Assembly: GCA_030704615.1 (NCBI GenBank)
Contig: CM060733.1
Coordinates: 51,150,001 to 51,214,000, forward strand
DNA length: 64,000 bases
Direction: 5' to 3'
Origin: Takakia lepidozioides
Taxonomy: Eukaryota; Plantae; Bryophyta
The translations under genes and the position numbers were made by a program. The first letter of the stretch is position 1; every line of letters begins with the position of its first letter. The notes beneath the pieces are model-generated. The model saw nothing but the letters and a program-made list of their open reading frames with translations, was not told the origin of the DNA and ran no database searches. This document shows, piece by piece, positions 1 through 64,000 of the stretch.

Positions 1-44
1 CTTCTTCTCACTGCCAGCAATGTCTATGCTCGGGCGAACGAAAT

Positions 45-1264
45 CTAAGCCATCTTCATGTTCTTCTCTGGCCAAAGACAATTCAGACCGACGACATCCT
101 CCAACATTGTTTGCGGTGGGACCTCTTCCTCGTTAGGGTGAGGCAAGACACAATTGGCAATATAGATATCATTCACCTCAACCTGCCACAATCCTTCAGG
201 TACAACACGGCAGTGATATGTGTCTTTGTCAGGCACACCAATGACAATTCCACTAGCAGCCTTGTGTCGTGGTAAATGAGGATCATACAGGCTGATTTTG
301 TCCTTCAACTTAAACTGCACACAACACCCACCATAAACCCCACATTAATCAACCCATGAAGACTTACATGTACATTCAAAACTAGATAATGAGGACCGTC
401 TAGTACAAGGGGGTTGAAAGTACTTTTGGTAGCATAAGAATATCTGCCACTGTGGCAGGGGGTTGATATTTGGGGGTTGCCTTTGAAGGCGCCGTAGTTG
501 GTGCACTGTCGGTGGCAATATCAAGAGTGGCTTTCTCGGCCTACAAACATCACGCCCAACACCCCTTAGCAGTTACATTTAGCAATGCATCTACTAATAG
601 TTTGAAGTACCCAACATGTAAATGGCCACATTGTACAGAACTGATAGCTGATGCATAGAATTCATGGCACACACCAATAAATAGATCATTCATGAAATGT
701 TTTCAGAGTCAAAAACAGAAAGCAAGATAAAGTCTTTGAGGGCGTACCTCTTTCTGTGGGGAAGGCTTCACATGCTGATCTGCCAAACCCCCACTGTCAC
801 CCTTACCAACACTCTCGGTGGTGCAGACGTCCTCACCAGCAGCCAATATTGTTGTCCCGCCAGCTCCACCTCCCTTCCTACGTGGCAATTTATCAGGAAT
901 TCCCTTGCGCCCCAATTTTACTTGGGTCACCACAAGGTCCTCAATGGCAGACGACTTTGGCTTTTCCCCAACCTCAAGAGGTTCTCCCTGCACCCAAACA
1001 AAACATACCAGAGCAGTAAACTTCAAAGTCAACTAACACTGAATGGATGACAACCACAAAAATAAGTTGGGGTGAAGGTGCACAAACCACCTTCTCTGTA
1101 GCAGTCTTTCCTCCCAAGCCTGCGTCGGAATCGCAAGGTTCAATAACAATACATATTGGGTTAGTAGTTGGAGGAGGGGCGGTTGCTGACATTCCCAACA
1201 TCATTGCCATCAATGCATCCAGTTGCAGCCTAACACAAGCCCCTCCACCCCACAAAGTTAGCAA
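45..1264 (-). pseudogene. CACTA (En/Spm) ORF2/TnpA-like gene remnant, several exons
   Basis: ORF 45..320 (AASGIVIG...HCRVVPEGLWQVEVNDIY...LPHP...MLEDVVGLNCLWP) resembles the C-terminal domain of plant CACTA accessory proteins; upstream low-complexity Ala/Pro/Thr exon-like ORFs. Confidence 0.55.
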
Positions 1265-1714
1265 TTATGGAAAATAAGGTCAACCGGGCAACAAGCAAGG
1301 TCGGCAGTTCGTGAACGCAACAAACCTTGGTCCAACGTGCCAAAAAAAGTTTGGCATCCAATGGCGTGAATGCATGGAATGTCATGCTTTGGCGCCCTAG
1401 CAATGTCCCACATCCATTCAGTATTAAAACCCTAACACATGTTCTAACCCTTTGAAATTTAATCCATGGGTCAAGCCATACATAGTCCAATTCGCAAGCC
1501 ATTCATCTTTCTAACAAGGTTTCCAGGTCATTCACATTTAGGAAAGAACCTTGGTTTGATATATAACATTTACCACCATATATGCAGATTGTAAACTCAT
1601 CACAAAAGCAGATTGCAGGTCTGGAGATAAATCTCTAGAACCAGGCTCAAAGCATATCAGGTTCGAAATGAAACAATCAGCCACTCATGCCTTAAGTTCA
1701 TGAAGTTTTTACCT

Positions 1715-2050
1715 TGGTTGTCCCACCATTGACTGGGGTAAGAAAAATATTCATTCCACAGCTTCTCCTCGTCTCAGCTGTTACCTGTTTCTGGATACTT
1801 CCCTGTTGTCACATTGGCAGTACCATGTCAAAGTCGCTCCAAACTATCAAAAGCTCACTCAACCAGCTAACTTGCAGAATTCAACATGAAAATTTAGGGC
1901 CGATTCTAATAAGATGGAAAAACAGGGTGAAATGTGTTGAAGAAGGTGCCTTCATTACCAGTGCCTGAGTTTATCATTGTGTCGCTGCTACTGCGGCTTC
2001 TAGTTGACCAGTCACCATCTACCCATGCAGGTTTCTTGTAGCTATTGATC
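1715..2050 (-). pseudogene. Organellar ssDNA-binding (OSB) PDF-motif gene fragment, copy 1
   Basis: Encodes WINSYKKPAWVDG; visibly homologous to 2985-3250 and 49140-49600, which carry the LW.E.F..P..WWDNR.KK and PDFKHK motifs. Confidence 0.6.
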
Positions 2051-5000
2051 CATTTGGTACATTTCCAGCTTTGGTGATGCAACCATGCACCTCCGATGCC
2101 CTTTTCCAGGGCTGCCAGACTTGCACACGCACTGCAAACGCACACAAACATGATGTGGTCGAACTTCACCCCTTCCCCCATCATTTGCTTTCAGGTCTCC
2201 AAAGCCCCATACAGCGCCCCTGCTCTGCACACCCTGCAAACATCACATTCCACAACACCACATCTCATTCAGCCATAGTGTTGAACACTCCCTTGGCATC
2301 CTCAATGCTACCATATTTGGCATACATGGCCACCAGAGCACTGTTCAGGATGACATCTGGAACAATTGCAGATTTGATCATGTCACCAGGGATCTCTTTG
2401 CCCTTTTCCAGGGCTGCCAGACACACTGCAAACACACACAAACCTATGTCGGCGGGCTTCACCCCTTTCCCCCATCATTTGCTCATAGGTTGGAGCCTCC
2501 ATCCCGCACCCCTGCTGTGCATACCCCGCAAGCATCGCACTCCACGACACCACATCTCATTCAGCCATAGTGTTGAACACTCCCTTGGCATCCTCGATGC
2601 ACCCACATTTGGCATACATGTCCACCAGGGCAGGGGCAGTGTTCAAAATGACATCTGGTAATCTGACAAACATTCTCCTTTTAGAATTGTTCCAGCAAAT
2701 GCCCCAACCCTACTGACTTAGAGGCTGTATTGTCCAAAGCCATGTCCATTTCCAGAAAATTGTCTGATGAAAATGAAGTTAGGTAGAAAACTTCCCTGGA
2801 CTTGTTTCCAGTCTGTGACATGGGGGAGGACATCATGGATGACCTCAAGGGTCTACCCACTCTCGGCACTAGACTGAAATTTAAACTAAGGGCAAGAATC
2901 CTACCTTTGAATAGCAAACAGAAGCAGAGAGGAAAGGGAGAGTGCAATTGCATCCAACTCAACTTATCGCACTAGTTCCTATGGTCAATTGCATCTGCTA
3001 CACTCTGTAATCTGACAGGCATTCACCTTTTTGCCTCGGTTGTCCCACCAGTTACTGGGGTCAAAAAAGTATTCATCCCACAGCTTCTTCTCATATCTGT
3101 TACCTGTTTTTGGATACTTAGGGACGACTCTGATAGTAGGGGAATTCAGGGTGAAATATGTTGAAGAAGGTACCTTCATTAGCAGTGGGCCTTGTTCTAT
3201 TAATTGCATTGCTGCCATTGTTGTTTCCAGTTGACCATCTACCCACTCGTAGCCATTGTGCTATTGAAGAAGGTGCCCCCCCTTCCCCCATCATTTGCTC
3301 ATAGCTCTCCAAAGCCTCCATCCCACGTCCCTGCCGTGCATACCATGCAAGCATCGCACTCCACAACACCACATCTCGTTCAGCCATAGTGTCGAACACT
3401 CCCTTTGCATCCTAGATGCACCCACATTTTGCAAACATGTTCACCAGGGTTTTGTTTAGAATGACATCTGGTACAATAATAACTCTGAAGATGTCGCCAT
3501 GGACCTCTTTCCCCTAAGCTGCCAGGGCAGTGTTCAGATTGACATTTGGCACAATTCCATCTTTGATGATATCCCCATGCACCTTTTGCCCTTCTCCAAG
3601 CCGGCTGCCAAGCTTGCACAAGCATTGCAAATGCACACAAACATGATGTGCTTCCCCCATCATTTGCTCATAGCTCTCCAAAGCCTCCATCCCACGTCCC
3701 TGCCGTGCATACCATGCAAGCACCGCACTCCATGACACCACATCTCGTTCAGCCATAGTGTCGAACACTCCCTTTGCATCCTAGATGCACCCACATTTTG
3801 CAAACATGTTCACCAGGGTTTTGTTCAGAATGACATCTGGTACAATATTAACTCTGAAGATGTCGCCATGGACCTCTTTCCCCTAAGCTGCCAGGGCAGT
3901 ATTCAGATTGACATTTGGCACAATTCCATCTTTGATGATATCCCCATGCACCTCTTGCCCTTCTCCAGGGCTGCCAGGCTTGCACAAGAATTGCAAATGC
4001 ACACAAACATGATGTGCTTCCCCCATCCTTTGCTCATAGCTCTCCAAAGCCTTCATCCCACGTCCCTGCCGTGCATACCTTGCAAGCATCGCACTCCACG
4101 ACACCACATCTCGTTCAGCCATAGTGTCGAACACTCCCTTTGCATCCTAGATCCTAGATCCCTTTGCACCCACATTTTGCAAACATGTCCACCAGGGTAT
4201 GGTTCAGAATGACATTTGGTACAATTCCAACTCTGAAGATGTCGCCATGGACCTCTTTCCCTTTTTTCCGGAGCTGCCAGGGCAGTGTTCATAATGACAT
4301 TTGGTATAATTCCAGCTTTGATGATACCCCATGCACCTCTTTGCCCTCGTCCAGGCTCGATGCACCCACATTTCGCATACATGTCCACCAGGGTATGGTT
4401 CAGACTGACATTTGGTACAATTCCAGCTCTGAAGATGTCGCCATGGACCTCTTTCCCCTTTTCCAGAGCTGCGAGGGCAGTGTTCAGATTCACATTTGGT
4501 ACAATTCGAGCTTTGATGATATCCCCATGCACCTCTTTGCCCTTCTCCAGGCCGGCTGCCAGGCTTGCACAAGCATTGCAAATGCACACAAACATGATGT
4601 GCTTCCCCCATCATTTGCTCATAGCTCTTCAAAGCCTCCATTCCACATCCCTGCTGTGCATACCCTGCAAGCACATCATATCGCACTCCACGACACCACA
4701 TCTCGTTCAGCCATAGTGTCGAACACTCCCTTTGCATCCTAGATGCACCCACATTTTGCAAACATGTCCACCAGGGTATTGTTCAGAATGTCATCTGGTA
4801 CAATTCCAGCTCTGAAGATGTCGCCATGCACCTCTTTTCCCATTTCCAAAGCTGCCAGGGCAGTGTGCAGATTGACATTTGGCACAATTCCAGCTTTGAT
4901 GATATCCCTATGCACCTCTTGCCCTTCTCCAGGGCTGCCAGGCTTGCACGCACATTGCAAATGCACACAAACAAGATGTGCTTCCCCCATCATCTGCTCA

Positions 5001-5420
5001 TACCTCTCCAAAGCCTCCATCCCACATCCCTGCTGTGCATACCCTGCAAGCATCGCACTCCACGACACCACATCTCGTTCAGCCATAGTGTCAAACACTC
5101 CCTTTGCATCCTAGATGCACCCACATTTTGCAAACATGTTCACCGGGGTATTGTTCAGAATGACATCTGATACAATTCCAGCTCTGAAGATGACGCCATG
5201 AACCTCTTTCCCCTTTTCCAAAGCTGCCAGGGCAGTGTTCAGATTGACATTTGGCACAATTCCAGCTTTGATGATATCCCCATGCACCTCTTGCCCTTCT
5301 CCAGGGCTGCCAGGCTTGCACAAGCATTGCAAATGCACACAAACACGATGTGCTTCCCCCATCATTTGCTCATAGGTCTCCAAAGCCTCCATCCCACGTC
5401 CCTGCCGTGCATACCCTGGA
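2050..5420 (-). pseudogene. Tandem array of degenerate PLS-class PPR repeats, with an embedded OSB fragment at about 2985-3250
   Basis: Repeated VFDTMAERDVVSWSAMLAGYAQQG / ACASLAALEKGKEVHGDII / NTALVDMYAKCG motifs with many frameshifts; 2985..3218 encodes LWDEYFFDPSNWWDNRGKK. Confidence 0.9.
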
Positions 5421-6616
5421 CCAAGCTGACTCTCCCAAGAACCTTGTAAACATCAGCGAGGACTTAAGTGCGCAGCAATGATGTGGGTTAGTGGGGCTTA
5501 GTGCTTGAGGGGAAAAGAAAACATCGCATTGGTCCATGAGAACCACCATGGTGCAGCTAAGCGAGCAGAGATTGAAACACGACCTGCTAAGACCAAGCTG
5601 ACTCTCCAAGAACCTTGTAAACATCAAGAAGAATACCAAATCATGGTACTAACAGGAGCCAAAAGCCCACATTTGCAGGATGGACAAACTTCTTCACATC
5701 CTACATAGAAAAAGCCACACCTTGCGATTGCGATTGTCCCACCATCATGAAGGATCTGTAAAAAACTCATGCGAGCTCTGCTCCGTGCTTCAAATTCAGG
5801 GCCGAGTCTGATGAGAGGGCAAAATAGGCTGAAATAGGTCGAAGAAGAAGGTGCCCTAACCACATTGTCGTCGACCTTGTGTCATGACCCATGGAGGATT
5901 TGACAGACCATGAACCCAAACGGACCTCTTGTGTGTGCTGCTTGTGTCTGTAGTCAGGTAATGTCGGATTGTCCATGAGAACCACCACGGTGCAGCTGAG
6001 CGAGCAGAGATTGAAACGCGACCTGCTAAGACCAACCTGCACGAGGACTTAGTGTGCACAGCAACGATAGGGCTTAGTGAGGCTTAGTGGGGCTTAGTGC
6101 ATGAGGGAAAAAAACAACGCGAGGAGTTTGAACCCGCGACCCCGCGACACGCAGGAAGAGCCCTTACCAGTACGCTACATGCGCGCATTTGAAATTTCCC
6201 CCCAAAAGTATGTATATATTGTACATACGTGATGGGCAACTTTTTAAGTTTTTTAACCTTTTCACAAACCGTATAAGCAATTTTTACTTTTATTTTTTAA
6301 AAATAAATTTTAAAGGAAACCTCAGGCCCTTGAGGAGGGGGAAAAATTAACCCCCTTTCATTTATGGGCCATGAGACCTACAGGAGGATCAACGCCTAGA
6401 CATACCGTCGTCACAAACAATCCCACACATGGGGTAATGCGTCGGGTTTGAACCCTGAACCACCAGGGCGACACACTCTGCACTTACCAGCCGATGTGTT
6501 TTTTTTAAATCTTTTGCACTTTGATTTTTTTTTAAAAAAAATCATTTTAGTGGTTACAAGTGAGCACATAGATGTATTCCATGGAGATAAACAAAACTGT
6601 TCATCCGGTGTCTTCA

Positions 6617-7466
6617 CGGTGGATGTATCCCATGGAGCGTTACATGAAAGATCTTAAGGGATACGTTAGGAATTACGCAAAGCCAAAAGGAAGTACGGTT
6701 GTAGGGTATGTTCTGGATGAGGCCATGGGGTTCATGACTTAGTATATGCAATCATTTGATGCAACTCAACGGCGGACTTGGGATGCAAATGCGGAGGAAG
6801 GGGTTGAGGACGAGGTCTTCGAAGGTGTCGGCAAAAAGCGGGATATGACTGGAGCGGAAGAGATGCAGCACAAATTTTGTATGTGCTGAACAATACCAAT
6901 GACATGGCTCTTTGGGTGTAGTGAGTACTTCTTTTCATTGCACCTTATTCATATCAAGTTCAATTTCAATTCTGACTGTCACCAATGTAATCAAACCACC
7001 CACAAAGTCATAAATGTCAGTGGTTCATCCTGATTATAACCAATGTTGTAGTAACGGAATGTCTGAGTGAGTGACTTGTTGGAAGAGCATGTTCATTTAC
7101 AAGTCATTCTGCTCACTCCTCCAGTGGTTTTCAAAGTATCATTCATGCTAGGTATTTTTTGCTAAATAATGCAATAATTTATTGCTAACATGTGTCATTC
7201 TTGTTGCCATTTTGTGACAAAAAGTATGCAACAGAGAATGCACAGTTCACAACAGACAGAGAGGCATGTGGTGATGAGTGGCGTGCCAATCGACGTCTAC
7301 CTTATCAGATCAGCCAATACCTAAGTCATTAGATGGTCCCACGGCTCTAAATAAAGAAGACCTGGCTATGTTGGCTACCATTCAAGTGGCATTTGTGCAA
7401 CCAACCGCTATTCCAGTTGAGCAAAGTGATTCAGAGGGTGACGAATATGTTTCAGATTCAGAATAA
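6617..7466 (+). pseudogene. CACTA transposase (Tnp2, DUF4218 region) fragment
   Basis: 6617-6920 translates RWMYPMERYMKDLKGYVRNYAKPKGS...GYVLDEAMGF with an internal stop. Confidence 0.85.
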
Positions 7467-7519
7467 AGTTTATTGTTGGAACCATTTGTTCAATAACATC
7501 ATCCCACAATGATCTGGCC

Positions 7520-8134
7520 ACTTGTCTGTTTTTCAAAGTCTGTCACAGCTGCACAAACCACTGAAAGTTTTTCATGTATCACCAAAAAAGTGGTACCAAT
7601 CACTGTTGTGTAGGCAACCACTAGAATAGTGGTTCCAATTACTGCAGTATCTTTCACCACCCACTCTCCACCACTGTCAAAGTGGTACAAATCAATGAGG
7701 TGTCTTTAACCACTCAAGATCAACGTGCATTGTCCCCGTCCACGTGGAATATTATATTTATGAATTAAAATATATTTCCAAATCATAAATCATAAATAAA
7801 ATTTGAATTATTACACGTGGAGTAGCAAGTGGTTTCAACCACTTCCCATCACTGAGGTGTCTATAACCACTCACAATGTACCATTGCACTCGTCCACGTG
7901 GAATATTATATTATATTAATTAAAATATATTACCAAATAAATAATAATAAATAAAAACAAAATAGTACACGTGGACTACTGAGTGGTTGAAACCACTTCC
8001 AACCACTGTCTGTGATGCCACCGTGGCATTTCATTGGGATTAACCACTGGCAAGTGGTTACTAGTGGTTTATAGAGTGGAAAAAGACAATAGTGGTTAAA
8101 GGGCCAGTGATTACTCCACGTTTTTCTTCTAGTG
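7520..8134 (+). mobile_element. CACTA 3' end (subterminal repeats and TIR)
   Basis: Ends TTTTCTTCTAGTG at 8134; AACCACT/AGTGGTT subterminal motifs; lies downstream of the Tnp2 fragment. Confidence 0.7.
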
Positions 8135-9187
8135 CATTGGAGTTGTCGCTTACCCAACTACCAGATCAGCCGTTCCGACTCTCACGACCTTCAACATCAC
8201 GCAGATGCTCTCGAGACGATCGGCCACCAATGCGACGCGTATTTCCTCGTCTGGACCCCGTACGACGGCAAGTGGAGTCTACTCGAAGTCTGATAATTCT
8301 GTTGGAGGTTGAGGCTTCGGAACCAGAGGGCAACGAAATCATGTTTGAAGCCAGCTTCGAAAATCAGAATGCTCAAATTACTGCGTGGTCCCAGGTTCAA
8401 GGTGTTGGACACTATCGATGGTTACATGGACCTATAAATCATTTGAAGAACGAAGAGCCGAATACTTGGCAAGTACCATTCGTCGGATTTTGGATTTTCT
8501 CCAACTCTAAGCAAGTCCAAGATTTTACCGCTCCTCGAGGAACTCGGCGTTAGAGGAGGGGGTGATGTCACGGACATAGCCCAGATGAACTTACCAGGAG
8601 TAAATACCAAAAGTTATCAAGTTACCATGTTACCGAAAGTTACCACGATTTACCATTATTTACCATGATTTACCATTACTTACCAAGTTACTGGGAGTTT
8701 ACCAAATTACCAAGAGTAACTTGGGAAACTACTCAGGAAGCTTCATTTGGAGGAAACTTCTCCATCAATATACCTCCTTTGTTTAAGGAAGCTTCTCCAT
8801 CAAGAAACCTTTGTTTAATCTTGGAAACTTCTCCAGCAAGAAACCTCCATAGGGGAAGATTCTTGGGGAAGCTTCTTAGTACCCAATATATATAGGAGGC
8901 GAGACTGGACACTCTTCAGTCTCGCCAACACCAGTTCAAGCTACTCTTGTTTCCAGTTCCCAGTACTCTAGCCCAGTTTCCAGTATCTAGTACTCCAGAC
9001 CAGTTTCCAGCATTCCAGTATTCAAGTCGTGTTCCAATATCTTGTACTCTTGTTCATTGTTATAAAGATCATCTTGATTCCTATTTACTCATCGTGCATA
9101 CAGCCACGCCGACCTTAACTTCTTGTCTAGTCTTGTACCTCTAGTCTGATCTCTTGGTTGTGTTCAGTTATGTTCTCGTCCTTGACA
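8135..9187 (+). mobile_element. Chromovirus-like Ty3/gypsy 3' end with PPT and 3' LTR (8566-9187)
   Basis: Degenerate pol tail ending RGTRR*, polypurine tract AGAGGAGGGGG, then TGTCA...TGACA 622-bp LTR. Confidence 0.7.
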
Positions 9188-9561
9188 TTGGCCGTCCCAG
9201 CAATGCTTTTGTGAAGTTGAGGGCCGCAAAGCCAAAAAAAAAAAAAAAAAAAAAAAACTCTCATTGTGGTGATGTTGTTGCAACGCCCTGACGTCCTCAG
9301 TAACGCTTTTGCGACGCCGAGGCGTTGCAACGTCCAAAAAGTTTTTTTTTGTATTTGTGATGTCGGGGCGTCGCAGGAAAAAAAATCCGTCGCAGCGAGG
9401 GCCCTCTTTCCCCCTTCATGCCACCTTGCAACGGTTGGGCGTCACAATGGTATCGCAGCGGGGGATTGCGACGCCGCGGGCTCGACGTCGTGGGCTCAAC
9501 GACGCAGAGGGCGTGGGGCGCGGCTGGCGTCGCCCCCCCCCCCCCCCCATTTGTTGTAGTG
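9188..9561 (+). mobile_element. CACTA 3' terminus with GC-rich GCGACG subterminal repeats
   Basis: Ends ATTTGTTGTAGTG (reverse complement CACTACAACAAAT); subterminal motifs like those at 27094-27560 and 33110-33438. Confidence 0.7.
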
Positions 9562-9619
9562 AGGGGAGGCACTGCGATCCTCCTCTCCCCCTCTCTTAGA
9601 CAATTACTTGTTAAAGGTG

Positions 9620-12600
9620 ATGTTTGGGAACCGGGAAGAGTGCAGTTTTGCTCTCTTCTGCTCGCAAACGACCTTGAACTCCTTGGTCTACTTAACATTT
9701 ATGCCCCCAACTCCATGCTCGATCAAATGGCACTAGGGATATGATAAACTTTCGCATGGCCGCCAAGCAAAGCATTGATAATTTGCTCCTTGCAAGAGAC
9801 TTCAACATGGTAGAGTCAGCTCTGGATAGAAGGAGATCTAGGACCTCCGCCCTCCATGTCGATGAAGAAGCCTCCTGGCAATCATTCAAACACATAGCCT
9901 CATAGAGAAAGACCCCCCAACTCTTCCAAGGAGAAATAGCCCTCATTTCACCTGGACTAACAATAAAGATCTGCTCAATCTTAGCATGGCAGGACTAGAT
10001 AGATTTTATTTCTCTATGTCCATTTCCACTAATGCCTCTCTCAAGCCTCAACAGCCGATTGCTTTGGGTTTTGACCATGCCCTAATAGAGGCCTTCCTCT
10101 CCTTCCCAAATGCCCACTGCCGCGGGAGGGCAACCACCTGCAGTGCCCCATTCTCATATTCCAATTTAAACCGGTTGCCTCATGTAAACTAAGTCAAGTC
10201 CTCAGTAAGGAGATTGCATCCTCACGTAAAATGAAAGTTATGGCCCTTTAGAAATGTCTGTGTGTCTGCCAAATGAAAATACAAGGCAGCTCCTGTGATG
10301 ACCATACTTTCCAGACTTACCTAGAGGCTCGTGCTAATTTAGGGGTCTTCCAAGAGCAACAGGAGCTTAGGATGAAGATGCAAGCTGGGGTCAACTGGTT
10401 TGCCAAGGGGGAAAAGATGTCTAAGTATTTCTTCCAAAATATCAAACTTAGAAGGGCCCTGCAAAGTATCCCTGAGCTCTATAGAGACCAATCTGGCAAT
10501 AAAACCTCCAACCCTAGAGAGCTCTGTGGTTTGGCCTTCACCCATTTCAGTACCCTCTTTCAGGAAGAATACCCTGCCTTGCTGCAATCATGCCTCCGCT
10601 CGACCCAAACCAGGCTGGATCATGAGTGAGCGGAACCCTTATCGAGGGTCTTTATACCCATGGAACTAGAAGATGCCCTTGATCAAATGAACAGTGGGAA
10701 ACTCCAGGGCTTGACGGTATGCCGGTTGAGTTTTTCAAAGCTATGTGGCCACAAATGTCTGAGGATTTTTGTGAAATGGGTAACGAAATTAAGAAGACTG
10801 GTGTCATGCCTAGCTAGATGTCCCAGGGGGTTATAACCCTGCTCCACAAGAAAGGGGACAAAGCTGACGTGTGGAACTACAGGCCTATTACCCTTCTTAA
10901 TGTGGCATACAAGATAAAGCTAAGACTCTGGCCTTGCGCCTTCAGCCCCTCCTCCCCTCCCTCATCCGAACTGGCCAAGCCGGTTTCATCAAAAGCAGGT
11001 ATATTCTGGACAATGTGTTGTTGGCACATGAAGCAGACTCATATGCTCTTGCCACTAACCAAGCCTTGGCCCTGTGGCTCTTGGGCTTTGAAAAGGCTTT
11101 TGATAAGGGATTTCTAAGCTGAAGGCCTCTGACCATAAAGTAGCATATAGCCCAGAGTGTCTGCGACAAAGAGAAATAGGAAGGGAGCTAGAGGACAACC
11201 CTTGTCTAACCGATCTGTGCAGCTGAAAGGATTTAGATAAATGGCCATTGATGATCACCCTGCTTGTGGAGTTACGGAGGAGGATATTGACCCATTGACA
11301 AAAGTCATGGGGTGTACCTGATTTCTGTAGAACCGCAATGATGAAGTCCCAACCTAACAGCTCTGGTTGCAGATCAAGGACTCCATGTTTGTGGATTACA
11401 CCTTCTTGCTACTTCAAGCAAAACCCTCCACTCTCTCCGCAGCCGAGAACACTCTCGAGAAATTTTGTCTAGTGTCTGGCTTTAGAGTTAACTGGAGGAA
11501 GACAAAAGCCCTTCTGGTCGGGGACACCTCTAGGTCTTCAATTGGGGTCTCCCCCACTTGGGGAGACCGGCATGGTATGGTATGGCTTAAAGAAGGAGAA
11601 CCTACCACCTTGCTTGGCCACATCTTTGGACTCAACCTAATGGAGGAATAGAAAATGGGCCCCACCCTGGCCAGGCTCAAAAACTTGCCTTCTGGGGCTC
11701 CAGATTCCTATCCATTGCGGGCAAAGTTCTAGCTACGAACCAGGTCCTTTTGCCTGGCATTTGGTAGTTTGCCTCCACCTGGAAGCTAGGGTCGAAACCC
11801 CTCCAGGAAATAAGAGATGTGTCAGGAATTTTATCTAGGGAGCACACTCGGACTTACAGAACAAGCGCCCTCGGGTGTCATGGCGTCAAATTTGCCTTCC
11901 AAAGAAATCTGGTGGCTTTAGGGGTGCTTGACCCATAAACACAAATCCGGGCCCTCCTAGGTAAGTGGTTTCCTAGGTTTCTGGGACCTGAAGGAGGCTG
12001 GTGGAAGCTTTTGGTGGCAAGGACAATTGCTTTAAGCTCCCCCCCTTCTGGGGGCATGTTGGGCTCCATCCATCAGATGGATCACATAGGGATTTAGCCA
12101 CAAGACCCTAGGTTTTGCTCTCTGGAAATCTATCTGGTCTGCCTTGGGGGAAGTTCAGGCCGTTCCTCAGAAAGCAAGAGCCATCATCCTTCAACAAAGT
12201 CCAGAGACAACATCTTTTCCTCAACTTGTCTTCACCTCCCCTCTGGAGAGAAGCCAGCCCAGGAGATAGGCCTCTTGGGAATTAGGTGGGTTCAAATATC
12301 TCCCACCTTTGGACTAGTACTCCTCAGTCACTTGTTGCATCTCTAGGCTCCAAAAGGGCCTCTACAGGCATTAACCCCATCCTGCAAATAGTTCCAGACC
12401 CGTGGAGAGATATTCTTAGGCTAGGGGAAGGGTCTCCCTCTGGAGCCGCACCACTGGGTAGCTACACCCTCCCTAACCTCTCATATCATATTATCTCGGA
12501 GGTAGACATGCCTTCTGTCACTGGCTACCCCTTTCTCGGGTTCCTCTCTCTGCTTTCCTCTACAACAGTCACCATCCTGGCCGGTCAAGTCTTTCTAGCT

Positions 12601-13130
12601 CGCATTTGCAACTGATCCTCTAAATTCAACGATTTCAACCCTTCCCTCCCTACTGGGAGCTCTATTGTTCCATGGCAGAGAGGGAATCCCTTTGCCTAGA
12701 TCGGAGGACTTCCTCTAAGGGAGCTCGAGTTAGACTCTGCAGAATGGCTATGGGATTTTGAAGGGTCTCTCCAACCCTTCTTCGCTTATTCTGCAAAGAA
12801 GACATACAAGGGTCTCCTTCAACCCAAACCTATGCTAGACAAATGGAATAACAAATGGAGTCATGTTTTTTTTAGGGAGGAGAACTGGAAATGCATTTGG
12901 GGATTCATTTGGGAGAAAGCAAAGGCTTCTAAAATAAGTGCATTCTTGTGGCAGATAGCTAAAAGAGTCCTTAAAGTTGGTCTGTTCTTGGATCTGCATG
13001 GAGCCATCATCTGTGGCTGCTGCTCTTTTGGCACTATAGAATCTCTAGAGCACTGCCTCCTTCTTTGTGTGGCTCCGTCTGCCACATGGCCTCTAGTCTT
13101 GGAGTTCTACTCTGCCTGGGAATGTTAAAG
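9620..13130 (+). mobile_element. Degenerate L1/Tx1-type LINE ORF2 (endonuclease, RT, zf-RVT)
   Basis: LNIYAPN; GVITLLHKKGDK...NYRPITLLNVAYKI; QAGFIKSRYILDNVLLAHE; MFVDYT (FADD-like); KISAFLWQ...C..C...ESLEHCLLLC; many stops and frameshifts. Confidence 0.9.
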
Positions 13131-13261
13131 GGCTGTCTGGGACTTCGACAGTTTTACGGGTTCTGCGGGGTATCCTTAATTTTGCGCAGACCTATGGTGG
13201 TAGACTCAGACCAATTCAAATCTTAGGGGTGACAGACACAGGCCTTAGGGGTGGTAAACAC

Positions 13262-13430
13262 GCTTACACAGTCAGTCATAGCCTTACACAGTTAGACACA
13301 GCTTGACACAACTTGTCACACCCTAACACAGTCAGTCACAACCTTACACAGCCTATCACAGCCTATCACAGTCAGTCACAGCCCGACACAGCCCGACACA
13401 GCTTGGCACAGCCCGTCACAACGTTCACAG
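13262..13430. repeat. Imperfect 10-bp tandem repeat (CACAGNNNNN)
   Basis: cacagcctat, cacagtcagt, cacagcccga and related units. Confidence 0.85.
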
Positions 13431-13439
13431 AGACGGTTA

Positions 13440-14814
13440 TCATTGGCAAGGAATGACTGTGTAGGAACGACATCTGCAGAGGGAACGTGCATTCTATCTT
13501 GGATGACAGTGCGAGTTTACAACCGTTGAGGCTAAAGAAGCATGAAATTGTTGAAGAATATATGGAGAAAATGGAGTTAATGATGAAGAAGCTGGCTGCG
13601 GTACCAGCATCAGGATTACAGAAGACTTGGTTTGTGAGTGGACTAAGGCCTGAATTACAAAAGAAAGTGGATATGCTACCTCATAATACAGTGGAGTAGG
13701 CATTCGAAACAGCCAACAGAATTGAGCAATTGGGAACGCTCAGGAGAGATAAAAGGCATGATGAGGACTCTGAAGATGAGTCAAATGAGGAAGAAGAGCA
13801 AGAGCTCAGGAGGAAGAGCAAGAAGAAGGAAAAGTTGAAGAGGGACAACTATGAAAAAAGACTGGAAGAAATCTTGAAAAATTACACCACAAAGGCTGCA
13901 ACACATTGGAGGAAGGGTGTTTGGTGTGCAAAGTGCCAAAATGAAGGCCATGCCACAATTGAATGCCACATGAAGGAGAAACATTGTACTATCTGTAAAA
14001 TGGATAACCATTCTACTGAGAATTGTTATTACAATAGAAAGACAGCTACAAGAGAACCTAGGCAAGTGAGGATGCATCAAGTGCAACCCCAGCCAAGAAG
14101 AAACAATGACCAGGACCACTATGGTAGGCCTGGTGGGTATAACAATGGTATGGCAGGAAGAGGTAATCCAAGAGGGAATTACCAAGGCAATCCCAGAGGC
14201 AATTATCAGGGTAATCCAAGGGGGAATTACCAAGGCAATCCCAGAGGCAATTATCAGGGTAATCCAAGGGGGAATTACCAGCCAGGGAATCAGGATTATA
14301 GAAATAATCCCATAATAGACCAAGGGCGAGGACCCAATGGTGAAGAACTGTGTTACTATTGTAACCAGGCAGGACATCGCAAAGCAACCTGTCCATTCAG
14401 GATTAGACACCAGAATGAGATGAGAGCTCCTGTGAATGAGGGCCCAGTAGTGGCAGCTCACATGGTTATGCCATGTTTTGTATCAGAAGTAAGTATAATG
14501 ATAGTTACCAGAAGCAAAGCTAAACTATTACCTCCAATGGATGAAGAAGAAGATGTTAATGAAGATGGCAGTGATGTGCCTGAAGACGATGATGCATGGA
14601 GAGATGAGAAGGAACTGCACAAGGAAGTGGTTGATACCATAAGGGAAATGCAGAAGGATACTGATATCCCTATGACAGATTCTTCTGACTCTGAAAGAGA
14701 AGATGAAGAAGGTGAAGATGAAGTGAAGCAAGAGGCTTCACAAGTGCAGGATAATGAAGGGGTTTTGGCTGAAGTAATATGCCAGTCCAAAGCTGAGATT
14801 ACAATTGGGATAGC
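13440..14814 (+). pseudogene. Host Ty3/gypsy gag (part 1 of a disrupted element)
   Basis: WFVSGLRPELQKKV; three CCHC knuckles (CAKCQNEGHATIEC, CTICKMDNHSTENC, CYYCNQAGHRKATC); reading ends ITIG at the 14815 insertion. Confidence 0.85.
14162..14281 (+). repeat. 24-bp coding minisatellite (GNPRGNYQ x5) in gag
   Basis: ggtaatccaagagggaattaccaa-type units. Confidence 0.9.
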
Positions 14815-15002
14815 TGTCGTGCGCATACATATCGCTACACAACTACATCGCTGTCCAAAACCACACAACACATGTGCACACCACACACTAGTATACCACT
14901 AGTCTACCACTAGTCCAGCCACTAGTCCAACCACTAGGCTACAACTAGTCAGTCACTAGGCTGCCACTACACTGCCCACTATGGCAGTCACTAGTCCACA
15001 CA
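14815..15002 (-). repeat. LTR module A, terminal copy (188 bp)
   Basis: Direct repeat of 15334-15521 with one mismatch seen (14971 vs 15490); bounded by TG...CA; rich in CCACTAGT motifs. Confidence 0.95.
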
Positions 15003-15004
15003 AT

Positions 15005-15521
15005 TGATAAAGAAGAAGAATACAAGCACAAGCTCATGCGAGCTCACAAAGCTGAAGCATAAACTCATGCATATATAACCTCATCACTCAAATACAAGTC
15101 AAGCCAAGTGCACCCCACGCCATGGGGAATCCACACTACGGCGCCATAGCTAGGCGCGGTGAGGCTCAACTCGAGAAAGATGAGCCTCCCGCGCTTGCCG
15201 TGAAGATAATCACTCCAGGGCCTAAATCTGCCTTGACCCCTGGATTGATATTTGGGCCAATCCCAAATGTCAATATGTAAAAGATAGCTATTTCCTAGCT
15301 AGTTTCACACTAGTGGTAAAATAACTTGACAGCTGTCGTGCGCATACATATCGCTACACAACTACATCGCTGTCCAAAACCACACAACACATGTGCACAC
15401 CACACACTAGTATACCACTAGTCTACCACTAGTCCAGCCACTAGTCCAACCACTAGGCTACAACTAGTCAGTCACTAGGCTGCCACTACGCTGCCCACTA
15501 TGGCAGTCACTAGTCCACACA
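15005..15521 (-). repeat. Complete 517-bp 3' LTR (module A 15334-15521, GC spacer, module B 15005-15331)
   Basis: On - strand TGTGTGG...TTTATCA, preceded by PPT-like AGGGGGGCG plus AT (15522-15532). Confidence 0.9.
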
Positions 15522-15781
15522 ATCGCCCCCCTAGCTGGTGCTTAGGTCCCTCTAAGTCCAGGTAGCCACAAGATGTGATAGTGACCATAGCCTCACTAAG
15601 TCCTCCACCACTATCCCTACTACACTCAAACTCGATAGATCAAGAGGCCGGGTGCAAGAGTTGCCCCATCGTTAGTCGCCGTCTTGCAACCTGTGAACTT
15701 GAGCTTGGGATCTCATGTATTGACTCCTATGAGCTTGGCCTCCCATGTCTTGTTAGCTGCCTCCAGTCATGTCCACTGCCA

Positions 15782-17629
15782 CTATCCCAAGCAGTGTGGA
15801 CACAACCAATCTCCGTCAGGAACCTTCTCAAGAGGTGGTGTCAAGCATCCCATATGCCAACCCCTTGAGCACCGATCACACACCGGCATGGTGGCTGCCC
15901 CTTTGGCAGACCCACAGAGCATGCACCTCAAACCTGCAGGTACCACTGCCAAGTTTGGGTCAACTCTGCCATCGACATTGGGAAGGTGACATGGCGCATA
16001 ATTACGCACATGATCTTTCCAAGTCATGCCATCCCGACCCTCTAAGATCAGGACCCCTGAGGGCAACACCTCTCGAACCCTCAGAATAACACGCCCTGCA
16101 GTAACATCCAGAGTCGTAGGAGCAGTCTGCTGCAAATAAACATAGTCACCAGGGCTAAACCTCCGAACCCCAGGACGATATCCTCCACCACGTATAGTGG
16201 CATACCTCAACGTATCACGATGCTGTGCAATGGCAAGGTTCTCAAAAGCCATGGGCATGACTTTATTGAACAACTCTGCACGCTGATCACATGCACGTAC
16301 CCACACGTCCGGATTGTCAAGGTTAAGGACTTGAGCAGTGTCCCTACGAATGGCTGTAGGCAAATCCGGCTCTCGGCCAAAGAGAAGGAAATATGGTGAG
16401 AAGGAGGCAAGTGATGCTTGTTTGCTGAACCTGTAGCCCATGGCTAACCAAGGAACCTGAAGATCCCAATCTCCTAGGTGTCCCTTCTGCAAGCCATACT
16501 TGCGCAAACCCCTCTTCACCGTCTGAACAACTCTCTCTGCTAAGCCATCAGCCTCAGGATGATCCCGAGAAGTGGTGCGGTGGTCTATCAAGGCTTTATC
16601 ACACAAAGCCTGAAACTCCCCCAAGAACTCTCTCCCTTGGTCCGTGAGTACCTCAGCTGGAGCACCAAATCGGCTAAGCACACGATCCAAGAATGCATAC
16701 GCAGCCCCCTCACTAGCCTTGTCAGGCAATGGAACCAACTCAATCCACTTGGAGAAATGCTCCACCATCACCAACACATATCTGTGGTGGCGCATAGTCA
16801 GTGGCAACGGTCCTGCGAAGTCAAGACTCCATCTGTAGCCCAATCCCATGATAGGTAAAGGATGCAACTGTGGTATAGGGGCGTTAAACGAAGCACGCAC
16901 CCTGTCACACACCATGCACCTAGCCACAAACTGTTGCACCTCTGTATGCATACCACGCCACCAATACTGCCCCTGCAGTAAACTGTGAGTGCGTCGCACT
17001 CCAAAATGCCCCAACTCCTCATGGGCATGCCGCACTAACCATGCACGCTGTGTGGGGTGAGGCACAATCCTCACCCGACCACCCTCCCACACTCGAAGTA
17101 GGTGTATCCCCTCCCACTTGAACCTCTTGGCTCGTTGTAGGATCCGATCCCTCTCCCTGGCAGTCACAATGGCTGCCGTGTCTCCCGTGCGGAGGTAGTC
17201 CAACACAGTCGAATCCTCATGTATATCTCTGGCACCACCTAGCTCATCACTAGCCTCAGGGTCCTCAGACACTCCGTCTACAGTCATCCCTGTTGTAGGT
17301 CCAATCTGACCTCCCGATGCCAAGATACACAAAAATGCAGATGCGTGCCATCCCGGCACCATCTCCTCGTCCGTCTCACCATGCCACCGAGCTCCAGTGT
17401 CATCCTGCTGGCTCATGCATGGATTGCGACTCAATCCATCCGCATCCCGATTGACCAAACCCGGTCGATGCACAACCTGAAAGTCATACTCCTGGAGTAT
17501 AAGTGCCCACCGTGCAAGCTTCCCCGTAAGCTTGTCTGACTCCATCAACCACTTGAGTGGCTGGTGATCCGTGACAAGGGTGAAAAGATTGCCGTATAGA
17601 TAGCACCTGAAGTGTGCCACGGCCCACAC
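15782..17629 (-). CDS. RNase H C-terminus, integrase (HHCC, DDE) and C-terminal PHD finger
   Basis: WAVAHFRCYL...TDHQPL; HEELGH...CMVC; WSLDFAGP...LTDQGREF...GLAER; PHD C4HC3: CMLC...CDRC...HMGC...WLCPHC. Confidence 0.93.
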   Translation of the reverse strand: MWAVAHFRCYLYGNLFTLVTDHQPLKWLMESDKLTGKLARWALILQEYDFQVVHRPGLVNRDADGLSRNPCMSQQDDTGARWHGETDEEMVPGWHASAFLCILASGGQIGPTTGMTVDGVSEDPEASDELGGARDIHEDSTVLDYLRTGDTAAIVTARERDRILQRAKRFKWEGIHLLRVWEGGRVRIVPHPTQRAWLVRHAHEELGHFGVRRTHSLLQGQYWWRGMHTEVQQFVARCMVCDRVRASFNAPIPQLHPLPIMGLGYRWSLDFAGPLPLTMRHHRYVLVMVEHFSKWIELVPLPDKASEGAAYAFLDRVLSRFGAPAEVLTDQGREFLGEFQALCDKALIDHRTTSRDHPEADGLAERVVQTVKRGLRKYGLQKGHLGDWDLQVPWLAMGYRFSKQASLASFSPYFLLFGREPDLPTAIRRDTAQVLNLDNPDVWVRACDQRAELFNKVMPMAFENLAIAQHRDTLRYATIRGGGYRPGVRRFSPGDYVYLQQTAPTTLDVTAGRVILRVREVLPSGVLILEGRDGMTWKDHVRNYAPCHLPNVDGRVDPNLAVVPAGLRCMLCGSAKGAATMPVCDRCSRGWHMGCLTPPLEKVPDGDWLCPHCLG

Positions 17630-17634
17630 TGCAG

Positions 17635-18915
17635 CTAAGCACTCTCCCTCATATGAGCTGTATTAGCCTCTGCAGCGTTGTTCGAGCGGCTAGCGTAAGC
17701 CACTACGAACTCTCTTCCCTCATCATCCACCTGTGTGAGCACCGCTCCAAGCCCCAGCATGCTCCAATCCGTATGCAGCTGAAAGGGACGCCCCCTGATA
17801 GGTCGTCTCAAGATAGGCGCCGAGGTCAACCTCGCCTTGAGCTCTTGAAAAGCTCGTTCCTGCTCATCTTCCCACTGCCACTCCTGGTCCACCTTGGTCA
17901 GCTTGGTTAGAGCCTTTGCAATGGTACTAAATCCCTTGACAAACCGTCTATAATAGTTTGCCAACCCCATGAAAGCTCGAACTCGGCTCACATCCGTGGG
18001 GCGTGGAATTTGTGCAATGGCCTCTACCTTAGTCTGCTGTACCCCCAATCCTCCAGGATATATCATGTGATCCAGATACTCAATCTGGTTGTGGAAAAAC
18101 TTGCACTTCCCCGGATGCAACTTCAATCCGTGCGCTCTCAAGCGCTCCAATACCACCTGAAGGTGTCTCTCATGCTCCTCCATCGTAACACTAAAGATGA
18201 TGATGTCATCTATGTAGCACCGAGCAAAGTCCACCCCTGCTAGAATCCTATCCATGACTCTCTGAAACTCTGCAGGAGCATTCTTAAGCCCAAATGGTAA
18301 GAACCGCCACTGATATAGGCAATCCTTGCCGTGCTCATTGATCCCCCAGAATGCCGTCTTCTGCTTGTCCGCCTCCTTGATTGGCAACTGGTGATATCCG
18401 GATCGTAAATCCAAAGTGCTAAAGGCCTTAGCATGCCCGATGGCATCAAAGATCTCCTCTGGTGTTGGCATGGCATACTTATCGGACTTGGTCTGACGAT
18501 TTACAGGCCGGTAATCACCGCACATACGTCTCTCCGTCCAATTGCCATAGACATCCTTCTTGGCTGGCATCACTGTGGCTGAAGCATACTCTCCACCAGA
18601 GAGCTCCACCAAACCTGCCTCCCAGAGATCTTGAGTCCTCATCTGAATCAAAGACCTCTCCATGTCACTGTATCTATAGGGTCTCCGAAAGATTGGCGTG
18701 TCAGTGGCCAACTCAATACGGATCTCTTGACCCTTCAGTGCTCCCAAGTCCTTCAAACTGAAGGCAAAGCAATTCCTGTAAGCCCTCAGGAACCGCCGTA
18801 TACGTCGTCTCTCTCCTCCGGTGACAATGGGTCCAATGTCAGGCTCCCAATTGTCCTCCGTAACTACAACCTTAAGTCCAGTGGGCTTAGAGGTAGAGGA
18901 CGCGTCCCGTGGTTG
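17635..18915 (-). CDS. Reverse transcriptase and RNase H N-terminus
   Basis: RMCGDYRPVN, LDLRSGYHQ, LPFGLKNAP, YIDD, LHTDWS...LGAVLTQ; frame continuous with the upstream ORF across one TAG at 18916-18918; frameshift near 17630. Confidence 0.95.
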   Translation of the reverse strand, partial: QPRDASSTSKPTGLKVVVTEDNWEPDIGPIVTGGERRRIRRFLRAYRNCFAFSLKDLGALKGQEIRIELATDTPIFRRPYRYSDMERSLIQMRTQDLWEAGLVELSGGEYASATVMPAKKDVYGNWTERRMCGDYRPVNRQTKSDKYAMPTPEEIFDAIGHAKAFSTLDLRSGYHQLPIKEADKQKTAFWGINEHGKDCLYQWRFLPFGLKNAPAEFQRVMDRILAGVDFARCYIDDIIIFSVTMEEHERHLQVVLERLRAHGLKLHPGKCKFFHNQIEYLDHMIYPGGLGVQQTKVEAIAQIPRPTDVSRVRAFMGLANYYRRFVKGFSTIAKALTKLTKVDQEWQWEDEQERAFQELKARLTSAPILRRPIRGRPFQLHTDWSMLGLGAVLTQVDDEGREFVVAYASRSNNAAEANTAHMRESA

Positions 18916-21013
18916 CTATGCTGCAACCTCTTGAGCAGTACTCCCTACCTGCTCAGTCAATGACAAGGCATCATCCTGCCCCATCATCTCATCCTTGAGG
19001 ACCTCCTCAACTCGAGAAGAATCCCCAACCTCATCCATCACAGCCGCCTTGGCTGCCAACTCCCTCTGAACCTCGAGCACCTCCCACGTGTGCCATGGAT
19101 GCATGCACCCCGTGGTCCTCATATGCTCGCCCCCACTCACTGCCTGTACCGTCTCGGTAGGCAGAGAGACCATTGAGGGAAGTGTATTCCGCACTCTGCG
19201 TTGCTCAGCTAGAGCCAAGCTGATAATCCAGGTCAAGCAATTGAGATCCATTGCTTGCCCCAACACTTGACGACGTGATGCCTCAGAAAGAGACGACACC
19301 GCCGTGGTACCAGTGGTAAAACCCATTGCCCGCTCACGCTCGTCAGCATTAGGCTCCACTAACTGCTGCAACTGAGCATCCCACAGGAGGCCAGGTCCAC
19401 TATCCCGGAAAATGCGATCCTGGGAAGCTGAGCAGTGTAGGTAATGCTGCTCGTGGTTGACCCACCTTGTTGACCACTGCCAAAGGCGAACGGTCATCGT
19501 GTCTCACACGTTGAGACTGCCTCCCTGTGTCCAGAATGTTATCCACTGTGAGATGTGCTGGCCGCTGCACCCCATCAAATGCACGCTTGAGCAGTGCGGG
19601 TGGCATCATGTTAGTCCACCATAGCCGTGGACGATGAGCCCGTGACCCCACTGTAGCTGCATCTAGCAACACTGCTGACCCAAGCCACGACCGGACTTGA
19701 TGCACACTGGCCATCACCCTGGCCCGAGAATCGCCCATCAGTGGCACATTCTCCAAGATGTATGCTGGAGATACAGCTTGATGAAGCTGCAAGTGGCGCA
19801 AAACCCGCACCATCTCCCAAAACAGACCCGACCTCGAGTCTCGCAATCCATTGCCATGCCCGGCTGATGAATGCCCTTGGCAGGGCCAACCTGCCACTAC
19901 CAGATCAATGGAGCCAACCCGCTCCAAATCCTGCGCCCCCAGCAACGAAATGTCTGCTGGCAAGGCCTGCTGATATCCACGAATTGCAGACACCGACAAC
20001 AACTCAGGGTACCGCTGCACCAACTGAGCAACATGGCGAAGTGAAACGCGTCGTGCAGTCTCATCCCTCTCCACATACAGGTAACGCCGAACTCGTACAC
20101 CTGCCTGTAACACAGCAGCCAATCCGGTGCTGATCCCGCCAAACAAGTCCAGAAGACAAATGCCTTCATCCGGAGACTGCCACACAATAGGTGTGGTGTC
20201 CAATGGAGACAATTGAGGTGGTCCTGGTGCAATCCCCACACTCTCCTCCTCTCCTGACGGTACAAAAGCCTCCACCCAGGCTTGTTGCACCCGTCGATCA
20301 GCATCCCGCTGCAAATCCTTGCTCGTGCCCCACAATGGAGTCTGAGCAACCATGGTAGGCAACTCCGCCATACCATACATGTCATCCTGCTCTCCCGGAG
20401 GTGGTACATCCTCTGAATGAGCATTGCCCTCAAGCAACTCTCTAGGCCAACTCACTGCCGCTGTGAATGCTGCTAGTGTCGGCATCTTGCCTCGCTGGGC
20501 AACCGCAACTCCTCCTATGAACGTCACAGGGAGCTGCACACGCCGGCCCTCCCCTGACTGCCATGCAGGCCTATAGGAAGCTGACTCCTCCCAAAAATCC
20601 AGGGTGAAGCCCATGGGGTACAACACTGCCCCACCAACCAGGACATCGTATGAGACTGCGTCTGTCACAATGGCCTTGGCTCGCATCACTGAGCCATCTG
20701 TAGGGTGATCCGGCCGTAGTCTGATAGCCAACTCACGCCGTGTCATGCCCCGAGCCTGCTCCGATCCTCCCAGAGACGTCTGTATCTGGAAAGGACAAGG
20801 CTCCATATCCGCCTCCGTGAGGCCCAAGCCTGCAATAGCAGCTCTGCCCAGCATCAATGGCTGAGCTCCCGAGTCCAACAAGACCCGCAGTGGCCGGTAC
20901 CTCTTGCCTGCCGGTCCACTCAAACAGAAAATGCCATCCTGGTTGTCTAACATGACAACTCCAGGTGTCACCATGGCGCGCTCAATGGCTGGCCTAGCTG
21001 GCAGCTCCATCAA
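18916..21013 (-). CDS. Aspartic protease fused to a DNMT3-like C5 cytosine methyltransferase (frameshift near 19400-19430)
   Basis: VLLDSGA (protease); motif I LDLFGGIS, YVERD, motif IV GWPCQG, motif VI ENV, motif VIII AHRPRLWWTN, motifs IX/X ERERAMGF...RRQVLGQAM. Confidence 0.92.
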
Positions 21014-23078
21014 CCTGGCAGCTGCAGCTTGCCATGGCGCCGCCGTGGCAGTCTTACCCTCAAATCCGAGGATCCCTCCGGCACTACACCTCCCACTATC
21101 TCCGCAGAAGATGAAGTAACCTCCCCACTCTCACAGAGTGTAGCTGCCAGCCTGAACACCTCAGCTGGTCTTACCCCCGGCGTCGCAATCATGGTAGCCG
21201 AGAACAATGGAGCCTGGCACACAGATGTGGCCGCTCCTAGCAGCACACTAGCTGCCGTAGCCTTGGCAACACTAGGTAGTGGTGCTACCCGTGTAGCTCT
21301 CCCCAATGGCATAGTAACCTCCGCCTCGGTAACAGTCGGGCGAGAACTAGGTGCCATGGATGGCGTCGACACTGTCTCCGCCAATGTGAATGACTGAGGA
21401 AGCCTAGCCTGACGGCTTGCCTCCCCACGCTGTGGATCCAACTCCACCTCTGCACCTCGTGGCTCAGGAACTCGTGCTGCTCCTCGAGTCACGGCTGCAG
21501 CAGACTCCACCTGCACTAGTGGTAGTGCTGCTCCACACATGAATCCCATGCCTCCCATATCTCCTCCCTCAGGAGCAGGAGGTGGACCATCCGGCCTTAG
21601 AGCCGGTACCACCTGAGCTGTAGCCATGGCAGCGAGCCTCTGCTCTAGCTGCTGAAGCCGGTTGGCCATGCCTTGGTCAACACCCTGACCTCCGCGTCCT
21701 TGGCCACGTTGAGCTTGCCCTTGGCCTCGTGGCTGGCCACCTCGTCCCCTCTGGGCTGCTCCACCTCGCCCCCGGCCACCATTGTTCCCTGGAACTGGCC
21801 TGGGCGCAACTCAGGATGCAAACCATAACACTGAGCCTCTCCATGCCCGTGTTTGCCACAATGCCCACACTGTAACTGTGCAGGCTGTGCATGTGCCGGC
21901 CCTTTGCCTCCCTCTGGACAATCCTTCTTGACATGGGGTCCTCCACATGTCCAGCACACCACATCCGCCCGTTGTTGGCCAGCAAATGAAGGGAGAGACC
22001 CCTGCATCTGAGGTCCTCTCTGCCCTTCCCTGAGCTTCACCTGAGCCCCCTTGTTGCCTTGAGCACGTTGAGGTAGTGGTTGGCTAGGAGCACCACTACC
22101 CCGTGGTGTCTCCTTAGCAAATCCCACCATGACCACTCGTTCCTCCACCATGTTGAGCTCTATCCGCTCTGCCAGCAAAAACACATTTGCTAAGGTGGGT
22201 TGGGCCGCTTGTAGGAGAGTTGCATCCCGCACCCTTCTCCTCAGCTCCTTGTCCAATATCCCATACCAGAATTGGACTGCCTGAGCTTCCGTAACCCCTT
22301 GGGTTACATTTATCAAGCGCCTCATGCGAGTGAAAGCCTCCCTCAAGCTCTCGGTCGGCTTCCGTTGGAACTCTTGCAAGCTCCGCAACTTCTCTGTCCT
22401 CACCCCTTGGTAGTTCCCTCTCAACTCTTCGAAGAACTCCACAACAGGGTTGAAGGCAGGCACGGGTGCTAGTGCTGGTGCGGTAGTGGCTTGGGTGGAC
22501 GTCGTAGCTACTGTACCACCAGTCCCACTGCTGCTTGCTGAAGCTGCCGGTGCAGCGGCAGGTGTAGCCACTGCCCTCGTGGCTCTAGTGCCCCTAGTGA
22601 TGGAGATATAGTCGGGTGACCAGTACATCCTCCACTCCTCGATCTCAACCTCATGCCCCCGCCTGAACTCATGGTAATCATCCATAGGCGGCCCCTCAAG
22701 GTGCTGAAACAGCCCCTTCCATGCCATGAAAGGCGTAAATAGTTGTGGATTGCGCATTTGCTGCAAATCACACCAACTATCAAACTCTTGGATAAAATCA
22801 TCCAACTCAATGGTGCCCACCGCCCCAGAGTACCTTCGTGGCCCCTTGGTAGCTCCATACATCTCCTCCATTGTGTCCCACAACAATGGCAAAGAAACAA
22901 CTTGCACCGCCGGTATGAGTCCTCCCGATTCACAATCCGAATCAGAACCTTCCGTAGAAGACACAGGAGGTGAAGGTGGCCTAAACCGCACACCTCGTCT
23001 CGTGTACCCACTAGTATCGCTAGTGCTCGAACCGGCACTGTCCCCAGCAACTAGTGGCACCTCCGTGTTGACACTCAA
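21010..23078 (-). CDS. Gag (frameshifted; ORFs 21645..23078 and 21010..21669)
   Basis: Retrotrans_gag-like LQEFQRKPTESLREAFTRMRRLI...FWYGILDKELRR; knuckles CWTCGGPHVKKDC and CGHCGKHGHGEAQC. Confidence 0.85.
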
Positions 23079-23809
23079 CCGGTCATGAACATGTCCCTAA
23101 CCCCCTCTTCACAAGGTAACCGGGTAGAGAACCTGTTGCGGCTTATGGTTTGGAATACTAAGTTCCTAACATAGCCTACACCTGTACCTGCATCCACCGC
23201 AAGCACTCCTATGGTTGGCTGGTCATCACCTCCAACCTCACCACAGGAGAAACAATGATGGTCTGGCTGGTCATCACCCCAGCCTCACCATCGACAGCAT
23301 GCTCTAGGACTGGCCGGTGATCAAATCCGGACCAATCACCTATAAAAACAAGCGCCCACACAAAACTAGCATGTCGCACAGTCAAGCATGCAGGTATGGA
23401 GGGGATCCAAACACAAGAAATCAGATCGACAACTCCCCCACACCAAAAACAACTCCACGGTGTTGCTCCTGCAAGGACACCCCAGCCCAAACCCGGACTG
23501 ACTCTTGCCTCCACCTACGGAAAGGTCTTGGCCTAATGAGAGGGTGGAAACTACGAGGAAGAGAAGCTAAAGCAATGCCTAACCCACATGCTCTCATCCC
23601 AACACTCTGCCTCTCCTCTCTACCCTCACTTGCATGACCATGGGAATATCTTGAAGATACTCCTCAAACCGCCCTCCACGAGCTTCAAAATTCGGCCTTC
23701 CAGACCACATGCCAGTCCTTAGGCAATCCACCAGTGCCTCCACGAGTCAGCACAGGCCGTCCACAGGTCAACACGGGTCACCACAGACCAGCACAGGCCC
23801 CCACAGCTC

Positions 23810-25105
23810 ACTGGTCACAGCCGTCACAGTCCCACAGGCCACTGGGCACAGCCTGTCGCAGCCCCTCACAGCCTGTCACAGCCTCAAAGGCCTCAGGCAC
23901 GGCCTGTCATAGCCCCTCACAGCCCCTCACAGCCCGTCACAGCCCCAAAGGCCTCAGGCACGGCCTGTCACAGCCCCTCACAGCCCCTCACAGCCTCAAA
24001 GGCCTCAGGCACGGCCTGTCACAGCCCCTCACAGCCCGTCACAGCCCTCAAAGGCCTCAGGCACGGCCTGTCACAGCCCCTCACAGCCCGTCACAGCCCC
24101 AAAGGCCATGGGCACGGCCTGTCACAGCCCCTCACAGCCCGTCACAGCCCCAAAAGGCCTCAGGCACGGCCTGTCACAGTCCCTCACAGCCGTCACAGCC
24201 CCAAAGGCCATGGGCACGGCCTGTCACAGCCCCTCACAGCCCGTCACAGCCTCACAGGGCACAGGGCACAGCCTGTCACAGCCCATCACAGCCCATCACA
24301 GCCTGTCACAGCTTGCCACAGCCCGTCACAGCCTCAAAGGCCTCAGGCACGGCCTGTCACAGCCCTCACAGCCTCAAAGGCCTCAGGCACGCCTGTCACA
24401 GCCCCTCACAGCCCGTCACAGCCCCAAAGGCCATGGGCACGGCCTGTCACAGCCCCTCACAGCCCGTCACAGCCCCAAAGGCCATGGGCACGGCCTGTCA
24501 CAGCCCCTCACAGCCCGTCACAGCCTCAAAGGCCTCAGGCACGGCCTGTCACAGCCCCTCACAGCCCATCACAGCCTCAAAGGCCTCAGGCACGGCCTGT
24601 CACAGCCCCTCACAGCCCGTCACAGCCCCACAGGCCTCAGGGCACAGCCTGTCACAGCCCCACACAGCCCGTCACAGCCCCAAAGGCCACTGGGCACAGC
24701 CTGTCACACAGCCTGACACAGCCCGTCACAGCCCCACAGGGCACAGGGCACAGCCCATCACAGCCCATCACAGCCCGTCACAGCCCGTCACAGCTCCACA
24801 GGGCACAGGGCACAGCCTGTCACAGCCATCACACAGCCCATCACAGCCTGTCACAGCTTGCCACAGCCATCACAGCCCGTCACAGCCCCACAGGCCACTG
24901 GGCACAGCCTGTCACAGCCTGACACAGCCCGTCACAGCCCCACAGGGCACAGGTCACAGCCTGTCACAGCCCATCACAGCCCATCACAGCCTCAAAGGCC
25001 TCAGGCACGGCCCGTCACAGCCCATCACAGCTCGCCACAGCTTGACACAGCCCGTCACAGCCCGTCACAGCCCGTCACAGCTTGCCACAGCCTGTCACAG
25101 CCCCA
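23810..25105. repeat. About 1.3-kb higher-order minisatellite of CACAGCCYST decamers in the element's 5' leader
   Basis: cacagcccgt/cacagcccct/cacagcctgt units punctuated by aaaggcctcaggcacggcctgt. Confidence 0.95.
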
Positions 25106-26600
25106 CACATGGCCGCTCTGGCAGTTTAGCCATTTCTCCAAGGGGTTTAGCCATGCCAAGCTAGGGTTTGTGTCTCTTGGACTCTAGGCTTCTTTCCACC
25201 GAGCTATGGTGGCTGTGAGGAAATCAGCAAGGTATCCTTGCTCTTTCGGCTCCCACACACCACCATAGTAGCCCTAAGCCATGAGGTGGTTGCCACAAAC
25301 CAAGCCTTCTTTCTCACTTAGCCTCCCCAAACACGCCACTAAACTCAATGGCAAACAACCAAGCCCTGCTGGTTCCCAGCCCTTGTGAGCACTCATTCAA
25401 GCACTCCCCTCATTGGCCATAGCATCTGTCTTAGAGCCTATTCCAGCCCTCTACACCTGTTGCTTCAAGAGTTGCGCTCCCTTCAAGCTTGAAGTTGAAA
25501 CCCCAACTCACATAGGCCCTACAAGTGCTGTTCTTTCACTCCAAGTGGAAACCAGCCCTAGACCTTCCGTTCTAGCTCTCTAAGGCTTGAAAACAAGAGC
25601 CTCAATGGGCTGAAGGCATGCTCCACACATGCCCCACTCTCACCATAAGAGAATCAGCTCATTTGCTTCATTTCTTGCACCCACAAACCTGATAATACAA
25701 GCTTCAGCAGGCTGAAAGCATGCTCTACATGCCCTACAGGGAAACCAGCCCCTTCCTTCCTTTCTTGCACTCCCACACCTAAAAGTGCAAGTCTTCACCA
25801 GGCTGATAGCATGCTCCACACATACATTGCCCTCACATAAGGGAAGTCAGCCCTTCCCTCTTCCTTGCTTGCCCTCCAAGCTTGAAGATGGAAGCTTCAA
25901 TGAGCTGAATACATGCTCCACACATGCAACCTCTTCACACAAGAGATATCAGCCCCCTATCTTGGCTCCTTGGCTCCTTGATGCTCTCTATGACAAGACT
26001 AAGCACTCCATAGCCTTTGCCAAGCTCCTGAAACCCTAAGGCTTACATTTCCAGCCACAAGACACTTCTCTTGTGGTGCAAGAACTCTTCTTCCAAGCTC
26101 TGAAACCCTAGGTGCACATTCCATGGCCTTGCCGCACCTCTTAGCTCCTGTTCCAGCCCTGCTCTCGCCATGACAAGAGCCCTCTCAATGCTGAAGCTCG
26201 AGATTGAAACCCAATCTCACCATACTCCACAAAGTGCACTGATTTGCCCCAAGCCAAATTAGCCCTTTCGCTTGGTCTTGCAATCCTTCACACAATGAAA
26301 GCTCGCATTCCCAAGTCCAGTTCTCAGCTTTGCCACCAAAGCCACTATAACCTGCTCTTGACTGGTCCTCTTCCCAATCGTGCTTGCTCATGCATGTACA
26401 CAATCTGAAACCATCAAGGTGCTCTGGAATTACCTGCAGCATGGTGCTTTCATCTCTGAAGCTGAAGATCGAATGCCAAGGTCTACCACCTCATAACCCA
26501 CATCGCCTCCGCTTCTAACAACCAAGAGCTCCACGGTGCTCCTTGCATAACAACTTGGTTTCTCTCATTCTCAAGCAAAAACCACAAGTGCTACAACTAA

Positions 26601-26642
26601 CTCGTATCTGGCACTCACAGATACGAGCTCATCTTTCTCGAG
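26601..26642 (-). promoter_or_regulatory. Putative self-priming PBS with adjacent hairpin
   Basis: 26627-26643 is the exact reverse complement of 26807-26823 inside the LTR; perfect 10-bp stem 26601-26610/26618-26627; no TGG tRNA PBS. Confidence 0.75.
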
Positions 26643-26969
26643 TGATAAAGAAGAAGAATACAAGCACAAGCTCATGCGAGCTCACAAAGCTGAAGCATAA
26701 ACTCATGCATATATAACCTCATCACTCAAATACAAGTCAAGCCAAGTGCACCCCACGCCATGGGGAATCCACACTACGGCGCCATAGCTAGGCGCGGTGA
26801 GGCTCAACTCGAGAAAGATGAGCCTCCCGCGCTTGCCGTGAAGATAACCACTCCAGGGCCTAAATCTGCCTTGACCCCTGGATTGACACTTGGGCCAATC
26901 CCAAATGTCAATATGTAAAAGATAGCTATTTCCTAGCTAGTTTCACACTAGTGGTAAAATAACTTGACA
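26643..26969 (-). repeat. LTR module B, 5' terminal copy (327 bp)
   Basis: Direct repeat of 15005-15331 with three C/T mismatches seen. Confidence 0.95.
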
Positions 26970-26973
26970 TAGC

Positions 26974-27093
26974 TATTGGCTGTGGCACCCCATTGTAGAC
27001 ACAGGTTGTATCAAGCAATCAATCAGATTGCTCATGTGACAAAGAACACAGACCTGAACAGCAAGGTGACAAATTATAATGTGAAGCTTGAAG
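26974..27093 (+). pseudogene. Host gypsy gag-pro linker (part 2)
   Basis: LLAVAPHCRHRLYQAI...VKLE; continues in frame after the CACTA at 33439 (G*ETIMDFNDSMPVIQLG). Confidence 0.75.
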
Positions 27094-28054
27094 CACTACT
27101 ACGTTTAGGGGGGGTTTGCGACGCCAGGACCCCGGGCGCGCCAGACGCACCAACCCCCCTGCGACTGTAGACTCGCACAGGCGCCCGGCTTGGGACTTGC
27201 GACGTCGGGGCGTTGTAACGCCGGCGCTCGGACGACGTTGTGGCATCTTGCGATGCCATGCCGTCGCCGTAAAGGGGCCTGACCCCATTCCCCCGCCAAC
27301 GCACTAGGGGGTTGCGACGCCCTGGCGTTGCAACAATTTGCTACGACGCCCCCGGGATGCTGCGACGCCGGAGAATCGCAACGAGACGTCGCAGCCCAGC
27401 AACACTTTTGCGACGGCCGGGCGCTCCGTTTTTTTTTTTTTTTTTTCTCAGGCATTGCGATTCCCCGCCGTCGCAGGAGCGCCCAGCCGTCGCAAATGCG
27501 TCGCTGGGGCTGCGGCGCGGCGATTCCCCGGCGTCGTGGGGGCGTCGCGGAAAATTGATTATGGGAGTAGATTGTAGAGCATAATGGGCTTGGCATCCTC
27601 AGACTATAGCCATTGTCCAACAATAAGTTGCAATGCAGCTTTGCAAAACTTAGGCCATTGATAGATATTTGTTCTTCTTGAAGAACTCTGGGGACAAGTC
27701 TCGATGCAAGTTCCAACTGTGTGAGCTCCTATAGAGTACGCATAATCTGCAACACGATGATAGGATTGAGATATTGGTAGTCACTAGGAGCTAACTCTTG
27801 ATATTCTAGCGACGACCGAAGGTCGGAAGCTAGTTTAGCGTAGAGCAGGAATAGGGTGCCATAGTGCCACATCATCGTCGCCACGTTTCGTCGCCATGTC
27901 ATCGTAGACAGGTCATCGTCGTCGTCAATTTCTTTGGAATCTGCCCGGACGGCCCGCGCAAAAAACCCCAAAGCGCCAAGTTGTTTTGGAATTGCCCGGA
28001 CTGCCCGGTTCTTGAAGTTCTTGAACTGCAGGAGCTCTGCGTTTTGCCCTCTCA

Positions 28055-28425
28055 TCAGACTCGGCGTGAGAGGCAGATTTGTGGACTTTGCTTGAGAGAC
28101 ATTCTTGGGAAGGCAGAAGAGGAGAGATACAATCTCCTGCTCTCAGATACTGTTTTAGAAGTAACAAACTATGGTGCCAATGATGGGTGTGGAGGATTTT
28201 TAAAAATGGAAAAAATGAGGGATAGCTTGATGGAACAGATTGGGCAGGAGCCAACATTAGCTTAATGGGCTCGGGCAACAAGCATGGAGCAACATGCTTT
28301 TGAAGCACGGCTTAGGGAAGGTCAGTTTTGCAAAGACAAAATGGTCAACTCCAATTTGCGTTTGGTTGTCTCAATAGCTAAGATTACCAAGGGCGTGGCA
28401 TGACTTTCCAAGATGTCATTCAGGT
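28055..28425 (+). pseudogene. Plastid sigma-70 factor fragment (regions 1.2-2.2)
   Basis: MEQIGQEPTLA*WA...KMVNSNLRLVVSIAK-(frameshift)-YQGRGMTFQDVIQ followed by a GT donor. Confidence 0.8.
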
Positions 28426-28999
28426 CAGATTGTGGGCACCTCTTCCTTGACAAGTTAGATTGTCTCCCTGTCTGTAATGCGTAGGCCCGTCTCCATTCCA
28501 CGATTATTTCCCATTCCAACTTTGATCAACCCTACATGGAGGCCCTTGCCCTGTTCGAAGGCTATTGGGGTAGTACATGCGTTCACTCATAGGAACAGTT
28601 GTCATCACAAACAGAAGAGAGTCAAGTTTGAGCCACTGCCTAGGATCAACACAGTTGGGCAATCTGCCAGTTTTAGTTACAGCATTGGGGATGGACTGTT
28701 TCCTAGTACTTCATTCCAGCGACGACAACATAGTGTGTGGTCTCTTGAGCAGATGAGAGATGAGGCAAGGACATTGGAGAGACTGAGTGATGAGAGCACA
28801 AAGGAAAAGAAAGAGGGGAGTGAAACTGTGAGTGAGGACTTAGCTGATGTGTTGTTGAAAGAAGAAGAGATGAACCAGCAGAACCAGTAGTTGGCAACCA
28901 TGGAGAACGGGCCTGCACAGGCATCAAAACAAAAGGAGAATTTTACTGAGAAATGAGCTCAGCCATTCACGTACACATTTGGTAACTAACGAGGTCGCG

Positions 29000-31900
29000 T
29001 CAAAGCTGGAATTGTACCAGTTGTCATTCTGAACACTGTCCTGGTGGACATGTATACCAAATGTAGGTGCATTAAGGATGCAAAGGGAGTTTTCAACACT
29101 ATGGCTGAACAAGATGTGGTGTCATGGAACGCGATGCTTGCAGGAAATGCACATCAGGGATGTGGTATGGAGGCTTTGAAGACCTATGATCAAATGATGG
29201 GGGAAGGGGTGAATGCGATGATTGCATGTGCAAGCCTGACAGCTCTGGAAAAGGGCGAAGATCAGGTCCATGGCGACATTGTTAGAGTTGCAATTGTACC
29301 AAGTGTCATTCTGAACAATACCCTCGTGGACATGTATGAAGGGAGTATTCGACAGTATGGCTGAATGAGAGTGGTGTCGTGGAGGGTGATGATTGCAGAT
29401 ATGCACAGCAAGGGCGCGGGATGGAGGCTTCGGAGACCTATGAGATATTGATGTGCGAAGAGGTGAAGCCCCACCGCATAATGTTTGTTTGCATTTGCAA
29501 CGCGTGTGCAAGCCTGGCAGCCCTAGAAAGGTGCAAAGAGGTCCATGGTGACATCGTCAAAGCTGGATTTGTACCAGATGTCATCCTGAACACTGCCCTA
29601 CTGGACATGTATGTCAAATGTGAGTGCATCGAGGATGCAAAGGGAGTGTTCGACAGTATGGCTGAACGAAATGTGGTGTCGTGGAGTGTGATGATTGCAG
29701 GATATGCACTGCAAGGGGTGGGATGGAGGCTTTGGAGACCTATGAGCAATTGATGTGTGAAGAGGTGAAGCCCAACAACATCACATTTGTTTGTGTTTGC
29801 AATGCGTGTGCAAACCTGGGAGCTCTGGAAAAGGGGAAAGAGGTCCATGGTGACATCGTCAAAGCTGGATTTGTACCAGATTTCATCCTGAACACTGCCC
29901 TGGTGGACATGTATGCCAAATGTGGGTGCATGAAGGATGCGAAGGAAGTGTTCAACACTATGGCTGAACAAGATGTGGTGTCGTGGAACGCGATGCTTGC
30001 AGGGTATGCACAGCAGGGGCATGGGTCGATGGAGGCTTTGGAGACCTATGAGCAAATGACGGGGGAATTGTACCCGATGTCATTCTGAACACTACCGTGC
30101 TAGACATGTATGTCAAATGTGAGTGCATCGAGGATGCAAAGGGAGTGTTCAATAGTATGGCTGAATGAGATGTGGTGTCGTGGAGTGCGATGCTTGCAGG
30201 ATATGCACAGCAAGGATGCGGGATGGAGGCTTTGGAGACCTATGAGCAATTGATGTGCGAAGGGGTGAAGCCCAACCGCAACACATTTGTTTGTGTTTGC
30301 AATGCGTGTGCAAGCCTAGGAGCTCTGGAAAAGGGGAAAGAGGTCCATGGTGACATCGTCAAAGCTGGATTTGTACCAGATGTCATCCTGAACACTGCCC
30401 TGGTGGACATGTATGCCAAATGTGGGTGCATGAAGGATGCGAAGGGAGTGTTCAACAATATGGCTGAACGAGATTTGGTGTCATGGAACACCATGCTTGC
30501 AAGGTATGCACGGCAGGGGCGCGGGATGGAGGCCTTGGATCAGACCTATGAGCAAATGATGGGGGAAGGGGTGAAATGCAACCACATCACGTTTGTGAGC
30601 GTTTGCAATGCTTGTGCAAGCCTGGCAGCCCTGGAAAAAGGGCAAAGAGGTCCATGATGGGGGAAGGGGGGAAGCCCGACCACATCACATTTGTGTGCAT
30701 TTGTAATGCGTGTGCAAGCCACATTCATTTGTGTTCTCAATGTTGGTGCTAGCATGGTGGCCCTGGAGAAGGGCAAAGATATCCATGCTGACATTATCAA
30801 AGCTGGAATTTCGTCATACATTAATTGGAAAACTGCCCTTGTTAACATGTATGCCAAATATGGGAGTGTAAGGGAGGCATGTCTAGTGTTCAACACATAT
30901 GGTGGCAGGATATACCAAGCATAGTTGTGGTAGGAATGCCTTTGAGACATATGATCAACTGATACAGCAAGGGGTGATGCCCTATCAGGTCACATTTGTT
31001 TGCATTCTCAAGGCTTGTGCGCGACTGGCAGCCCTGGAAAACGACAAAGAGGTCCATGCTGACATATGAAAGCTGGACTTGTACCAAATCTGATTTTGAA
31101 CAATAGCCTTGTTGACATGTATGCGAAATGCGGGAGCATGAAGGTTGCAAAGAGAGTATTTGTCAACATGGCTGAACGGGATGTGGTGTCGTGGAATGCC
31201 TCAAACGATCTTGATCACGTGGAATATAATGTTGGCAGGATTTACCAAGCATGGGTGTGGTAGGAATGCTTTTGAGACCTATGAGCCGATTCTGCGCAAA
31301 GCGGTGAAGCCCAACCACATCAGATTTGTTTGTGTTTGCAATGCGTGTGCAAGCCTGGCAGCCCTGGAAAAGGGCAAAGAGGTGCATGGTTGTATCGCCA
31401 AAGCTATTCAACAATATGGCTGAACGAGATTTGGTGTCATGGAACGCCATGCTTGTAGGATATGCACAGTAGGGGTGCGGGATGGAGGCCTGGGGGAAGG
31501 GGTGAAGCCCGACCACATCACGTTTGTGTGCATTTGCAATGCGTGTGCAAGCCTGGCAGCCCTGGAAAAGGGCAAAGAGGTTCATGGTGACATCATCAAA
31601 GTTGGAATTGTACCAAATGTTATTCTGGACACTGCCCTGGTTCACTTGTATGCGAAATGTGAGTGCAATGAGGATGCAAAGGGAGTATTTGACAATATGG
31701 CTGAATGAAATGTGGTGTCGTGGAATGCGATGATCGCAAGACATGCCCAGCATGGTTGTCATAGGGAGGTCCTGCAACTATTTGAAGGAATGCAAAAGAA
31801 AGGCTTGAAGCCGGACAATATCACCTTTATATGTGTTCTCTCTGCCTGCAGCCACACTGACCTACTGAATGAAGGAAGACACTACTTCGATTCCCTGAGT

Positions 31901-32240
31901 GAAGATCATGGTATCAATCTAACAGTAAAGCACTTTGGCTGCATGGTGGACCTTCTTGGACGTGCGGGACAACTGGATGAGGTAGTGGACCTAATTAATA
32001 AAATGCCAATCAATCCAAATGTTGTGGTGTGGAAGGCCTTGCTTGGTGCCTGCAGAATCCATGGCAATGTGGAGATGGCTGAATGTGTAGCAACATTTAT
32101 CTCAAGTGGGATGAACAGGATGCCGCGACTTATGTGGTGCTATATCAAACATCTATGTTGTAGCTGGCAGGTGGGATGATACTGCAAAGGTGAGAAGAAT
32201 GATGAAGGTCAGAGGGGTTAGAAAGGAAAGATGCTAGTGT
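29000..32240 (+). pseudogene. PLS-E class PPR pseudogene (RNA-editing-factor type)
   Basis: Many P-L-S triplets; terminal FICVLSACSH...HFGCMVDLLGRAG...WKALLGACRIHGNVEMAE (E1) and frameshifted E2; no DYW seen; many stops. Confidence 0.92.
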
Positions 32241-33438
32241 CTTGCTTCATTCATTGATCTGTGTAGTACTTAGACCATCCACCATTTCCTGATAGTGGGG
32301 TCTACCCGGCATAGGTAGGAAATCAGCCCACAATTGCACTTTGACTGATTCTGGTGACAGTGGATGGAAATCAGAGTGCTGTCCTAATTCTGGGTTTGGG
32401 TGGTGGAGCTTCTCCAAAGCTTGAAGATGGAAGTGAATACGAATTTTAATGAGCTTGCTGAGAGGGGCAGCCCTGTGCACAAGTTTGTTCAACATCTTAA
32501 ATTTGGACATGTTTGTTTGTTTCTCATGGTGTGGCTTTGGATGGAGCCCTTGATGAACTTACATGAATATTGTCAAAAGCTAGCGTTAACCCACCAAGAT
32601 CCAATCCCACGGTGGATGCTTGAAAGTTCATATAGTGAATGTAAGGGTATTTGGGTATGTTGATATTGATTGATGCGGCTTGTGAAAATTGAACATTGAA
32701 ATGCAGCTCCGCCATTTTTCTTCCAGAAAAAAACAAAACACGGGATCTCTGCATGTAACACAGTGGGGATGACCCACCCATTTTTTGTGAAAAATTGAAC
32801 GTAGTTCTCAGAATTCGTCGCTAGTACTGCGGAGCAATGCGAAGCCCTAGTGTATATATATACTTAGACTACTTTTGTGATACATAGATGTATTGTAGAT
32901 TTGTTGGTTAGTGTGCAGTATTTTAGAAATGTTATAATGTGGAGGTCCTAGATTCAAATATGCATTGCCTAATATATGTAGAACAATGCATGAACTGCCA
33001 TTGGACAAAACCGGAGTCAATGGTCAACGCCGAGTCAATGGTCAACTAGTTTTTGAAATTCAAAATTCAAATTCAAATTCAAATTTTCCCACCTAAATTC
33101 AAATGTAACCCCCTACTGTGACGTCTGGGGGTCGCATTTACGACCCCCGGACGTCCCTAATGCGACGTCGCAGAAAAAAACGTTTTTTTTTTTTTTTTTT
33201 TTTTTTTGCGATGCCTGGACGTCGCAAGTCGCGCTGGCGCCGCGGCCGGGGGGTCTCGGGGGGTTTGCGATTCCCCGACGACGCTAATTAGCGACGTTCC
33301 GGGAGCGACGTCTCTGCGACTTCCCGACGTCGCAAAATGCCCCTAGCGCGCCCCGTAGAGTATTTCCGTCGCTAATCGCGGAGGTTGGAGGTCGTTGGGG
33401 CATCGCTAAACCCCCCCCCAAAAAAAAATGTAGTAGTG

Positions 33439-34776
33439 AAGGGTGAGAAACTATCATGGACTTTAATGATTCCATGCCAGTAATCCAATTGGGAATTGGA
33501 AGCTCAGACTTGACTAATGTACAAGTCGCCTACATTCCATGGAATCGCGTTGCTGATTTCATTACTGGGAATCATCTCGTAAGATTTTGTATTCGAATAA
33601 AACTCCCAATTGCCTGTCAAACTGGCGAGAGAGAGTGTCTTGACATTCTACCTGTGGTACCTCCGACACAGGTGTGTGTATTATATGCACCTCAGGATTT
33701 CCCTTAGATGGAGGCTCAAGAGTGAATATTATGACAGACCAATTAAGGTAGAAACTTGGTCTAAGTAACATGAAACCAGCCCCATTCACAGTAACAATGG
33801 CAGATCAAAGGAGTGTACAGCCATTAGGCTTGATAAGAGGAGTAAAGTTACAGATTCAGAAAATGATCTTCAAAATCACGGTGACTGTGTTGAAAATGGA
33901 TGATGTCATGGAAGTTTACTCCTTATTGCTGGGTCGACCATGGCTGAAACAGGCCAGGGTATTCCATGACTGGAATTTTCAGTTATTGACTGTGCATGAT
34001 GGAAAGCACAAGATACAAATCTCCACTAAGAAATCTGGTATGCTACCTACTACACGGAGACCTCGTGGAGTCAGAGAGTATGACTGGAGGGGAGGGCTTG
34101 ATGAGAAGCAGGAAGCTACTCTGTTTGCTGCACACCCAGAGTGGGAGCAGGTTGCAGAAATGCAACTGGGAGGCCTGAGTTGCTTTAAATGTATATGCTG
34201 TGGTGCAGTAACAGCAATACCAATTGAGGGGGAAACAAGCAGTTACCCACCACATTTCTATGAAGAAAGAGAGGGAGAAATAGAAATCCTAGAGGAACCA
34301 GCCACTGTGAGTTTACAGGATGAAGTAGTGGTTGGATGAACAATCACAGCTGAGAGCAGGTAAGATGAATTTAGGAATTGAGGAGGAACCAAGAATGGTG
34401 AAAGTTGGGGCTAACTTGGAGCCAGAATTCTTTGAGGAAGCTAACAACTTGTTTATCAAATATAAAGATGTATTTGCTTGGAGCTATGAAGATCTGAAAG
34501 GGATACCACGTGAGATCTGCTAGCATAAGATTGAACTTGAACCAGGGTCAGTACCAATCAAATATGCAAGGTACAGAATGAATCCCAACTATGCACAGAA
34601 TGTTGGGGAGGAGATTAAGAAGTTGGCTGAGGCTAAGTTCATATACCCGATAGAGTATACTTGAATTTGGCTATCACCCATTGTGATAGTTTCCAAGAAG
34701 AATGACAAACTGAGAGTTTGTGTGAACTATAAGAAGTTGAATGATAGTATAAAGAAAGATCCATTTCCTTTGTCAT
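33439..34776 (+). pseudogene. Host gypsy protease and RT N-terminus (part 3)
   Basis: LDGGSRVNIM...MADQRSVQPLGLI...LLLGRPWL; KYKDVFAWSYEDLKGIP...WLSPIVIV...LRVCVNYKKLN...KDPFPL, truncated at 34776. Confidence 0.88.
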
Positions 34777-34989
34777 TCACATAATCCTTCTCAAGAAGAC
34801 GAAGTAAAGATGTTTGCACGGTATGAACTTCCCTCTCTTTCCCAAACTACTTGAAAGCATACCAACAAAATCAGAACAGGTACAATTGGGAAAATTGGAA
34901 ATAGTGATGTCGTACGTCTTGTCCTGCAACGCAGATGCGGATGAGATCATGGTGAAGACCCGACCATACCCTGGATCAGGCACTTCCAT
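34777..34989 (-). pseudogene. SWIM zinc-finger exon (transposon-associated)
   Basis: YDITISNFPNCTCSDF...CKHLYFV (CxC...CxH). Confidence 0.75.
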
Positions 34990-35192
34990 TGCTCCCGCAC
35001 AGCTACATGAAAGCTTCCGGGTTTCGTGTCATCAAAACTTGGACATGCATCAACACTCTGCCTCTTACGAAGGGCGAGTTCCCGGGGCAGAAAGTGAGTT
35101 GGTTCCTTTGAATTAAAGTTTGGTGGTTCTTCAGTAAATGTCAAAAGTAGGTTTTGTCTTTTGCCTCATGCTCTCTTCGTGATTATTGACAG

Positions 35193-35758
35193 ACTCGGGT
35201 ATTTGAAGCTTTGTGTCTGGTGAGGGTGCGTAAGGACACTCTTCCTCCTGGTATTGTTGAGTTCCAGTTGAGGGACCTTGCAGCTCACATTGACCCCACC
35301 TGCGAGCCTGTGGAGGATGATGTAATCTTCAATTACGTGGACTCGGGTCGAACTACGAAAAGGTCGACTGGTGTCCCTTGGAGAGGTACACGGGAGAAAT
35401 CCCCAGCTTTCATGCAGACTTTGGTGGAGACATGCAGCCGTCACGGTGGACGTGTGGTTGACTTGTCTATGGGAACAGGTGGGGCCCTGAACACTGTGTT
35501 TGAAATGTGGGCAGTGAGCTTAGGGAAGCCCTATTTTTATTTCTCGTTCATCTTCGATTTGCAGGAGCATCTTTTCATGCGTGCAAAAGCGCAGGAAGGC
35601 ACTTCTTCGGCATAGAGGCTGATACGGAGCTCTTCTCAAGTGAGCTTCATCAGCTTGAGTCGGGCACTACTTCTACCCCATCCACGGAGGGACTTCTTGA
35701 GGAGCCTGAAGCGCCTGACGAGGATCTCGACGTGGACTCCGATTTTGAGTGTGAGTAA
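35193..35758 (+). pseudogene. Amino-(N4-cytosine/N6-adenine) DNA methyltransferase C-terminal half, intron 35479-35564
   Basis: Spliced: PWRGTREKSPAFMQTLVETCSRHGGRVVDLSMGTG/ASFHACKSAGRHFFGIEAD, the SAM-binding signature of beta-class amino-MTases; GT...AG intron restores the frame. Confidence 0.65.
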
Positions 35759-37140
35759 GTTCGGCTCTAGTCGTGCAAAATATGTTGCATTTCCTTGTGT
35801 CATTCCCGTTCGACAGATGGTTGCTTACATTGTCTATTTCTGGATGATAACATCTACCACCATTCCTCTTCTTGCTTTCCAGAGTTCGGCACCAGTCATC
35901 GAATACGCAGACACCTTTCGGTTTTCAAGGATACTACATGTCCCCGAGTCCCCCTAGAGCTTACCACTTGCCGGTTTACGCGGAAGCTTGCGCACGGGTG
36001 TTGTCCCAACAAACAATGTATTCGCCTCTCCATGGGGGTCGCGGAAAAAAAAAAACGTCGCAGATGTGCTGCTGTGTTCATAGATGATATTGCTGCAGAC
36101 TCTGGAAGTAGTTCATTTGAAACCTCCAATAGTTCTTGAGGTTCAAGTACCGAGACTTAATAAAATGTGTTTTGGTTTTGCTTCCATCCCCAAACTGTTT
36201 TTCAAGTTCTTCGCGTGTTTTCGTAAGTACAGTTAGGGATTGCCTGGGGTAGGTCTTCAGATTCTGGCATTCAAAAATGTTTGTGGGGTGGAATGAATGA
36301 ACTACTTTGCAAAAAAAGGGTTTGCTGTTAATATTCAATTCTCTAGCAGACGATCTCTTATTTCAAAAATCATGTCCTCGATCCTAAACCATCCACAAAC
36401 CTACCATTGTTCTCGGTCGGAAAGAATATTCATGTGGGGGCGATGAAGAGGGATCAAAAAATAAGGACATAGGCGACAACCGATCCGCGGTAATGGGGGG
36501 GGGGGGAGCACGGAATTAGGGCCTGCACACGTGGCTGCTTGCTGACGTGGTGTGAGCCTAGCCAGGCTCACAGGCCCACAGGCTCACGCGCAAGCATTCC
36601 CCTCAAGCGAAATTAGCCCGCCCAAACCCCAAGACAAAAAAAATACAACCCACCCTCCCCTAGGCCTCCATGGCTTGCTAGTGGGGGAAAAAATTAGCAC
36701 ATAGAGGCCTTATAGTGGCCTTATATCATAGATCCAGCCTACTGGCCTGCCTTCGCCAGAGCTGGCTATATTTCAAATTAGTAATCAAATACAAAGATTC
36801 ATTCTTCCAACAATTCAAATACAAGCCTCTATTGGTGCCCTTACCAATAGACTATGTGGGTCTTCTCCTTGTCACTTCTAGACATGAAATAATGGGATTC
36901 CACAATGCACTCTCCTCCTTTGAAGAGTCTAAATCAGATTTTGAACTTCAAGTGCTTGGAAAATAAATGAATTACATACACAAATGGTGAAATGGTAAGA
37001 TGGGATCAACCTTTCTATGCGAGAATGCTTGGGATGCTCTATCGACTCAAGTAATGGTACTCTATGCGGCCTCTACTTGGGCTCTCGTCCATAAGTCCAT
37101 ATCAGCCCCTCCTACTCGTCCTCAAGTCACCTTCCTCCAC

Positions 37141-37310
37141 ATGAAATTGCCCTCTTCCTTCACAAATAAAAATGGCTCAAAGGCCCAAAAGCTATGTCAC
37201 TTGCCTTAGCTTACAAGAATCCTACCTAACTAGGGAGCTTCAAGCTCCACTCCCTAGGATCTAGCCCCTCCTCAAGCCAAAAGCTAGCAAGCACTACAAC
37301 AACAAGCAAG
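37141..37310. repeat. Dispersed repeat, also at 50109-50280
   Basis: atgaaattgccc...ctaactagggagcttcaagctccac...ctagcaagca shared. Confidence 0.85.
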
Positions 37311-37796
37311 AGGAAACTAAGCAAATGAGCTAGATGAAGAATAAGAGAAGCCTTGCCCCCTCTTTTATACTATTGTTGTGCCTAATAGTTTAAGGAAAAA
37401 TATTTATTAAACTATTGTTTCTTTGGAGGATCTATAATATACTATTCCACATGGATGAAAAGTCTTGGAGGCAAATGAAAGCTGTCTTTTCATCCATCCC
37501 ATTAGATGACCAGATGGCGCGAGTTGTCATTTCATCCATCCAAGAAGTAGAAATGCAAATAATAGGCCTTGTGAGTGCCGTCGACTCAATAATTTGGCCC
37601 CGCTGCTAATCAGCTCCATAAATCACCAAACTTGATGAAAAACTACAATTATATATCCCGTATCAGCCTGTAGATTCTCAGCTCCATTGGTAGTAAAAAG
37701 TTGCGCTTCTCGCCATTCGTCGTATTTTCGCTACACACATATTTTGTGGTATATTTGGAAATCAAATCCCTGGTGATGTCTCTGGGGTCTTTGACC

Positions 37797-38291
37797 CTGC
37801 CACTGAGTCATAGGTTGTCCGGAGTCCCCTCCAGTTGTCCCGCACCGCTAATAAGTCCACACGTCGTCATTTGAAGTCGACCTGACCTGTTGTCTTTCCG
37901 ATGCGGCCAATTGCTTTGTTGTGATATTTCATCGCTATACATGTCGCTTCCACCAATTGCCAAGCTCCTCGCCATGTGTTCCTACTGGATTTGAAAGGCG
38001 GGAGAAAAGAGAGATCGCAATCTGGGACTGGAACAGTCGTCTTGTATTGTTTGAACATGATTAACTCGCCGTTTCTGGTACCGAATTGGCAGCCTAATCT
38101 GCTGTCGATGCAGCTTCCTATGGTCATCTTGACGCCAGAGTTCCTCTCCATGGTCGTCGCAGACACTGTCTAATTTTCTGCGTGCTTTACCAACGATTTC
38201 CAGACAACTAACAAACTAACTTGTTTTGGCAATACAATGCCTTATGATAAAAAACGATCTGAAAAAAAAATGTACCAATATATGCATCTAC
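37797..38291. repeat. Dispersed ~500-bp repeat, also at 50284-50788
   Basis: tgccactgagtcataggttgtccggagtccc...tatgcatctacaa shared. Confidence 0.85.
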
Positions 38292-39245
38292 AATATGTGC
38301 CATTGGCACTGGTAAGTAAGTCGGATCCATTGAGATATAGAAAGGTAGCGCAAGTTCGGACATTTTCGCTCTCTGAACCTGTCGATAAATATCATCAAAC
38401 TTCTTCCCGCTGGTCATGGCGTCCACCAAAGTAGTAGGCTTCTGCTGCAAAACATAAAAATGAATGGCCTCCCTCAAACCACTCAGAAAATAATCTTTCA
38501 ACACTGCATCACTCAAAGGAGTAAGTGGATTTTGGAACCTCATGAGTTCTCGAAACTTGGCTTCAAAGTCAGCGTGGTTGTCATAGGGAGGCCCTGCAAC
38601 TATTTGAAGGAATGCAAATGGAAGGCTTGAAGCCGGACCCTATTTGTGCAAAACCAATTCATATATCCCAAAGATACAACTTGTACACCATACAACTTCA
38701 ACGCACTATATAGAACCATAAGAATACCAGAAAAAGGACCACTTGTGTCTCTCCTTGAGAAACATTCAAAAAACAAATGTGGAATAACTCATGGTGTCAC
38801 TTGACCACGAAGGACAAATGCCTTTCAATGAGAAGTCCCAAGCAATGAAAGATCCGTTGGGCTGTTGCCAATACCAGGTCAACACCCCGCCTTTTAAAGT
38901 GGTGGGAAACCAAATAAGCCAGTAAGCATTATCCACTGCTTGGTTTGAACAACATACCTGAATGAAGTTCTGAATGTGGCCTTTAGGGTTTTCTTAGGAT
39001 TCTCCAAAAAAATATGGTAAACTAGAAGGAATCTGCAAGGGTCTCAATTCAATAGACACCACAATAGGCACCTCAACGACTGGACGCATAGGCAGTTGGG
39101 ATGACACTACTGTGGCCATCATTAAAGACGGACTAGAGATACTAGCACTAATAAATGGTGCCTCTTCAATGACCAGACCATGCAAGTTCCCTACCCATAG
39201 TTCGGCTTTCTCTGTCCAATGAGCTGGTATACATAATCCACCCAA
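38292..39245 (-). pseudogene. Ty3/gypsy gag fragments
   Basis: LPYFFGES*ENPKGHIQNF...FPTTLKGGVLTWY and LKDYFLSGLREAI...KPTTLVDAM. Confidence 0.7.
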
Positions 39246-39777
39246 TTTCTATCACGTCAATTTCCATGATGCAATGAGTGCGCTGTCTTTTCGCACCCTT
39301 ATAACAACAAAAAATTGCTTGAAAGCATTAACAACAACCTAGACAACCATCTGGGTCTATTATGGAAAAATAGAATAATCTTTTTGATATGGCAAGACCC
39401 TATGAAATGATATGCACGTTAGTACAAAGAAAAACTAGGTTCAGGGCGTACTTTTTCAAACCTTAGCAATCCATGTTGGTGCGAAATCCAACCACTAATT
39501 CGCCGTTAGTAGCAACTTACCGAACTCCCAGTATACGCACCTTAAATATGACGAGCCTCGCCGCGCGCGCAACCGCAGGGGGAAAAATGTGACATCGATC
39601 CAGGGCCTGGAGTCCGGCAACGAGTTGGGTAAGGCTCAAGAACCGCCTACCCATGAGATGTGTCCCTAAGCTTGGTGGAGGGTCAACGGCCGATGGACGG
39701 AACTCCTCCCGTTATCTGGGGGCAGATAAGTCGTGAGCGTGAGCAGTGAGTAGCGGGCTCGGGTCAGGCTCACGTAC

Positions 39778-39935
39778 GAAAATATTCCAAGAATATTCCA
39801 GAAATATTCCAAAATATTTGTTGGAATATCCAATTAATACTAACAAAGAATATCCCAAGAATATTCGAGTATACCGAATATTCCAATAATATCTCAAAAT
39901 ATGCGAACATACATAGAATATACCAAGAATATTCG
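39778..39935. repeat. GAATATTC-motif cluster, probably a transposon subterminal region
   Basis: Many gaatattc/gaatatcc copies. Confidence 0.6.
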
Positions 39936-40649
39936 AGTGTGCCAACAAAAAAAATTTCGGGCATTGAGTGTTTGTTGAAATTTTTTGTGGCAATTCGATA
40001 GTTCCGTGCATAATTAAGGGAATATTCTCAAAAATTGAGTATTATTCTTCTTTTGCTCACGCTATCCAAGACTTCTTCATTAGCATTAACACGGCTTTAC
40101 CCCGGAGCTATCGGTGTCCCCGGAAGATCATCTTCATCTGGAGTGACTGCTGCCGGAAGCGTTAAGGGCATGCCTCTTAGGTCTGGGTTGCTTCACCAAC
40201 ACGCTCCCCCGGATCGCACGTGTGTGCAAAGGGGCTGCCTTCGTTCCTGATATCCAGAGGGGAGAGCACACCCTAGCCTAGAAGAAAAAACTTTTCACCT
40301 GGACAATATCTCAATTTTCCGCTAATGTTTAGAGCCTTTTGGCTATTTTCTAGCAATAGCTGGTAACAAGGAAAATGAGGAAAATATTATCCTAGGCAAG
40401 TTCTTTTACTCAGGAAATAGAGATAAAAACCCTAGATTTAATTACCTTTTTTCTGGTAATTGTCTAAGCAGAAAAGCCCCTTCAAAATTAATTACTTTGG
40501 TGGAAAAAATCGCTAATTCTAGAAAAATGGGCATTAGGTAGGAATTTATCTAAGCTTTCCAATTATCCATGGCTTGGCCTCTAGATAATTCACTAACCCC
40601 CTCTCATTGCCCAAAAACCATTCTCATGATGTGGGAACTATATCAAAAC

Positions 40650-41530
40650 GAGTGTTGGGAGGGTATATTGAATTCAATATACCCTCAGGGTCCGGGTTTC
40701 AAATTTGTGTGCATATACAATCCGGGTCGGGTTAGGGTAAAATAAGATCTGAGTAATGAGCCGGGATAGGGTATATCCGGGTATTCATATAATATACCCT
40801 CAGGGCCAGGGTAGATTAAGGGTCCGGGCCTATTATTCCTATTATCTTCCTTAAGCAAATAATGGAACAACACAATAATTTTTTTTTAAAACTTTAAAAC
40901 AGTCCAATAGAAAATGGCGCAGCTAATTCATGTTTTCAACACTTTAAAAAAGTTTCGGAGTCGTATTCCCCTCGGATGCTTCAGGGCTTTCTTCGGGATT
41001 GTTTTTTTCTTGTTTCTCCTTTTAATTTTACTATTGGGCACCACTCTCTTTTTCAAAAATAAAATAAAATACATCTATTGGCATATAATGAAAAAAATAA
41101 AACCCCTGAGAAGCCATAAGGTAGATTACATACCCCTGGTTGAGGACAAGCTCAACCATAACCGAAGAGAGAAATGGCACATTACTTGGCAATTACAATG
41201 GCACAGTTACACATTTATTTGTGGTCCAATAGAAAAAGGGAGCAAGCAATTCATTTTTAGCATATTAGTGTGTGGTCCAATAGAAAAAGATGCACTAGGT
41301 GGGTTGTCGTGGGCTCCTGTGGGCCCATGTGGGATAAACCCGGACCCTGTGAGGTAGATAGCCACCGGGTAGGGTCTGGGTATCCTTAGAAGCTTGGAGT
41401 CAGGGTAGGGTCCGGTTCGGGTAGGATGCAGTTAAATACCCGGCCAATAGGGTCCGGGTCAAGGTATCATGCAATTGGCGGGACAGGATATATTATATAC
41501 CCAGGTATTTAATATACCCGCCCAACACTG
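40650..41530. mobile_element. Non-autonomous hAT element
   Basis: Imperfect ~26-bp TIR (C/G)AGTGTTGGG.GGGTATATT; 8-bp TSD ATCAAAAC/GTCAAAAC; CCGGG subterminal motifs. Confidence 0.85.
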
Positions 41531-44500
41531 GTCAAAACAACCCCCTATGTCCTTAATACATAGCCCCATAGCCTCTAGGTCCTAGGTTCAAACCCCCCCT
41601 AGAGCTAAAATAGCTTTTCAAACAGTAGATGAAAAACTACTTTTTCATCCATAGATCATCCACTATCATCCGTCCTACGGATGAAATATTGTTTATCTCA
41701 TCCGTCCCCCATCCATCCATGGCGAACCATCCACTATTCCCCATTCCTAAAAAAATGTTGCTTCTAACAAATGAATAATATATTTTGGTGGGTCCACTGT
41801 TGGTTCCTCCACCTTCCTAAAGTGCATTTTAAGGCTGGGTGCAAACGGAAATGACTCCCTCTCCACTCCAAATCCCCTTCTACCCCTCCCAAAAGCTTTG
41901 TACTTCTTGTCCGCTTTTCGTGAGGAAGGTGTCTCGGTGTGAGCCGAGCGGCCGATTCCCCATCTGATCACCTATGACATACCAAAACGAAGGTCTCGAA
42001 GACCTCCACCCTCAATTGGTTTGGGCCTTGGACAACGAGGCAGTGAGATGGCCGAGAGAGCAAGATGGCCGAAACATGGAAGTTGGCCCAACCTACACCA
42101 ATATGAGCCACTCTCCCCCTTATTTCGTTCTCTGTCTCCCATGCTTCGTTGTCTCCTATCAAATCGTGTATCCCTAAACTATGGAAGCAAGAAGGCATAA
42201 TATTCTTGTGGCCCACAACCAAGTTGTAGCCCAATGGTAATGGGCACATACCACCTCGGAAGTGGTTGTGGGTTCAATCCACCCTTGGTGTCCTAGCGGA
42301 AGGTAGTAACCCTTCGGGATGAAGAGACACCATAATTTACGCTTCCTTTGGGAGGCGTCAAATATTTATTTAATTATTCTTGTGGCCTTGGTCCTCTTCA
42401 TGGCCTACAAGCGCGTGATTACAACCATTTTGGCATTGCAACAAGTTCTTATAAATGAGCAATTTGTTGGATTGTTGATTATGTTTGTGTTCATATGGAA
42501 GGAGGTCCAAGAGATAGAGAGGGCTGATGATTCTATGGGCAGAACCTCCATTTAGCGCTTGCCGCGAGGTGGCTGTCGAGAGTCTCTAGTATGTAGTCTC
42601 TACCTGCGTACAACCCCATCTATGACATGTTTCCATCTCACGGCTGTGATAGGCTTCAAAAACTATATCTTAATGGTAGGTTTTTTGGGCCCAAGGGTCT
42701 CCATCCCAGGAACATTCCTTTTGTTGGGCTGCTCGCCCAAGAGTTTGGCGCCATAAATCATGCCATGTAGGTAGCCATGTCCTTGGCCCGGACCCTCGTG
42801 TAAATCGCTTGGGCCCGATTTGAGGCTCTTGACCAATAGGATTTCTTGTTTCTAGCTTGATCTTGGGGCGGGCCCTCGTGTAAACTGGCCGTTAGTATCT
42901 AGTCTCTACGTTGCTTTTTTAAACAATCAATTTGAAATTGATATGGGTAAACGGTTACACTAACCTAACAGGTTGTGATCTTGGTAACCACCGGGATGGG
43001 TATGTTGGAATCAGCCACCTTTCTATTTAAACTCCAGATTTTTGAGCCGCCAAACACGCATCTAGACTCTATCTTCTCGAAGTAGAGAGGACAAGTGAGC
43101 ATCGGTGTTCATGTAGGCATGTTTGCAAGCTTGCAAGCTTGCAAGCTTTAGTCTGTATTTTTGATGAGATCAACTACTATCTTCAGTTGATAAGTTGCAA
43201 TCGAAAAACTGATATTCGTGCAGATCTCCGTTTTTTTATCTAAATTATCGATTCCCATGTGCGTGGATCGGTAGGCGCTGCAAGGTGAGCGCTGTGTTTC
43301 TATTGAGACTGTGGCTCAGGAGATCTTTCGAACGATATAGAATTAGTTGGCTTTGCTCGGCGGGTTGTATCATGGTTCATGCAGGTCACTGGAAGCAAAG
43401 TTATAACATGACCAGCTTTATTTGATCTTGGAGGTCGGTCAGAATTATACATGTACATCACGAAGCTGTTACATTACCTGCAAGTGTACTATTCAGGACA
43501 TCACAGAAGTTCAAGTGATATACAATGCTCAGTAGTCAAGCATTGCGCCATGCATAAATTCTCAAACCTTTGTAATATTTCTAGCGTTAGCCTAAAGTGT
43601 ACGTCAAGGACGCATCTGGAAGCATCACAGGAACTAAACACTCTCTAACTGGCTAGCTCATATGGATCCTATCTAGATAATAGTACACGTAATGTAGGTA
43701 CAAAACTTGCAGTATCATGAACAACATAATCGGTCACTTTCAGCATGGAACATCCCTAGTCGGCCTGCATAAAGCACAGTACACGCCATATGGGATCTTC
43801 GTGCAACGTAAACGAGCTCTAGATGGCATGGTGACATGATTTGTAATTCCTGCACATTGTGGAGCCTCTTTGGAGCTCCGAACGTGATAGACTTGGAGTG
43901 AGACACAAAGTCTTAATAATAGTGACTTACTGGGGAGCTGACTTTGGTGGTAAGTGCTCTCCACAGGCTAGGTCTTTGGAGGATATTGAACACAATTATA
44001 TCTGTGGCATTTTACATGGAACCTCCATCGTCGATGAGTTTCGACTTTGTGTAACCGTAAATGACTCTAGCTCATGGGGCACGGAAATTGATAGACAATA
44101 ATATAGCCTTGTGATAACAGACCATATGATTGACACCCAAGAGAGAAAATATAAGCTCATCAGCGAGCACATCATTGTAGTTGAATTTGAACGTGCTTTC
44201 ATATCCATTTCCCTGCACACTCTTGACTCAGCCATGTACAACTCCTGCATACATAGTGAGTAGGATTTGTAGCTGTTACACAATCAAGTCTCTCATAATG
44301 AGAATCATGCAGGAAGTGAACGATAGCCTTGGTGCGAAACAAGTCATATGGTTGCCACAAAGGAGGTTGAGGAAGACTAGATGCAGATCTTGCTGAAAAT
44401 TTCAGGTCAAAATGCACATGGTTCATGAACTTCCATCTCCCATAGCCAGCTCCGCACACGTCACAGGGGAGCTTCTTGCAGACGTGAGTTGGTTCTGGCG

Positions 44501-46051
44501 CAGTGACACCATCCAATTTCGTCACAGTGTGAGATGCCACGGCAACTGAACTAGCCTTTACGTGAAACAAGCAGACAAAATCAATACCATAGGAAGCGCC
44601 TTGATCGTAGAGATTAACATAGAAGTCTTCTTGTTGTCCTCCAGATAGATGCATACCTGTCTTCGAGATAAGATCATAAATGTTCTCGGATGTTGAAAAC
44701 AAAAGAAAGAGCGCTCAAGAGGGATCAGAGACCCCCAAGATCGGATGAGAGTTAGCTGGTAGCATGCGAGATTCAAGACCTCCAAAAGGGTTGAAACTGC
44801 AAAGACGCTTTATCAACTGTTCAGTGGGAGAAAGGAACCTGCAGTGTTCATAGTGGCGGCTTGACTGGTTTGTAGGAGCCCTTTATATACCCTTACATGG
44901 GAAATGTCATGCATGGTTGTCCGCCATATATAGGAGCTGTCGGCAGGACTCTTCAAGCTATGGAGTAAGCAAAAACCTAGCCCACAGCTTAGGGAACTGA
45001 TCCATGAGCTTTCTGTAACCTGGAGCCTTCTAACTATTGTTTTCCATGATAATCCGTGTGCGAAGGAAGAGAGAGTGCCCATTCATGAGCTGCATGGCCC
45101 ACTGTATCTTTGTTTTTCCACATTATCCAATGAACCATGAGCTTGACTATAACCATGAAATTTGACCGTCAAAATTTCTTCCCCACCTGACATGAAAATT
45201 TTCAGTATGGGACAAAGAATGTTTGTCAAACCCAAGGGTGTGCATGGCAGTGTTTGGGAAGTTATTTACTTCTTAGAACACTCTGGAGTTGTAGGCAGAT
45301 ATATTCTTAAGGAATATAAATGACATTATTATATGTATGTATATGATCAGACATCCATGATCCGTTATGGGTTTTATGCACATCTTTTTTTTTATACCCT
45401 TCAAGTGTTGTTAAGGAAATGTGGGATATGATAAGGGCTGATGTAATAACCAGTACTAACCGCCGCCAAGCTATAAAGTAAATCTTTCTCCCTTAAGAAC
45501 AATTATGATAATTTTCTTTTTCTTTTCTAAGAAAGGGGACAAAGGCCCTTTAGTTTTATTATCAAGGAAAAATAACCTTGAGGTTGATGATAATAATGAT
45601 AAACATTGATGGATATATTGGACACATAACTTATTTGCGACACTAACAAGGGGACGCGTTGGACACTATGTACTTATTGTGACATTTTGAGGAAATAATT
45701 CAAACCCAGATGTTGAAATCAGAGTAGGGAAACGGTGTTGCCCTTGAAACCCAAGTATGTAGTCCTTCCGGCGACTTTTGAAAAATAAAAAATGGAAAAC
45801 AAAACAAAGTTGGATATAAGAAACAGTTCCAATCGACATCGAATCATTTTAAAGTTTTATTATTTGTTTTGGGTTTGGGCAAACTATATGCAGAGGAACA
45901 CCATATATGTATTTTCAACTTGCATTGGTAAGATGGAATCCCCTTGTATTCAAATAGACATGTCTTTTCCTATATTGGGCATGGCACATACACTAATTTC
46001 TATAAGTTGTCATCTTTCTTTCTTGGACTTGGCACCAAGATCTCCAACTAA

Positions 46052-46346
46052 GAGCATCTCCACGGTGAGCACGGCCCGTCATACGTTATATACCCTGGTT
46101 ACAAGGGCGACGGTATTTTTTACAAGGACTGGTTGGCAGACACTCCACGGCTGGGACTGTAGGAGACCAGGTTGGTGGGGTCCCGGTATGATTGGCAAAA
46201 GTGTCGGGTGGGAGGCACATTTCAGGCGGGCCCGGCAGCAATTCTATCGGGCAGAGCCAACCGTGGAGCAAGTTGCGCTACTTTTTGGACCCCGCGCCGT
46301 TAGATTGCCGTTTTCGGCCAAGTGTCGTGGCACCGTGGAGATGCTC
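46052..46346. mobile_element. Tourist (PIF/Harbinger) MITE
   Basis: Perfect 16-bp TIR GAGCATCTCCACGGTG, TAA TSD. Confidence 0.92.
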
Positions 46347-46349
46347 TAA

Positions 46350-46793
46350 GAGCATGACCAGCAGCGGCGCGGTAAACAGACACGCCAACGGCGATATGCT
46401 AGCCCATTTTTGGCCCGGAGCCCCTATCGTACCGTGGCAGCTGGTGTGAAGGCCAGCAGCATTGCAGCCTCCCACGACAAACCCCATGTTTCTCGCTGAC
46501 GACGTCACGCTCTTGTGCCATTTGGTACGGTTGTGAGTAACAACTTCATTTCCATCGTAGCTGGAACACCACGTGTGCCTTTTCATCGTACAACCTGATC
46601 TTGGCCCACCAGATTTGAAGATACTGTGCCAAGATCAGGGACGACAAAAGAGCAAAATATGTCGGAGAGGGGGTGAATTCAAGCAGGGACGGGGGCTTAG
46701 GGAGCCTCACACGGTGCTGCTGGGGACACAGACAGGCAGCCCCGCATGTCATTTGGAGGTTAGCATGCCATTTTTTACGCTGCTGGCTATGCT
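46350..46793. mobile_element. Second Tourist-like MITE
   Basis: TIR GAGCATGACCAGCAGCG / CGCTGCTGGCTATGCT, TAA on both sides. Confidence 0.75.
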
Positions 46794-47312
46794 TAAGATG
46801 TTTAGAAAAGTAGGGAGGTATTCTTCGATGTTACATTAATTAAAGTACAAACTTCTTATTTTCATAGTAAACATGTGAGGCAGAGAAGTCAACCCAACAG
46901 AGCAACATGTTCCATCATGTCAAAGAACATGTTAATTTCAGTGGATGGGAGAACCATTCAGAGCTCGTGAAGTGTTAATAAAATAATATGGGCTTTTCTA
47001 CCCTTTCATAAACTGAAAGGGTATCAGTATGCTGCAAGTAAATACCAGAAACATATGCGACCAAAAAGATGAATGGCTTTGAAAAATTTCTCCCGACATG
47101 CTCCCACCCATTTCAGGTGTTTTTCCCCTTAATGCAAACTATCAACGATTACCGACGGATTTTCTTAAGTGGATGTTTGGATCAATTTCCAAGTAGATTC
47201 TTCGGAATTTCTAGCAATTGGATATTGTGCAAGGCAGGAATATGAAGTCATGGATTAAGCATCGGCCACTGTGGATTCCAACCTGAAGGCTCGGGTAGGA
47301 AATTCCACCTAG

Positions 47313-47550
47313 ATTGGTGTTATGCAAACAAAATAAATGTGGGCTCTTGCCAAAAACAAGAGTAACTTACAATGTCACTTGATCGAAACTTACACTAATA
47401 TTGGTGTTCTGCAAACATAATAAAATGTGGACTCTTGCCAAAACAAGTGTAACTTATGGCATGTAACTTATGATAACTTATGACATCATTTTATCGAAAT
47501 TACACCGAGATCAATGTTATGCAAACAAAATAATTGTGGACTCTTGCCAA
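47313..47550. repeat. Three imperfect AT-rich tandem units
   Basis: tgttatgcaaacaaaataaatgtgg.ctcttgccaa repeated three times. Confidence 0.8.
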
Positions 47551-47579
47551 CGCAAGCATATGGTGTCACATGATCCCGA

Positions 47580-47842
47580 AAGGCTAGGACATGATCTCCC
47601 TTTTCATGGAGCATGTGCCCAGCAGCGGCGCTCAAAAGTACACGCGCCCATGGTGCAAGGCTAGGGTAGAAGCACCATTCATGGTGCATGCGCCCCACAG
47701 TGGCGCTCAAAAGTACGCGCGCCCATGGTGCAAGGCTAGGGTAGAAGCTCCCTTCATGGCGCTTGTGCCCCACAATGGCACTGAAAAGTACGCGTGCCCA
47801 TGGTGCAAGGCTAGGGTAGAAGCTCCCTTCATGGCGCATGTG
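47580..47842. repeat. 75-bp tandem repeat, about 3.5 copies
   Basis: aaggctagggtagaagctcccttcatggcgc...aaaagtacgcgcgcccatggtgc; period 75. Confidence 0.9.
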
Positions 47843-47844
47843 GG

Positions 47845-48330
47845 CACTACAACAAATTGCGGCTTTTACGTCTCTGTGTTATGACTGCAAATGCAGTCAT
47901 GGAAGCCATTTACGACTTCCTGACTCTGCAGACGTAAAGACCTAGTCAGTTGTGACATGGCAGATATGACTCTCCAGGCTGGCTGTCACGTGGCGCCAGA
48001 GCAGCCGTGGGGGTAGTCATACACGCTGACTTTACTGAATGACTGAACGGACAGTGTAGTCCATGTCAGCGGCTGTGCAAGAGTGGCACGTGCTCGATGC
48101 AGGAAATGACACGTGGCAGAGTGTTTAGCTCTCCATGACTGCGAACTATGACTACGGGTGTGCTAATCCAGTTGCAACACGTGGCGCGTTGCAGTTTTTA
48201 CACGTGGTCCATCAGCAGATTGACATGTGTCATGATGGGTGTTTTTTTTGGGGTGTATTGCTATTTTTTTACATATTTGTATTTCTGCCACGTGGTGTAG
48301 TACTTTTGGAGAGTGAAAATAGATGTAGTC
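47845..48330 (+). mobile_element. CACTA 5' terminus
   Basis: CACTACAACAAAT followed by ATGACT/AGTCAT and CACGTGG subterminal motifs. Confidence 0.7.
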
Positions 48331-49139
48331 ATTATTATGACTATGATAGCAGTCATGTACATGTCTATTACAACAATGAAATATAATATACAATACAAAG
48401 AGAACAAGGCAGCAAGACATAACTGCAACAAGCTGAGCAAAACCAAGAGATTGCATACCATCTCTATTTACCAATCTATTTATCATTATCATTTTTGTTG
48501 CGATCTAAAAATACATTAAATAGTCGCATGTTCTCATGTGAATTATTTTGTCTAACTATAACACTTTGAAAAGTGTTCACCCAGAATCTTCTAACTACTC
48601 ATGTATTCCATCAATCTGCAACCCATAAAAAACGGCTTGCATGGCTTTAAGAATTACTACAGCAAGGACATTTGTTTGTTTTCCAAGTTCTTGCATAAGA
48701 TGCACCAACCAATATTGCATTGTGAGACACTCACTCGCTATACTCCAAAGCGTCCAGGGAAGGTCACTGAGCAACCTGCCAAGGCGGAAACAATTAAGAG
48801 AATTATCTAATACCATATATGAAAAACCAATGCTAGTGTTGTTTATGGTAACTTCTATCCCATGTCCTAAACAAACCAAAGCAAAAGGGTTGGTGTGTAT
48901 TGGCGAAGTCGTCAGATACTTCACAAAGAAACATGCACTAAAAATGAAACCCAGGATGATAGGAAGGTCACTCACGTTTATACAAAGACATCTTGCCCAT
49001 TGCCCAGCACCCTGCGTCACCCACACTCTATCTCTATTCCTTCAGCTATCCATGCCTCTGCACAAATCAAGCATTCATCCTTGCCTTGCTGCTAGCAGCT
49101 GACAATGACAGCCTACATTTGTTCTAGGAAACACCCAAC

Positions 49140-50108
49140 TCAGCGTAGCACACTAGTTCCTATGCTGAATTGCATCTGCTACTCTCTGAAATGTTGCAGG
49201 CATTCACCTTTCTGCCCCGGTTGACCTGTCAGTGACTGGGCTCAGATAAGTATTCATTCCACAGCTTCTCCTCATCTCTGTTACCTATTTTTTGACACTT
49301 TCCTGTTGTCACATTGGCAGTATCATGTCAAAGTCACTCCAAACTAGATTCACTCAACCAGCTAACTTGCAGAATTGAACATGTAAATTTAGGGCCGATT
49401 CTGATAAGAGGGAAAAACAGGGTGAAATGTGTTGAAGAAGATGCCTTCATTAGCAGTGCCTGATTTTATCACTTGTGCCGCTGCTCCCAGTTGACCATCT
49501 ACCCATGCAGGTTTCTTGTAGCTATTGATCCACAGGGAATCACAGGTAATCTTGTGCTTGAAATCTGGCCTTCTTGGATGAATCTGGACCCACACGAAAT
49601 CCCTGCTCCTTCAGCTATCCATGCCTCTGCACAAATCATGCATACATCCTCGCCTTGCTGCTAGCAGCTGACAATGACAACCTAGAATTGTCAAAGCAAA
49701 CACTAGCAGGGAAAACATGGTGAAATATGTTGAAGAAGGTACCTTCATCCTTTTCTCCATCATTTGCTTTCAGGTGTCCAAAGCCCCATCCCGCGCTCCT
49801 GCTCTGCACACCCTTCAAGCATCGCATTCCACGACACCACATCTAGTTCAGCCATAGTGTTGAACACTCCCTTGGCATCCTCAATGCTCCCACATTTAGC
49901 ATACATGGCCACCAGAGCCATGTTCAGGATGACATCTGGTACAATTGCAGATTTGATGATGTCACCAGGGATCTCTTTGCCCTTTTCCAGGGCTGCAGAC
50001 GCACTGCAAACGCACACAAACGTTATGTCGGTGGCCTTCACCCCTTCCCTCATCATTTTCTCAAAGGTTGGAGCCTCCATCCCGCACCCCAGCTGTGCAT
50101 ACCCAGCA
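49140..50108 (-). pseudogene. PPR fragment (about 49755-50108) joined to an OSB PDF-motif fragment (about 49140-49600)
   Basis: AMYAKCGSIEDAKGVFNTMAELDVVSWNAML; HPRRPDFKHKITCDSLWINSYKKPAWVDGQL. Confidence 0.85.
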
Positions 50109-52159
50109 ATGAAATTGCCCTTTTCTTTTACAAATGAAAATGGCTCAAAGGCCCACAAGCTAGGCCTCTTGCCTTAGTTCTCAAGCATCCTACCTAACTA
50201 GGGAGCTTCAAGCTCCACCCCCTAGGACCTAGGCTTCCTCAAGCCACAAACTAGCAAGCATCTAAACAACCAAGCAACCACTTGCCACTGAGTCATAGGT
50301 TGTCCGGAGTCCCATCCACTTGTCCCACACCACTAACAAGTCCACGTTCCGCCGTTTGAAGTCGTCCTGACCTACGTTGTCGTTCCGATGCAACCTTTCG
50401 CTTTGTTGCGATATTTCATCGCTATACATGTTGTTTCTTCCAATTGCCAAGCTCCTCGCCGTGTGGTCCTACTGGACTTGAAAGGCAGGAGAACAGAGAG
50501 ATCACAATCTGAGACCGGAACTGTCGTCCTATAATGTTTGAACAAGATTACCTTGCTGTTTCTGGTACCGAATTGGCAACCTAATATGCTGTCGATGCAG
50601 CTTCCTACGGTCATCTTGCCGCCAAAACTCCTCTCCATGGTCGTCGCAGACACTGTCTAATTTCCTACGTGCTTTACCAACGATTTCCAGATAACTAACA
50701 AACTGTTTTTTACAGTACAATGCCAAAACCGCTTGTCTTATGATCAAAACGATCTGAAAAGAAAGTTGTACCAATATATGCATCTACAAGGTCGAGCAGA
50801 AGTGCGTTGGGAGGCTTTAAGTTGTTGGAGTATAGAGGCGGTTGGGGCATAACGGAATTCTTGGAGGAGATCTTGTTGATTGTGGGGAAAAAGTAGGCAG
50901 GGGAGGTCACAATCAAGGGTACAAGAGGTAGTTGGGTGACAGAATAGGGAACGAAGGTGAAGCAGATATCTGCATGTTTTGATAATAGCACGGGAATGTT
51001 TCAAGGTGCAGTCATTCCCAGTGGCTGCAGTGAGCTGGGTGAGAATAGTAATATGACGTGCTTTGAAGTAGACAAGGATGAGTTTTCTTTGACGGGGGTG
51101 TGAAGTTTCAAATTGTGTGAGGAATGAGGTGTTGAGCCATGCGTGTTCAAGTGGTGATACGGAGTTGGGTAGCCCGGGAGGTCAGTTTGTATGTTGATTC
51201 TCATTTGGCGTAAGATGAACAGTGTGTGAGCGGTAGAGGAGTGAAGACAAGATTGGGGGTGGAGAGAGGGGAGGGAGTACAATCCATTATATTTATAGGC
51301 CAAGTGTTTAAAGAGTCCTCTAAAAATTAGCCCTAAGGCGACAAATGTTTTATGGTTATCCGTGGCTTTTTGCTTTGTGACAGCATACGCAGTTTTTTTT
51401 GCATCCCGACCGATTTTGGAGAGGGAGGCGACCCACTGTAGAAGGTGGGATGGATCCACTGGTAGTGGCATAAGTGATAGACATATAGGTAGGATGTTTA
51501 GACATGTGATGCGGGGGTCAATTTTCCAATTATTATAGGATGGGGTCGAGGGGTGGGGGATGACAGTGCTCAAGAGCTCGGTGTATGGTATGATAGATGT
51601 CAAGATGGGAGGTCCATTCGTGTTTTTGAGTTCGGGTAAGGTAACCCCCGTTTTGTTTTGAACGGGCAGTCTGGGGGAGATCGGGGGGGGGGGGGGGGGG
51701 TGGGGGGGGGGGGGGGGGGGAGCATGTGGCTAATACACTTTTAGTCATTTCTTGGATTGTAGGGGTGAGTGTGATTTCGGGTTCCATCCATGCAACATTG
51801 GGGGGCTCACGACCACTAAGCGTGACGCCCAAGCTCACGATTAGTGGGTCAAACGTGAGCCTGGGCTCATAGGCTCACGCGAACAGGCTCATGGTGTAGC
51901 TTCCCTAGCCGTCTCCTTGGTCGCCAGAATATCTTCGAGATTATTTATGGCTATATATGATGCTCTCAAGTCTCTCCTCTACCAACCTACTTCAACATAC
52001 TTTTTATTTACAGGCAGCTTGGTCTTCCTATACCTTCTCACCAACAAAATTTGCATGCCATCATCACAGATTCACCATCCTGAAAAAGAATCGTCGATGT
52101 TGTATCCTCTTTACCGCTGCAAATCCATATATATAAAGTTCAATCTCACACAGACATAA

Positions 52160-52526
52160 TAGAGTTATCCGTAAAGTGAGCCTGAGTTTGGTACCCTGCT
52201 TGGACCCGAGTTACGGGTTTCATCTTGAGTTCGAGTTAATCCGAAAGTGCAGAAAACTGAGCACGAAGTCAAAAAAGAGGGCACCAAATCATAAACTGGG
52301 GATGAGGGCAACTGTTGCTATGGCGCGAGCTCTGACCACCTCCGCCTCGACGACTAACAAAACTCGGCACCAAACTCCTGCCACCCCCATTTTCCTAGTC
52401 CTGGCAGTTTGGTCCCGTTTTTTTTTCTGGTCATACCGCTTGATCTTGAGTTTCGAGTTTCATACCGAGTTTTGGCCAAACTCAGGGTTCTCATGCCGAG
52501 TTTGGGACCCTTTACGGATAACTCTA
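52160..52526. mobile_element. MITE with 17-bp TIR
   Basis: TAGAGTTATCCGTAAAG / CTTTACGGATAACTCTA; internal CGAGTTT repeats; TSD ambiguous (TA or AAT). Confidence 0.75.
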
Positions 52527-54930
52527 ATAGGTAATGACATAGCATACCATCTTGCTCAACTTGGTGCCATTCAGCCAATCACCAACCCCTAGACCAGCCC
52601 TATCCACCGGTTGAACACATACCCATTTTGGCTATTTTGCTAGTCCGGGACTTCATGTACTTGCCTTGCCGTCATATATATATATATAGCCAAACTGTGC
52701 GTTCGCAGCGGTTTGTGTCCTTAGCGACGGAACCGTCGAGCGCGGCGATGGAGATGGTGATGAGAGATGGAGATGGGAGGGAGGCCGGTGGAAGAGAAAT
52801 ACCGTTCATCGGAGGGGGAGTGGGCCGTCCCTGGGCGAGCCTCCAAGAAATGCGCTTACAGCGGTTGCATAGCCTGGCTTGTTGCTGGGACCCCTTCATC
52901 CTCCTCTTCACATTCTCTCTTTGAAGTTGGTATAATCCCTCCGTGTTCCATTTGTGCCAATTTAGGGATCTCAGTCTGTCTTCTATCTCAGATATCGGGT
53001 TTCGTTGTCCACCCAATGTGCTTTGATGGCCAGTGACTGATGGCGCGGGACATGGCTTTCAAGCTTTGAGGAGTGATTGTGGCAGTAGAGTGGTAGTCTC
53101 GAGAGAGATGCTTGGCATGAAACGTGCCCATCTGTGGAGATGGAATGATGTTCTTGGGTCGTGTGTGAGGTCGCACTTTCGGTCATCCGTTTGGTTGACT
53201 CTTTGGATTCTGCCTCCAGCGAAAAACTCACAATGTGCTGCGTGTCCCCAGAACGAATACCGACGTTAAGGGGCAGTGATGTTAAAAACATTTCGCCGAG
53301 TTTATTCAATGTCCTCTGCAAGCTTCCACCCCGGGAACAAAATGAATAGCATTTTTCTGCAAACAAATTCTCATGTGCGGGATGAAGCGAAGTCAGTATG
53401 CCATGTCAAAGACTACGTTTCAATTATCCCTCTAGTTACTGAAGTCTTGCCACATGAGGACTGTCCTGGTCATTTGATCATTTGATTTTCTCTTTGTTAA
53501 GTGTAAGGTATGAAACATAATGCGAGTCCTTCAAGCCCTTGAGGCCAATTTTGCGAATTTTCAGGTGTTGAAACTCCCACATCACAGTACCTGATTAGTG
53601 TAGTTTTCTTGTCACTCATTTTTGGGTTCTATTTATTTTGAAAGCCGGGTGAATCCAAGAATGCAGCAGCTGATTCCTGTAGACCGAAGCACAGCTTATG
53701 AGTGCCTTGTAGAAGAGAGCATGTAGGGACCAAGAAATAGATTATGTGGATCCTTCTTGATGGGACTGAAAGTGACACGTCACCGGCCCTTGTTGGAAGA
53801 AGGACCCAGCTCCAAAAAACACAAACATGGGGATTCAACCGATTAAGGGAATTTATAGAAGAAGTAAACTGGAACCATGAGCCCTTGGACCTGTGTTGTA
53901 GCGAGGTCACACCTGGATGGGCCTGCATGCAGTTTGAGGATTGGACCAGAATTGGAACCATGAACTCTTGCACCTGTCTTGTAACGAGGTCACACCAGGA
54001 AGGGCCTACATGCAGTGTAAGGGCTTGGTCTGGGCTAAAGAGGGAGCCTATCTTACAAAGACATTCGTAATCAAGTCGTAGAAGTGAGGACTAGGAGAGC
54101 CCTGGGGAGGTCAGATCAAAGAAATCTTTGAAGTTGTTGCAAGCTCTGACTTGATGATAGTCGAAATGTTACGTGTGGCTCAAAGAGAAGTGGGTCCACC
54201 ATGAACATATTACATGACGAGTTCTGGCTCTGACTAAGAGACTAGTCTTGTGAGGAAAATTCAGCTTGCCAAGATATGGGGATTCACAGTGCATGTTACC
54301 ACGATCCAGCCTTTTTACAGTCACACCCCATGAAAAGGAAGAAACAGCACCAATGACAGGCTGATTAATCAAGTGTTTGCATTTCAATTCATTATCTGGT
54401 CATTCTTTGGGATGACAATGCACATGACCAGCCCAAAGAGCTTGAAGGAGATGTTGCGATATGCCTCCCCTGAAGAGAACGAAGGTACATGCTAGGAAAC
54501 CAATTTCAACTATAATTTATGATCCAACAGATGCAAGCTAACAGGTCTGTGATTGTATACTTTGGATTGCTCACTACATAAATTGCTCCATTCATGGTGC
54601 GTCAATAATCACTGGCAAAATGGGAGGAATTCTGTTGTATGCTACTTGTCTTGATGGACAAGGCGCTATTATGTGGCAACCAGGGGACCCAGTAGATCTA
54701 TGTGAAGATACCAGTCGGCGATCCAGGCGATGGCCCATCAGCAGGCGCTACATGGAAGCAGGTTGACATTTTTAACCATATTAGGTCAAGTTTACTTCTT
54801 AGGTTATAGGTGAAGGCACATAAGGATGTCCGATTGTCAAGTGCAGTATAATCTTATCCCTGAAGAGTTTGGACCAGTGTAAGATAGTTAGAGGTAGGGT
54901 AGGCTTGTATCCTGGCTCAGCAGATGAGAG

Positions 54931-57900
54931 GTGCTTGGGGATCCAGCCTTGCAGGACATATGTGAGTACAATGATATCAGTGAGGATCAGCTGGTGTCAG
55001 CACCCGAAAGCATCACATCAATTGAAATGTTTCTCTACAACTTTCCACACATCTGCTGCATGTCATTTTTCCCCAATCTAGTGTCCCTTTCGCTGGTCCA
55101 GCAGAACCTTCTTTCCATTGAGGGCCTCCACTACTGCCCACATCTTGAACTTCTTCGCCTCAGTGAGAACAGTATTCAAAGGTACACCAAGACTGGTTTA
55201 GTCTACGTTGTTTTGGAATTTTTGTATGCTCCAATAATGGTTAAATGCAAATGAATCTACTTTTTGATGATACTGCACATGACCTCCCTTGACTCTGTTT
55301 TTCTGACCTGAAGAAGATGATGCTACTATTTGTTGTCGTTGTGAGCTTAAATCTCTCCTGCTTTCCCTTTTCCCATAAGCTCTTTTTCTGTGGAGGTTAT
55401 AAAGTATTGTTTCATTTCTCTCTCGCTTTCTGCCCCTCTCTCTCTCTTTCTGTGTCAACTTTTCTAGCTTGTTTTCTTTTGACTATTCAAGAACAGGCAA
55501 TCCCTTGCTGAGAGGTCTTTCATTTTGAGGATCAGAAATGCTGCATGACGCATCCCATCTTAGAGAATCTCTAGATGTATAGTTGTTTTTGGGCTGCTAG
55601 GCTTGAACATATTCGGGTTTAATGAAGCTTTCATTGGAATATAAATCTATCATTCATACAAATAGGAAATGGTCATGGCATTGAAATGGAATGCTTGCAG
55701 GATTGAAGGGCTGGGAAACTGCCTGAAGTTGAAGGAGCTGTTTCTACACAGCAACCGCATCACACGCATCACTAACATATCCCACCTTACAGCCCTTGAA
55801 GTGCTGTGGTTGTCCAATAATGAGATACGCTGGGTGGAAGGCCTTGACAACCTCCCACTCAAAGAGCTGAGCCTGGCCCACAACCCAATCACCCAGCTTG
55901 GTGAGATTCTGAACATGAAGGCGCTGGAGTTTTTGAACGTTGCTGGGACCAATATTGGCTCCTTCAAGGTGATCAAATGCTTGTGAAGACCTTTCCACAT
56001 ACCTGATTCAGAGAGATGTTACTACAACAGCTTCACATCTTGTACAATTGGATGAATGGGAAGTTACCGTTGAATCCGAGATGTGACTGTGACCATAGGC
56101 CTGCATTTAGAGCCGCAGTGAGGTTGGGTCACTTTCTCCTGGCCTGCTTTGCAAACTTAGGTTTCTTAAGGTTAACAATGCAGGCTTGGCCGGGAGACCT
56201 GAAGGAAAGATATAGGATTGAGTGCAGCTTGGATGATGCCTGATTGGTGGGATGCCCAAACAGATACCCCAGGGTAAATACATGTCACGTCAATAAGGTT
56301 GCCACAAGGATATCTGAGCAACCATGAACAGGAAAGAGTACTCTAATGCGTTTCAGTCAGTCATTTACTGTAAACTGTTCAACTTGGGAACTGGACCTCT
56401 CAACCAATTTACTGATTTGTGAAACATGTGGAGAGCAGGAGATTGGCAACCTGACAAGATTGAAAAATTTGAAGGACCTCCGATTTTCTGACGCACAATG
56501 GGGGAGTAGTCCTCTCGCATTGCTTCACAACTACCAGGTATTTGACCAGATTGATCTCACCATGTTTGTCTTTTGGGTCGAGAAAGTACTATAGTTTGCC
56601 TATAGCCTTTTTCATGAAATGAAATCTGTTTTGTGCCTTCTGTTCCAGTACTGCTGCAAAACATATGTCAACACTGTCCAGGACTCCTTTATTCATTGTG
56701 GGGCTTAGCCACACCAAGCCCTCCTTGCAGCTCACATCCATGTGCTGCATTTGCCCGTAATTTTATCAGAGATCTTGCATTGACCCTTGAGCTTGAATTC
56801 TAAAAATTTGAGTTCCAAACTTAGGACGTTCCACTAACAGTAGATGCTTTATGCTACCCTTTGAGGATGCGGTGGCAACAGAAGTTGAGACAAGTAATGA
56901 TCTATAAGTACTCCTGAAACCTTCAACTATCAAGAGATTATGTGGGGAGATTTCAAAGTTGTCAACAATCTTTGTAGAATGGGCATGCAGACCTATATTT
57001 TGTTCCGTCTCCGACAGTTGCAGTCACTGGACACTGTGGACTTGACAGATGAGAGAAAGCAAGCGGCCAAGGCTATGTACACACGGAAACGGGTGTACTA
57101 TAACATGTGCATCAAATCACTGCAGCAGAGCCGCAACAACAGTACCAATTCCTCTCTCAAAGTTGAGTCCCGACGGATAAAAAGCTTGCAAAAGTGAGCT
57201 GATCATGTTCCATCTCAGAGGTTCTAGACCCACTTCCCGTGGTTGCCACACTTGAGTATTATCTTGGAGTGGTTCGATGTTGAAATAAGTTGCAGACGTC
57301 AACTGAAACAAGTTTAGGATGTGGAACCAGAGACCCATGTTAGCTTCATACTTAGTTATGAATTGGGACTGTGTTTTCTCCCCGCATCTTAGAGTTTTGC
57401 AAAAGAAATCCTTCTATAGGTATCACATAATCCACTGTTAAGTAGTGTTGCTTTGCTTTTTCTATGAGAGGTGGCTTCAGGCATTGACCAATTTCATACA
57501 CACCTACATATAACCACAAACATCTGTACTTCTAATTTCTCTGAGGAGGGGGCATGCACATCCTTTTTCTTTCTGACAAAGTGTGTCAATTGTAGAACGC
57601 TGGCGAAACTCATAAAAACTCACAAGGACCTTGAGAAAGAGATTAGTGAAGCATCAGAGATGGAGAATCCAGGGAAGGGAGATCTAGGGGCTATAGTGAC
57701 AGTGGCCAATCCCAGCAAGAGTGAAGAATGGTGGATACAGATAAAGGGCAAGGTGACAACAGTGGACAATCAAATCTTGCATCTGATGAAGCGTCTTGAC
57801 TTCCTACGCACCGACATGCAGCTGGCTAAAGCCAAAGAGCAGGCCGCCATCGACTTGAATATCCATTGGCTTATGGTTGAGCTTGATACTGGTTTGTGTA

Positions 57901-60900
57901 CTCCCTTTTCTTCGGTCATCATTTGATGTGCTCTGAATTGGTTTCTTGTTGCTCTACTTCGTCCCATAGGCCCTGCCGGCTGCTGTGCACGGTAGGGTGG
58001 CCTCCCACAGTCTGCAGATAGAGAGTGGTAGGTGGGACAACCTGGTGACCCGCTTGGTCTAGAGATGACAAGAGGGAGATTGAAACTGAAGAACATTTCT
58101 TCTTTCACTGTCCTCTGTACTATGAGATCCAGGGGAGATACTATTGCCTATCCTGAGATAGCCAATTCCATACAGAGGTGTTCCACTATGCGGATCACAT
58201 ATGCTTGGCAGCATATTTGCATGAGGAGTTACATGGGATCATTGTTTTTGTGCTTGGCAGCTTACCTGCACGAGACCTTCACCCTTAGACAATCACTTGA
58301 GCAATGGTTTTATTATTGGCTCTGGTTTTGTTTCCTCTCTCATGTTTTCTTCCATTTTCATAAGCTCTACGAGCTTTCCGCGGACGTTATAAAGTACAAT
58401 TCCATTTCATTTCATTTCTCTTTCGTGTTTCTGTTAGAAAACTAGACCTGTCCTCACTCTAGAGATATGGACAGGGAGCTTCTTTCACAAGCAGCAGTAC
58501 AAAGGCTTGACAGCTGAATAATACACAAATTAACTAGTACTAACAAGATGAGAAACTGGAGCCTGGAAGCTCCAAAGCTAGTGGAGTTGACTGTGGATGC
58601 TGGACTTCTCCTCCTTCTCTACAATCTACTAGGATAGCACACCAACCTACATTTACCCGTCAAAAGACCCTAAGAGTAGCCTAGCCAACAGTCCCAATGG
58701 TTAACTAAATCTGAGCTGACTTTCAACACTCCCACGGGACGTTTAGCCCAATCAGTCGCATGCATCTAGAATGCCTTTCTTAAAATAGAGCGAGTGCATC
58801 GGCTGCCAAGTCTTCTGTCCTACAGAAAACCAACTCAATCTCCAAACCAATCTTTTCTAATGAAATGATTGTACATGGTGAACAATGTTTTTGCTGAGCT
58901 CAATGCTGCTGCTGTTATCAGCATGCATTCTTAACTGAAACCAAGTTCACCAAGAAGCCTTGGAATCCAAATGGCTTCTTTGGTTGCATGAGCTCAGCAA
59001 AAACCATGTTCACCATGCACGAACCAAACATATCGATATCAAACCTCATTTCGTTTGAGCAGCGGAAGCGGGCCCATGACATGTTAGAAAACTAGACCTG
59101 TCCTCACTCTTCCAGCTCTCCTTTCATTACAGTCACTTGTTCCTCAGCTCCAAACAGTTTCACTAGACCCCCGTGAAAGTTTAGCTAGTACTAGCAAGAT
59201 GAGAAAACTGGAGCCTGGAAGCTCCCTTACTCCCTAGTACAAAAGAAAGCTAATAGAATTACTGTAGATGCTGGACTTCTCCTCTCTGCAGTCTACTAGT
59301 CAACCTACATGCTAGAAGAAATGCGGGGCGTCACCTCAGCCTTTCCCTAAATCCTGCACAGAGTTCTCTAGAACCTTCTGGTAGGAACTAGGAACCATCC
59401 TTGGCTGTCAAAAAATCCTAACAGAACCCTAGCTAACAGTCCCAATGGTTAAACTAAATCTGAACTGACTTTCAACAGTTTCCAGCTTTCTCTTGTCCCG
59501 TACACTCTTTGAGCTTTGCATGGACGTTACAAGGTGTCATTTCATTTCTCCCTTTGCCATAAGTTTTTTGGGCTTCCTTGGAACATTATAGAGTTTTTTT
59601 TCTTTCTCGATTTTCATCTCTCCTTTTTGTCCCACAGCCACCAGGCCCTGTGGGCCTCCAGTGGCATACACATGGTTGTCCTAGTGTCTGTATACTACAG
59701 CGCTGAAGATGTAAAACTCTAATATCACACCTGAATCTGGACTGGAAATGTCAAGCCTTGTTCCAGTTGAGCATACTTTATATGCCTTGGAAAATGCAGT
59801 GTGTCTTGGTAAGCATATCCTGATGAAGATCTATGCTTTGGCTTCAAAAATTCATAACCTACAATTTGTAACTAGCAGACAACCTGTCACCTGAAATCAA
59901 ACAAGAAGTCTCTTCTACAGGTGGCAATATCCGGATGGAGGTTGGCAACTCAAAGGATGTGTGGTTCAAGAGTTGCATGGACCTGGTGGTCTCTCGATTC
60001 TTTGCGCCAGATTTTGTTCCATTTTCCATTACAGGGATGCAAGTGCTCAAGGTCACTCGTATTCACAACCGATTTCTGCAAGATCGTTTTGAGAGGATTT
60101 TGGAAGCCCAGGTGAGTGATCCACATGGCAGGAACTTTGAATGATGTTTGTTGTCAGTGGCCAGGCTCCTTGTGTGTATCTGCTGCAGGTCAAGCTAATG
60201 GCTGTTAGACTTTCTTCTCATCTGTCAGGCGCCTGTATGTTCTATGTACTGTATAAGAACGTTTAATTGCATTTCAGCATTGTGTTGAGTCTCAAATCGA
60301 CATCTTTCACCATTTAGACCAAGTAGTAACAAAGAGAAAATACAAATGCCATGTGTACACTGCATGTGTCGTACAACAAGAAATAGAGGACAAACTAACA
60401 GCGGACACAACTCACTCCCATTGGGAGATTCAACTGTCTATTCCAGGATACCCAATCTCTCATGGAGGTCTTCCAATATGAGGATCACAAATTGCTTGGC
60501 AACATACCTGCATGAAGCATTGACTCTTAGACAATCCCTTGAACTTTAGTCGCGTTTTTGGGCTGTTCGGACGTTATAAAGCACCATTTCATTTCATTTC
60601 ATTTCTTGTCTCTTTCTTCCCCTTGAGCTTTCCGTGGACGTTATAAAGTACCATCATTTCTCCAGTGTAAACAATACTATCAGTCTGGATGGACATGTGA
60701 ATGAAACCGATATGGTGGAGGGTGCTTCAGACACAGAAAGGCAGCAAAATGCATGTTGAGTATCTGCTGTATGGGGAGACGCTACAAGCCCCCGATGAAC
60801 TGCAGTGGATCATTGAAGAGGGATTTCCTTTCTCCCCTGACCACCTTCCAAACGGATGCCAAGGGCCTGTTCTTCTTTCCAATTCTGTTGGCCTGGCTGA

Positions 60901-63900
60901 CGTCTGCCGGCTACAGGTATTCCTCTTTGCACAGCTGAAACTTCCAGTGTTCTTCAGCCCTTGTTGGCTGCCTTTCTGTAGTGAGCTTCTCACTGTGATT
61001 GCATTGACAAACAGGCCCTTGCTGAGCAGTCACAAGAGGCCACCTGGAGAGGCAGAGCAACTGGGTGGCTGTTAGTGGTGAAGACATGCCTGGGCTCTTC
61101 TGTGCGGGACATAGGCCATGCTTTCACCAAAAACCCGTGTCTACCAGTAATAAAGAATGGGATGACACACGAAATGGGTAAGAATATGATAACCTCGTTA
61201 CACATGCAGCATTCCTGTTTTCCTATGTGTGAAGAGAACCATCATCAATTGAAAAAGGTTTCTCCATCATTGTCTTCACAACTTGAATTGAATTAATCGC
61301 ATTCCGTATCCAGAGTATATTTTCTAAGTTGCTGGAGCAAGTTTTCTCATCCAAGATCAACTGGTAGAATCCATCACAATACCTCTCTCTTCCACCCAGT
61401 ATCCTGGTTTCTTGAGATCTCTTATAAAGTTTCTTTCTCTTTGAGCTTTCCATGGACGTTATAAAGTATCAATGCATTTTCATTTCATCTGTTACTGTAT
61501 AGATTTACTTCCAAGTCACAGAACACTTACTGCTACAGGACTAACCTTATGCTGTTTGTGCTTTGGTGCAGCTGATGGGGACACAGCAGGTTTAGTGAAA
61601 AAATCTTCATATCCAAATGCAGACTCTGTGTTCAGATCCCACCCTGTGGATTCCATGCAGCGGTCATGGTCAGTGTTTGATGCTGCGCTTGTGGTCCCTG
61701 AGTATCTAGTTGAATTTGAATACAGCTTCAAGGGTACTGACCCAGGGGACGGACATTCTGCTGCAATTTCCCAAAAGGGTGGTAAACACTCCAAGGTCTC
61801 AGCTTGGCCCAATGGCGTTGAGGACAAGTTGCTTGTCAGCGAGCAAGGAGTGAATGGGGGTTGGCATCTTCCATTATCAGACACAGAAGCAGTCTCTCTT
61901 CTAAGCTCAGGGTCTCAAGCCCATGAGTTGTGCATCATTGAAGCTTGTACGGCAGCTTGGCCCCATTCCCAAGGAGGGAAAGTGTGTCTGCTCTCCAATG
62001 AATTCCTCCTCAGAAGAAATGGTTTCAAGGACCTCTCCTATATATCCTACCTCAATCTTCATAATAGTAATATCACAGGCATCGAAGCACTCCGGGGCAT
62101 GGCCAGTTTGAAAGTCCTGGTTGTGTCATTCAACAAGATACTAAAAATCACCGGTCTCGATGATCTCAGCATGCTGGAGAGACTGGACTTGAGCTACAAT
62201 TTGTTGAAGAGGATCGAGGGTTTGAGTGGTCTTAACAATCTCTTGACACTTGACCTCGCCGGCAATGAGATTTGGTGTCCAGATGACCTGGGAATTCTCC
62301 AGTTGCAAGTATGAAAATGATTGCTTTGTCTCTTGGTTCTGAAACAAAGGTGTGAGTTCCTGTGATTCGGAAACTGGTCATATTTCTGCCAAGAATTGAA
62401 ATGGTTAAGACTTTGACTCTCTGTTGATTCTGATGCTTGCCAGGTCCCTGGTTTGATGAACCTCAACCTGCGAAGCAATCCTTTGGTGGACGAGTTAGGC
62501 TACAGGTCCCTGGTCCTACGCGCCTTGCCTTTGATTGCAGAGCTGGACTGTAATCCAGTGACGACAGGTCAAAATCTTTTTCTTTCCCTTTTGCCATCTC
62601 TCTTCGAGTGGGGTCAATGCCTTCAATGGCTTTATAGACATCACTGTTCCTGCACCCCATTTACTGTGGCTTTAAGGCTAGTGTCCACTACTATTTAGTA
62701 TTTCAGATACTCATGGGATCAACTCAGCTTCAATGCATGAGTATGGACCAATGCGTATCCATGTTAAAGAACTTAGCATGAATTAAGAAATTTCTGTGGT
62801 GACTTTGGTATAAATTCTTTACAGAAAGCTTCACAACCATTCAGCATTCCAAGTGAGACAACAATATGCCACAATCTCATCTGTGGGTTTTGTTGCTTTG
62901 GTGAATACAGAAGAACGTATCACTTCCATTCGGAACTTTTCTGCATCGCCGGCAAGTCTTTTCTCAAGCACCCCATTACTTTGCAACACCTTGCCACCCT
63001 CAGCATCAGCTGTCTCTCTGCTCTTTGATGAGAAAGACCTTGAGGATGCTCTAAATTTCACACCTGAAGTCAACCATGAAAATTTTGAGGTAAAAGTGGA
63101 AGCAAAAGGGGCTGAGCTGTCAGAGAAGGATGCAGGGGTAGCAGCACCAGCCAAGGGTGCAACTGAAGCCGTCCTGAAACATCTTGCAGATCCCTTCAGA
63201 CTGAGCCCTTACAGGCTGAACGCATTTACCAAGTTCCATAGGATAGAAACAGCATCAAAGAGACGGATTAACCACTCCACAAAGGATCTGCCTGCATGGT
63301 ATGAAGGTGTTGAGGAAGTTCACTTAGAGCGGCGGAAGCTGAGTACAATGTACTGCTTTGACAGGTTGCCAAACCTACGACGTCTGTTCCTGTCTGGAAA
63401 TGAAATCTCAGTAATTGAGGGCTTGGAAAAGTGCACCATGCTGGAAGAGCTCATCCTGGAAGATAATCTCATAAAGCAGGTGCAAACAAGCAGATTGTGT
63501 GCATATTTCTTGGATTGATCATTTGCAAAGTATGACTAGCTGCACACAAGAATGGTTAAGGTGACCTTAAATTACTTGTTTCAGAACAACCTAGCTGTGC
63601 TGCTTTTGGTAATAGCTTTGAACCCTCCACAAATCGGTGGAAGTCATCACAAAAGGGTCTGGTACAGAGCTTCCGTATGGGACCCTTCCGTAATGTGGAT
63701 GCGTGATGCTTACAGAAAATAAACCTACAGCACTTATCAGGGATGTGGCTTTTGGAGATTTCTCTCCTTGATGTAATGTTGGCACTGCAAGTTCTGAGAA
63801 GGAATAACTTCCTCTATGAGAAGCTGGCATGCAGGTTACAGGGCTAATGAGCCTGCAAGCACTGTGGAGGCTAGATCTTGGCCGCAATCAGCTCACCTCG

Positions 63901-63972
63901 TGTGTAGAGATCGGCAACTTTGCCTCCATCGAGCAGCTCTCCATTGACGGCAATAACATTGGTTCCCTGAAG
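54931..63972 (+). CDS. LRRC9: LRRC9-like leucine-rich-repeat ciliary protein (partial; continues past the window, 5' exon uncertain)
   Basis: Exons about 54931-55181, 55701-55968, 56439-56537, 56991-57193, 57596-57891, 59921-60111, 60731-60916, 61015-61177, 61572-62308, 62444-62567, 62825-63479, 63835-63972 with GT-AG introns; SDS22-type LRRs and LRRC9-like motifs IEMFLYNFPHI, YYNMCIKSLQ, GNIRMEVG...WFKSCMDLVVSRF, LVVPEYLVEFEY. Confidence 0.85.
58432..59477 (-). mobile_element. Intronic TRIM / non-autonomous copia-type LTR element
   Basis: LTRs 58432-58728 and 59082-59477 (TGTTAG...TTCAACA), 5-bp TSD GTTTC, PPT-like GTGGGAG, PBS matching the 5' half of tRNA-iMet. Confidence 0.9.
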
Positions 63973-64000
63973 GTACGCCACCACAATGAACCACCTCAGT

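Follow-up and report, generated by a model that had tools for sequence, protein, structure and literature searches.

A young, frame-broken Ty3/gypsy element of a moss with a DNMT3-like methyltransferase, and a candidate route of insertion through DNA circles

The stretch of 64,000 nucleotides of Takakia lepidozioides DNA analysed here (the window) contains, on the minus strand from 26969 to 14815, a retrotransposon in which gag, protease, a DNMT3-like methyltransferase, reverse transcriptase (RT), RNase H, integrase and a PHD finger follow each other in this order. On balance we take it to be a young, frame-broken Gypsy-type copy of the Klebsormidium Gypsy-Dnmt3 kind, and this assignment forms part of what we consider the best explanation. 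According to that explanation, which as a whole we judge to be rather probable, such elements would make Gag-protease-DNMT3 in bulk and RT-integrase-PHD by readthrough, and their cDNA would be circular, opened inside the LTR and methylated before or at insertion. The kind as such is already known (KnitGypsy-Dnmt3); what goes beyond the original prediction for this DNA is the readthrough stop, the circle-like A-ORFs-B-A-B arrangement of the repeats and the self-priming pairing. A literature search, which covered few subscription papers, returned no description of Gypsy-DNMT3 elements in land plants, while the supplementary trees of PMC12344493 and bioRxiv 10.64898/2026.05.21.726589 may include bryophyte sequences.

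The element has the Ty3/gypsy order (gag, protease, RT, RNase H, integrase) together with a DDE integrase, TG..CA ends, a short target duplication and a polypurine tract. Pfam profiles matched RVT_1 (E 6.5e-32), RT_RNaseH_2 (E 4.6e-21), Integrase_H2C2 (E 9.4e-16) and rve (E 1.3e-13), and the profile search that had been proposed for DNA_methylase and PHD was positive for both (E 8e-13 and E 9.6e-9); the protease (E 0.021) and gag (E 0.0023) matches fell below the curated cut-offs. A sequence scan found all motifs from the protease to the PHD finger, including YIDD and the PHD at 15925-15791, at the predicted minus-strand positions, and the core of the original prediction was borne out: a Ty3/gypsy element of a land plant that encodes both a DNMT3-like domain and a PHD at the end of its integrase. 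Identity as a YR element is ruled out by the domain search, in which the DDE integrase and the protease were found and no tyrosine recombinase was.

The coding region is spread over several minus-strand frames. The first gag frame (21645..23096) comprises a capsid-like part and Cys/His knuckles at 21956-21918 and 21869-21828 and is matched by relatives; it is followed by a gag-protease linker in a second frame (21010..21810), similar to text in the Marchantia protein P0001. A third stretch (19400..21130) encodes the aspartic protease (DSG; LLDSGAQ at 20881-20861) and methyltransferase motifs I to VIII (20152-19610), and a fourth (18919..19503) the C-terminal part of the methyltransferase (19341-19246) and the tail of ORF1. 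RT (YIDD at 18216-18205) and the start of RNase H occupy 17635..18915, whereas the remaining RNase H, an HHCC zinc finger and the DDE integrase core lie at 15782..17662, with the C4HC3 PHD finger (15791..15925) at the end of ORF2. The long 5' leader contains a tandem array of 23 units of 51 bp, made of 10-bp units (23815..25103). The window copy is dead, with four frame breaks near 21.79, 21.06, 19.41 and 17.66 kb. These breaks are absent from many further copies in the species, where the family is very abundant as judged by sequencing depth, a measure that gives no copy number.

The methyltransferase had been described as a full C5 domain. Its motifs are indeed present on the minus strand, with motif I LDLFGGIS at 20152-20129, GWPCQG at 19891-19874, ENV at 19753-19745, AHRPRLWWTN at 19639-19610, ERERAMGF at 19341-19318 and RRQVLGQAMD at 19275-19246, but the frame is not intact, as the break near 19.41 kb splits motif VIII and the target-recognition region from the last motifs. 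The domain is unpermuted, lies between protease and RT, and has conserved catalytic residues. Among solved C5 methyltransferases it is closest to DNMT3 by both sequence and fold: the best sequence matches are DNMT3A/B (E 1.2e-9), followed by DRM (2.9e-5) and M.HhaI (3.6e-4), and the top structural matches of the predicted fold (pLDDT 93) are DNMT3A/B/C (E 5e-19), where the model is that of an unbroken relative with a 51-row alignment, the truncated domain of the window having given only pLDDT 36 without an alignment.

The methyltransferase is under purifying selection, with dN/dS near 0.1. Values of 0.07-0.20 were obtained for six of the ten pairs that include the window (the other four were saturated and not computable), and the pair L022/L023 gave 0.119 for the methyltransferase at dS 0.25 and 0.053 for RT. 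For decayed copies, the methyltransferase ratios (0.38-0.70) are close to those of their own RT (0.39-0.71). The catalytic Cys is kept in 89/93 proteins with a readable motif IV, and W-P-C-Q is invariant in all 21 alignment rows.

Proteins matching the methyltransferase domain numbered 41 long and 72 medium ones, of which Marchantia contributes 12/41 and 11/72; further matches come from Calypogeia, Riccia, Sphagnum, Closterium and Klebsormidium, and no host DNMT3 or DRM sequence is among these 41 long and 72 medium proteins. Relatives bearing the domain were also found at 33 metagenome loci, all of which had been picked via the methyltransferase and are thus unable to reveal members that lost it. 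A query free of this bias is provided by close relatives found through RT, and here the domain lies upstream of RT in all nine whose sequence extends that way by more than 150 residues. Both the methyltransferase tree and the RT tree place the window element with the same liverwort and moss elements. Relatives were also sought in viral contigs, where none of 13 pattern matches was confirmed. The host is a seed-free land plant; an LRRC9-like exon, labelled after the Selaginella record, had its best matches at 62-65%, and among its ten top hits that were looked up the named plants Diphasiastrum (45%), Riccia (41%) and Selaginella (38%) are too far removed to indicate a group. Judging from these matches, the family is common to liverworts and peat mosses and is not a one-off capture. 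The four frame breaks of the window copy would by themselves suit the capture of a piece of host DNMT3, or a chance rearranged insertion that decays neutrally. This reading is refuted by the family-wide domain, the selection on it, and the stop and termini described below, which many families share together with the domain order; considering also the agreement of the two trees and the many unbroken copies in the same species, we assign it hardly any probability at all. Absence from other members, neutral evolution and loss of the catalytic Cys, the three outcomes originally named as counter-evidence, were therefore not what was found.

Towards the algae the arrangement varies. In the RT tree, for which no clade test was made, the Klebsormidium element P0037 falls on a long branch into a 34-row group that includes the window and is apart from the outgroups, while a second Klebsormidium RT, P0079, falls outside this group. 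Identity of the methyltransferase to the Klebsormidium element is 45%. DNMT and PHD co-occur in algal relatives, and the methyltransferase there continues into RT with no stop; in chlorophyte-type relatives it sits between RNase H and integrase.

In the window element, an in-frame TAG (18918-18916) followed by CAA CCA separates ORF1 from ORF2 and constitutes a predicted readthrough site of the UAG-CAR-YYA type (18910..18918, minus strand). A stop followed by CAR-YYN, the readthrough motif of TMV, is a type I readthrough signal (PMC3542737). Such a combination stands between methyltransferase and RT in 21/21 loci that include the RT start (14 TAG, 7 TAA), four of them with strict CARYYA, although 17 of these loci represent one Sphagnum-type family including duplicates, so that the count rests on about four families; as background, CAR-YYN follows 2/225 stops in the internal region of the element. 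In L022 just two open frames of 1369 and 1047 aa remain, in the same phase, and the RT frame of the window has its first Met only at residue 85. A chance lesion as origin of the stop at 18918 is excluded by its conservation across loci. Methyltransferase and RT hence do not lie within one open frame, and Pol-frame continuity of the two is replaced by a conserved stop in the land-plant branch. Of the original proposal that the methyltransferase is packaged with RT, the presence of both in one element stands, while a single frame does not, because the gag-protease-methyltransferase ORF ends at this stop.

The conserved stop and readthrough motif indicate that the enzyme is likely produced at Gag level. 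It is very likely that most ribosomes would halt after the methyltransferase and some would pass the UAG-CAR-YYA, which would bring the enzyme into particles in Gag-like amounts. The algal and chlorophyte-type arrangements imply that supply at this level is not required everywhere. An enzyme encoded in the presumably abundant frame would exceed the needs of a single cDNA, and it could instead enter the nucleus and modify integrated copies or the host's chromatin, as self-silencing or as a brake on transposition that favours survival of the host. Gag fusions are known to draw fused proteins into particles, and fusion to Gag would here pull the enzyme away from such a nuclear role; moreover, a host targeting part of the DUF3444 type was sought in domain searches and is absent from the element's methyltransferase. 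A benefit to the host was raised in the text of de Mendoza 2018 (PMC5890265), and in moss, DNMT3 carries out de novo methylation of chromatin at CG and CHH (PMC6453930). Taken together, we regard nuclear action, in place of methylation of particle cDNA, as unlikely.

In the explanation that we prefer, the methyltransferase would act on cDNA of the element itself, most likely at CG sites, and would thereby let the circle or the new copy pass as host DNA, to which we give slightly better than an even chance. Activity and target, like the binding of the PHD finger, are predictions here. Retention of the domain for binding of DNA or RNA, or for methylation of RNA, with no 5mC written on DNA, would be in line with the lack of a special CpG loss: with 0.54 the element is no more depleted than its flanks (0.43-0.50), and CHG depletion likewise fails to distinguish the element from its surroundings. 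The KnitGypsy-Dnmt3 enzyme, according to the text of PMC5890265, did not methylate yeast DNA, an assay in which human DNMT3B failed too and which its authors call inconclusive; the same text reports that SymbioDIRS-Dnmt3 methylates CG. Given conserved motifs for SAM binding, the catalytic PC, ENV and RxR, and a modelled fold that matches DNA-bound DNMT3, we consider a domain that writes no 5mC quite improbable.

At the C-terminus of the integrase, where chromoviruses have a chromodomain, the element has the PHD finger, which by sequence appears nearest to KDM5A/B PHD1, CHD4, PHF21A and ATXR5. A Trp two positions before the His, the mark of K4me3 readers, occurs in none of 70 relatives. The PHD might guide the integrase to silent chromatin by binding H3 tails that lack methylation at K4; for this step we see the chances as evenly balanced. 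The original statement that PHD-tipped integrases are established for gypsy elements of non-seed plants was not confirmed, the word PHD being absent from the main text of Neumann 2019 (PMC6317226).

The termini depart from the canonical layout of two complete LTRs around an internal region, with A at the 5' end and B-A-B at the 3' end. Repeat A1 (26643..26969, minus strand; 327 bp), which starts with TGTCA and ends with CA, corresponds to the 3' part of a normal LTR. At the other side, a polypurine tract conserved in relatives (15524..15532, minus strand) is directly followed by the 190-bp repeat B1 (15334..15523, minus strand), which ends with GACA, then by A2 (15005..15331, minus strand) and, as 3' end of the element, by B2 (14815..15004, minus strand). 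B1, GC and A2 together amount to a single full LTR that extends from the polypurine tract to CA, while the A2/B2 joint resembles an LTR-LTR circle junction. The palindromic B1/A2 junction GACA-GC-TGTC (15328..15337) consists of the element's two ends and a 2-bp spacer and is the predicted integrase cut site; it is identical in L019 and L025 and has a GT spacer in L022. A 4-bp target-site duplication flanks the element (14811..14814 and 26970..26973), as it does L019 and L012, which makes 3/3 elements with both ends. As predicted, the repeat copies differ at four positions (A1/A2 at 3/327, B1/B2 at 1/190; 4/517 in total), all transitions, and the insertion is young.

Split repeats as an accident of the window insertion are excluded by the same termini in relatives: seven distinct insertions of a Sphagnum-type family all begin at the TGTCA of A in unrelated flanks, and the 3' ends observed there (5/5) are at the GACA of B. 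The A-ORFs-B-A-B layout, the 4-bp duplication and the conserved palindrome fit an integrase that opens a 2-LTR circle inside the LTR. We consider it likely that ordinary LTR reverse transcription would yield BA-internal-BA, that the joined ends would give a 2-LTR circle, and that the integrase would cut GACA-GC-TGTC after each CA and insert the product with a 4-bp stagger as A-internal-B-A-B; a 1-LTR circle would yield A-internal-B. Forms of the latter type exist (L010, L011, L017) and are equally explicable by B1 x B2 recombination after insertion. Split direct repeats are typical of YR elements such as PAT/Ngaro, and template jumps of RT on an RNA from A1 to B2, as proposed for these, could produce the same layout, with the integrase using a linear or RT-closed product and no end-joined 2-LTR circle. 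The window element and L019 have a clean A2/B2 joint, as this would have it, but L012 and L013 retain primer-site bases between A and B, as possible at circle junctions. Furthermore, polypurine tract, primer site and LTR ends occupy their normal LTR places, and the A2/B2 joint lies at those two ends. Although the Klebsormidium repeats are termed DIRS-like in the text of PMC5890265, a layout that the window element combines with Gypsy domains when set against the legend text of that paper, we hold template jumping to be improbable.

Reverse transcription itself probably needs no tRNA. The primer-binding-site-like stretch at the end of A1 (26627..26643, minus strand) does not begin with TGG, by which a tRNA primer is ruled out, and it pairs with A itself, namely with a complementary 17-base stretch within A1 (26807..26823, minus strand), the predicted self-primer and RNA 5' end. 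This pairing is perfect in the window element, L019 and L014 despite their differing sequences, and 0/2000 shuffles match it; in five of eight cases tested, all decayed copies, only 7-11 bases pair. The covarying 17 bases point to self-priming, and it is highly probable that the RNA would begin inside A and that its first 17 bases would prime at the A end as in Tf1/Tcn1.

If these steps are joined, a green-lineage LTR clade may use a DNA circle, opened at a palindrome inside the LTR, as its regular integration substrate; particles would be loaded with DNMT3 via readthrough, the circle methylated, and a PHD-guided integrase directed to silent chromatin. The DIRS plan of split repeats, circle and own methyltransferase would then have been converged on with retroviral chemistry, many copies being hidden as hypothetical proteins in the Marchantia gene annotation. 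This joint reading is tentative, and we hold it with somewhat less than even confidence. Readthrough and circles are proposed from sequence.

The terminal anatomy suggests an LTR element that integrates from circles, which are usually seen as side products. LTR finders that require two equal terminal repeats would likely miss such elements or place their bounds wrongly, and the open frames of the elements can push up the number of DNMTs counted in a bryophyte genome. The known host organisms, Symbiodinium and Klebsormidium, are awkward to study, which is why the purpose of DNA methyltransferases in retrotransposons has not been settled since 2018. Marchantia polymorpha is a genetic model whose genome contains numerous copies of this kind of element, and its methylation mutants derepress transposons according to bioRxiv 10.1101/363937; with these copies and genetics the question becomes testable.

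Among known systems, KnitGypsy-Dnmt3 of Klebsormidium nitens is most similar. As described in the text of PMC5890265, it shares the Gypsy domain set, the unpermuted Dnmt3-type domain between protease and RT (P0037), purifying selection and repeats called DIRS-like. With this pairing, and with DNMT plus PHD in algal relatives, the combination is less new than originally supposed, while the land-plant host remains a difference. Further differences are the stop with readthrough motif, as opposed to a domain in the Pol ORF, and the terminal PHD, a word missing from the text of that paper (a figure may show one), which is also silent on a target duplication, a palindrome at the junction, self-priming and the route of integration. 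SymbioDIRS-Dnmt3 (text of PMC5890265) and PAT/Ngaro-type elements resemble the window element in split direct repeats, an element-borne DNA methyltransferase and a likely circular intermediate. Unlike these YR elements, which are defined by a tyrosine recombinase and have neither DDE integrase nor target duplication, the window element has a DDE integrase, a protease and a 4-bp duplication and no tyrosine recombinase. With the chromoviruses Tf1/Sushi and Tcn1 it shares the Ty3/gypsy order, priming by its own RNA instead of a tRNA, which for the window element is judged by sequence pairing, and a chromatin reader that ends the integrase (main text of Neumann 2019, PMC6317226), but it has a PHD for the chromodomain, a methyltransferase and split repeats; the comparison is one of features, Tcn1 and Tf1 lying outside the set of sequences in the RT tree. 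EpiLTRs/DAM-LTRs are likewise LTR elements that bear both a chromatin reader and DNA methyltransferase domains, but in Cymbomonas and Euglena, where they occur, the reader is a chromodomain and the methyltransferase domains are DAM and a sister of DNMT4; bioRxiv 10.64898/2026.05.21.726589 sets them apart from streptophyte Gypsy-DNMT3. Finally, retroviral integrases can cleave palindromic LTR-LTR junctions, and those of foamy virus and HIV-1 cut the palindrome of two abutted ends to give integrable DNA (PMC1180852 and PMC4372172). There the cut is at the LTR-LTR junction and a normal provirus results, whereas the predicted cut site in the window element lies inside the LTR; since all insertions observed are permuted, integration would regularly proceed via the circle.

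The element occupies positions 26969-14815 of the minus strand. Its six reading frames encode, in order, gag, a linker, the protease together with the larger portion of a C5 methyltransferase, the remaining C-terminal portion of that domain, the reverse transcriptase (RT) with the start of RNase H, and finally the rest of RNase H followed by integrase and PHD. Pfam matches were obtained for DNA_methylase (E 8e-13), RVT_1 (6.5e-32), rve (1.3e-13) and PHD (9.6e-9), with gag and protease matching weakly, and all motifs quoted in the original prediction were found where it had placed them. Compared by sequence with solved proteins, the methyltransferase domain is closest to DNMT3A and DNMT3B, followed by DRM and M.HhaI. 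The repeat copies differ at just 4 of 517 positions and the insertion is thus recent, as had been proposed from their likeness. Frame breaks occur near 21.79, 21.06, 19.41 and 17.66 kb, the third of which interrupts the methyltransferase; with four breaks, one of them within this domain, the copy in the window is non-functional. In contigs of public sequencing runs the family is very abundant and the four breaks, which may reflect decay or assembly error, are absent from many other copies; the leader is covered less than the coding part.

The copy in the window, a single case, has inserted into the gag gene of a different repeated element, a truncated, gypsy-like plus-strand element with a zinc knuckle (13432-14814 and 26974-27093), whose gag-pol is interrupted and which is itself abundant in the same type of contigs. 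Both gag genes are preceded by similar tandem arrays of CACAGC-type 10-bp units (23815-25103 and 13263-13420), oppositely oriented relative to these genes. Elsewhere the window carries frame-broken PPR arrays (1700-5420, 28860-32180 and 49000-50280), about 70-90% alike among themselves and presumably of the PLS class, and LRR exons (61445-63518) resembling LRRC9-type proteins of seed-free plants; the named plants among ten matches looked up for an LRR exon were a lycophyte (45%), a liverwort (41%) and Selaginella (38%). Together with the liverwort and moss relatives of the element described below, this points to a seed-free land plant as the likely host.

A search with the methyltransferase returned 41 long proteins, among them 12 from Marchantia (58-77% identical) and one each from Sphagnum, Closterium and Klebsormidium, and 72 matches of medium length, the named ones being from Marchantia (11), Calypogeia (3), Sphagnum (2), Riccia (1) and Closterium (2). 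Ferns, lycophytes, hornworts and seed plants were not named among these long and medium matches. Pieces of this plant element (P0124, P0199) stand under cyanobacterial names in public databases, likely due to binning. The methyltransferase also matches 33 metagenome loci with the gene order of the window. As the loci and protein lists were selected via this domain, a search from the RT side was added, in which all nine close relatives reaching more than 150 residues upstream of the RT carry the methyltransferase there. At the level of sequence, the protein matches, the 33 loci and the nine RT-selected relatives define a family and rule out the single capture that the original prediction had named as a refuting result.

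Lack of the catalytic Cys and neutral evolution, the other two such results, were likewise not borne out. The motif GW[PE]C is present in 96 of 120 proteins matching the domain, some of which are fragments and three of which are weak, unrelated matches; among the 93 in which [AG]W[PE]xQ is readable, 89 have the catalytic Cys. Measured against the window, dN/dS of the methyltransferase is 0.07-0.20 in six of ten pairs, the remaining four being saturated; for the unsaturated pair of loci L022/L023 it is 0.119, with 0.053 for the RT and 0.107 for the protease. Decayed copies show 0.38-0.70, their RTs behaving alike. The unbroken domain of L022 gives a predicted fold (pLDDT 93) whose best matches are DNMT3B, 3C and 3A. 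In the RT tree (48 rows), Calypogeia, Marchantia, Coleochaete and five loci join the window in a 15-member set (support 100/100); in the methyltransferase tree (39 rows), an 8-member set (SH-aLRT 99) unites it with sequences of Marchantia, Calypogeia and Sphagnum. The named relatives closest to the element are elements of liverworts and mosses. As judged from these trees, methyltransferase and RT have travelled together.

Three domain layouts were found: protease-DNMT-stop-RT in the land-plant branch; protease-DNMT-RT, predicted as a single protein, in Closterium, Klebsormidium and unnamed records; and RNase H-DNMT-integrase-PHD in chlorophyte-type relatives (P0019, P0022 from the chlorophyte Hariotina, P0024-P0026, P0029, P0032-P0036 and P0039). 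The PHD of the element is closest to those of CHD4, KDM5A/B PHD1, PHF12, ATXR5 and PHF21A, most of which read unmethylated H3K4. Readers of K4me3 carry a Trp at the second position ahead of the His; none of 70 relatives has it.

In the land-plant layout, methyltransferase and RT are separated by an in-frame TAG (18918-18916, minus strand) with CAA CCA right after it. An RT start is included in 21 of the 33 loci, and in these the first in-frame upstream stop is TAG (14) or TAA (7), directly followed by CAR-YYN in all 21 and by the strict CAR-YYA in four. Since 17 of the 21 belong to one Sphagnum-type family, the loci represent about four families, of which the most distant is 50% identical. The loose context occurs at only 2 of 225 stop triplets of the element's internal region and the strict one at the 18918 site only. 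UAG-CAR-YYA is the type I readthrough signal of tobacco mosaic virus (PMC3542737). In L022, two unbroken frames, of 1369 and 1047 residues, share one phase; a Calypogeia-type cluster has products of 1319 and 1040 residues on contigs of equal length, and Marchantia proteins about 1280 residues long terminate 70 residues past the methyltransferase domain. The first Met of the window's RT frame does not occur before residue 85. We infer that the methyltransferase would be produced together with Gag and that ribosomes would occasionally read through the predicted site to yield RT-integrase-PHD; the absence of the conserved stop from the algal relatives counts against this scheme.

The sense order is A1, leader, ORFs, polypurine tract, B1, GC, A2 and B2 (A and B being the 327-bp and 190-bp repeats), with 4-bp duplications outside. 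B1-GC-A2 begins at the polypurine tract and stops at a CA, and the primer site marks the end of A1, so that B and A together form one ordinary LTR. Split in two, the internal junction GACA-GC-TGTC gives the outer ends of the element. Locus L019 has the same plan, junction and 4-bp duplication, though its repeats barely align with those of the window; the junction recurs in L025, and with a GT spacer in L022. In the Sphagnum-type family, seven distinct insertions with unrelated flanking DNA all start at TGTCA of A, B never preceding it, and all five 3' ends seen terminate at GACA of B. The target duplication is 4 bp in all three elements having both ends. As 10-bp palindromes are common (69 within the window), the argument rests on place and conservation. 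A 2-LTR circle opened at the palindrome of one LTR would yield exactly A-internal-B-A-B, and a cut after CA on each strand would leave 2-base 5' overhangs, as retroviral integrases make them. Three loci (L010, L011, L017) end in tract-B-flank without A2-B2; A-internal-B would arise from a 1-LTR circle or from later B1 x B2 recombination. L012 and L013 retain primer-site bases between A and B; the 3' end of L012 (12575-13471) is rearranged, with an inverted piece of A. Palindromic circle junctions are cut by the integrases of foamy virus and HIV-1 (PMC1180852, PMC4372172).

The 17 bases at the A1 end are perfectly complementary to bases 147-163 of A, a length reached by 0 of 2000 shuffles. Loci L019 and L014 have pairings of the same 17-base length but differing sequence; in five decayed copies the pairing spans just 7-11 bases. 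A short hairpin (9-bp arms, 7-base loop; 26560-26626) immediately follows the primer site. Self-priming, which this pairing predicts for the element, is known from Tf1/Sushi and Tcn1 (PMC6317226).

CpG depletion gives no signal, the level in the element equalling that of its flanks. As far as PMC5890265 (de Mendoza 2018) describes them, Gypsy carriers of Dnmt3 are charophyte only; the Klebsormidium Gypsy has Dnmt3 in Pol, DIRS-like repeats and Ka/Ks <0.2. In the same source, KnitGypsy-Dnmt3 of this alga showed no methylation in yeast, which its authors called inconclusive, SymbioDIRS-Dnmt3 of a tyrosine-recombinase retroelement methylated CG, and cDNA methylation was proposed for DIRS elements. 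The streptophyte elements are mentioned in one line in each of PMC12344493 and a 2026 preprint (bioRxiv 10.64898/2026.05.21.726589). Our literature search found no description of these elements in land plants, nor of split repeats combined with an integrase, which supplements or subscription papers could hold. Compared to the Klebsormidium Gypsy-Dnmt3, our analysis adds the occurrence in land plants and predicts from sequence a readthrough stop, self-priming and an internal attachment site, features that are testable in Marchantia.
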